The position numbers and the translations under genes were made by a program. This document shows, piece after piece, positions 1-32,000 of a stretch of 32,000 bases of DNA. The number at the start of each line of letters is the position of its first letter. The first letter of the stretch is position 1. This DNA is from Candidatus Iainarchaeum sp. (GTDB lineage: Archaea; Iainarchaeota; Iainarchaeia; Iainarchaeales; CSSED10-239), in contig JAQVTI010000001.1 in assembly GCA_028700115.1 (NCBI GenBank), forward strand, positions 161,139-193,138, read 5' to 3'. The notes under the pieces are model-generated. The model saw only the letters and a list, made by a program, of their open reading frames with translations, made no database searches and was not told the DNA's origin.

Positions 1-20
1 CTAAAATATCTTTTGAAAAT

Positions 21-1679
21 ATGGATAAATTAGAACTAATAGACGAATACCAAGTATTAAACACAAATGTACAAATATTTAAACATCCAGAAAAAATAGA
101 ATATATGTATATGATTAACCCCCCAGAGTACACACTTTCTCCAGACCATTATTTTGTACTTACAAAAACAAAAGAAACTGTTGCAAACTATGCTCCTGGA
201 ACAGTTACTCTTACAACAGGGGATTCAACTAGAAAATACTTTCAAAGAATATATCAAAGCACAATAACAGATATTGCACGAAAATTTGCAATAAACATAA
301 ATGCAGAAGACATTTTTGCACTTTCTGAAATAGTTACAAGATATACAATTGGATATGGAATTTTAGAATTACTACTTTCAGACAGACAAGTAACAGATGT
401 TTATCTAGACTCACCACTTGGTTCAAAACCAATCTATTTAGTTCACTCTAAATATGGACAATGCCAAACAAACATACAATACCCAGAAAGCGATGCTGAA
501 AGCTTTATTGGAAAAATTAGAGCAATGTCTGGAAGACCATTTGATGATGCACATCCAATTTTAGACTTTGATTTACCAGATCTTAACACAAGAATTGCAA
601 TTATTGGAAGACCTCTTGCAACTGATGGGATTGCATTTGCATTCAGACTTCATAAAGACACTCCTTGGACTCTACCACAGTTAATAAATGTAAAATCACT
701 TAACTCACTTGCAGCAGGTATGCTTTCATTTTTTATAGATAATAATTCAACTATGCTAATTGCAGGATCACGTGGTGCAGGAAAAACTTCTTTAATGACT
801 TCTTTAATGCTTGAGATTCTACAAAACAGTAGAATCATAGTTCAAGAAGACACATTAGAACTTCCTGTAATGTACATGAAAGATATTGGGTTTAATGCCC
901 AAAGACTAAAAACAAGATCTGCAATTGGTGGAACAGGAGATCTAGCAACATCTGAAGTTAAACCAGAAGATGCTCTAAGAACAGCTTTAAGACTTGGTGA
1001 CTCTGCTTTAATTGTTGGGGAAGTTAGAAGTGTTGAGGCTAAAGTTTTATATGAAGCCATGAGAATTGGTGCAGCTGGAAATGTTGTTATGGGAACAATA
1101 CATGCTGATTCAGCTTATGCAGTTTGGGATAGAGTTGTAAATGATCTAGAAGTTCCAACAACTTCTTTTAAGGCAACTGATATTGTAGTTGTTGCAAAGC
1201 CTATAAGATTTAAAGGATCTTTAAAAAACCATAGAAGAGTAGTTCAAATCACAGAAGTTAGAAAGCATTGGAATAATGATCCAGATGCAGAAGGCGGACT
1301 TTTAAACTTAATGGAATATGATGCTTCAAAAGATACACTTGTTTTAAATGAAGATGCTCTAAAAGACTCTGAGATGTTTACAAAGATAAGTAAACTTTCT
1401 GGTATGAAGATAGAAGAGATTTGGGAGAACATTAACTTAAGGTCAAAAGAGAAACAGTTCCAAGTAGATTTTGCAAAAGAAAAAGATGTGATTGAAATTT
1501 TAGAGGCAGAACACACTGTTTTTGCACACAACAAGCTTCTTATCATGAAAGAAGAATATTTGGAGTATTATAATGATAAGCTAGATTATAATGATTTATA
1601 CGAAAAATGGAAAAAATGGTATACAGAAAGCTTTGCTCCAAGAGTAATTAAAAGAATAAAAGATAATAGAATTGAATAA
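21..1679 (+). CDS. Type II/IV secretion-system family ATPase (archaeal type IV pilus / archaellum assembly ATPase, FlaI(ArlI)/PilB/VirB11-like)
   Basis: 552-aa ORF. Walker A is GSRGAGKTS. It is followed by RIIVQEDTLEL, then LIVGEVRSVEA and GTIHA, the usual box order of GspE/FlaI-family hexameric ATPases. The N-terminal domain is of typical length. Confidence 0.85.
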   Translation: MDKLELIDEYQVLNTNVQIFKHPEKIEYMYMINPPEYTLSPDHYFVLTKTKETVANYAPGTVTLTTGDSTRKYFQRIYQSTITDIARKFAININAEDIFALSEIVTRYTIGYGILELLLSDRQVTDVYLDSPLGSKPIYLVHSKYGQCQTNIQYPESDAESFIGKIRAMSGRPFDDAHPILDFDLPDLNTRIAIIGRPLATDGIAFAFRLHKDTPWTLPQLINVKSLNSLAAGMLSFFIDNNSTMLIAGSRGAGKTSLMTSLMLEILQNSRIIVQEDTLELPVMYMKDIGFNAQRLKTRSAIGGTGDLATSEVKPEDALRTALRLGDSALIVGEVRSVEAKVLYEAMRIGAAGNVVMGTIHADSAYAVWDRVVNDLEVPTTSFKATDIVVVAKPIRFKGSLKNHRRVVQITEVRKHWNNDPDAEGGLLNLMEYDASKDTLVLNEDALKDSEMFTKISKLSGMKIEEIWENINLRSKEKQFQVDFAKEKDVIEILEAEHTVFAHNKLLIMKEEYLEYYNDKLDYNDLYEKWKKWYTESFAPRVIKRIKDNRIE

Positions 1680-1680
1680 A

Positions 1681-1881
1681 TTATTCTATTATCTTCCATT
1701 GTCCTTTTTTTGTAGAACCAATTCTCTTTAATTTACCTTTTTCTTTTAATTTAGATATATTCCACTCAACACCCCTAACAGATAATCCAACTTTTAAAGA
1801 TAATTCTTTTACAGTAATATTAGGATTTTTCTTAATTAATAAAATTATTTTATCCACAGTTTCTTCCACAGTCTCTTCCAC
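1681..1881 (-). CDS. Small winged-helix DNA-binding protein (putative transcriptional regulator)
   Basis: 66-aa ORF. ITVKELSLKVGLSVRGVEWNISKLKEKGKLKRIGSTKKGQW fits helix-turn-helix plus a basic wing. The start is a GTG inside a 12-bp tandem repeat, so the exact N-terminus is uncertain. Confidence 0.55.
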   Translation of the reverse strand: MEETVEETVDKIILLIKKNPNITVKELSLKVGLSVRGVEWNISKLKEKGKLKRIGSTKKGQWKIIE

Positions 1882-1890
1882 AGTCTCTTC
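1855..1890. repeat. 3 x 12-bp tandem repeat (cacagtYtcttc) encoding EETV repeats at the 5' end of the wHTH gene
   Basis: Read directly: cacagtttcttc, cacagtctcttc, cacagtctcttc. The third unit runs past the GTG start used by the ORF track. Confidence 0.8.
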
Positions 1891-1927
1891 AAAAATTATT
1901 TAAAAACAAATAAAATATATATAATTT

Positions 1928-1947
1928 TCTAAAAGTCAACTAATTAA
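1928..1947. promoter_or_regulatory. Copy of the 20-nt motif tctaaaagtcaactaattaa in the divergent intergenic region between the wHTH gene and ORF 2037
   Basis: An identical 20-mer occurs at 4089..4108 and a close variant at 4056..4075. All copies are intergenic and upstream of minus-strand genes. Confidence 0.45.
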
Positions 1948-2036
1948 TTAGCAAACTAATTAAATAATATAGAATAATTTATAAATATAATAAACAATAT
2001 TAATATATTATTTAAAAAAACAAAACAAGAGAAAAC

Positions 2037-2663
2037 ATGAAATTATTTAATAGAGTTAGAAAACCTAAAAGAGAGACACCTCATAAGATAATAGAAAAAA
2101 CATATAAAATAAATGAACTTGAAGCAGCTTTTACAAAAGAGAAAGGCAAAAACTCAAAATTAAAAGAAATAAATGCAGTTAGAAGAAAAGATTCAGGTAA
2201 ATTTGTTTTAGGAGATATTAAAGATAAATTTTACCACACACATATTCTAGATAGTCTAAAAGAAAGAAATAAATTAATACCTAGTCCAGAAGACATAGTT
2301 ACATCTAGTTTACTTAAAAGATATAAGAATGTAAAAAACAATGGTGTTTTTCTAATACACAAAGGTAAAGAAATTGGAAAAATACATTTTAGATTAAGTG
2401 ATAAATTTATTAAAGATATTAGAGAAGGAACAGAGAGAGCAAGTAAGACTAATAAAGATATTAATAAGGTTGATTTTTTTAATGCATTTCTAAAACTAAG
2501 AATAAGTAATATTTATTCTTTTAATATTTTAAAAGATAAAATGACTTTAGAAAAACAAGTTAAGATAATTAATGAACTTAAAAAAGAAGGTATACAAATA
2601 AAATATAAAGCAATGCCTGGATATAAGTTTAATGAAAAAACTATGCTTTTTGAAAAAGCATAA
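2037..2663 (+). CDS. Hypothetical basic protein (208 aa)
   Basis: Long ORF in an otherwise stop-rich AT background. I recognise no family motif. Its last 8 codons plus stop lie inside the 53-bp direct repeat. Confidence 0.5.
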   Translation: MKLFNRVRKPKRETPHKIIEKTYKINELEAAFTKEKGKNSKLKEINAVRRKDSGKFVLGDIKDKFYHTHILDSLKERNKLIPSPEDIVTSSLLKRYKNVKNNGVFLIHKGKEIGKIHFRLSDKFIKDIREGTERASKTNKDINKVDFFNAFLKLRISNIYSFNILKDKMTLEKQVKIINELKKEGIQIKYKAMPGYKFNEKTMLFEKA

Positions 2664-2687
2664 AACTAATTTTATTTTTATAAAAAA
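2635..2687. repeat. Left copy of a 53-bp direct repeat containing a perfect 19-nt palindrome, atgctttttgaaaaagcat
   Basis: The same 53 nt (aaaaaactatgctttttgaaaaagcataaaactaattttatttttataaaaaa) occurs at 4144..4196, an offset of 1509 bp. The palindrome and downstream T-runs look like a terminator for ORF 2037..2663. Confidence 0.85.
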
Positions 2688-4021
2688 CTTTTTGGTTTTT
2701 CTAACATAGCTAAAAACATACATACAGGTATAACTAAATTATTATTTAGATTAATATCTGCAGGTGCAACTAAATTTTTTGAAAGCATAATATATTCATC
2801 AACATCTTCTATAAAATTAGGTTTTTTAAATTTATTTCTATATTTAACTTCAATTGCTTTATTTTTAAAAACAAAATCAATTTCTTTTTGATCTACATTA
2901 TAATATTTTAATTCTAAATTATAAATATTTTGTAAATGACTACCAACTGTATTTTCTACAAGCTTACCTAAAAAAGTATCATTAAATAAAAGAGATCTAC
3001 TTTCTTCAAAAGAATCTAAATTATTTGAATAGTTTAATAAAGAATGAATAATAAAAGGATCTTTAATATAAAATTTCTTTAAAAGATCTCTTGCAGATTC
3101 TTTTATTTCAAAAATAATTAATAATTCTTTTAATTCATTTAAATATTTTTTAATAGTATCTATAGAATAACCTGTTTTTTCACTAATAGTTGTATATTTT
3201 AAAGAACCAGTTAAAGATTCAATTAAAACTTTTAATATTTCAATAGATTTTGTTTTATCCATTTTTTCAAATATTTTTTGAATAATATCTTCATAATATT
3301 TTTCAGAAATTGAATTATTTTTAAAATAAGAGTTTATAGTTTCTGGAAAACCACCTGTTAATAAATAAATATTAAAATATTTATTAATTTCATCAAAATA
3401 AGATTCTATATTTAAAAATTTACTAAGTATATCTTCATTAGATAAATTTAAATTAATTTCAGACTTAACTAAAAGGTTATATAAACTTAAATTATCAGTT
3501 TTAGTTATATTTAAAAGAAATTGCCTAAAAGTTAAAGAAGACATAACTTTTATTTCTTCAGATCTTCCAATTAATGCTTGTTTACATTCTTCAATTTTTC
3601 TAGGATCAGAACCAGTAACTACTAAACAAATATCTTTTAATAAATTAGAATCTTTTAAAGCTTTTAAAAAGGCACAACTATTTTGTAAAGATTGAATCTC
3701 ATCAAATAAAATAATTTTAATAGGATATAAATTAATTATTTTTTCCATTTGCCTAAATAGTTCTTTTTCTTTTAAATTTAATAAAATATCAAAATTAAAA
3801 TAAATTACTTCCTTTGAATTAGTAGAATAAGCAATTTGTTTTAAATAAATTGTTTTTCCTACTCTTCTAGGTCCTTTAATTAAATTTATAGTCCCAGGAG
3901 TAAGATTTATAGAATCTCTAGTTATAATATATTTATTTTTAGATAAATTATCTATATCTGGATCTTTTTTTCCTGAAAACCAGGGATTTTGACTTAAAAC
4001 AACATTCCAATCTAAAGGCAT
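2678..4021 (-). CDS. AAA+ ATPase of the archaeal ATPase / DUF4143 type
   Basis: 447 aa. Walker A is GPRRVGKT, Walker B is ILFDEIQ. The C-terminal region ends in the EIDFV ... IEVKY pattern typical of the DUF4143 module. Confidence 0.75.
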   Translation of the reverse strand: MPLDWNVVLSQNPWFSGKKDPDIDNLSKNKYIITRDSINLTPGTINLIKGPRRVGKTIYLKQIAYSTNSKEVIYFNFDILLNLKEKELFRQMEKIINLYPIKIILFDEIQSLQNSCAFLKALKDSNLLKDICLVVTGSDPRKIEECKQALIGRSEEIKVMSSLTFRQFLLNITKTDNLSLYNLLVKSEINLNLSNEDILSKFLNIESYFDEINKYFNIYLLTGGFPETINSYFKNNSISEKYYEDIIQKIFEKMDKTKSIEILKVLIESLTGSLKYTTISEKTGYSIDTIKKYLNELKELLIIFEIKESARDLLKKFYIKDPFIIHSLLNYSNNLDSFEESRSLLFNDTFLGKLVENTVGSHLQNIYNLELKYYNVDQKEIDFVFKNKAIEVKYRNKFKKPNFIEDVDEYIMLSKNLVAPADINLNNNLVIPVCMFLAMLEKPKSFL

Positions 4022-4054
4022 ATATTAATTATACACCTATAAGTTTATAAATTT

Positions 4055-4108
4055 ATCTAAAAGTCAACTAGTTAACTAGTTGAAATTATCTAAAAGTCAA
4101 CTAATTAA
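4055..4108. promoter_or_regulatory. Putative operator region with two copies of atctaaaagtcaacta and a perfect 20-bp palindrome tcaactagttaactagttga (4064..4083)
   Basis: I checked the palindrome base by base and it is its own reverse complement. It lies 43-62 nt upstream of the ATPase start codon at 4021. The motif is shared with 1928..1947. Confidence 0.5.
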
Positions 4109-4130
4109 CTAATTAACTAATTAACTAATT
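4099..4130. repeat. 4 x 8-bp perfect tandem repeat (aactaatt)
   Basis: Read directly. It sits immediately after the second motif copy. Confidence 0.85.
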
Positions 4131-4143
4131 AATTAAATAATAA

Positions 4144-4196
4144 AAAAAACTATGCTTTTTGAAAAAGCATAAAACTAATTTTATTTTTATAAAAAA
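4144..4196. repeat. Right copy of the 53-bp direct repeat (with hairpin palindrome)
   Basis: Identical to 2635..2687. Confidence 0.85.
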
Positions 4197-4197
4197 A

Positions 4198-4773
4198 TCA
4201 TACATTAATATAGTCTTTATGAATATACTCTTTTACAAATAATAAAACATCTTTATTTGTAAATTGATTTATACTCTTTTTATGATCTTCAAAAAACAGT
4301 TCATAACAATATCTAAGATATGAAGGATTAAGAGTTTTTACTTGGTTAAAAAATTTAACTTTTAACTCTTTAGAAATATCTAATTCTTTTATTTTTTTAT
4401 CTAATTTATATTTTAAGATATTTCCTTGTCTATCAGATCTATTAACATAGATTTCTGCTTCACGTTTTTCTATTTGTGCATATTTTAAAAAATGTTCAAC
4501 AATTTTTATATATTCTTTTTGAGTTAGTTTTTTCATTAACTCTTTTGTAGTCATGTTTTTTTTATCTCTTAAAAGAATATTATGCATATGAAAAACAATA
4601 TCAGAATCTGATAAAAATTTATCTTTTTGTTTAATTAGTTCTCTTAGTTTAGGGTCTACTACTTTTTGATTTAGTTTCTTTGTAGACCTATTTCTAGTTA
4701 TTTTAAAACTTTGTCTTTTTTCCTTAAATGTATAAGGTTTATTTGTTTTTGGATTTATTTTTCTAAAAGGCAT
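4198..4773 (-). CDS. Hypothetical basic protein (191 aa)
   Basis: Long ORF on the same strand as its neighbours. No recognisable motif. Confidence 0.45.
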   Translation of the reverse strand: MPFRKINPKTNKPYTFKEKRQSFKITRNRSTKKLNQKVVDPKLRELIKQKDKFLSDSDIVFHMHNILLRDKKNMTTKELMKKLTQKEYIKIVEHFLKYAQIEKREAEIYVNRSDRQGNILKYKLDKKIKELDISKELKVKFFNQVKTLNPSYLRYCYELFFEDHKKSINQFTNKDVLLFVKEYIHKDYINV

Positions 4774-4875
4774 AAATAATTAACTCTTTTATATTATAAC
4801 AAATATATAAAAGATAAATAAATTTATAAATAGTAATTTTTATTAAAAAAATAAATTTTTTTAAAGAAAATTCAT

Positions 4876-5619
4876 TTAATTAATTTTATTTAAAATAAAC
4901 TTACAAATAAGTTTAAAATCTAATCTATATTTTTTTAAAATATAATGATTTGTTGAATTATTATACAATTTTATTTTATAATCATCATTTATTATATTAT
5001 TTAATTTATTAATAACTATAGATTTATCTTTTATTGGAAAATTATTATCTTTTAGTATAACATAGATATCATAAATATCTTTACCTTCATCTCTATTTAT
5101 AAAAGCTTTAATTTTTTGATAAAATAATTCTTCTAAACTATAAACATTAAAATAAGATATATCAAAATCAACAAATCCAGGATAAATTATTTTTTTATTA
5201 ATATCAGGCATATCTTTATTATTTAATCTAAATTCAAGCATAATTTTATCTTTTTGATTAATCTCATTAATATACTGAATATCAAATCTAATTGTTTTAT
5301 TCATGATTCTTGGTTTATTTACAATATAAGATTTCAAATATTTTTTTAAAATTAAATAAATATCTTCTTTTAAAATATTTATTTCTTTTTTAGAAAAAAT
5401 ATCAAAATCAATATCTTCAGAAAATCTTTTAAATTTATTAAAATAAACTCTATTTAAAGAAGTTCCTCCTTTTAATATTATATTATCAAATTTATTCTCT
5501 AATAATTTAAATATTTTTGAAATTTCTTTATCTTTTATAATATAATTTGTAGATAATCCAGTATCTAAACAAATTTTTCTAATAAGTTTTATATCCATTA
5601 ATTTAATACCACCAATCAA
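4876..5619 (-). CDS. abiEii: AbiEii/AbiGii-family nucleotidyltransferase toxin (type IV TA)
   Basis: LKGGTSLNRVY ... FSEDIDFD is the family's N-terminal nucleotidyltransferase signature (GG[TS] ... SxDxDF). It overlaps the upstream AbiEi-like gene by 17 nt. Confidence 0.8.
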   Translation of the reverse strand: MIGGIKLMDIKLIRKICLDTGLSTNYIIKDKEISKIFKLLENKFDNIILKGGTSLNRVYFNKFKRFSEDIDFDIFSKKEINILKEDIYLILKKYLKSYIVNKPRIMNKTIRFDIQYINEINQKDKIMLEFRLNNKDMPDINKKIIYPGFVDFDISYFNVYSLEELFYQKIKAFINRDEGKDIYDIYVILKDNNFPIKDKSIVINKLNNIINDDYKIKLYNNSTNHYILKKYRLDFKLICKFILNKIN

Positions 5620-6391
5620 TTATATTTTTTTCACCTAAATTATCTTTTAGTTTCCATTTATCTATATATTTTGATTTTTTATTATTTATATTTAATAAAT
5701 AAGTATTAGATTTGTCTTGAGATAATAAATATTTTAAAAAATAATTAGGTATTTTTAAATTTGTATTTTTAAGTAAAATATCTAAAATATAGCCAGTAAT
5801 TTGATTTTGTCTTTTACTAGAGTATTTTTTATAAATTAATAATAATTTATTCCAATTTATTTTATTTGAACCTAAATATATAGCTTTAGATAAAATAGAA
5901 TAACTACCTATATATTTAAATTTATTAAAACAATCAAATATAGTTTTTTCTAAAGAAGAAATATAAATATTATCTATTCTTATAAAATCATTATAAAAAT
6001 TAGTATTTATATATTTTAGATTATATTCATATAATTTAATATTTTTAGATTTTTTATTAGTAGAAATATATATGTTGAAAGGATGGTAATCTATTAAACC
6101 ATAATAAAATAAAGCAGATGAAAAAGAAATATATCCAGGATATAAATTAGTTGCTATTTCAAAAAGATCATTTATTGAAAAAATATCTTTTTTAATATAA
6201 TTATTTTTTTTAAGATTTAATAAATACCCTTTATCTTTTAATTGTTTTAATAAAAAATTAATCTTATAATTAGAATAATCTTTAAAAGCAGATTTTAAAT
6301 CATTGTTTTTTAATATATTATTCTTTTTTTTAGAATCTATATAGTTATACAAATAATTTTCATTATTTGTTAATTGGTTATTTTTTTGCAT
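5603..6391 (-). CDS. abiEi: AbiEi-like antitoxin / transcriptional regulator
   Basis: 262 aa, immediately upstream of and overlapping the AbiEii gene. The N-terminal segment looks like a wHTH (FLLKQLKDKGYLLNLKKNNY). The call rests mainly on context and size. Confidence 0.6.
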   Translation of the reverse strand: MQKNNQLTNNENYLYNYIDSKKKNNILKNNDLKSAFKDYSNYKINFLLKQLKDKGYLLNLKKNNYIKKDIFSINDLFEIATNLYPGYISFSSALFYYGLIDYHPFNIYISTNKKSKNIKLYEYNLKYINTNFYNDFIRIDNIYISSLEKTIFDCFNKFKYIGSYSILSKAIYLGSNKINWNKLLLIYKKYSSKRQNQITGYILDILLKNTNLKIPNYFLKYLLSQDKSNTYLLNINNKKSKYIDKWKLKDNLGEKNIIDWWY

Positions 6392-6596
6392 ATAACATAA
6401 TTATATTACATAACCTTTAAAAAATTAACCAAAAAATATTTATTTAAAATATATTAAAAATAAATAAAATTTTAAGAAAAAGAATAAGTTTTAGATTTTT
6501 AAAATTTTTTTAAAAATAAAAAAAAGAAAAGAAAGAAAAGGAAATAAATCCTTTATCTTTAACGGTTTAGATTTAATCTATTTTATTTTCAAACAT

Positions 6597-9152
6597 TTAC
6601 ATGTTTTCAATAACGTTGATTAATTCTTTAGCAGCCATTGCAGTGTCTTCAGCTGTCATTCCAGCAACAACAATATTACCTTCAGCGTTTTGTCCTAATA
6701 CATAGTCTCCAGAAGCTGTTAACATAGTATCTAATCCTATATTTTGAGCTAATGTGTTAACTAAGTGACCACCAACAATGATTTTGTTTCCTGCTGGGTT
6801 TTCGTTATCAAGGTATACTAATTTGTTTGTTGCAACATTCCATGTCATTGGAACAATAGCATCAGTTGCAGCTCCACCAGATAAAGCAACAGCATCTAAT
6901 GATACAGATACTCCGTCTTCTGTTTGTTGTTCTCCTTCAGCTGTTAAAGTGAATGTTGAACCGTTAATTGATGTTGAAGTACTAGCTCCTCCACCAACGA
7001 AGATTTGTCCATATAATTTAGTATCAGGAACAATTGCAGTAAACATACCTCCGTCTACTTCAGCATATGTACCAAATTCTGTATATCCCCAAGTTAAATC
7101 ATCAGAATCTTCTTGATTTAGTGTGTAAGTTACAGCATCACCAGTTGTGAAAGCTGAATTTCCATTTACAACAAGAACTTGATCAACAACAGCTAAATAA
7201 GATGAATCATCTGTATCTACTAAATTTCCAGTTCCAGCATCAATATGAGCTACTACTGAATCTTGACCATCATCAACAACAAATTCAAACATAGATTTCA
7301 TATCAGTACCGTCTGTTAAAACACCTGTAGCAGTTTTACCAACATATGTACCATCACTAGTTGCAGCAACATCTATTTGTGTATATATATTTTTAATAGT
7401 CCAATCTTGAGTAGGACTATCAATAGTACCTTCAATAGATCCTGCAGCACCTTCTTTAAGACCTAATGCAAATTGAGTAATATCATTTGTTCCAGTTGCA
7501 CCATCTTCGTTAATATATAAACCATAAGCTAATTTTTCAGATTCATTATTATATAATGGGATTGTTAAATCTGTAAATGCAGCATCTGTGTAAACAAATT
7601 TAGAATTATCTGTATTTGTTGTTTCCCAAGTCCAAACATTAGAAGTTTTTGTTAAGTAATCTCCATCATCATCTTCTAATTGAACTGTGAAATAACCAAT
7701 ATCTAAAGCATCATTTGCAGCATTAGGAATTCCACCAACATTGGAATCTTCATTACCATATATAAAACTATCATAAGAACCTACATCTGTAGTAGTATTA
7801 AAATCCTCATCAGCTGTATGGAATTCAATGTATAATTTCTTATCATCTAATGTTTGCATAGTTGTATAGTTTTCACCATCTCCGTAAGTTCCATCTTCTT
7901 CTTCATAAAAGAATACTTTGTGATCGTCGTCAGTAGCATCTATATAAGAAATATATCCATCTTCAACAATTACTTCTTTTGATGATTCATTAGTTAAACC
8001 TAAAAAGTCAATAGAACCTAAATCAAATGGTAAAACAATAGAGTCATCTACTTTTAAAGCATCTTCATCTTCCCATTGAACATCTTGATCTTCATTAGTA
8101 AATACTATTTTTGTAATAGGATCAGAACCTGTAAAACTAACTTTCCATAATTTATCATCTATATTTGGGAAATCTTCAATAATTTGTCCACTTTCAAGCT
8201 CTATACTTGTACTTGTACCTGAAACAACAGTTACTTTTTTATCATAAACTGTATCTATTTCTACATTTGATTCTAAATATTCGTTGAATACTGTTTCATA
8301 ATCTGTAAAAACTTCAGAAGCTAAAATTGCACCATTTTGAGAAATACTTAATTCAACAGAATAATTATTACTAGATTCTAAAATATCTTCAACAGTGATT
8401 GTATATCCGTCAACTTCAAAAGAAGCACCTTCTTCATAAGGAGCTGTATTTTTATTTTGAACTAAAGTTACAATTCCATTAGAATAGTCTTCAAGAGTAT
8501 ATTCATTACCCATTAAATTAAATTTGAAATCAGGACTACCTTCATCATTAGCACCATTATTAATTCCAGGATTAAATTCAAGAGTATATGAAATATCCCC
8601 TCTATCAAATGATGCTGTTAAATCAGCTACATCTTTATCTGAATCAAAAGCAACTGTAGGAGTAATAGTAATACTTTCTTGTACATTTATTTCATCAGTA
8701 TCAAAAATACTATCATCAACATCTACGTCATAATCTCCTAAAACAGAATAATCTCTGTCATCAAGAGTTTCTGTAACACTAGTAGATCCTAATTCCCAAT
8801 CATCTGTTAACAAACCGTCTCCAGAAATTGTAGATGTTGATTCAGCACCAGCTGTAACAGTTACACTTTCTAATGCAGCTCCAGCGATTGCGTCACCTGA
8901 TGTGTAAGCTTTCTTTCCAATAGCAGCAGCTATGTTTCCAGCCCATACAACATCAACTGGTTGAGCCATAGATCCAACGATTACATTGTAAGCTGGTCCT
9001 GTAGCACCAAATAATTGATCTTTTGTTAAGTTGTCTATTCCAGTGTATGTGTCATCTGCCATGTTAGCAGCAGCAACAGCACCTGCAAATAAAGCAGAAA
9101 CTGCAAAAACACCTGCACCAGCAACTATTTTCTTCATATTTATATTCTTCAT
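6597..9152 (-). CDS. S-layer / major cell-surface protein with Sec signal peptide
   Basis: 851 aa. The signal peptide is MKKIVAGAGVFAVSALFAGAVAAA. The body is acidic and rich in Thr, Asp and Gly. The N-terminal VDVVWAGNIAAAIG and C-terminal IIVGGHLVNTLAQ ... NIVVAGMTAEDTAMAAKELI segments resemble archaeal S-layer protein termini. G+C is clearly higher than in the neighbours. An SD-like AAGGTGA lies 6 nt before the ATG. Confidence 0.7.
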   Translation of the reverse strand: MKNINMKKIVAGAGVFAVSALFAGAVAAANMADDTYTGIDNLTKDQLFGATGPAYNVIVGSMAQPVDVVWAGNIAAAIGKKAYTSGDAIAGAALESVTVTAGAESTSTISGDGLLTDDWELGSTSVTETLDDRDYSVLGDYDVDVDDSIFDTDEINVQESITITPTVAFDSDKDVADLTASFDRGDISYTLEFNPGINNGANDEGSPDFKFNLMGNEYTLEDYSNGIVTLVQNKNTAPYEEGASFEVDGYTITVEDILESSNNYSVELSISQNGAILASEVFTDYETVFNEYLESNVEIDTVYDKKVTVVSGTSTSIELESGQIIEDFPNIDDKLWKVSFTGSDPITKIVFTNEDQDVQWEDEDALKVDDSIVLPFDLGSIDFLGLTNESSKEVIVEDGYISYIDATDDDHKVFFYEEEDGTYGDGENYTTMQTLDDKKLYIEFHTADEDFNTTTDVGSYDSFIYGNEDSNVGGIPNAANDALDIGYFTVQLEDDDGDYLTKTSNVWTWETTNTDNSKFVYTDAAFTDLTIPLYNNESEKLAYGLYINEDGATGTNDITQFALGLKEGAAGSIEGTIDSPTQDWTIKNIYTQIDVAATSDGTYVGKTATGVLTDGTDMKSMFEFVVDDGQDSVVAHIDAGTGNLVDTDDSSYLAVVDQVLVVNGNSAFTTGDAVTYTLNQEDSDDLTWGYTEFGTYAEVDGGMFTAIVPDTKLYGQIFVGGGASTSTSINGSTFTLTAEGEQQTEDGVSVSLDAVALSGGAATDAIVPMTWNVATNKLVYLDNENPAGNKIIVGGHLVNTLAQNIGLDTMLTASGDYVLGQNAEGNIVVAGMTAEDTAMAAKELINVIENM

Positions 9153-9524
9153 ATATTCACCTTTTTTTTTATATAAAGACTGAACCTGTGTAAATTAATT
9201 TTAAGTTAACAAAAAAACAAAGTTAGCTTATAAAACAGATTCGCCAAAGTAACGTTCATAGTTTACACTCATGTTACTGTAAGATATTAAAGAAAGAATA
9301 TATTTAAAAAGGTAAGTTTTTTGGAAAGAAAACAAAAGGTTTATAAAGAAATATGCCTCATAAAAATTGTTTTCCAAACCATAAAAAAACCTTATTTTAG
9401 ACATATAATAATAAATTATATTTGTTTATATATAATATATATTAAATATATAATATTTTAAAATATAATCTATTGAATAAAAAAAGAACAAAAAAGAACT
9501 AAAAAGAAAATATCTAAAAAAAAA

Positions 9525-10060
9525 TTATTTATCTAGATAAATATCTAGATACATAGGCAAGGCACCTTTATCTCTTTCTTTTAATATTTTAAATTTAAAT
9601 TTTTTATAAAAATGAATAGAATCTTTACTTTTGTCCTTATTTCTTTTTACATCTAAAATTAAAAATCTACAACCACAAATACTAGATAACTTTTTAGCTA
9701 CACTATAAGAAATTTCAAGTAACATTGTTCCAAAGCCCATTCTTGAAAAATCATCATCAACTGCAAGTCTACCTATCTTTAATGCAGGAATTGCTTTATA
9801 TTTAACATTTTTTTAAGAAAAAAAGTCTTTAAAGGTTTAGTTAAATTTAAAGAATCAGTTAATAAAGTAACATAACATACTAAATTATCTTTATAAAATA
9901 ATAAATAAGTAGTAGATATTTTTTGTTTTTAATTACTTAAAGCATCATCTACTAAAAAATCTTTCAAATCTTTCTCATAGGTTTTAAAATTAGTAATAAT
10001 ATCTTTGTCAGTTTTTAAAATAGGTCTAATTTTAATATATTTTAAATTTATTTTTTCCAT
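9525..10060 (-). pseudogene. Disrupted GNAT-family N-acetyltransferase (toxin-like)
   Basis: The reading frame starts at the ATG at 10060..10058 (MEKINLKYIKIRP...DDALSN). It hits an in-frame TAA at 9929..9931 and resumes (KQKISTTYLLFYKDNLVCYVTLLTDSL). It then shifts frame in the T/A homopolymer runs around 9806..9825. The last segment carries the GNAT motif A (RLAVDDDFSRMGFGTMLL). Confidence 0.6.
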
Positions 10061-10215
10061 AATTGACTTTCATAAAAAGATCTGTTCTTTTCTGCATTTT
10101 TAATAAATGCAACTCTTTCTTTAGAAGGATGCTTTAACTCTTTAGCCCATCCTTTAATAAACTTATCAGCATCATCCCCTCTTAATACAGGAGTTGCTCT
10201 AATTAGTTTAGCCAT
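10048..10215 (-). CDS. Small putative antitoxin-like protein coupled to the GNAT gene (55 aa, not in ORF track)
   Basis: My translation: MAKLIRATPVLRGDDADKFIKGWAKELKHPSKERVAFIKNAEKNRSFYESQLWKK. Its 3' end overlaps the GNAT ATG by 13 nt (TTATGGAAAAAATAA), the usual TA-pair architecture. Confidence 0.45.
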   Translation of the reverse strand: MAKLIRATPVLRGDDADKFIKGWAKELKHPSKERVAFIKNAEKNRSFYESQLWKK

Positions 10216-10368
10216 ATTTATCACATTTATATAATATATATGTATTTATTAAAACAATTTATAAGTATTTGTATTACAAATAAAAAAAGAACAAAAAAGA
10301 AAGAGAAATAGAATATAAATTTTTAAAAAAAAGAAAATAAAAAAACAGTTTTTAATATTTTAAAAAAA

Positions 10369-13248
10369 CTATCTCCTTCCACCACTAACTGCATCTTCTA
10401 TTGTCCAATTAAAATTATTTATAATATAGTCTTTTGCAGTAAGTCCATCTCCAGAAGGAGTACTATTTCCTGCATCAAAAGATACATTTGATTGTAAAGG
10501 CAATTTACTCCAACTAATTAATAAAGAATTATAATTTGAAGAAGATAAAGAAGTAATTGAAAACATATTTCCCATATCTGTTACATTAGAAACATTCCAA
10601 GAAGCTAAATTTTGATCGAAAACCTCATTATTACAAAACATATAATACATATTATTTACATTTGAAACATCCCAATTATTTAAAGGTTGATTAAATGAAC
10701 TTGCACCATTAAACATATCACTCATATCAGTTACATTTGAAACATCCCAATTATTTAAAGGTTGATTAAAAGCACGCACCCTACAAAATACACCACTCAT
10801 ATCTGTTATTGAAGATGTATTCCAATCATTTATATAACTATTAAAATCAGTATTATTTGTAAACATACCTTTTATTGAAGTTATATTAGATAAATCCCAA
10901 TAATTAATATTAGGTATACCAGTCAAATATCCTCCACAACCTTCAAACATATATTCTAAAGAAGTTGTTCTATTTAATTTTAAAATATCTTCAGCTGTAA
11001 CACTTAAATTAGAACAACCTCTAAATTGTGAATCTGTAACTCCAAGATCAAGATTACCCCATTTTGAAATATCACTAATTTTTAATCTATCTCCAGAATC
11101 ATTAAAAGACCAACCTTCTAATTCTCCAAAAATATTTAAATCATACACTCCATAAGAATCATAAGTATGAGGTAAATCCGAATCATCCCAAGAAGTTATT
11201 TGTGAAGTTGTTCCATCATCCCATTCTACAGTGAAATCATAATTACCATCAGAAACTAAAGGTAACATAATTTGATTATATTCACTAGATCCAGTAGAAG
11301 TTTTTGTAGTATCCCAAGTTGAAATAAAATAATTACTTTCACAATCTGTTGGACAACTATCTGAATTTTCTGAAGAATATGAACAAATACCATCTCCACA
11401 ACTTCCACAATCTGCATAACAAGAACTTACAGTTTCATAAACAGTACAGAAACCATCTCCACAAACACTACAATCTTGAGGACATGTATCTAAATTTTCA
11501 TCAGAAGAAGTACAAATTCCATCTCCACAACTACCACAATCTATATAACAAGTATCTATATTTTCATCCCCATTACAAGATTCATCTCCACATTCAGGAG
11601 GACCTGGAACAATACCTAAATCTTCTAGATACCAACCTAAATCATTTACTAAATAATTATAAGCATCATCTGCTTCTGCAGTATGATATAGATTAATATT
11701 ACTAACACCAACACCTAAAGCAATATTAGGATTATCAGCCCAATCAATTAATGTATTTGAATAATTTTCTACAGACATAGATGTAGGTATATTATAATCA
11801 ACATCAGATAAAAAACCATATAAACAATCCATATTTGCTAAATTCCAATCGCCTATATCTTGATCAAAACTAGATCCTTCAAATAAAGCTACAGCAGCAT
11901 ATAAATTTGAAACATCCCAACTTGAAATATCTTGATTAAAATCTGAAAAAAAGAAAGTATATCTCACCTTTTCAACATTTGAAACATCCCAAGAAGAAAT
12001 ATCTTGATTAAAAGGAACTTTTCTAACAGAAGAAAAATCAACAAGTTCAGATAACCATTCAGGATATTCAAATAACAAACTAATCTGTGTTTTTCCAAAT
12101 GTATTTGATAAATCTAAAATATTAGAAGTATCCCAATTTTCTATATTTGGAATATCTACTAAAGAAAAACAATCTGCAAATGAAGCGGTTAAATAAGTTG
12201 TATTTTCTAAAATATCTAAACTATCTTCAGCAGTAATTGTTAAATTTTCACAACCAGTAAAATGCCCATATGAATTTGAATCAATAGAATCTAATTTTAA
12301 TGGTCCCCAATTAGATATATTTAATATTTTTAATCTATCTTTACTTAAATGAACATTATCATAAATACAAAAATCCAAACCATTTATTTCTTCAAAATTA
12401 TAATCAGCAAAAGACCAGCCTTCTATTGTTCCATTAATATTTATTTCGTATTCTCCAGATAAAGAATAAGTATGTAATTTATCAGAATCATCATATGAAG
12501 TTATTTCTGAAGTAGTCCCATCTCCCCAATCTACAGTAAAATCATAATTACCATTTGGAACTAATGGAAGCTCTATTTGGTCATCATCACTTGAATAACC
12601 ATATTCTATTAAACTTTCCATTTCAAAATCCATATAGTAATTTATAGATGTATTATTTGTATCCCATGTAGAAGTAAAATAATTAATATGACAATCATCA
12701 TAACAAGTTTCTTCAGTTTCAGAACCATTACAAGTTCCATCTCCACAATAAGGTGCATTATCACATGAAACAAGACTTGCTCCTAAATAACTTACAGGAA
12801 TAGAAATATATTTACCATCATTAGTTTTTAATTCTAAAATAAATTCTTTTGAAGGAATACATATTATATCTAATTGATTACTTCTATTTGGATTAATAAC
12901 TAAAGGAGTTTCTAAAGTATATTCTGTGTTTATAAAATTTGTATTTTCTGCGGTTGTAGAAATTAATTTATATGCAACAACATTTAAATCTTTATTAAAA
13001 TTGTTATTTTCTAAAACAACTTTAGAATAATCCCCAGACATACTTTCATAAACACTTAAACATTTTATAAACCCATCTAAATCTGATTTATCATAAGTAA
13101 CTACAGAAGATTCATCTAGATTAGATATAGTAAAATCTTTTGAAAAAGAAACAATTCCTGCAATTAAAACAACTGAAACTAAAACAATTAAAACAGTTGC
13201 AATTAATGGAGAAATTGCTTTTTTATTAAAAATATATTTTGAATTCAT
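10369..13248 (-). CDS. Giant surface adhesin with an archaeal type IV pilin-like (class III) signal peptide, BspA/DUF285-type leucine-rich repeats and Cys-rich CGDGxC repeats
   Basis: The N-terminus KKAISPLIATVLIVLVSVVLIAGIV matches the archaeal pilin N-terminal domain. It has multiple FNQDISSWDVSNV / FNQPLNNWDVSNVTDM repeats (BspA-family 26-residue repeat). It has five CGDG(x)C..E....C..DC modules. The body is two homologous halves. Confidence 0.8.
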   Translation of the reverse strand: MNSKYIFNKKAISPLIATVLIVLVSVVLIAGIVSFSKDFTISNLDESSVVTYDKSDLDGFIKCLSVYESMSGDYSKVVLENNNFNKDLNVVAYKLISTTAENTNFINTEYTLETPLVINPNRSNQLDIICIPSKEFILELKTNDGKYISIPVSYLGASLVSCDNAPYCGDGTCNGSETEETCYDDCHINYFTSTWDTNNTSINYYMDFEMESLIEYGYSSDDDQIELPLVPNGNYDFTVDWGDGTTSEITSYDDSDKLHTYSLSGEYEININGTIEGWSFADYNFEEINGLDFCIYDNVHLSKDRLKILNISNWGPLKLDSIDSNSYGHFTGCENLTITAEDSLDILENTTYLTASFADCFSLVDIPNIENWDTSNILDLSNTFGKTQISLLFEYPEWLSELVDFSSVRKVPFNQDISSWDVSNVEKVRYTFFFSDFNQDISSWDVSNLYAAVALFEGSSFDQDIGDWNLANMDCLYGFLSDVDYNIPTSMSVENYSNTLIDWADNPNIALGVGVSNINLYHTAEADDAYNYLVNDLGWYLEDLGIVPGPPECGDESCNGDENIDTCYIDCGSCGDGICTSSDENLDTCPQDCSVCGDGFCTVYETVSSCYADCGSCGDGICSYSSENSDSCPTDCESNYFISTWDTTKTSTGSSEYNQIMLPLVSDGNYDFTVEWDDGTTSQITSWDDSDLPHTYDSYGVYDLNIFGELEGWSFNDSGDRLKISDISKWGNLDLGVTDSQFRGCSNLSVTAEDILKLNRTTSLEYMFEGCGGYLTGIPNINYWDLSNITSIKGMFTNNTDFNSYINDWNTSSITDMSGVFCRVRAFNQPLNNWDVSNVTDMSDMFNGASSFNQPLNNWDVSNVNNMYYMFCNNEVFDQNLASWNVSNVTDMGNMFSITSLSSSNYNSLLISWSKLPLQSNVSFDAGNSTPSGDGLTAKDYIINNFNWTIEDAVSGGRR

Positions 13249-13348
13249 ATTATTATATACATAGATTTTATTTAAAAAGATTTAGTTAAACCTTTTATTG
13301 CCAAACAAATTTTTATAAATAAATAAAATAAATTACTATAAAAAAAGG

Positions 13349-13631
13349 AAAGAAAACTATTTCTTTCCTGTTATATGGTTTAACTCTTGTTTTAATTTAA
13401 AAATCATATCAGCATAACCATGAGTCATATCAACTATTGTAAATAAACTTTCTTGAAGATCAGAAATTGGAACATTTAGTTTCTCTGGTTTAATTACATC
13501 TATTGAAGTTACACCATAGTAATAAACTAATCTAAATAAAGACTGTAAATCCTTACAAGAAACTTCAGCTTCAATATATGTTGAAAACAAACCATCATGA
13601 ACTACAATTTCTGCAATCTTTGATTCATACA
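13349..13631. repeat. Left copy of a ~283-bp direct repeat (partner 15411..15693)
   Basis: Aligned by eye at an offset of 2062 bp, with about 8 mismatches and no indels. It covers the last ~90 codons plus ~8 nt of 3' flank of gene 15419..16072. Confidence 0.85.
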
Positions 13632-13665
13632 ATATAGATTTAACTAATTTTTTAGAAAATATCAA
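13357..13665 (-). pseudogene. Duplicated 3' fragment of gene 15419..16072 (C-terminal ~90 codons fused to an unrelated 11-codon N-terminus)
   Basis: The protein ESKIAEIVVHDGLFSTYIEAEVSCKDLQSLFRLVYYYGVTSIDVI.PEKLN.PISDLQESLFTIVDMTHGYADMIFKLKQELN.ITGKK is nearly identical to the C-terminus of the 217-aa protein. Confidence 0.6.
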
Positions 13666-13704
13666 CTATTGTTTTTAATTAACATTTTATAAAATAAGAT
13701 AAAT

Positions 13705-14592
13705 TTATTTAATTAAAATACTTTTTTTAAGTAAATACAAATATTTATCTAAAACATCTTTTAAAATAAGATCAGATCTTAAAACCACTTCTAAAGAAGA
13801 TAAATTCACATTATTTAATTCTAATTTAGAAATATATTTAAAAAAATCATCTATTTTAAAAGCATTTTTATTATATTCTAAACTTTCATTTATTTTTAAT
13901 AAAACTAAATCTAAAAATAAAGGATCAATTTTAACTAAATCTTTACTTAAAATATACCCAATATCAAAAATATCTCTTAAAGCTAAAAAAGGTCTTGTAA
14001 CTAAAGCTCTATACTTCTCACTTAAATTTTCTCTAATGTCTATACATTCTATCTTAGAAACATCATCTAAAATAGCATCATTTAATTTATCATAAAATAA
14101 ATGATTTATAGTTTTTATTTTAGTATCTAAATAAAGTTTATGCCTAAAAGACACATCTATTTTTATTTGTTGTAAATCTTCAGATAATAAAGATTTATAT
14201 TTTGCATAAACAACTAAGTTAATAATTCTACCATTTTGAGTAATTATTTTCCAACCTTTCCCTAACTCATCACTTACTACTAACCCACATTTTAAGCATA
14301 ATTTATTTATTTCAGACCTTATTTTTTCAGATTTTAATTTTAAAGCTCTATTTGTTAAATTATTTAAATCCTCATTAAAAATAAAATCTAAATCTTCACT
14401 TAATCTATAAAATCCTAAATAACATTTATTTAAACAAGTACCACCTTTAAAAATAAGATTATCAATTTTATTATTAGAAAGTTCAATTAAAAATTTTGTT
14501 AAAAAATAATCTTTTTCTAATAATAGTGAATTAAATTTTTCTCTATTAGAAACTTCAAGTATTAAATTTTTTAAATTAACTTTATCTTCCAT
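13705..14592 (-). CDS. abiEii: AbiEii/AbiGii-family nucleotidyltransferase toxin (second copy, divergent)
   Basis: FKGGTCLNKCY ... LSEDLDF signature. It overlaps the upstream AbiEi-like gene by 22 nt. Confidence 0.8.
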   Translation of the reverse strand: MEDKVNLKNLILEVSNREKFNSLLLEKDYFLTKFLIELSNNKIDNLIFKGGTCLNKCYLGFYRLSEDLDFIFNEDLNNLTNRALKLKSEKIRSEINKLCLKCGLVVSDELGKGWKIITQNGRIINLVVYAKYKSLLSEDLQQIKIDVSFRHKLYLDTKIKTINHLFYDKLNDAILDDVSKIECIDIRENLSEKYRALVTRPFLALRDIFDIGYILSKDLVKIDPLFLDLVLLKINESLEYNKNAFKIDDFFKYISKLELNNVNLSSLEVVLRSDLILKDVLDKYLYLLKKSILIK

Positions 14593-15344
14593 TTAATATA
14601 CCTCAAATCTAAATTAGTATTTCTTATTTTTGTATAATATCTAAACTTATTTAATTTATTTAAATAATCATACAATTTTTCATTTTCTGTAATTATACCA
14701 ATTAATTTTAGTAATTTTATAGAATTTATTTTTTTTGCATATTTAATAAGTTTATTTTCATCAAATTTATCTTTATTTTTTTTAAAAATATAAATTAAAT
14801 GATCTAATGAATCAACATATTTAAAATAATTTAAAGAATCTATAATAGTTTTTTCGATATCAGAAAAAGGACATTTATTTTTAAACACACCAAATAAATT
14901 AGACTTATTTATTTTAATATAATGTATATTAAAATCTAATATTTTTTTTGTTAAATTATACTTAGTATTAAATACAAATAATTTATTAGGAATTTGAGTT
15001 ATAAAACCATATTTATTTAAAGCATTAATTAAACCAATATAATATTTGTTTGAATTTAAATAAAATTCATTAATTTCAAATTCAGAAACAACTGGCTTTC
15101 TATCTATAGAAGATACTGGAATATAAATATAATTATCTTTTTTAATAGAAATTAAATATTTCTGAAATAATAAATATTTAATAAATCTATTTGGATTGTT
15201 TGAATCTATATTTTTTATAATAATATCTAATAATTCATTTTTAGAAATAAAATGTATTTTTTTATATTCTAAAATAGAAATTAACTTCTTGGTCAAATTA
15301 TTAGAAAAGTTGGATTTATTAACCATATGTATTATTTTGACCAA
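14571..15344 (-). CDS. abiEi: AbiEi-like antitoxin (second copy)
   Basis: 257 aa, with the same size, position and overlap geometry as 5603..6391. The call is by context. Confidence 0.55.
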   Translation of the reverse strand: MVKIIHMVNKSNFSNNLTKKLISILEYKKIHFISKNELLDIIIKNIDSNNPNRFIKYLLFQKYLISIKKDNYIYIPVSSIDRKPVVSEFEINEFYLNSNKYYIGLINALNKYGFITQIPNKLFVFNTKYNLTKKILDFNIHYIKINKSNLFGVFKNKCPFSDIEKTIIDSLNYFKYVDSLDHLIYIFKKNKDKFDENKLIKYAKKINSIKLLKLIGIITENEKLYDYLNKLNKFRYYTKIRNTNLDLRYIKWKIKLI

Positions 15345-15410
15345 AAACTATTTAAAAGATATTATTTTTAAAAATAAAGACCTATTTAGAAAAACAGAAA
15401 AAAGAAAAGA

Positions 15411-15693
15411 AAAGAAAACTATTTCTTTCCTGTTATGTAGTTTAACTCTTGTTTTAATTTAAAAATCATATCAGCATAACCATGAGTCATATCAACTATT
15501 GTAAATAAACTCTCTTGAAGATCAGAAATTGGTATGTTTAGTTTCTCTGGTCTAATTACATCTATTGAAGTTACACCATAGTAATAAACTAATCTAAATA
15601 AAGACTGTAAATCTTTACAAGAAACTTCAGCTTCAATATATGTTGAAAACAAACCATCATGAACTACAATTTCTGCAATCTTTGATTCATATA
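15411..15693. repeat. Right copy of the ~283-bp direct repeat
   Basis: See 13349..13631. Confidence 0.85.
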
Positions 15694-16072
15694 CTAAAAA
15701 CTTTTTATCAGATTTTAGTCTTTCTAAAATCTTATTCATTGCATCTTCTAAAGTTGCTTTATTATCTCCTTTAGACTCAATCATAATACTTACTTTAATT
15801 AAGTTTTTATCAGATTCAGAAATTGACTTTCTTGAATCTAACTTTTCTGCAATTTCTTTTGAAATAGAATACTTTGCAGGAAAGCCTTCTCTTTTTATAA
15901 GTTTTAATACAAGCATATTTTTTAGAGTTGCAGTTAAATCTTCATAACTTGCATCTTTAAATTCTTTTTTAAGTTCTTCATCAGTTTTTGGAGACTTATA
16001 AATAGATTTTGCAATTTCTTTTCTTAAATCAAGAATTCTTTTTTGTTTGTCTACATCTACATTTTCAGTCAT
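15419..16072 (-). CDS. Hypothetical protein with an N-terminal wHTH-like region (217 aa); intact parent of fragment 13357..13665
   Basis: Long ORF. TATLKNMLVLKLIKREGFPAKYSISKE looks like a winged-helix recognition region. I do not recognise the C-terminal ~100 aa. Confidence 0.5.
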   Translation of the reverse strand: MTENVDVDKQKRILDLRKEIAKSIYKSPKTDEELKKEFKDASYEDLTATLKNMLVLKLIKREGFPAKYSISKEIAEKLDSRKSISESDKNLIKVSIMIESKGDNKATLEDAMNKILERLKSDKKFLVYESKIAEIVVHDGLFSTYIEAEVSCKDLQSLFRLVYYYGVTSIDVIRPEKLNIPISDLQESLFTIVDMTHGYADMIFKLKQELNYITGKK

Positions 16073-16278
16073 AAATTTTCACATTTTATAATTATCTTAA
16101 ATATTTACACATCTATAAATATATATTAGTTAAGAAACATATAAAAAAGAAAGGTTACTAAGAAATTAATTTAATTAATCAATAAAATCATCTCTAGAAA
16201 GTCTTAAAACATCAAAAGATTTATTTAAAATATAAATTACCTAACAGAACATAGATTTAATAATTTAAAAAAATGAAA

Positions 16279-16391
16279 ATGGATAAAAAAGAAGTAATTT
16301 ATCCATTAAAATGGATAAAAAACACTAAAAAAGCATTTAAAACCACAAAAATGGATAAAAATAAGCTTATTTATCCATTAAAATGGATAAA
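16279..16391. promoter_or_regulatory. Two 41-bp composite repeat units built from the 9-mer ATGGATAAA (direct - N10 - inverted - N4 - direct), 72-bp period, upstream of the ATPase gene
   Basis: Direct copies are at 16279, 16311, 16351 and 16383. Inverted copies (tttatccat) are at 16298 and 16370. The spacing is identical in both units. The downstream gene itself starts ATGGATAAT (16442). An AT-rich TATA-like stretch lies at about 16407..16425. Confidence 0.5.
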
Positions 16392-16441
16392 CTTAAAAAG
16401 ACAACTATATATAATATATATAAAACTAAAATAAGATAAAT

Positions 16442-17725
16442 ATGGATAATTATAATTATATACTTAAATCTGAAAGAAAAAAAGAAAAACTATTAGATGA
16501 AATTAAAAATTATAATGAAAGAAACATAGTTACAGAAATCAGAGAAGAAATTAAACTTTATAAAAATAAAAAAAATAAAAGAATATTCTTATTTTATGGA
16601 CTTAGAGGGATTGGAAAATCAACTGCATTATTACAAATTATAAAAGAAAATAAAGATGCAATGTATATTGATGGTACAGAAATATCTTATTATAATCTAG
16701 AACTTATAAAAGTTATAGAAGAATACAAAAAAATAAATAAATCAAATATATTAATTATAGATGAATTAAATGATATACCTAATTGGGGAAAAGCACTTAA
16801 AATATTATATGATTCTGAGAATTTAAAAATAATTGCAACAGGATCTTCGGCAATAAAAATATCACAAGAAATAAAAGAAATAATTAGAAGATCTAAAATA
16901 AAAAAACTGCAAGCTTTAAGTTTTAAAGAATTTTTAAAATTAAAATACAATATAGAATACAATATCACAAATGAAATTAAAGATATATTATTTTCAAAAA
17001 AAGAAGACGCATTTATAAAAATTAAAAATTTAAATTTAGATATACTTAAAAAAAATCAAGATATTGAAAAACATTTCAGAGAATACATATATGAAGGCAT
17101 ACCTTTAATGATTAACACAGGGGAAAAAATACAAGACATATCTCAAAATATAATTTATAAAATAATAGTAGATGATTTTAAAAATATTACAGGATTTAAT
17201 ATTAAAACTATAGATAAATCTAAAAAAATTATTAGAGCAATTGCAGAAGCAAAACCAGGACACACTTCTTTTAAAAATTTAAGTGATAACTTCGATATAT
17301 CCGCAACTACAATTTCTGAAATTATAAATGCATTTAAAATATCTGAATTAATTATAGAAACTTATGTTAATAAAAAATCAATGGCAAAATACAGAAAAGA
17401 ACCTAAAATTTTATTTAGCTCTTCAGCAATAAGATATGGATTATTATTAAATAATTTTGATGAAACAGATATTGGAACACTTAGAGAAGATGCTTTTGTT
17501 TCAAATATAATATATAGTGGATTAAATGTAAATTATATTGCAGAAAATAAAAAAACACCTGATTTTGAAATAAGTGATGACAAAAATAAAGTTATTGTAG
17601 AAATAGGTGGACAAAATAAAAAAACTAAACAGATCAAAAAAGGTTTTATAATTACAGAAAGTAATAAAATAGATATTATAAACAATGTGATATACATGCC
17701 TTTATACATGGTTTGTTTAATATAA
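16442..17725 (+). CDS. AAA+ ATPase of the archaeal ATPase / DUF4143 type (second copy)
   Basis: 427 aa. Walker A is GLRGIGKST, Walker B is LIIDELND. The C-terminus has TPDFEI ... VIVEIGG, analogous to 2678..4021. Confidence 0.75.
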   Translation: MDNYNYILKSERKKEKLLDEIKNYNERNIVTEIREEIKLYKNKKNKRIFLFYGLRGIGKSTALLQIIKENKDAMYIDGTEISYYNLELIKVIEEYKKINKSNILIIDELNDIPNWGKALKILYDSENLKIIATGSSAIKISQEIKEIIRRSKIKKLQALSFKEFLKLKYNIEYNITNEIKDILFSKKEDAFIKIKNLNLDILKKNQDIEKHFREYIYEGIPLMINTGEKIQDISQNIIYKIIVDDFKNITGFNIKTIDKSKKIIRAIAEAKPGHTSFKNLSDNFDISATTISEIINAFKISELIIETYVNKKSMAKYRKEPKILFSSSAIRYGLLLNNFDETDIGTLREDAFVSNIIYSGLNVNYIAENKKTPDFEISDDKNKVIVEIGGQNKKTKQIKKGFIITESNKIDIINNVIYMPLYMVCLI

Positions 17726-17739
17726 ATATATGATAAAAT

Positions 17740-18048
17740 ATGGATGTAAACACAATTTCACAAGTTGCAACTACTGCAACTAGTTCAGCAATAGACACTG
17801 CTTCAAAATTTATACCAAAACCAGAATATCTAATAATTGGTTTTGCTTTGATAATTGTAACTGTAATTATAATTAAATTTTTTAAAAATGTAGTAGTAAA
17901 CAGTATAGTTGGTGTAGTTGGATTATTAATCTCAAACATTGTGTTTGGTTTAAAATTACCTTTTCTTTTAACATTACTAGTTACAGCTGTATTTGGACCT
18001 GCTGGACTTGGAACTATGCTTATTTTAAAATTCTTTGGAGTTGTTTAG
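17740..18048 (+). CDS. Small integral membrane protein, possibly BofA-like
   Basis: 102 aa with two or three hydrophobic spans. The glycine-rich end AVFGPAGLGTMLILKFFG resembles BofA-family proteins. The assignment is weak. Confidence 0.4.
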   Translation: MDVNTISQVATTATSSAIDTASKFIPKPEYLIIGFALIIVTVIIIKFFKNVVVNSIVGVVGLLISNIVFGLKLPFLLTLLVTAVFGPAGLGTMLILKFFGVV

Positions 18049-18058
18049 TGAGTTTTAG

Positions 18059-19351
18059 GTGAAGTTTATGAAATATAATACAGATTTACATTACCATTCA
18101 CCTTATGCAGCAGCATGCTCTAAAGACATTTCAATTCCTGTGCTTGCAAAAGAATCTAAGATAAAAGGACTAAATATTTTAACAACTGCAGATAGCTTGC
18201 ACCCTATATGGCAAAAACATATTAAAGAACATGTTATTGAAAAAAATGAAAGATTAATTTTCAAAGAAGACAAAAACTTACCTGAAGAAAAACAAACAAA
18301 TTTTATTTTAGGCTGTGAGGTTGAAAGCACAAAAAGAGTGCATCACTTATTATATTTTAGAGATTTTGAAACTTTAAACAAATTTAAAAAAGAAATATTA
18401 CCTTTCTCACAAGATATGGAAAAATACGGAGGAGGAAGACCTAGAATTTCTCTAGAACCTGACAAACTTTTAGATATTGCTATTGAAAATGATGTGTTAC
18501 TTGGTCCTGCTCATGTGTTTACTCCTTACTTTGGAATTTATTCACATTATGATACTTTAAAGGAAGCCTATGGTAGAAATTATAAAAAAATTAAATTTAT
18601 TGAACTTGGTTTATCAGCAGATACAAAAACTGCAAACACTATACCTGAACTAAAAGATATTAAGTTTTTCTCATTTTCAGACTCACACTCTCCTAAAAGC
18701 TTTAGGATTGGAAGAGAGTATGTTTCTATGGAACTTGAAAAACCTAATTATAATAGTTTAGAAAAACTATTAAATAATCATAAAAAAAATTATATTTTAG
18801 AAAATGTAGGATATAATCCTTATGAAGGAAAATATAATTCAAGTGCTTGTAAAAAATGCGCACAAATTTATACTTTAGAACAAGCAGAAGTTATAAACTG
18901 GAAATGCCAAGTATGTAAAGGAACTATTAAAAAAGGTGTAACTGATAGAGCAAAAGAAATTTCTATTATTCAAGGAAATAAAAATCTTAAAGAAATTACA
19001 AAAAGACCAAATTACAGATATTTAATTCCACTTGCTCAAGTTATACAAATTGCAATAAATCAAAAAAACATATTACACAAAACAGTTCTAGAAAAATATG
19101 ATGAATTTACTAAAAACCACACAGAAATTCAAATCATGCAAGAAGTTTCAAAAGAAGAACTTGAAAAAATTGATAAAAACATTGCAAGATACATTATAGC
19201 TTTTAGAAAAGACTTTGTAGTTTTCAGACCAGGTGGAGCTGGACACTATGGAGTGCCATATATTTGTTTTTCTAAAGAAGAAAAAATTAAAAAAGAAAAA
19301 GAAATACAAGAAGAAATAAAAGTTAAAGTCTTACAAAAAAAATTATTTTAA
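18059..19351 (+). CDS. Endonuclease Q (PHP-domain deaminated-base endonuclease with Zn ribbon)
   Basis: DLHYHSPY at the N-terminus, then VESTKRVHHLLYF, LGPAHVFTPY, ELGLSADT and SFSDSHSP..FRIGREY. The Zn ribbon is CKKC...WKCQVCKGTIKKGVTDR. All are collinear with my recollection of Pyrococcus EndoQ. An alternative ATG start is at 18068. Confidence 0.85.
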   Translation: MKFMKYNTDLHYHSPYAAACSKDISIPVLAKESKIKGLNILTTADSLHPIWQKHIKEHVIEKNERLIFKEDKNLPEEKQTNFILGCEVESTKRVHHLLYFRDFETLNKFKKEILPFSQDMEKYGGGRPRISLEPDKLLDIAIENDVLLGPAHVFTPYFGIYSHYDTLKEAYGRNYKKIKFIELGLSADTKTANTIPELKDIKFFSFSDSHSPKSFRIGREYVSMELEKPNYNSLEKLLNNHKKNYILENVGYNPYEGKYNSSACKKCAQIYTLEQAEVINWKCQVCKGTIKKGVTDRAKEISIIQGNKNLKEITKRPNYRYLIPLAQVIQIAINQKNILHKTVLEKYDEFTKNHTEIQIMQEVSKEELEKIDKNIARYIIAFRKDFVVFRPGGAGHYGVPYICFSKEEKIKKEKEIQEEIKVKVLQKKLF

Positions 19352-19398
19352 AATACACTTTTATAATAGCCATTATAATAATCACCATTATACAAAAA

Positions 19399-20784
19399 CT
19401 AACCAGTTAAAACAATTATAGGCTTTATTCTTGCAATTTTTTTAACTAACCTTTTTGATTCTAAAGACTTAACTACTAGACTAGATTTTTTATAAGCATT
19501 AGGATTTTCTTCTCTTGCTGTGTTTTCAGATCTACCTGAAAGAATAATCTTATTTTTAGACATGTATTCTTTTAGATCTTTAAAGGACATTAAATTTTTT
19601 GCAACAGATCTAGAAACAAGTCTACCACAACCATGAGGCATTGTATTTAGTGTTTGTTTAATGTTTTTTGTAGGTAAAAGTATATAAGAATAATCAAGCA
19701 TTGAACCTGGAAGTAAAATTGGAGCACCTGTTTCTAAATATCTAGAAGATTTATTTAAATCACTAGGTAAAAATGCACGAGTTGCACCTTTTCTATGAAC
19801 AATTACTTTTTTTGAATCTATTTTTTCTATAGTTGCTAAATTATGAACTAAATCATAAACTAAATCAAAACTTAATTCTTTTTGTCCAAGATTTAAAGTA
19901 TCTTTAAAAACCTTAAAAACACTTCTTGTAAGTATAGCTCTATTTACAAAAGCATAGTTTGCACAAGCATTCATTGCTTTAAAATAATCTTTTGCTAATT
20001 TAGTATTAAAAGGCTCATAACAAATTGGGTTTTTATTTTTAAAAAAAGAAGAATATTCTTTTCCAACAGTATAACCTAACCCTCTAGAACCAGTATGAAT
20101 AAATATACAAACTTGATTTTTAGAAAGAGACCATTTTTTAGAAATATTTTTATCAAAAATATCACTAACTATACAAATATCAATAAAATGATTTCCCTGA
20201 CCTAAAGTACCTAATTGTTTAATAGCAATATCTTTTGCTTTTTTTGAAATTTTAGAAGAATCTGCTTGTTTAAAATAACCATTATATTCAATAGATCTTT
20301 TTTCTTTACTAGAAACTAATTTTTTAGAAATAGCCCAATTTATTCCTTTATTTAAAATTTCATCTAAATCTTTTTTTGAAATTTTATAACCATCATTAGA
20401 AAGACCAAGTGGTAGTTTAGATAAATTTTTTGAAAGACTTTCTAAATCTTTTTTATTTAAGTCTTTTAGAAATAAATTAGTTTTAACTAATCTAACACCA
20501 CAATTAATATCATAACCTACAGCTTCAGAAGAAATAAATCCATTTTTATAATTACTTGAAATAACGCTTCCAATTGGAACACCAAATCCTGTATGTATGT
20601 CTGGAAGACCTATAACTGAATGCACGCTTGGTAAATTAGTTGAATTTATTAATTGTTCTAATGCAGAATCTGAAACTTTAGAAAATAAAGAAGGAGTTAT
20701 TAATAATTTAATTTCTTTATTATTATGATTTGTTATAAAAAAACCATTTTTATTTTTAAAAGTTAAATTTATTCTTTTAGGCAT
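19399..20784 (-). CDS. rtcB: RNA-splicing ligase RtcB
   Basis: 461 aa with GYDINCGVR, GQGNHFIDI, HTGSRGLG, HNLA, PGSM and HGCGR, the full set of RtcB metal/GTP-binding motifs in order. Confidence 0.9.
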   Translation of the reverse strand: MPKRINLTFKNKNGFFITNHNNKEIKLLITPSLFSKVSDSALEQLINSTNLPSVHSVIGLPDIHTGFGVPIGSVISSNYKNGFISSEAVGYDINCGVRLVKTNLFLKDLNKKDLESLSKNLSKLPLGLSNDGYKISKKDLDEILNKGINWAISKKLVSSKEKRSIEYNGYFKQADSSKISKKAKDIAIKQLGTLGQGNHFIDICIVSDIFDKNISKKWSLSKNQVCIFIHTGSRGLGYTVGKEYSSFFKNKNPICYEPFNTKLAKDYFKAMNACANYAFVNRAILTRSVFKVFKDTLNLGQKELSFDLVYDLVHNLATIEKIDSKKVIVHRKGATRAFLPSDLNKSSRYLETGAPILLPGSMLDYSYILLPTKNIKQTLNTMPHGCGRLVSRSVAKNLMSFKDLKEYMSKNKIILSGRSENTAREENPNAYKKSSLVVKSLESKRLVKKIARIKPIIVLTG

Positions 20785-20820
20785 ATAAAAAAGTAAGTAG
20801 AAAAAGAATTATAAAAAGAT

Positions 20821-22080
20821 TTATTTTAGATCAGACTCAATCAATGTATAAGTTTCCCAAACTATAAATTCTATAAATTTATAGATAATTTTACAAAATC
20901 TAATATCCACACCATCTGGACAATGATTAATTTTTTGAGAAACATATCTACAGCCACCTCTACAAAGACCAATACCAATACAATTTTTACATTCTGGAAG
21001 AACATAAGATCCTATCCTTACCCAATTTTTAAATAAATCAATTTTATCCAAATCATAATTATTATATATATTTCCAGGAAAATAATTTAAATCTCCTAAA
21101 AAACTTTGACAAGGGCCTATATTCCCTGTAGGATCAACAACTATTTGACATTTATTACAAGGACAATGATGATAACCAATTTTTTGATTTATAAAACGAT
21201 ATAATAAAATTGAATAAAAATTATCAAAAACACCATGCTTTCTAGTAAAAGTTTTAAATAATTCAAAATATTTATTTAAAAGATAATCTAAATTAGTATA
21301 ATCAAAATTAATAACATCTAAAGGTAAAGGAAAATTAATAAATATCTTATTTAAGTTTTTAAAATTTAATAAATATTTTATTTGAGATTTAAAACAATCT
21401 ATATTTTGTAAATTCAAAGTAAATGAAAAAGTATAATTTACACCACACTTAATTAATAAATTTATATTTTTTAATAAAATATTATAATTTAAGCCAAGTC
21501 TATTTTTTTCAGAAACAAATTCATCTCCATCAACAGAAATTGATAAATTAACATTATATTTTTTAAAAAACAAAATCATGTCTTCATTTAATAAAATACC
21601 ATTAGTAATAATATTTATAGTACTCCCTTTATTTTTTAAATTAATTAATTTATTCCAATAAATAATACTTATTTTAACAACTGGCCAATTCAATAAAGGT
21701 TCTCCACCATATATATTTAAAATAAATCCTTTAGAATTAGATTTATTGGCATAATAATTTAAAAATAAATTAATGGCTTTTTTTGCAGTTGAAGTACTCA
21801 TAAAATAATTTTTAATATTAATGGAACTTTTTTGCAATCTATTTTTAATAAAACAATAGTTACAATTTAAATTACAATCTAAAGTTGGAATCAAATAAAA
21901 TATATGGGGTCTAAATTTATACTTATTTAATTTATCTTTACCTTCTTGAAATAAATTTTTATTAACATACAATTTATCATAAATTTGATTTTTATTTTTA
22001 CTATATGCTGTTTTTAAAGTAAACCTATTAAATCCAGCCCAAATTTTTCCTTTTTTAAAATAAAATATTTGATTATCCAT
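20821..22080 (-). CDS. Radical SAM / SPASM-domain protein (peptide-maturase type), 419 aa
   Basis: CNLNCNYCF (CX3CX2C). GGEPLL. The C-terminus HHCPCNKCQIVVDPTGNIGPC ... CKNCIGIGLCRGGC ... FC is a SPASM auxiliary-cluster pattern. Confidence 0.85.
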   Translation of the reverse strand: MDNQIFYFKKGKIWAGFNRFTLKTAYSKNKNQIYDKLYVNKNLFQEGKDKLNKYKFRPHIFYLIPTLDCNLNCNYCFIKNRLQKSSINIKNYFMSTSTAKKAINLFLNYYANKSNSKGFILNIYGGEPLLNWPVVKISIIYWNKLINLKNKGSTINIITNGILLNEDMILFFKKYNVNLSISVDGDEFVSEKNRLGLNYNILLKNINLLIKCGVNYTFSFTLNLQNIDCFKSQIKYLLNFKNLNKIFINFPLPLDVINFDYTNLDYLLNKYFELFKTFTRKHGVFDNFYSILLYRFINQKIGYHHCPCNKCQIVVDPTGNIGPCQSFLGDLNYFPGNIYNNYDLDKIDLFKNWVRIGSYVLPECKNCIGIGLCRGGCRYVSQKINHCPDGVDIRFCKIIYKFIEFIVWETYTLIESDLK

Positions 22081-23092
22081 CTAAATCACATTTAAAATAT
22101 TCAAATAATTTTTTGAAAAAAAGGCAATAATAGCTAGATGGATTTAGATTCCCATTTTGAACAAAAGAAGCATATAAACAACCACCTCTACAAATATAAT
22201 TTAAATCGCAATTTTTACAACTTTCGAAATTATTTACAGATCTATTTTTAAATAACTCCAAATTTTCATTAAATCCACTATAAATATCTCCAATTTTAAA
22301 AAAAGAATTATCAACCCCCACATGGCAAGAATAAATCTCTCCTTTAAAGTTAAAAACAAAACGATTTCCACAAGCAGTGCAATAAAAACAATTTTTTGAA
22401 ATAAAATTTTTTTTAAAATTATAAAGAGTATATTCAAAAATATTATTTTCAATTAATAAATTATACACCTTAACTAAATTAGAAGTATACATGTCTAAAA
22501 AATCAATATTATATAAATTATTTAAAGGTATTATATAATTAAAATATAATTTTTTAATTTTCAACCTTTTAAAAAAAGCGACTAATTTTTTTGGATAGTT
22601 TAAATTATGGTCACTCAAAGTACAACTTATCACATAATCTTTCTTTAATTTATTACATAAATTTATAGAATTAATTACTTTTGAAAAAACGGAATTATTA
22701 TTAAAATCAACTCTCATTTCATCATTCATAAATTTACTCCCATCTAAAGAAATTGCAATAAATACATTTAATTTTTTTAACAAATTTATTTTATATTCAT
22801 CTAATAAAAGTCCATTCGTAGTCAAAGAAATAGTATAATTTTTAAAAATAGATTTAATTTTAAAAATTATAAATAATAATTTTTCAAAAAAAAGTAAAGG
22901 CTCACCTCCGCATAAATCAAAATTAATATGTTTATTTTTAAATTCAACATCATTTTTAATAAAATTTAAAATTTCTAAAAGTTTAAAATTAGACATTTCA
23001 AATAATTGCACAGAAGAAACATAACAATATTTACATTTTAAATTACACTTATTAGAAATCATTAATTTAACATCAACTGAACTTAAATTCAT
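22073..23092 (-). CDS. Radical SAM / SPASM-domain protein, 339 aa
   Basis: CNLKCKYCY. GGEPLL. The C-terminus is CFYCTACGNRFVFNFKGEIYSC ... CKNCDLNYICRGGC ... YC. It overlaps the downstream gene by 8 nt. Confidence 0.85.
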   Translation of the reverse strand: MNLSSVDVKLMISNKCNLKCKYCYVSSVQLFEMSNFKLLEILNFIKNDVEFKNKHINFDLCGGEPLLFFEKLLFIIFKIKSIFKNYTISLTTNGLLLDEYKINLLKKLNVFIAISLDGSKFMNDEMRVDFNNNSVFSKVINSINLCNKLKKDYVISCTLSDHNLNYPKKLVAFFKRLKIKKLYFNYIIPLNNLYNIDFLDMYTSNLVKVYNLLIENNIFEYTLYNFKKNFISKNCFYCTACGNRFVFNFKGEIYSCHVGVDNSFFKIGDIYSGFNENLELFKNRSVNNFESCKNCDLNYICRGGCLYASFVQNGNLNPSSYYCLFFKKLFEYFKCDLDG

Positions 23093-23780
23093 TAAATTTC
23101 ACTATTTCATTATTTATTTTAAAAGGTAATAAATTTAACTCTTTTAAAATACAATATTCTACATCTTTTTTAAACCCACAACTAATTAAATATTTAGCTG
23201 CAGGCGATTCATATAATAAATCCACTAAAATTGATTTATATTGTATAACCAAATTAAGAGCATTTAAAGATAATTCATCCAATTTTTTAAAATTTAGGCT
23301 TGAAATAAATACACCTGCACAAATAAAATCATCCATGCAAATCACATCTTTATTTCCACCTATAATTAAATAAATGTTTCTATCACTAAAATATTTATTA
23401 AAAATATAACTTGCATATTTCAAATTAATTAATCCAATTAAAAAAATATTATCAGAATTAGATTTTAATAGAGCTTTAGATCCAAAACCAGAAATATAAT
23501 ACACATATTTACCACTTAAATCAGATAAATACTCTAATGGAGAATTACCTTTATCAAAAAAATTTATTTTTGAACAATTTTCTTCCCCACAAAATAAAAA
23601 ATTTTTTTCTTTAGGTATTTGCAAAATATCTAATTTAGAACTAAATAAATTTATTTTAGCAGCATTATTTTTAATACAATTACAAATAACTGATGAAGAT
23701 CGAAAAACATCTATTACAACAACTAAATCTAGTTTTCTAGAAGGTATATTATCTAAACCATAAATTAATTTAATATTCAT
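23073..23780 (-). CDS. ComB-family (2-phosphosulfolactate phosphatase-like) protein
   Basis: VVVIDVFRSSSVI near the N-terminus, then GNSPLEY, DDFICAGVFIS and a C-terminal KKDVEYC..LNLLP. These are collinear with ComB-family conserved blocks. It overlaps both neighbours (20 nt and 4 nt). Confidence 0.75.
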   Translation of the reverse strand: MNIKLIYGLDNIPSRKLDLVVVIDVFRSSSVICNCIKNNAAKINLFSSKLDILQIPKEKNFLFCGEENCSKINFFDKGNSPLEYLSDLSGKYVYYISGFGSKALLKSNSDNIFLIGLINLKYASYIFNKYFSDRNIYLIIGGNKDVICMDDFICAGVFISSLNFKKLDELSLNALNLVIQYKSILVDLLYESPAAKYLISCGFKKDVEYCILKELNLLPFKINNEIVKFNEFKFS

Positions 23781-25012
23781 ATATTTTTCTTCTTAAATTT
23801 TAAAATAACATAATCTAATAAATCAAATTCTTTAGAAAACATTTTAGAAATTAAAATAAAATTTGATTTATTTAAAATATTTATTAAAGATTCTGTATAG
23901 TCTACAGAAATATTAGATAAAATTAATACAAAAAATCCATCTTTTTTCAAAATTTTAAAACAATTTTTAAAGATACATAATAAATTTTCATCAAATGTTT
24001 TAGAATCCATAATATCTAAAGAATCAAAATTAAATTTATTTAAATAATTTAAATTAATCCAAGATAAATGCAAATATGAATTACAAGCATAAGATATATC
24101 TTTATAATAAGGAGGATCGCAAATTATACAATCAACTAAATTATTTTTTAAATTTAAATTTTTTGAATCATCTAAAATTAATTGCAAATGATTTAAATCT
24201 AAATTAAATTTATTAATTTCGCATTTTAAATCAATTGCTTTTTTTATTTTATTAAGAAAGCCAAACCATATATTAAAATTAACATACACCTCTGGAACTT
24301 TAAATGTATTAATTGTTTTCCAACGATTGTTATTTTTTAAAATATTTAATTTACTAGATTTACCTAGATTTGAACTAAAAATAAATTTAAAATAATTTTT
24401 AACATCTTCACATTTTATTTTATCAATAAATTCTAATAGGAGACACAATCCAATAAGATTTCGTTGTGAATACAAATCTTTAATAAAATTTACATTTGAA
24501 TTAAAATTTGCAGGAATTTTATTATTTGGAATATATTTATTATTGTAATTAAAATCGTCAAAACTATTTAAAATAAAATTAGGAGGTGTATTTTTTTTAA
24601 TTATAGAATTACATTTTGGACAAAAAAAAGAAGTAAAATTATTAATTACAAATGAATAAACTATTAAATTAGAACCACAACAATTACAACATTCTTTTGA
24701 TTTATATAATTTAAAAAAAATTGGTTTTAATAAATTTATATTCTTAAATTCTAAATTTAATTTATCAATAGTAATATTTTTTAATGTTTCAGTAACTATA
24801 AAATGACTTAATGGAGTAACATCTACCCCAATTACCTTTCTATTTAATATTAATGATTCAATAATAGTAGTTCCAGACCCCATAAATGGATCTAATATTA
24901 AACTATTTTCAGATGTATTTTCTAAAATCACCTTTTGAACAATTCCCCAATATTTACGTCCATTAAAAGGATGTAAGCTATATCTATTAGTTTCAATTAT
25001 ACTAATACCCAT
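23777..25012 (-). CDS. SAM-dependent N6/N4-type (DPPY) methyltransferase with an internal Zn ribbon
   Basis: An N-terminal DPFMGSGTT (motif I) is followed by VIGVDV. The Zn ribbon is CCNCCGS ... CPKCNS. ICDPPYY (motif IV) lies near the C-terminus. The architecture recalls archaeal Zn-ribbon adenine methylases (COG1743-like). Confidence 0.7.
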   Translation of the reverse strand: MGISIIETNRYSLHPFNGRKYWGIVQKVILENTSENSLILDPFMGSGTTIIESLILNRKVIGVDVTPLSHFIVTETLKNITIDKLNLEFKNINLLKPIFFKLYKSKECCNCCGSNLIVYSFVINNFTSFFCPKCNSIIKKNTPPNFILNSFDDFNYNNKYIPNNKIPANFNSNVNFIKDLYSQRNLIGLCLLLEFIDKIKCEDVKNYFKFIFSSNLGKSSKLNILKNNNRWKTINTFKVPEVYVNFNIWFGFLNKIKKAIDLKCEINKFNLDLNHLQLILDDSKNLNLKNNLVDCIICDPPYYKDISYACNSYLHLSWINLNYLNKFNFDSLDIMDSKTFDENLLCIFKNCFKILKKDGFFVLILSNISVDYTESLINILNKSNFILISKMFSKEFDLLDYVILKFKKKNI

Positions 25013-25014
25013 AT

Positions 25015-26175
25015 TTAATCACTATTAATTAATAAATAAACTTTATTTATATCAGAATATATTTCTAACATTATAAAATATATTAGTTCTTTCCAAAACA
25101 CACAATATTTTTTCCCAAAAAAATAAGATTTTGCAAAACAATTACAACTCAAAAAGTTTTTAAAAATACAACTATTACAAATTGAAATATTTTTAAAATA
25201 ATTAATTATAAAAATATTATTTAAAGAAAAATTATTAATATTAAATTTATTAATATTACCCATTTTAAATTTATTATATTCTAAAAAATAATCACAAGGA
25301 TAAATATCACCTAATACATTTACAGCAATTAATTTAGTGCCAGCACCACAATTTAACTTATTACAATTATCAGTATCTATATTAAATAATAATTTCTTTA
25401 ACAAATTAGAAAATGTTAATTCATATATTTTAAAACTATTAGTTAAATTATTATTTATAATTAGAAAAAATAATTTTTTATAAAAATTAAATAAATCTGA
25501 AGAATCATAACTAAATTTTTTAGAATCAATTAAATTTATTTTAAATAATTTTATTTTAAATTTTTTATAAAAATTAAATAAAATTTCTGGATTTTTAATA
25601 GATTTATAGTTTAAAACAGAAATAACAGTAGGTTCAAAATTTAATGAATGACATAATTTAATAGAATTAGAAACTTTAGAAAAATCAATTCTATAAACGT
25701 CATTATAAATTTTTGGACCATCAATAGAAATAGATAAATTCACATTATATTTTTTTAAAAATAAAATCATAGATCGATTTAATAAAGTTCCATTTGTTTG
25801 AATACTAAAAGTAATATTTTTTTTATTTTTAAATTTAAGAATAATAGATTTAATTTTATCAAATTCTAATAATGGTTCTCCACCATGAAATATAATTTGT
25901 AAAGATTTATTATATTGTGAAACCATTTTACAAAAAGAATTAATTACAGAATCTTTAATTAAAATATTATTTTTAGTAGAATAACAATACTTACAATTTA
26001 AATTACAATTTTTTGTGATTTTAAAAATAATCACAAAAGGAATTTCAAAGGAATTAATATCTAAAAAAGGCATTAATTTTAAATTATCAAGAGTATTAGA
26101 AACACCCCAACTACAAATAGATTTAAAAATAAAATTATTTTTATAAGAATCTATTTCTAAATAATTATTAATCAT
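25015..26175 (-). CDS. Radical SAM / SPASM-like protein, about 386 aa
   Basis: CNLNCKYCY. HGGEPLL. The C-terminus NCNKLNCGAGTKLIAVNVLGDIYPC ... CNSC ... CNC ... YC is a variant SPASM with CNC in place of GGC. The track ORF extends to a TTG at 26184. I prefer the ATG at 26175 because it sits 2 nt after the precursor stop. Confidence 0.8.
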   Translation of the reverse strand: MINNYLEIDSYKNNFIFKSICSWGVSNTLDNLKLMPFLDINSFEIPFVIIFKITKNCNLNCKYCYSTKNNILIKDSVINSFCKMVSQYNKSLQIIFHGGEPLLEFDKIKSIILKFKNKKNITFSIQTNGTLLNRSMILFLKKYNVNLSISIDGPKIYNDVYRIDFSKVSNSIKLCHSLNFEPTVISVLNYKSIKNPEILFNFYKKFKIKLFKINLIDSKKFSYDSSDLFNFYKKLFFLIINNNLTNSFKIYELTFSNLLKKLLFNIDTDNCNKLNCGAGTKLIAVNVLGDIYPCDYFLEYNKFKMGNINKFNINNFSLNNIFIINYFKNISICNSCIFKNFLSCNCFAKSYFFGKKYCVFWKELIYFIMLEIYSDINKVYLLINSD

Positions 26176-26177
26176 AA

Positions 26178-26303
26178 TTAACAATTATTTATAGGCCACC
26201 CAGTACCTAAACATTTTTGATTAATATCTAATTTATCAAATAATTTTTTAAGCACACTTTTATCTGGTACTTTCAAATTATTAGATTTATATTTATCCAA
26301 CAT
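26178..26303 (-). CDS. Candidate RiPP precursor peptide B (41 aa, not in ORF track)
   Basis: Translated codon by codon: MLDKYKSNNLKVPDKSVLKKLFDKLDINQKCLGTGWPINNC. SD-like GTGAGGT lies 4 nt before the ATG, with TTTATATATA further upstream. The stop is 2 nt before the radical SAM ATG. The putative core is a local GC-rich patch in very AT-rich DNA. Confidence 0.5.
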   Translation of the reverse strand: MLDKYKSNNLKVPDKSVLKKLFDKLDINQKCLGTGWPINNC

Positions 26304-26359
26304 AAAACCTCACATATATATAAATATTATAAGTAAAAATATTTATAAATAAATCTGTT

Positions 26360-26460
26360 TTAAAAATAAGCATAGCTAAATAAAAATACTATTAAAAAAG
26401 TAAATATAATATATATTATCTTTTTATTCATAAACCTTATTCTTCAGACATATTATTATA
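26360..26460 (-). pseudogene. Remnant of an M6-protease array junction: last ~8 codons of one copy, a 5-nt spacer, and a 23-codon signal-peptide stub of the next
   Basis: 26402..26458 matches 31314..31371 with about 2 mismatches. The stub translates MNKKIIYIIFTFLIVFLFSYAYF*, against MNKNIIYIIFIICFLFSFSYVYAY of the intact protease. The upstream stub reads NNMSEE*, against NNMSGE*. Confidence 0.6.
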
Positions 26461-26482
26461 TAAAATAGAAAATAATATGCAA

Positions 26483-26812
26483 TTACACAAATATATATGC
26501 AAAGTTATCTACAAAATCAATTTTAACATTAATATTACTAACCCTATAATTTTTTACAAAAGACGGTTTAAAAATCAAAGGAATATTTAGCTCTTGTGCA
26601 ATTATAGTAGCATGAGATAAAAGTCCACCATTACTTACAATTATTGCAAGTGGATTTAAAGAATTAATTTTAATAAAATGTACAGGCAACACATAATCAA
26701 TTACAAGAATTTCATTATATTTCAAATTATCTAAATTATTTATACGCCCACTTATAGATGAATTATTACTTTTAACCCAAACATCACCTTTATATACACA
26801 CTCATTTTTCAT
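26483..26812 (-). CDS. Stand-alone PEP-utilising-enzyme mobile (swivel phosphohistidine) domain protein
   Basis: 109 aa. ILVIDYVLPVHFIKINSLNPLAIIVSNGGLLSHATIIAQELNIPLIF matches the PEP_utilizers domain pattern (ILV...T.P......aaGivt..Gg..SHaaivARelgiP), including the catalytic His in SHA. Confidence 0.65.
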   Translation of the reverse strand: MKNECVYKGDVWVKSNNSSISGRINNLDNLKYNEILVIDYVLPVHFIKINSLNPLAIIVSNGGLLSHATIIAQELNIPLIFKPSFVKNYRVSNINVKIDFVDNFAYIFV

Positions 26813-27436
26813 TTAAATCACTTTAAAATCATTTAATTTTAAATAAACATAAATCAAACCTAACACAAAATCTTCTTCATTAGAAATATATTTTAAAAAA
26901 TCTACATCGGCAATATCTTTAGAGATATAATCATCAATTACTTTATTTGAATCAACATAATTTAAAAAAATATTTATAAAATTATATTTTTCATTTGGAT
27001 ATGATAATATAAAATTTTCAAATAAATATCTAAAATTATTATAGAAATAAAATATATTTATAAATTTAAAATTAACAGATTTATCTAAAAGTTTAGATTT
27101 ATATTTTTCAAATATTAATATTTGATAGGCCTCATAATCAATCAATAGATTATAAATAAAATTAACATCCTTAGATTTTAAATTATTAAATATTTTTTTT
27201 CTTATATTAATTAATTTAAATTTTAAAAAGTCAAATTCAAAATTATGATTTTCTAATAAGTTATATAAATATTCAGAAATATAAATTTCATGTTCTAAAT
27301 CATTTTTTTTATAATTTATGTGATTTAAATTTATATTTAATATATTACAAATTCTATTAAAAGAATTAACCATTATATTTATTGTAATTAAAGAATTTCT
27401 AACTAATAAAAATCCTCTTACTTTTATATATTTCAT
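26813..27436 (-). CDS. Hypothetical protein (207 aa), directly abutting the swivel-domain gene
   Basis: The ORF's last base is directly followed by the next gene's start (26813/26812). It is extremely N/I/K/F/Y-rich. I recognise no motif. Confidence 0.45.
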   Translation of the reverse strand: MKYIKVRGFLLVRNSLITINIMVNSFNRICNILNINLNHINYKKNDLEHEIYISEYLYNLLENHNFEFDFLKFKLINIRKKIFNNLKSKDVNFIYNLLIDYEAYQILIFEKYKSKLLDKSVNFKFINIFYFYNNFRYLFENFILSYPNEKYNFINIFLNYVDSNKVIDDYISKDIADVDFLKYISNEEDFVLGLIYVYLKLNDFKVI

Positions 27437-27446
27437 ATTTTCTTTT

Positions 27447-28754
27447 TCAAATTTTCTTTTTCAAATTTTCTTTTGCAATTTTTAAAATTAACTTACGAAT
27501 AATTTTTTTATATAATTTACAATTATCCAAATCTAATTGATAAATATTCAAATCTTTCCCTTTGGTTTTATTAACAATACATCCTCCGCCACATAAAGTT
27601 AAACCAATACAATTCCAACAATTTAAAATATTAAAAGTAGATCTTTTATTCCATGTATCCCAAATATAATCTTTAGTAAAATCATATTTCAAAGAAATAT
27701 CATTTAAATTTTTTTCAAAATAAGTTTTATGCTTCCAATCATAACCGTGACAGATACCAATTTTACCACTAGGTAGTACAACTAATTGATTGCCCATACC
27801 CGCACAATCTTTAACATAAAATCTTTTAAATACAATAGCTAAAAAACGCCTATAATAAATTCTATCTTCCAAAATATTTTTTTTAGTCAATATATTAATC
27901 ACATCAAACAAATCATCAATAAACTTATCATCAAAAACCATTTTTTGTTTGTGTAATAAATTAAAACTAAAAGACATTTTAGTATCTAAATTTTTTACAA
28001 AATGTTTAATATCCCTAATATTATCTTTAGTTAAAGTATAAGAAACAGACACGGGTATTTTTTTAGAAATTAATAAATCAAATCCTTTTTTAATTTCTAA
28101 ATACATATTTTTATTATTATGATTAACTCTATTAGAATTAGTTTTAGAACTAAATCCATCTATAGAGATTCCTACAGACACATTATATTTTTTAAATAAA
28201 TTTACATATTTTAAATCTAATTTAACCCCGTTAGTTACTATTATTATATTCGCATTTTTTTTGAAAATAGAATATATTTTTTCTAAAGTAAATTTAACTA
28301 AATTATAATCTAATAATGGTTCTCCACCATATAAAATAATTTTCTTTTTTAATTTACTTTTTTGATTTTTGTAAAGCTTCAAAGCTTTAATAATATGTTC
28401 TTTTTTAATTGAAATATTATCAAAATAATCTTTTACAAAACAATATTTACAATTTAAATTACATTTAGAATGCAACAGTAAATACATAACATGTATTCCA
28501 TAATCTTTTTGAGATAAGATTATTTTACTTTTTTTATAAAAATAATCTAAAAAATTAGTATTTTGATCAACTAAAAAGTCTAATTCAATTAAATCAACAT
28601 CAATATCTATAGAACTAGATAAAACTCCTTTTTTATAAATTTTTAAAAGTTTAGTTAATAAAATATAAATTTCTTGAGAAAATGGATTATATAAAACTGT
28701 ATATTTATCATCCAATTTGATTAATTTTACAAATGGATTTAAAATATATATCAT
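27447..28754 (-). CDS. Radical SAM / SPASM peptide maturase with an N-terminal PqqD-like RRE-type region
   Basis: CNLNCKYCF. GGEPLL. The C-terminus is CAGMGNQLVVLPSGKIGIC ... CWNCIGLTLCGGGC ... NC. The N-terminal VKLIKLDDKYTVLYNPFSQEIYILLTKLLKIYKKG looks like a PqqD/RRE leader-binding motif. The track ORF starts at a TTG at 28772. I prefer the ATG at 28754. Confidence 0.85.
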   Translation of the reverse strand: MIYILNPFVKLIKLDDKYTVLYNPFSQEIYILLTKLLKIYKKGVLSSSIDIDVDLIELDFLVDQNTNFLDYFYKKSKIILSQKDYGIHVMYLLLHSKCNLNCKYCFVKDYFDNISIKKEHIIKALKLYKNQKSKLKKKIILYGGEPLLDYNLVKFTLEKIYSIFKKNANIIIVTNGVKLDLKYVNLFKKYNVSVGISIDGFSSKTNSNRVNHNNKNMYLEIKKGFDLLISKKIPVSVSYTLTKDNIRDIKHFVKNLDTKMSFSFNLLHKQKMVFDDKFIDDLFDVINILTKKNILEDRIYYRRFLAIVFKRFYVKDCAGMGNQLVVLPSGKIGICHGYDWKHKTYFEKNLNDISLKYDFTKDYIWDTWNKRSTFNILNCWNCIGLTLCGGGCIVNKTKGKDLNIYQLDLDNCKLYKKIIRKLILKIAKENLKKKI

Positions 28755-28762
28755 ATAAATAC

Positions 28763-28906
28763 CTAATAACAACTGCTACAAGGACAATCAGAGCCACACC
28801 CACAATCACAATGACACACAGAACACATAATTTCATTTAATTTTTTTTCATTCATTTCTTTTTTATCTTGAAATGTATTAAAAATATCTCTTGAATCTAA
28901 TCTCAT
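28763..28906 (-). CDS. Candidate Cys-rich RiPP precursor peptide A (47 aa, not in ORF track)
   Basis: Translated codon by codon: MRLDSRDIFNTFQDKKEMNEKKLNEIMCSVCHCDCGCGSDCPCSSCY. There are 8 Cys in the last 20 residues. SD AGGTG lies 6 nt before the ATG, with a TTTATAT box further upstream. The stop is 8 nt before the radical SAM ATG. The core is a conspicuous GC-rich island (28765..28826). Confidence 0.6.
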   Translation of the reverse strand: MRLDSRDIFNTFQDKKEMNEKKLNEIMCSVCHCDCGCGSDCPCSSCY

Positions 28907-28953
28907 AGAAAACACCTAATTATATATAACTAAACAAATATAAATTTAACTAA

Positions 28954-28989
<36 letters not shown>

Positions 28990-28995
28990 TAAACC

Positions 28996-31347
28996 TTATT
29001 CTCCAGACATATTATTGTTGTTTGCAGAATAAACATGACATATATAAAGTAATAAGTCTTCTTGTGTTTCTTGATTGTAATCATCTGTAACTGTTAAACT
29101 AATATGTTTGTTTGTACAGATGTTCTCATAGTTTAAAGTTTGTGTTAAAAGAGATTTTGGATTTTGTAAAAAGTTTAAAGTGTTATTTGTTTGAGAAACA
29201 TTTGTTTTGTTTATAAAAATATTATTTAATATTTTATTTTGTGAGCTAAATGCTTGTGAAATGTTTTCAATAGTAAATTCACAATCATTACTTAAGATGT
29301 TTTGTGAATCATTATCTTTCCATTCACAACTATATTCACCTACATTGTTTTTTATAGTTGTTTCAAATGAAAGAGTATCTTCATATGTATGGTTAGATAA
29401 ATCTTTAGGAGAAACAATAGTTGCATCAAGTCCACTAAACTCTAAAGAGATAACATCTTCTGAAACTCTACCTTCTTCATCTTCACCTATTAATGTCATT
29501 GTATGCACACCAGGAAAAATACCTAGTTCTTGAGCAGTTGCAATAAAGTCACATTCATCACTTAAAGAAACAGGGTTATCTGTATCATTATCTAAAACCC
29601 AATCACAAGTTACTTGACCTGTTGGGTTTTCATGTTCTTCTATAAATAAAATATCTTCGTCTTGATCGTATTGTGTATTATTTATTGGAGAGTCTATTGT
29701 TACAATAAATTTTAATCTACTTTGTAGATACACAGGCATTGTGTGTTGTGAGACATCTAAGGCTTCAACTGCAACTTCTGTATCTACTAAACCGTTGTAA
29801 GTGTAAGAAGTATTATCGTAAGTTGCAGTACTATATAATCTTTGAACATTATCAAATCTACCAAAATGATCTTCAAATAAATCGTCTAATTCAATAGTAT
29901 ATAAAGATGTTTGAAAATAAGTTTCATTAGTTTGATCGTGTATCATATTTGCTTCAAAAACAATTCCTGGATGTGTATCGTTATCATCGTACATTATACC
30001 ATCTGGATCCCACATTATACTATTTGTTGGATATTGTTCTTCTATATATTCTTCATCTATATGATAAATTGTAACTCCGCCATGATAATTTGGTGTATTT
30101 GGATCTCTATACCAAAACATCCATTTATCTTGTGTACTTTCATCCATAAATCTATTTGCAACTAAAAAGTATTCTCGATCATACATTTTAGTTTCATCTT
30201 GTAAAACATATGCAATAGGAGTATCATCTAAAGTTGGCAGATTATAAAAACCAGCATCTTGTGAACCGATAATGGTTGGATTAATCCAACCAAAAAAAGT
30301 CTTTGACCAAACATCAAAATTTATTGGAAAATTAGGATTTCCATCAGTCTGAGACATCATAGATAAATTCCAAAGTCCCATTCCTAAATGTAAACCATTA
30401 TGATGTTCATATAAATCAGGAACTCCTAAAATATGTCCAAATTCATGAACTAAAGTATTTAATTCAAATCTACAATCTGTAGGATGACCATAATTTGAAT
30501 TATGACCTTCACAAACAAAATCATCAAGTTCAGAAGCAACAACATACATATTTCCTAAAAAAGTATCATCTCTATTATAACTAGAACCATTCATAATTCT
30601 AGTATGGTCTTTAAATTGATTTGTTGCTTCTCCAGATCTTATTAAAATAAGACCTTCCATTCTACCGTCATTATCAGCATCATATTGACTAAAATCAACT
30701 TCTGGATCAACAAGATCTAAAAGATCCATAAACATTTGAAATTGTGTTGAGTTATTTGTTTTGTAATATTCAAAAGTTTCTGGAAGTTCATACCAATCTT
30801 CATAAACATCAAATGTTAAATGTAAATTTCCATAAGACTCGTGTAGATAATAATCAGAAACACTAATTCCATTTTCATCAAGATAATTTGGATCATTATA
30901 AGCAGCATTAATATCTTCAAAAGTTATATCTTCTTTATGAAGTTGATCTGAAAACTCAACCATAAAAACAGGAATTGTAAAATTTCCTTCTGTAGGACAA
31001 GTTCCCCAGATATTTTCTACAGAAGTAAAATTATCTTTTGGTGAGATTGGAATTAAGTTTTTTGTATATTCTTTTACATCTGCTTTACTACAAATACCAG
31101 GAGGATAATAAACATCTCCAAAAGAAATACCACCACAATCATTTTGATTTAAATCAAAATTTGGATTGATTTGAGAAATGTTTGAAATATTATTATTTGC
31201 ACTAATTGTTATATTTGGATTTATATTAGTAGAAGGTTTATTTTGAGAAACATAGTTTAAAACATTTGTTGAAGAATAAGCATAAACATAGCTAAATGAA
31301 AATAAAAAACAAATGATAAATATAATATATATTATATTTTTATTCAT
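28996..31347 (-). CDS. Secreted M6 (immune inhibitor A-like) family zinc metalloprotease with C-terminal Ig/PKD-like repeats
   Basis: 783 aa. The signal peptide is MNKNIIYIIFIICFLFSFSYVYAYS. LVHEFGHILGVPDLYEH matches the M6 HExxHxxGxPDxY signature. There are two related C-terminal about 90-aa Cys-pair modules (C.W...D....LS..C.F). Confidence 0.7.
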   Translation of the reverse strand: MNKNIIYIIFIICFLFSFSYVYAYSSTNVLNYVSQNKPSTNINPNITISANNNISNISQINPNFDLNQNDCGGISFGDVYYPPGICSKADVKEYTKNLIPISPKDNFTSVENIWGTCPTEGNFTIPVFMVEFSDQLHKEDITFEDINAAYNDPNYLDENGISVSDYYLHESYGNLHLTFDVYEDWYELPETFEYYKTNNSTQFQMFMDLLDLVDPEVDFSQYDADNDGRMEGLILIRSGEATNQFKDHTRIMNGSSYNRDDTFLGNMYVVASELDDFVCEGHNSNYGHPTDCRFELNTLVHEFGHILGVPDLYEHHNGLHLGMGLWNLSMMSQTDGNPNFPINFDVWSKTFFGWINPTIIGSQDAGFYNLPTLDDTPIAYVLQDETKMYDREYFLVANRFMDESTQDKWMFWYRDPNTPNYHGGVTIYHIDEEYIEEQYPTNSIMWDPDGIMYDDNDTHPGIVFEANMIHDQTNETYFQTSLYTIELDDLFEDHFGRFDNVQRLYSTATYDNTSYTYNGLVDTEVAVEALDVSQHTMPVYLQSRLKFIVTIDSPINNTQYDQDEDILFIEEHENPTGQVTCDWVLDNDTDNPVSLSDECDFIATAQELGIFPGVHTMTLIGEDEEGRVSEDVISLEFSGLDATIVSPKDLSNHTYEDTLSFETTIKNNVGEYSCEWKDNDSQNILSNDCEFTIENISQAFSSQNKILNNIFINKTNVSQTNNTLNFLQNPKSLLTQTLNYENICTNKHISLTVTDDYNQETQEDLLLYICHVYSANNNNMSGE

Positions 31348-31352
31348 AAACC

Positions 31353-32000
31353 TTATTCTCCAGACATATTATTATTGTTTGCAGTATATTCATGACAAAT
31401 ATACAATAATAAATCTTTTTGTGTTTCTTGATTATAATCATCTATAACTGTTAAAGATATATTCTTATAATTACAGATGTTCTCATAGTTTAAAGTTTGT
31501 GTTAAAAGAGATTTTGGATTTTGTAAAAAGTTTAAAGTATTATTTGTTTGTCCAAGATTTAATTCATTTACAAAAATATTTTGTAAAACTTTATTTTGTG
31601 AGCTAAATGCTTGTGAAAGATTATTAAGTTCAAAATCACAATCATTACTTAAAATATTTTGGGAATCTTGATCTTTCCATTCACAACTATATTCACCTAC
31701 GTTGTTTTTTATAGTTGTTTCAAATAAAAGAGTATCTTCATATGTATGGTTAGATAGATTTTTAGGAGAAACAATAGTTGCGTCAAGTCCACTAAACTCT
31801 AAAGAGATAACATCTTCTGAAACTCTACCTTCTTCGTCTTCACCTATTAATGTCATTGTATGCACACCAGGATAAATACCTAGTTCTTGAGCAGTTGCAA
31901 TAAAGTCACATTCATCACTTAAAGAAACAGGGTTATCTGTATCATTATCTAAAACCCAATCACAAGTTACTTGACCTGTTGGGTTTTCATGTTCTTCTAT
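31353..32000 (-). CDS. 3' part of a second tandem M6-like metalloprotease paralog (partial, continues beyond the window)
   Basis: The frame stays open from 31353 to the window edge. The track shows only the part from an internal Met at 31865. The translation IEEHENPTGQVTCDWVLDNDTDNPVSLSDECDFIATAQELGIYPGVHTMTLIGEDEEGRV... is near-identical to residues about 568-783 of the 783-aa protein. Confidence 0.75.
   Translation of the reverse strand: MEEHENPTGQVTCDWVLDNDTDNPVSLSDECDFIATAQELGIYPGVHTMTLIGEDEEGRVSEDVISLEFSGLDATIVSPKNLSNHTYEDTLLFETTIKNNVGEYSCEWKDQDSQNILSNDCDFELNNLSQAFSSQNKVLQNIFVNELNLGQTNNTLNFLQNPKSLLTQTLNYENICNYKNISLTVIDDYNQETQKDLLLYICHEYTANNNNMSGE

Follow-up and report, generated by a model that had tools for sequence, protein, structure and literature searches.

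Do ten closely packed genes of an archaeal genome, four of which encode radical SAM (rSAM) enzymes of the SPASM type, form a single RiPP cluster, as a first-pass annotation of this DNA proposed? The genes lie at positions 20821-28906 of the window, the term used here for the whole 32,000-nucleotide stretch that was analysed. The ORF listing of the window places all ten on the minus strand and agrees with the junctions annotated earlier: overlaps of 8, 20 and 4 nt and gaps of 2, 2, 0, 10 and 8 nt. Two gaps are larger, 179 nt ahead of the precursor gene preB and ~90 nt ahead of the precursor gene preA. Each of the ten, both small ORFs included, is also called independently by gene callers (source MAG contig and Logan contig). 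The host is a 'Candidatus ainarchaeum sp.' MAG, that is, a tiny-celled, genome-reduced DPANN archaeon, and the GC content is 18-19% across the cluster versus 23% across the window, in keeping with the ultra-AT-rich, DPANN-like host that had been proposed.

The locus represents a new version of rSAM RiPP systems, with accessory enzymes that are unprecedented. Instead of one cluster, it is likely to comprise two separate rSAM RiPP-type peptide-maturation modules, which have been brought side by side within an array of tandem genes for secreted M6 peptidases (Table 1). The two small ORFs, like the two blocks of genes, are found again in further genomes (loci with L numbers below), which places the locus beyond chance. 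The RiPP-like reading itself withstood each test run against it, namely conservation of the small ORFs, family membership of the rSAM enzymes and recurrence of the accessory genes. In DPANN archaea, rSAM-type RiPP clusters have earlier been predicted, not characterised, by a genome survey (PMC12144867); the earlier remark that no characterised DPANN RiPPs were known needs amending to that extent.

Table 1. Features of the locus, with window coordinates, strand and the basis of each assignment
Feature	Coordinates	Strand	Contents or basis
Module A	28906-26483	-	preA, rSAM1, 207-aa protein, swivel domain
preA, 47-aa precursor peptide	28763..28906	-	ORF, ATG start; independent gene call
rSAM1, 435-aa rSAM maturase, RRE-like N-terminal domain and SPASM	27447..28754	-	PF04055, 78 bits; AF2 model
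207-aa homologue of a kinase-like protein's N-terminal half	26813..27436	-	Alignment to L016 protein
Stand-alone phosphohistidine swivel domain, 109 aa	26483..26812	-	PF00391, 35.4 bits (cut-off 23.1)
Module B	26303-20821	-	preB, rSAM2, methyltransferase, ComB, rSAM3, rSAM4
preB, 41-aa precursor peptide	26178..26303	-	ORF; independent gene call; conserved C-terminal LGTGW[PS][IV]NNC
rSAM2, 386-aa rSAM/SPASM enzyme	25015..26175	-	PF04055; PF13186 SPASM, 22 bits (cut-off 21.5)
Amino-methyltransferase, DNA N6A/N4C superfamily	23777..25012	-	PF01555, 56.4 bits (cut-off 26.7)
ComB-family hydrolase (2-phosphosulfolactate phosphatase fold), 235 aa	23073..23780	-	PF04029, 129.4 bits (cut-off 26.4)
rSAM3, 339-aa rSAM/SPASM enzyme, without N-terminal extension	22073..23092	-	PF04055; PapB, 137 bits (cut-off 340)
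rSAM4, 419-aa rSAM/SPASM enzyme	20821..22080	-	PF04055; FibroRumin, 129.7 bits (cut-off 400)
Relic of tandem M6-peptidase gene junction, between modules A and B	26361..26459	-	86% identity over 99 nt to genuine junction 31277-31375
Secreted M6-like metallopeptidase, immediately 5' of preA	28996..31347	-	Weak PF05547 match; HEFGH motif

The rSAM assignment made at first reading stands for all four large enzymes. Each has an rSAM core recognised by PF04055 (50-78 bits) with the CX3CX2C motif (at residues 104, 60, 16 and 69 of rSAM1 to rSAM4, respectively), together with GGEPL and C-terminal SPASM-type cysteines. These cysteines follow the canonical pattern, CX2CX5CX3C, in rSAM1, rSAM3 and rSAM4 and a variant, CX2CX7CXC, in rSAM2, which alone reaches the Pfam SPASM threshold. 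The top profile matches of the four are exclusively peptide maturases (FibroRumin, PapB, SCIFF, DynA and HxsB); the best NCBIfam match is FibroRumin for rSAM1 (155.7 bits, cut-off 400) and PapB for rSAM2 (129 bits, cut-off 340). None of the four attains the cut-off of any curated family among the NCBIfam profiles, the best scores being 155.7 against 400 for FibroRumin (TIGR04136), 137 against 340 for PapB (NF047865), 106.8 against 425 for SCIFF (TIGR03974) and 126.4 against 349 for TIGR03942. TIGR03942 is the anaerobic sulfatase maturase model, on which scores are at most 126 bits, and no enzyme of the four belongs to a defined non-RiPP family. The four rSAMs probably cross-link small conserved peptides.

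Module A begins with preA, for which an alternative GTG start exists at 28915. The peptide is made up of a leader beginning MRLDSRDIFNTF and a core, CSVCHCDCGCGSDCPCSSCY, with 8 cysteines per 20 residues. It matches no NCBIfam or Pfam family, SCIFF and other precursor models included. The proposal that this small ORF is a genuine gene is upheld by Cys/Ser-rich homologues in four other lineages (L016, L003/4, L007 and L008/9), where they lie immediately 5' of rSAM1 orthologues; by inspection, the cores of the family contain C-x2-D motifs (CGSD, CGGD). Five orthologues of rSAM1 were found, at 46-53% identity. The AF2 model of rSAM1 (pLDDT 86) has an N-terminal beta-beta-beta-beta/alpha-alpha-alpha domain, and its best folds are TigE (8VPO) and CteB (5WGG); it aligns in full length to these two and to SuiB, all of which bear an RRE. 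The model supports the PqqD/RRE-like N-terminus annotated for one rSAM as a putative RRE, and PqqD itself goes undetected by Pfam in the N-termini of all four enzymes. Here, the putative RRE domain would bind the conserved N-terminal leader of preA, and rSAM1 would then cross-link the eight-cysteine core, most likely through thioethers of the sacti- or ranthipeptide kind.

The two remaining genes of module A point to phosphotransfer. The 207-aa protein, at first described as an unknown, turns out to be a kinase-like protein reduced to its N-terminal half, with no catalytic half in the window. It aligns (33% identity over 203 aa, E 2.5e-23) with residues 4-200 of a 406-aa protein encoded after the rSAM in L016; the C-terminal half of the latter contains HSDLHLKN...IDLE, with matches to kinase-like proteins from L003/7/8. 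The kinase-like protein is intact in four related loci (L016, L003, L007 and L008), and the kinase half matches APH (27 bits, cut-off 23.2), TCAD9 and RIO1. The HxDLxxxN catalytic loop and the metal-binding IDxE/DFG motif are present in these four proteins and absent from the 207-aa protein. The latter has no Pfam match and finds only itself among 5.8 billion proteins, and its AF2 single-sequence model (pLDDT 46) is unusable. The swivel domain, in agreement with the initial annotation, has an intact phospho-accepting His motif, GGLLSHATIIAQE. PPDK_N and PEP-utilizers_C partner domains were found neither in the swivel protein nor in its neighbours. A 112-aa homologue (43% identity) occupies the equivalent position in L016 and L030, so that the expected co-occurrence of swivel and rSAM1 is seen in the closest relative. 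In module-A relatives, the rSAM gene is followed by that for the kinase-like protein and, in the closest relative, then by that for the swivel domain, an arrangement that suggests a phosphotransfer step on the Ser/Thr-rich preA core. As the catalytic half of the kinase has been lost here, this step is probably lost or altered in the present genome, and the truncation may mean that module A is decaying in it.

Module B begins with preB, which is likewise a genuine, conserved gene. Its homologue in L019-22, MKKLDNVVVPKKSVLKKLYDKLEINKNSLGTGWSVNNC, shares 67% identity across 36 aa and lies upstream of the rSAM2 orthologue. Between the two, 17 codons are identical, 7 differ synonymously and 12 nonsynonymously, and the upstream DNA is unalignable. 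The leader VP.KSVLKKL.DKL is conserved; in the C-terminal half, described earlier as Cys-bearing, conservation of cysteine is limited to the terminal residue. All six genes of module B are present in L019-22 in collinear order at 47-67% identity, with different flanks (rSAM2 and rSAM4 at 56%, rSAM3 at 47%). In L023, rSAM2 (40% identity), the methyltransferase and the ComB gene recur, with neither rSAM3 nor rSAM4 behind the ComB gene. The anticipated association of the methyltransferase and ComB with rSAM2 thus appears in three of three lineages. The carriers sampled are DPANN metagenome contigs only, comprising three lineages for module B and about five for module A, and some of the conserved gene order could reflect common ancestry.

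The two accessory enzymes of module B belong to the families assigned at first reading. The methyltransferase has an N-terminal motif I (FMGSG, residue 43), then a four-cysteine Zn ribbon formed by two CxxC pairs, then DPPY at 299; FMGSG, DPPY and the four ribbon cysteines are all retained in orthologues of 47% and 41% identity. Its PDB matches are DNA methyltransferases, covering motif I only, and the PADLOC type II methyltransferase model is matched near full length, which makes DNA methylation by this enzyme possible. The ComB-family protein matches 2YYV and 1VR0 in the PDB and keeps the family-invariant residues D24, R27, S29, CGE, FD.GNSP and D151. It scores below every NCBIfam equivalog cut-off (TIGR00298, 91.5 versus 175). 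Among 1.84 billion representatives, just two further 50%-identity clusters of its clade score below E 1e-30, both from module-B loci, and the clade is thus essentially restricted to such loci. Module B encodes no kinase that could supply a substrate for ComB.

In the pathway that these genes suggest, the three SPASM rSAMs would place cross-links or other radical modifications on the preB core, LGTGW[PS][IV]NNC, and the DPPY amino-methyltransferase would N-methylate it, with an Asn side-chain amide as an attractive target; the ComB-family enzyme would act afterwards, as a phosphoester hydrolase on an intermediate. A more specific proposal is that the product is a small, heavily rebuilt peptide-derived cofactor or signal, made in the manner of PQQ or mycofactocin, and not an antibiotic-type RiPP. 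Here, GTGW[PS][IV]NNC would be rebuilt by the three rSAMs and methylated at an amide or amine nitrogen by an enzyme derived from DNA methyltransferases, and the ComB-family enzyme would dephosphorylate an adduct, either phosphorylated or derived from PEP, that sits for instance at the terminal cysteine. We regard this as a long shot. If true, it would mean new chemistry for the ComB and methyltransferase families and, in a DPANN archaeon with a reduced genome, a dedicated biosynthetic product.

Are the two halves nonetheless one integrated ten-gene pathway, in which all rSAMs and accessory enzymes work together to modify both peptides or to make one joint product? Close packing on the same strand would fit, and so would the phosphotransfer theme that spans both halves (the kinase N-terminal half and swivel in A, the phosphatase in B); in addition, the contigs of the closest module-A relative stop 31 nt past the swivel gene. 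Against this, each half recurs separately and the full ten-gene set was never found among the related loci, so that the predicted recurrence of the gene combination holds for each module and fails for the whole. Module A occurs without module B in L003-L010, L016 and L030, and in L019-22 no module A is seen in the 10-kb neighbourhood of module B. Further, the 179-nt gap that divides the halves contains a relic of an M6 junction, comprising last codons, stop, GGTTT and ~23 signal-peptide codons. The core of this junction is repeated at 28985-29018; module A is therefore bracketed by direct repeats, which suggests independent insertion. Taken together, a single pathway is very unlikely, and two modules placed side by side remain the preferred reading.

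The M6 peptidase gene beside the cluster, noted earlier, belongs to a tandem array, and its product is 43.5% identical over 639 aa to an M6 protein whose gene lies two genes past module B in L019-22. Neither module includes a transporter, immunity gene or dedicated leader peptidase, as first reported. The metallopeptidase could be a partner of the system, for example as a leader peptidase. That M6 genes adjoin the system in two lineages also lends itself to a different account, in which the rSAM/SPASM enzymes mature a protein, such as this peptidase, in the manner of anaerobic sulfatase maturases, and the small ORFs are incidental; rSAM2 and rSAM3 do score 110-126 bits on the sulfatase maturase model. 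These scores fall well short of the cut-off of 349 and are exceeded by the peptide-maturase matches, each small ORF shows protein-level conservation immediately 5' of its rSAM in several lineages, and module-A relatives have no M6 neighbour, which makes protein maturation highly improbable. A further alternative concerns module B, where the methyltransferase and the ComB-like protein might be mere passengers, an orphan DNA methyltransferase and a small-molecule phosphatase, respectively, transcribed along with a RiPP operon of three rSAMs in a compact genome. The methyltransferase superfamily and its type II model match are consistent with this, as are the lack of a kinase in module B and the fact that only one activity has been characterised in the ComB family, on a small-molecule substrate. 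It is nevertheless unlikely, because the order rSAM2-methyltransferase-ComB, with overlapping or abutting ORFs, is kept in three lineages at 40-56% identity despite differing flanks, because the ComB clade is essentially confined to these loci, and because neither a restriction enzyme nor the coenzyme M genes (ComA, ComC, ComDE) occur in the window or in L019-22.

Among known systems, SCIFF/CteB (six-cysteines-in-forty-five, with a thioether-forming rSAM-SPASM enzyme; 5WGG) is similar to module A in having a ~45-50-aa precursor with a Cys-rich C-terminal core immediately 5' of an rSAM-SPASM gene with an RRE, a putative one in module A, and in the alignment of the rSAM1 model to CteB, which is full-length. 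It differs in that the four rSAMs score 76-107 bits against a cut-off of 425, preA matches no SCIFF model, SCIFF loci have no kinase-like protein and swivel domain, and the host here is archaeal. Ranthipeptides (PapB/freyrasin) are also close: the PapB profile ranks first or second for all four rSAMs, and, by inspection, C-x2-D in the cores of the preA family resembles Cys-Asp thioether sites. The top PapB score, however, is 137 bits against 340, and a literature search found no ranthipeptide clusters with ComB-like, DNA-methyltransferase-like, kinase-like or swivel partners. The FibroRumin maturase is the top NCBIfam match of rSAM1 and rSAM4, with nearly the whole SPASM enzyme aligned; given the cut-off of 400 bits, the two are not members, and that system is bacterial, with no homologous precursor detected here.

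Kinases also take part in RiPP tailoring: APH-like kinases tailor class V lanthipeptides and thioamitides, and paeninodin has a lasso-peptide kinase. By domain class, these are comparable to the module-A relatives, which encode an APH/RIO-like kinase domain (HGDLHxxN...IDLE) beside a Ser/Thr/Cys-rich core. Unlike those systems, no lyase or cyclase was detected here, the kinase has an rSAM as its partner, joined in the closest relative by a PEP-type swivel, and the catalytic half is missing in the window. Finally, PQQ (PqqA/PqqE) and mycofactocin (MftA/MftC) are peptide-derived cofactor pathways built on a short precursor and a SPASM rSAM. Homology to them was not found beyond the SPASM superfamily, the peptidase, oxidase and other Pqq/Mft components are absent here, and the present system is limited to few DPANN lineages. 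What it shares with them is the absence of a transporter or immunity gene, a short precursor with few invariant C-terminal residues, and one or more SPASM rSAMs accompanied by several tailoring enzymes.

Ten minus-strand genes make up the cluster, and their coordinates and junctions, as assigned in the first-pass annotation, were borne out by the ORF listing. Neighboring genes overlap by 8, 20 and 4 nt or are otherwise separated by 0–10 nt, except in front of each small ORF, where the spacing widens to 179 nt in one case and about 90 nt in the other. All ten, including the ORFs of 47 and 41 residues (preA and preB), were called independently in the source MAG contig (GCA_028691725.1) and in a Logan assembly. 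The genes are divided into two modules: module A, comprising preA, the radical SAM enzyme rSAM1, a 207-residue protein and a swivel domain, and module B, comprising preB, rSAM2, a methyltransferase, a ComB-like protein, rSAM3 and rSAM4. The original proposal of a single ten-gene cluster is unlikely: relatives of module A occur without module B genes, and the related loci L019–L022 carry module B with no module A within 10 kb.

Coordinates of the two modules and associated features
Feature	Sequence	Positions
Module A	window	28906–26483
Module B	window	26303–20821
M6 tandem-gene junction (gene end, stop, GGTTT, ATG, signal peptide), copy in swivel–preB spacer	window	26361–26459
M6 tandem-gene junction, copy after M6 gene	window	28985–29018
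M6 tandem-gene junction, genuine tandem copy	window	31277–31375
Tandem secreted M6-like metallopeptidase paralogues	window	28996–31347; 31353–31994
(AAT)9 microsatellite	window	28958–28985
AbiEii-type nucleotidyltransferase toxin, upstream partner ORF and AAA_14/DUF4143 ATPase, two copies	window	2678–6391; 13705–17725
Large surface-type protein, 959 aa, DUF285 repeats	window	10369–13248
Large surface-type protein, 851 aa, S-layer outer domain	window	6597–9152
GNAT (Acetyltransf_3) acetyltransferase beside preA/rSAM/kinase-like module	L003	9232–9747
GNAT (Acetyltransf_3) acetyltransferase, same setting	L007	2990–3505
GNAT (Acetyltransf_3) acetyltransferase, same setting	L008	9210–9731
preA-like peptide, public call in wrong frame	L016	1143–1259
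preA-like peptide, public call in wrong frame	L008	9879–10004
preB and rSAM2 in one frame	L019	7483–8778
M6 peptidase	L019	14237–16672

The four large proteins are, as had been read from the sequence, radical SAM enzymes with CX3CX2C and SPASM-type C-terminal cysteines; they also have GGEPL, and they share only about 30% pairwise identity. Their strong NCBIfam matches are all peptide maturases (FibroRumin, PapB, SCIFF, DynA, HxsB and cyclophane synthases), with best scores that fall far under the curated cut-offs (155.7 versus 400; 137 versus 340). The anaerobic sulfatase maturase profile reached at most 126 among the four, against a cut-off of 349. The RRE (RiPP recognition element)-like N-terminus first ascribed to one of the enzymes is suggested for rSAM1 by a predicted structure but not by Pfam, where PqqD was undetected in the rSAM N-termini. 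In the AF2 model (15 sequences, pLDDT 86), the N-terminal domain comprises four short strands and three helices, and the model aligns over its full length with SuiB, CteB (5WGG) and TigE (8VPO), all RRE-bearing maturases. TigE is a cyclopropylglycine synthase (PMC10878394).

Orthologues of rSAM1 form five clusters at 46–53% identity, all on DPANN-like archaeal contigs. A small ORF homologous to preA precedes the rSAM gene in every one of these contigs that extends upstream, which upholds the assignment of preA as a precursor. The family has a common N-terminal leader (M-I-V/L-x-K-N-D-I-x3-F) followed by a Cys/Ser-rich core, and the peptide ends in ...CDCSCGCGGDCACGSCY in the closest relative versus ...CDCGCGSDCPCSSCY in the window. 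For two preA-like peptides (in L016 and L008), public annotation lists hydrophobic, V/I-rich pseudo-peptides because the gene was called in the wrong frame; a different frame encodes the genuine Cys-rich ORF, which in one of them begins with GTG. This precursor family is therefore overlooked by automated annotation. Neither preA, preB nor the 207-residue protein matched a family in Pfam or NCBIfam.

The 207-residue protein, initially listed as an unknown, is instead homologous to part of a kinase-like protein. In four lineages, a protein of 369–406 residues lies downstream of the module A rSAM gene, and its C-terminal half contains HGDLHLKN...IDLE and matches APH (27 bits, cut-off 23.2), TCAD9 and RIO1. 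As the 207-residue protein is 33% identical to residues 4–200 of the L016 protein (E 2.5e-23) and has the motif I..I.Y.AY......K in common with all four relatives, it corresponds to the kinase-like protein's N-terminal half. The link emerged only through the intermediate L016 protein and the five-sequence alignment; comparison with three kinase-like proteins by hhalign yielded no significant match (probability 0.6%), word-index searches with the 207-residue protein and with the swivel domain recovered the query alone, and a single-sequence AF2 model of the 207-residue protein (pLDDT 46) was set aside. Judged from sequence, the window protein has lost its catalytic half by deletion, and its stop codon now borders directly on the swivel gene.

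As proposed, the 109-residue protein is a swivel domain of the PEP-utilizer type and bears the phospho-His motif GGLLSHATIIAQE. In L016 and L030, which represent the closest relative of module A, a 112-residue swivel domain with 43% identity to that of the window follows the kinase-like protein, and a class I methyltransferase is among the neighbors. These two independent assemblies both end at an identical position, 31 nt past the swivel gene, which suggests a repeat or a strain-variable junction. One of the L016/L030 samples, SRR22315502, is numbered adjacent to the Logan sample of the window, SRR22315503. In three other lineages a GNAT acetyltransferase gene, absent from the window, switches side of the module; the encoded enzyme may serve module A in tailoring or self-protection.

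Module B is conserved as a block. Loci L019–L022 contain, in order, a 38-residue ORF, an rSAM (56%), the methyltransferase (47%), the ComB-like protein (50%) and two further rSAMs (47% and 56%); gene order and spacing match the window and the flanks differ. A more divergent relative, L023, has rSAM2 (40%), the methyltransferase (41%) and the ComB-like protein (46%), followed by an unrelated gene. The 38-residue ORF, MKKLDNVVVPKKSVLKKLYDKLEINKNSLGTGWSVNNC, is 67% identical to preB, which supports the latter as a conserved, putative precursor: the 36 codons that align comprise 17 identical, 7 synonymous and 12 nonsynonymous ones, and the DNA upstream is unalignable. The conserved core, LGTGW[PS][IV]NNC, is C-terminal, and the internal Cys of window preB is Ser in the relative. 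In L019, preB and rSAM2 share one frame, separated by just TGA and four codons; they are one 431-residue product in the JGI annotation and separate genes in ENA assemblies.

The ComB-like protein belongs to PF04029 (129 bits, family-invariant residues kept), so that part of its first assignment stands, but it scores below all equivalog cut-offs. Only two clusters below E 1e-30 (50% and 46% identity), both in module B loci, came out of a full HMMER search across 1.84 billion representatives; next in rank were ordinary ComB proteins of at most 39% identity. In the 411-residue methyltransferase, a member of the N6A/N4C DNA methyltransferase superfamily, motif I is N-terminal and is accompanied by a Zn ribbon with four cysteines and by DPPY; its orthologues retain FMGSG, DPPY and those cysteines. 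A scan of viral contigs with rSAM4 gave no match. Scans of genome contigs with rSAM2 and of metagenome contigs with the methyltransferase alignment gave only distant or partial rSAM matches, driven by low-complexity K/N-rich patterns, and partial motif-I matches with the same problem; as neither retrieved the known relatives, they are uninformative on module rarity. Neither the surroundings of a more distant rSAM (P0014) nor those of a more distant ComB (P0027) were informative.

How the two modules came to be adjacent is suggested by the M6 genes upstream of preA, whose tandem-gene junction is present in three copies. The 179-nt swivel–preB spacer holds a 99-nt relic, 86% identical to the genuine junction, with the last codons, stop, GGTTT and about 23 signal-peptide codons, then a stop. 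A further copy of the junction core, approximately 36 nt long, comes after the M6 gene, and direct repeats therefore bracket module A. The microsatellite lies after the relic ATG of this junction, in the preA promoter region. In our reading, each of the two accessory modules entered an M6 array by its own insertion or took the place of array members. The M6 protein at 28996–31347 is 43.5% identical over 639 residues to a peptidase in L019, and the L019–L022 peptidase lies two genes downstream of module B; the M6 association is therefore kept despite rearrangement. The peptidase may be a functional partner that, for instance, removes leaders outside the cell, or may be no more than a conserved neighbor.

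The host, labelled 'Candidatus ainarchaeum sp.' by the sources, is a DPANN archaeon, and archaeal genes (S-layer protein, RtcB, type IV ATPase) occur in the flanks. GC content is 23% in the window and 18–19% in the cluster, and the modules lie 4–8 points below their flanks in all genomes compared, with L016 as the one exception. No tRNA genes or Rfam families were found within the window. The part with the duplicated AbiEii/AAA_14 sets, both in stretches of 15–19% GC, looks like an accessory-gene island, and large surface-type proteins are also encoded in the window. An AAA_14/DUF4143 gene is also found downstream of the rSAM1 orthologue in L017. A defense-system reading was rejected, as PADLOC gave just generic sub-family matches (pVip and type II methyltransferase models).

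In the mechanism that we propose, the putative RRE of rSAM1 would recognize the preA leader, and the 8-Cys core would be cross-linked radically, most plausibly via thioethers because of the SCIFF- and PapB-like affinities. In module A relatives, a phosphotransfer step would fall to the kinase-like protein, alone or together with the swivel domain; in this genome that step is probably lost or changed. In module B, the substrate of the three SPASM enzymes would be the roughly nine-residue preB core. Enzymes with a DPPY or NPPY motif transfer methyl groups to amino or amide nitrogens; here the methyltransferase would N-methylate the core, the conserved Asn-Asn being a candidate target, and the ComB-type enzyme would then take off a phosphate.

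To our knowledge, no rSAM-modified peptide of archaea has been characterized. DPANN archaea have very small genomes, so four SPASM enzymes and two precursor genes in one of them are notable. A genome survey found antiSMASH-type rSAM RiPP clusters across archaeal superphyla including DPANN, none characterized (PMC12144867). No RiPP system that includes a ComB-family phosphatase, a swivel domain of the PEP type or the kinase-like partner of module A came up in literature searches. The grouping of a Cys/Ser-rich precursor with an rSAM, an atypical kinase and, in some cases, a phospho-His swivel domain is undescribed, and the rSAM2/methyltransferase/ComB-like block would bring two enzyme families, so far unlinked to peptides, into RiPP tailoring. 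Both precursor families, including their leader/core boundaries, are defined well enough for heterologous expression. SCIFF/CteB, the ranthipeptides (PapB) and FibroRumin come closest among known systems; by NCBIfam score the enzymes fall outside all three families. The locus is a variation on known rSAM RiPP systems rather than a new category, of interest to RiPP and DPANN specialists.

Follow-up and report, generated by a model that had tools for sequence, protein, structure and literature searches.

The window, by which we mean the whole 32,000-nt stretch of DNA analysed, carries on its minus strand a compact cluster of four genes that we refer to as module 1. In the order of reading these encode a 47-residue cysteine-rich peptide, a radical SAM (rSAM)/SPASM enzyme that we call rSAM1, a 207-aa protein and a 109-aa swivel-domain protein. 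The successive gaps between them measure only 8, 10 and 0 nt, a spacing from which the four genes would be expected to be co-transcribed. The peptide gene (28763..28906, 47 codons plus stop; MRLDSRDIFNTFQDKKEMNEKKLNEIMCSVCHCDCGCGSDCPCSSCY) starts with an ATG at 28906 and ends with a TAG at 28763–28765, 8 nt before the ATG of the rSAM1 gene at 28754. It is preceded by a Shine-Dalgarno-like AGGTG on the same strand (28913..28917), located 6 nt upstream of its start codon. Eight cysteines fall within the last 20 residues, and the C-terminal residue is tyrosine. All of these features agree with the initial annotation, which had also called the ORF unannotated; GenBank does list it, if only as a hypothetical protein: NCBI entry PHR26_01825, from the Candidatus Iainarchaeum MAG GCA_028691725.1, has exactly this sequence.

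The peptide divides into two parts of very different composition. The leader (residues 1–27; 28826..28906, minus strand) has a G+C content of 17% and carries a conserved N-terminal motif, while the core (residues 28–47; 28766..28825, minus strand; CSVCHCDCGCGSDCPCSSCY) reaches 43% and holds all eight cysteines, each encoded by TGT. Its cysteine pattern is among the densest known to us for rSAM substrates. The mean G+C content of the surrounding 8-kb cluster is 18.4%, and the contrast that had been described for the core is thus real; the claim that it forms the only GC-rich patch in about 8 kb is nearly, if not strictly, correct, as just one other 60-nt spot between 20821 and 28995 matches it (27744-27746, at the SPASM “GICHG” motif). 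Across the three codon positions, the G+C fraction of the core is 0.35/0.75/0.20. The cysteine density also exceeds chance, since 200 block shuffles of the window yielded no open segment with 8 cysteines in 20 residues, the maximum being 6. The sole denser real segment in the window, with 11 cysteines of 20 residues at 9067-9156, is out of frame with an S-layer-like gene (6597-9152), whose Ala-rich N-terminal region it overlaps.

Direct searches with the peptide, both word-indexed against 5.8 billion proteins and by exhaustive phmmer against 1.84 billion representatives, recovered only the peptide itself; an irrelevant 642-aa repeat protein was also returned. Homologues were reached only through the neighbours of rSAM1 orthologues, which occur in five other lineages at 46–53% identity. 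With that of the window, the number of rSAM clusters in 5.8 billion proteins comes to six, which makes the family tiny. The initial annotation had named the lack of a homologous small ORF beside orthologous rSAM genes as grounds for rejection; one is present at every orthologue. Such an ORF, cysteine-rich and co-oriented, lies 12–43 nt upstream of the rSAM gene in all five other lineages, two of these ORFs being C-terminal fragments at contig ends (SDCDCYY-stop and SCSSCNSE-stop). The peptide at one of these loci, L011, shares 42% identity with that of the window (tblastn 1e-9), and the two have a common C-terminal end, ...CGCG[SG]DC[PA]C[SG]SCY. Ribosome-binding sites accompany all five visible precursor starts, those of the relatives reading GGTGAT or GGTGGT and lying 3–5 nt upstream.

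An alignment drawn from the six rSAM lineages (A2) reveals a common leader motif, M-[RI]-[LV]-x-[SK]-[RN]-[DE]-[IF]-x3-F, within polar leaders of 27–37 residues. In the CxC-rich core, length and spacers vary and the cysteines are the conserved feature. This is the bipartite conservation typical of RiPP precursors, with a conserved leader, retained core cysteines and variable spacers. A comparison of cysteine spacing with leader variability had been proposed; the cysteines are kept, their spacers vary, and the leader motif is conserved. When the same lineage recurred in 3–4 independent samples, the peptide gene was identical throughout, and the frame-disrupting variation that would have spoken against a gene was found in none of them. 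Metagenome runs in which these contigs occur include SRR22315503 and SRR8925747. The peptide gene is thus conserved beside its rSAM gene in a few DPANN archaea.

Codon-position composition ties this conservation to a reading frame. In all five genes, core G+C amounts to 69–83% at codon position 2 and 8–22% at position 3; because the extra G+C is confined to positions 1 and 2, the frame is fixed. This is the signature of amino-acid selection in the cysteine frame, as the initial annotation had suggested for the GC-rich patch. The TGT-rich DNA is also open in a second, Val-rich frame (28708..28836), which two automatic annotations chose at the corresponding loci of relatives, and we considered whether the cysteine ORF might instead be non-coding, a structured RNA, or a by-product of that overlapping frame. 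We find this extremely improbable. In five of five genes, it is the cysteine frame alone that is preceded by a ribosome-binding site, encodes a conserved leader and shows genome-like G+C at position 3, and the Val-rich ORF would overlap the start of the rSAM1 gene by 47 nt. Rfam gave no match for the precursor region, whose RNA fold is weaker than that of shuffled sequences (z = +1.7). The existence, conservation and reading frame of the 47-codon gene are therefore established. At L011 and L008, gene callers preferred the Val-rich frame over the cysteine frame; errors of this kind are frequent on TGT-rich cores, and such precursors are therefore under-counted in protein databases.

The adjoining gene (27447..28754, minus strand) encodes rSAM1, a 435-aa protein with Pfam matches to Radical_SAM and Fer4_12. 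Its AlphaFold model has a pLDDT of 89 and includes an N-terminal domain (residues 1–81; about 28512-28754, minus strand) with a beta-strand/helix topology and pLDDT above 85. Together with full-length matches to CteB and TigE, the model supports the assignment of this domain as RRE-like, in line with the original reading of the sequence. The CxxxCxxC motif (C98/C102/C105; 28440-28463, minus strand) and the seven SPASM cysteines (C317/C335/C379/C382/C388/C392/C412; 27519-27806, minus strand) do not vary across 19 sequences and line up with the cysteines of CteB. rSAM1 thus has the architecture of CteB-type enzymes, combining an RRE, a CxxxCxxC cluster site and a seven-cysteine SPASM domain of the type that binds two auxiliary clusters, and the short co-oriented ORF stands directly beside this RRE-bearing candidate maturase, as expected of a RiPP precursor. 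The top Foldseek matches of the model, TigE, CteB and anSME, align over the full length. TigE is likewise the top PDB match in a single-sequence search, whereas a profile built from the 19 sequences of the family places CteB first (3e-61, with all SPASM cysteines aligned), above TigE. Identity to these solved enzymes is 17–22%. Among NCBIfam models, TIGR04136 gives the best match (155.8 bits; cut-off 400), and rSAM1 reaches the cut-off of no curated NCBIfam family. Given these scores and identities, any assignment of chemistry rests on distant homology. No close relative of rSAM1 was found on viral contigs.

Taken together, these observations point to a RiPP precursor and its rSAM/SPASM maturase, forming a small new family in DPANN-type archaeal genomes, and we assign this reading, taken with the mechanism proposed below, a probability of about 60%. 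The initial annotation had proposed a leader followed by a cysteine-rich core as substrate of the adjacent rSAM/SPASM enzyme, and the conserved neighbours, the leader motif and the ribosome-binding site all support that proposal. To judge from the sequences, the products most likely resemble ranthipeptides or sactipeptides, carry cross-links formed by cysteine thioethers and make up a RiPP family that is new. The leader motif would dock on the RRE-like domain of rSAM1, as its architecture suggests. By homology, SAM would then be cleaved at the CxxxCxxC cluster, and the resulting 5'-deoxyadenosyl radical would remove hydrogen from a carbon atom in a spacer residue. One of the core cysteine thiolates, held at the first of the auxiliary clusters in the CteB-like SPASM domain, could then close the thioether, giving a sactionine or ranthionine. 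Repeated up to about eight times, this closure would produce a compact poly-thioether peptide, again by analogy with homologous enzymes.

Two observations point away from thioethers: TigE, the best structural match, makes C–C bonds, and the core lacks a regular donor-acceptor motif. We also considered that the peptide is the substrate of rSAM1 and receives another modification, such as C–C cross-links or cyclopropanation as by TigE, conversion of Cys or Ser to formylglycine as by anSME, or epimerisation, with the cysteines left free for disulfides or metal. The rank of TigE in Foldseek and in the single-sequence PDB search, the closeness of anSME and the unmet cut-offs of the curated thioether families are all consistent with such chemistry. 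Weighing on the other side, cysteines are what the cores conserve while spacers vary freely, the nearest curated families (FibroRumin, PapB, SCIFF and CefB) all have cysteine-rich precursors, the family profile prefers CteB to TigE, and the cores are not Val-rich repeats of the kind seen in TigE-type substrates. On balance, we consider a non-thioether modification possible but doubtful.

The peptide might, on the other hand, not be modified at all and instead serve as a metallothionein-like or Fe–S-binding mini-protein that is a mere neighbour of rSAM1 or its chaperone or regulator. Its CxCxC density does resemble that of metallothioneins, and module 1 encodes neither a transporter nor a dedicated leader peptidase. 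This alternative, which had been raised from the outset, finds no family support, as none of the five peptides matches a Pfam metallothionein at E<=10. Moreover, a polar leader of this length with a conserved motif would be pointless in a metallothionein, the adjoining enzyme has an RRE-like peptide-binding domain, and the pairing of peptide and enzyme is kept at 46–53% identity and in more distant relatives. We accordingly regard an unmodified metal-binding role as very unlikely.

The third gene of module 1 (26813..27436, minus strand) encodes a 207-aa protein with no recognised fold, and Pfam and NCBIfam searches returned no family match for it. Its counterpart in the relatives is the N-terminal half of the 369–406-aa proteins encoded after the rSAM gene, with 33% identity to residues 4–200 of the L011 partner; the kinase-like C-terminal half of those proteins is absent from the window (alignment A3), and the kinase motif HGDLHLKNII..IDLE is found in the relatives only. 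An AlphaFold model of the N-domain, made from two sequences, is unusable (pLDDT 38), and a search with alignment A3 returned only the two known sequences, with candidates swamped by low-complexity words. In each of the four relatives with complete downstream sequence, a kinase-like domain follows the rSAM gene; at L009/L010, a second ORF after the rSAM gene is truncated by the contig end. This domain gives weak matches to APH (21 bits, cut-off 23.2), RIO1, Bud32 and TCAD9 (33 bits, cut-off 40), and very weak ones to LxmK and LanKC (E 0.14–0.21, with LxmK at 0.14). Given the lost kinase-like half, the window locus could be partly decayed. The fourth gene (26483..26812, minus strand) encodes a 109-aa protein that is a stand-alone PEP-utilizers mobile (phosphohistidine swivel) domain (PF00391, 8.3e-09). 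His67, in NGGLLSHATIIAQE, is the candidate phospho-histidine, and the protein is 43% identical to a 112-aa protein encoded at the corresponding place in L011.

In the relatives, the kinase-like partner, the swivel protein and a GNAT protein may carry out or control an additional reaction, perhaps the transfer of phosphoryl groups to the Ser-rich core. An alternative to the main reading is a hybrid pathway, in which the kinase-like and swivel proteins would phosphorylate core Ser/Thr, elimination would leave dehydro-residues that trap neighbouring cysteines as lanthionines, and the rSAM cross-links would come in addition. The kinase-like domain in four of four relatives, the swivel protein conserved between the window and L011, the abundance of alternating Cys and Ser in the cores and the faint LxmK/LanKC matches are what speaks for it. 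The latter matches are not significant, however, the searches turned up no homologue of a lyase or cyclase, the N-domain of the partner has no recognisable fold, and the window lacks the kinase half, yet has peptide and rSAM1 intact. We judge the hybrid pathway to be quite improbable. Somewhat broader, and in our estimate unlikely, is the proposal that the peptide, rSAM1 and the phosphoryl-transfer pair together make a product with radical cross-links as well as phosphorylated or dehydrated residues, or else a peptide-derived poly-thiolate metallophore or cofactor for the dealings of DPANN archaea with their hosts. If true, the product of this trio would be of an undescribed type and would constitute a new RiPP class beyond ranthipeptides.

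Both edges of module 1 carry related sequence of a repeat family (D2). At the downstream edge, 26361..26459 preserves what is left of a junction at which tandem protease genes met, consisting of ..NNMSEE-stop and a truncated start, MNKKIIYIILFTFLIVFLFSYAYF-stop, and is 86% identical to 31277-31375. The upstream edge, 28920..29018, repeats part of this junction and contains the protease gene end, GGTTT, ATGAAT and an (AAT)n run. The gene there (28996..31347, minus strand) encodes a 783-aa protein with an HEFGH zinc-metalloprotease motif and a weak Peptidase_M6 match; a partial tandem copy lies at 31353-31865. From its hydrophobic N-terminus, the 783-aa protein is probably secreted; a role as leader peptidase is speculative.

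Directly downstream of module 1, Pfam and NCBIfam searches delineated a second minus-strand gene group, module 2 (20821..26175). It comprises rSAM2/SPASM (25015-26175), an N6_N4_Mtase-like protein (23777-25012), a ComB-family 2-phosphosulfolactate phosphatase-like protein (23073-23780), rSAM3 (22073-23092) and rSAM4 (20821-22080). All five genes recur, in unchanged order and with 47–60% identity, at another locus, L039, where the stretch examined begins inside rSAM2 and a homologue of the 783-aa protease also lies nearby. A 41-aa ORF (26178..26303, minus strand; MLDKYKSNNLKVPDKSVLKKLFDKLDINQKCLGTGWPINNC) with its own GAGGT ribosome-binding site, a second candidate precursor, heads module 2, which is probably a unit separate from module 1; no homologue of this ORF was found among the loci examined. 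Action of module 2 on the 47-aa peptide was rejected as the default, as the module 2 genes are absent at the loci of the module 1 relatives, and beyond the widest intergenic gap the module starts with a small ORF and a ribosome-binding site of its own.

About 8 kb with four rSAM maturase genes is kept in genome-reduced symbionts, and the products are presumably needed; a use in host interaction or metal handling is possible. We know of no archaeal rSAM-type RiPP that has been characterised. Surveys have so far only predicted rSAM-type RiPP clusters in Archaea, DPANN lineages included (PMC12144867). The present locus offers a compact case, with one 47-aa peptide and one enzyme.

Several known systems provide points of comparison. 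TigE substrates are Val-containing repeats, unlike the cysteine cores described here. TigE itself (PDB 8VPO) is a radical SAM cyclopropylglycine synthase that forms C–C bonds rather than thioethers; it shares the three-domain organisation of rSAM1 (PMC10878394), is its best structural match and is 22% identical to it. The relatives' kinase-like partner has the HxDLHxxN...ID catalytic signature also found in LxmK of class V lanthipeptides and in RIO/Bud32 kinases, a likeness at motif level that stays below all cut-offs. The 109-aa protein likewise keeps the phospho-histidine motif of PEP-utilizer swivel domains. Our literature search found no ranthipeptide system described with kinase-like or phosphotransferase partners, and such phosphotransfer partners would be a feature unreported for ranthipeptides.

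The CcpM/CLI_3235 (TIGR04068), CefB (NF038107), TIGR04463 and CXXX-repeat (TIGR04115) systems share with module 1 the logic of a cysteine-rich precursor and an rSAM/SPASM enzyme. They place cysteine at every fifth residue or in CXXX repeats, whereas the pattern here is CxC. rSAM1 scores 50–75 bits against TIGR04068, NF038107 and TIGR04463, with cut-offs of 500–600 (for TIGR04068, 50 bits against 500), and TIGR04115 is not among its best 25 NCBIfam matches. PapB (NF047865) is the second-best NCBIfam match, at 111.5 bits against a cut-off of 340; this model (330 positions) aligns from residue 89 of rSAM1, leaving the RRE-like domain outside the alignment. PapB, the freyrasin enzyme, forms Cys-to-Asp thioethers on substrates with a Cys-X3-Asp motif. 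Asp residues recur in the cores of the window and L011 peptides; in contrast to the Cys-X3-Asp core of PapA, however, the spacings from Cys to the next Asp in CSVCHCDCGCGSDCPCSSCY are X0, X2 and X4, never X3.

Similarity to SCIFF and CcpM precursors had been noted at the outset. It stands as regards the general type; by curated HMMs the window genes are not members of those families, and FibroRumin is nearer. SCIFF/CteA-CteB (PDB 5WGG/5WHY) has a similar precursor, some 45 residues long, whose leader is polar and whose C-terminus holds several cysteines; in CteB, too, the rSAM core is combined with an RRE and a seven-cysteine SPASM domain, and all three align to rSAM1. SCIFF loci are likewise not known to encode a transporter. 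The differences are clear: rSAM1 scores 76.4 bits against the SCIFF maturase model TIGR03974, far from the cut-off of 425, and SCIFF has six spaced cysteines, compared with 8–10 in a strict CxC pattern here. SCIFF is also clostridial with a highly conserved core, whereas the present loci are archaeal and the core is hypervariable.

The FibroRumin family (precursor TIGR04135, maturase TIGR04136) likewise pairs an rSAM/SPASM maturase gene with an immediately preceding gene for a short precursor that is cysteine-rich at its C-terminus. To our knowledge, its chemistry is itself uncharacterised, and our literature search found no paper mentioning FibroRumin or TIGR04136. None of the five archaeal peptides matches TIGR04135 (cut-off 45 bits) at E<=10, and only a peptide from CPR bacteria does so, weakly, at 13.3 bits. 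The archaeal system also differs in its leader, its hosts and its kinase-like partner. The maturases form a graded series against TIGR04136, with 256–389 bits for CPR relatives (389 at the top, then 256–279), 172–181 for the archaeal orthologues and 155.8 for the window. The CPR relatives also have cysteine-rich peptides upstream of their rSAM genes, and the cores of the CPR intermediates (389 bits), such as KCGTCACKCACRYNN, resemble archaeal cores such as CSTCACSCVCSCK. rSAM1 is thus tied through CPR-bacterial intermediates to the FibroRumin family, and the system is a previously undescribed branch of a known kind of modified peptide.

The 47-aa peptide encoded at 28763..28906 on the minus strand (MRLDSRDIFNTFQDKKEMNEKKLNEIMCSVCHCDCGCGSDCPCSSCY; leader, residues 1–27; core, residues 28–47) and the adjacent radical SAM (rSAM)/SPASM enzyme (27447..28754, minus strand) very probably form a precursor–maturase pair (probability about 0.9). 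This reading of a leader and Cys-rich core, proposed in the initial annotation, is supported by conserved small ORFs upstream of orthologous rSAM genes, by a shared leader motif, and by the reading frame. Re-reading the sequence reproduced the ORF coordinates, the AGGTG located 6 nt upstream of the ATG, and the 8-nt gap between the peptide TAG and the ATG (28754) of the 435-aa rSAM. The ORF had been called unannotated, which holds for the gene track then used but not for GenBank, where it is hypothetical protein PHR26_01825 of MAG GCA_028691725.1 (‘Candidatus ainarchaeum sp.’, DPANN phylum Iainarchaeota). The window differs from the GenBank contig copy at a single base, 82 nt before the peptide ATG. 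This base lies just upstream of an (AAT)n microsatellite with some 10 repeats (28955–28988), which separates the protease stop from the promoter region of the peptide gene.

Using the window peptide as a query, we found no match except itself among 5.8 billion proteins, or in an exhaustive search of 1.84 billion representatives. The rSAM orthologues comprise five lineages (46–53% identity; next relatives at most 32%), and we fetched contigs of all five and inspected the region upstream of the rSAM. A co-oriented small ORF is present in every lineage, ending 12–43 nt before the rSAM start, and all five visible starts carry a ribosome-binding site (AGGTG, GGTGAT or GGTGGT) 3–6 nt upstream. The encoded peptides are (V)ILDKNEILTAFKNDENKKKNIHSAFDCTCNCVCDCSCGCGGDCACGSCY at locus L011, MIVTKNDINDCFKYNFKIAPKDKKLNEKLNADGWICNQCSCSTCACSCVCSCK at L003–L006, MIVSKNDIEQCFKYNQKITPKYKNKMQEKITADGWICNSCSSCSSCACSCSDCSPGICSCSSCNSE at L008/L009/L028, and MIVNKNDFEASFDLKQKIVPKYKLKTFQELSDSGMPVCNQCTSASCGSDI at L007/L014; at L012/L013 the contig ends within the ORF, leaving ...SDCDCYY* visible. 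Identity between the window and L011 peptides is 42% (tblastn, 1e-9), and both finish in CGCG[SG]DC[PA]C[SG]SCY. The peptide alignment retains an N-terminal leader motif, M-[RI]-[LV]-x-[SK]-[RN]-[DE]-[IF]-x3-F, and the Cys residues of the core, while spacers and length differ. Same-lineage copies from 3–4 independent samples showed no frame-disrupting variants; the peptide genes are identical and hence carry no informative variation. The L007/L014 contig (GCA_964398395.1, CAYNMU010000050.1; 25% G+C) encodes an archaeal-clade rSAM orthologue and peptide and is labelled ‘uncultured Eubacteriales bacterium’, which may reflect a binning or taxonomy error, or horizontal transfer.

The 60-nt core has a G+C content of 43%, against 17% for the leader and a mean of 18.4% for the surrounding 8-kb cluster. 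This contrast was described correctly at the outset, but the core is not quite the sole G+C-rich patch in about 8 kb, as one other 60-nt stretch, at the SPASM motif of the enzyme (27744–27746), attains its value. Block shuffling of the window (200 replicates) never produced an open segment with 8 Cys in 20 residues (maximum, 6). The only denser real segment, at 9067–9156, is an off-frame reading of the Ala-rich N-terminal region of an S-layer-like gene (6597–9152). In all five peptide genes the core G+C excess falls at codon positions 1 and 2, with position 2 at 69–83% G+C and position 3 at the genomic 8–22%, and Cys is nearly always encoded by TGT, the most A+T-rich codon available. This confinement bears out the suggestion that the patch arises from selection on the encoded residues, in the Cys frame. 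A second, overlapping frame, rich in Val, is open because the DNA is TGT-rich, and in the window it extends 47 nt into the rSAM gene. Automatic gene callers selected it at L011 (1143–1259) and L008 (9879–10004), although we found neither a ribosome-binding site nor a conserved leader for it; that the Cys-rich ORF is spurious or read in the wrong frame thus seems highly improbable. Such calls indicate that these Cys-rich precursors are systematically missing from protein databases, which explains the failure of the direct peptide searches. The peptide region had no match in Rfam, and its RNA fold was worse than those of shuffles (z = +1.7).

Downstream of the rSAM gene, relatives carry a 369–406-aa gene overlapping the rSAM stop, whose C-terminal half bears a protein-kinase-like signature (HGDLHLKNII...IDLE) with weak family matches to APH, TCAD9, RIO1, and Bud32. 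The 207-aa ORF of the window (26813–27436) aligns with the N-terminal half only (33% identity to L011 residues 4–200); relative to L011 (2575–3795), it stops cleanly before the kinase half, and the following gene begins at once. The window gene may have lost this domain, may be decaying, or may represent a minimal version that still functions. A kinase-driven lanthionine hybrid, which this partner could bring to mind, is a poor candidate. AlphaFold modeling of the partner N-domain, from two sequences only, was unusable (pLDDT 38). The next gene (26483–26812) codes for a PEP-utilizers phosphohistidine swivel domain that stands alone and retains its His; L011 has a counterpart in the corresponding place (43% identity). 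Three lineages also encode a GNAT acetyltransferase, to one side or the other of the cluster, and the CPR relatives lack the 369–406-aa partner, swivel-domain, and GNAT genes.

The peptide, rSAM, 207-aa, and swivel-domain genes of the window (module 1) are flanked by remnants of a tandem M6-like metalloprotease gene junction, in which an end ‘..NNMSGE*’ is followed by GGTTT and a start ‘MNK.IIYII..’. The downstream remnant (26361–26459), a protease gene end followed by a truncated protease start, is 86% identical to 31277–31375, and a further copy lies at 28920–29018, just 5' of the peptide, with the junction itself at 28985–29018. Remnants on both sides suggest that module 1 replaced, cassette-like, the body of one protease copy in the array. 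The product of the upstream gene (28996–31347, minus strand; 783 aa) is hydrophobic at its N-terminus, contains an HEFGH metalloprotease motif, and matches Peptidase_M6 weakly; the gene is partially duplicated in tandem at 31353–31865 (minus strand; repeat family D1, 300 nt at 86% identity). This protein might act as leader peptidase, or the occurrence of a homologue near a second cluster in L039 might be plain synteny.

That second cluster (module 2; 20821–26303, minus strand) is separated from module 1 by the largest intergenic gap, 179 nt, and begins with a 41-aa ORF, MLDKYKSNNLKVPDKSVLKKLFDKLDINQKCLGTGWPINNC, that has a separate GAGGT ribosome-binding site; next come rSAM2/SPASM, an N6_N4-methylase-like gene, a ComB-family 2-phosphosulfolactate-phosphatase-like gene, rSAM3, and rSAM4. 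In L039 (1–5068; metagenome contig Ga0222667_1000022), a low-G+C contig with a protease homologue nearby, homologues of all five enzyme genes keep this order, at 47–60% identity. Since module-1 relatives lack module 2, we treat the two as separate units; module 2 is a putative second RiPP-like module, and we know of no obvious counterpart to its combination of three rSAMs, methylase, and ComB-like phosphatase. Elsewhere, the window encodes two nucleotidyltransferase toxins of the AbiEii type (type IV toxin–antitoxin; 4876–6391 and 13705–15344, minus strand); each toxin gene is preceded by a gene of about 260 aa that overlaps its start, has no family match, and may encode the antitoxin. Flanking the second pair are ORFs of 102 aa (13357–13665) and 217 aa (15419–16072); their C-terminal parts are nearly identical over about 85 aa, which suggests that an insertion was accompanied by partial duplication of a gene. 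Two AAA_14/DUF4143 ATPase paralogues are also present (2678–4021, minus; 16442–17725, plus), and this family follows the rSAM in L012.

Pfam assigns Radical_SAM and Fer4_12 to the window enzyme. Its CxxxCxxC motif (C98/C102/C105) and the seven Cys in its C-terminal part (C317, C335, C379, C382, C388, C392, C412) do not vary among 19 relatives. A confident AlphaFold model from the 19-relative alignment (pLDDT 89, pTM 0.88) places four beta-strands, then helices, in residues 1–81, preceding the rSAM barrel. Foldseek against the PDB ranked TigE (8VPO), CteB (5WGG/5WHY), anSME, SuiB, and ChlB highest, the TigE and CteB alignments being full-length and including the N-terminal RiPP-recognition domain, in agreement with the RRE-like N-terminus noted earlier. 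CteB, a SCIFF thioether synthase, was the best sequence match of the 19-member profile (3e-61, all SPASM Cys aligned), and TigE, a cyclopropylglycine synthase, that of the six-member profile and the single sequence. In CteB, a substrate Cys reportedly binds at an open site of the first auxiliary cluster; the seven-Cys SPASM domain of the window enzyme is consistent with such a site but does not prove it. In the best-supported reading, the leader would guide the rSAM enzyme to form multiple Cys thioethers in the peptide, sactipeptide- or ranthipeptide-like, and we consider thioether chemistry specifically somewhat favored. Other rSAM chemistry that leaves the thiols free is unlikely, and an unmodified metal-binding peptide, raised initially as an alternative, is more doubtful still; no metallothionein model matched. 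According to a survey of archaeal RiPPs, clusters of ranthipeptide and sactipeptide type are predicted throughout Archaea, DPANN among them, but none has been characterised (PMC12144867).

The SCIFF- or CcpM-like character first suggested stands as a general precursor–maturase type, but not as family membership, with the window enzyme scoring 76 bits against a cut-off of 425 for SCIFF and 50 against 500 for CcpM; the PapB model gave 111 against 340. The best NCBIfam match is TIGR04136, ‘FibroRumin system radical SAM peptide maturase’ (cut-off 400), for which scores form a gradient from a CPR-bacterial relative (389 bits) through two metagenomic relatives (L033 and L032; 279 and 256) and the three further archaeal orthologues that were scored (P0003, P0005, and P0006; 172–181) to the window enzyme (155.8). 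The literature searched contained no mention of FibroRumin. Short ORFs upstream of the distant relatives are also Cys-rich (...KCGTCACKCACRYNN..., ...CCYTSCTRCG, ...RCACGCSCWN); the FibroRumin precursor model TIGR04135 weakly matched one of these peptides (13 bits, cut-off 45) and none of the archaeal peptides. The TIGR04136 gradient and sub-cut-off scores place the window system as a divergent archaeal sister of the FibroRumin type, outside every curated family.
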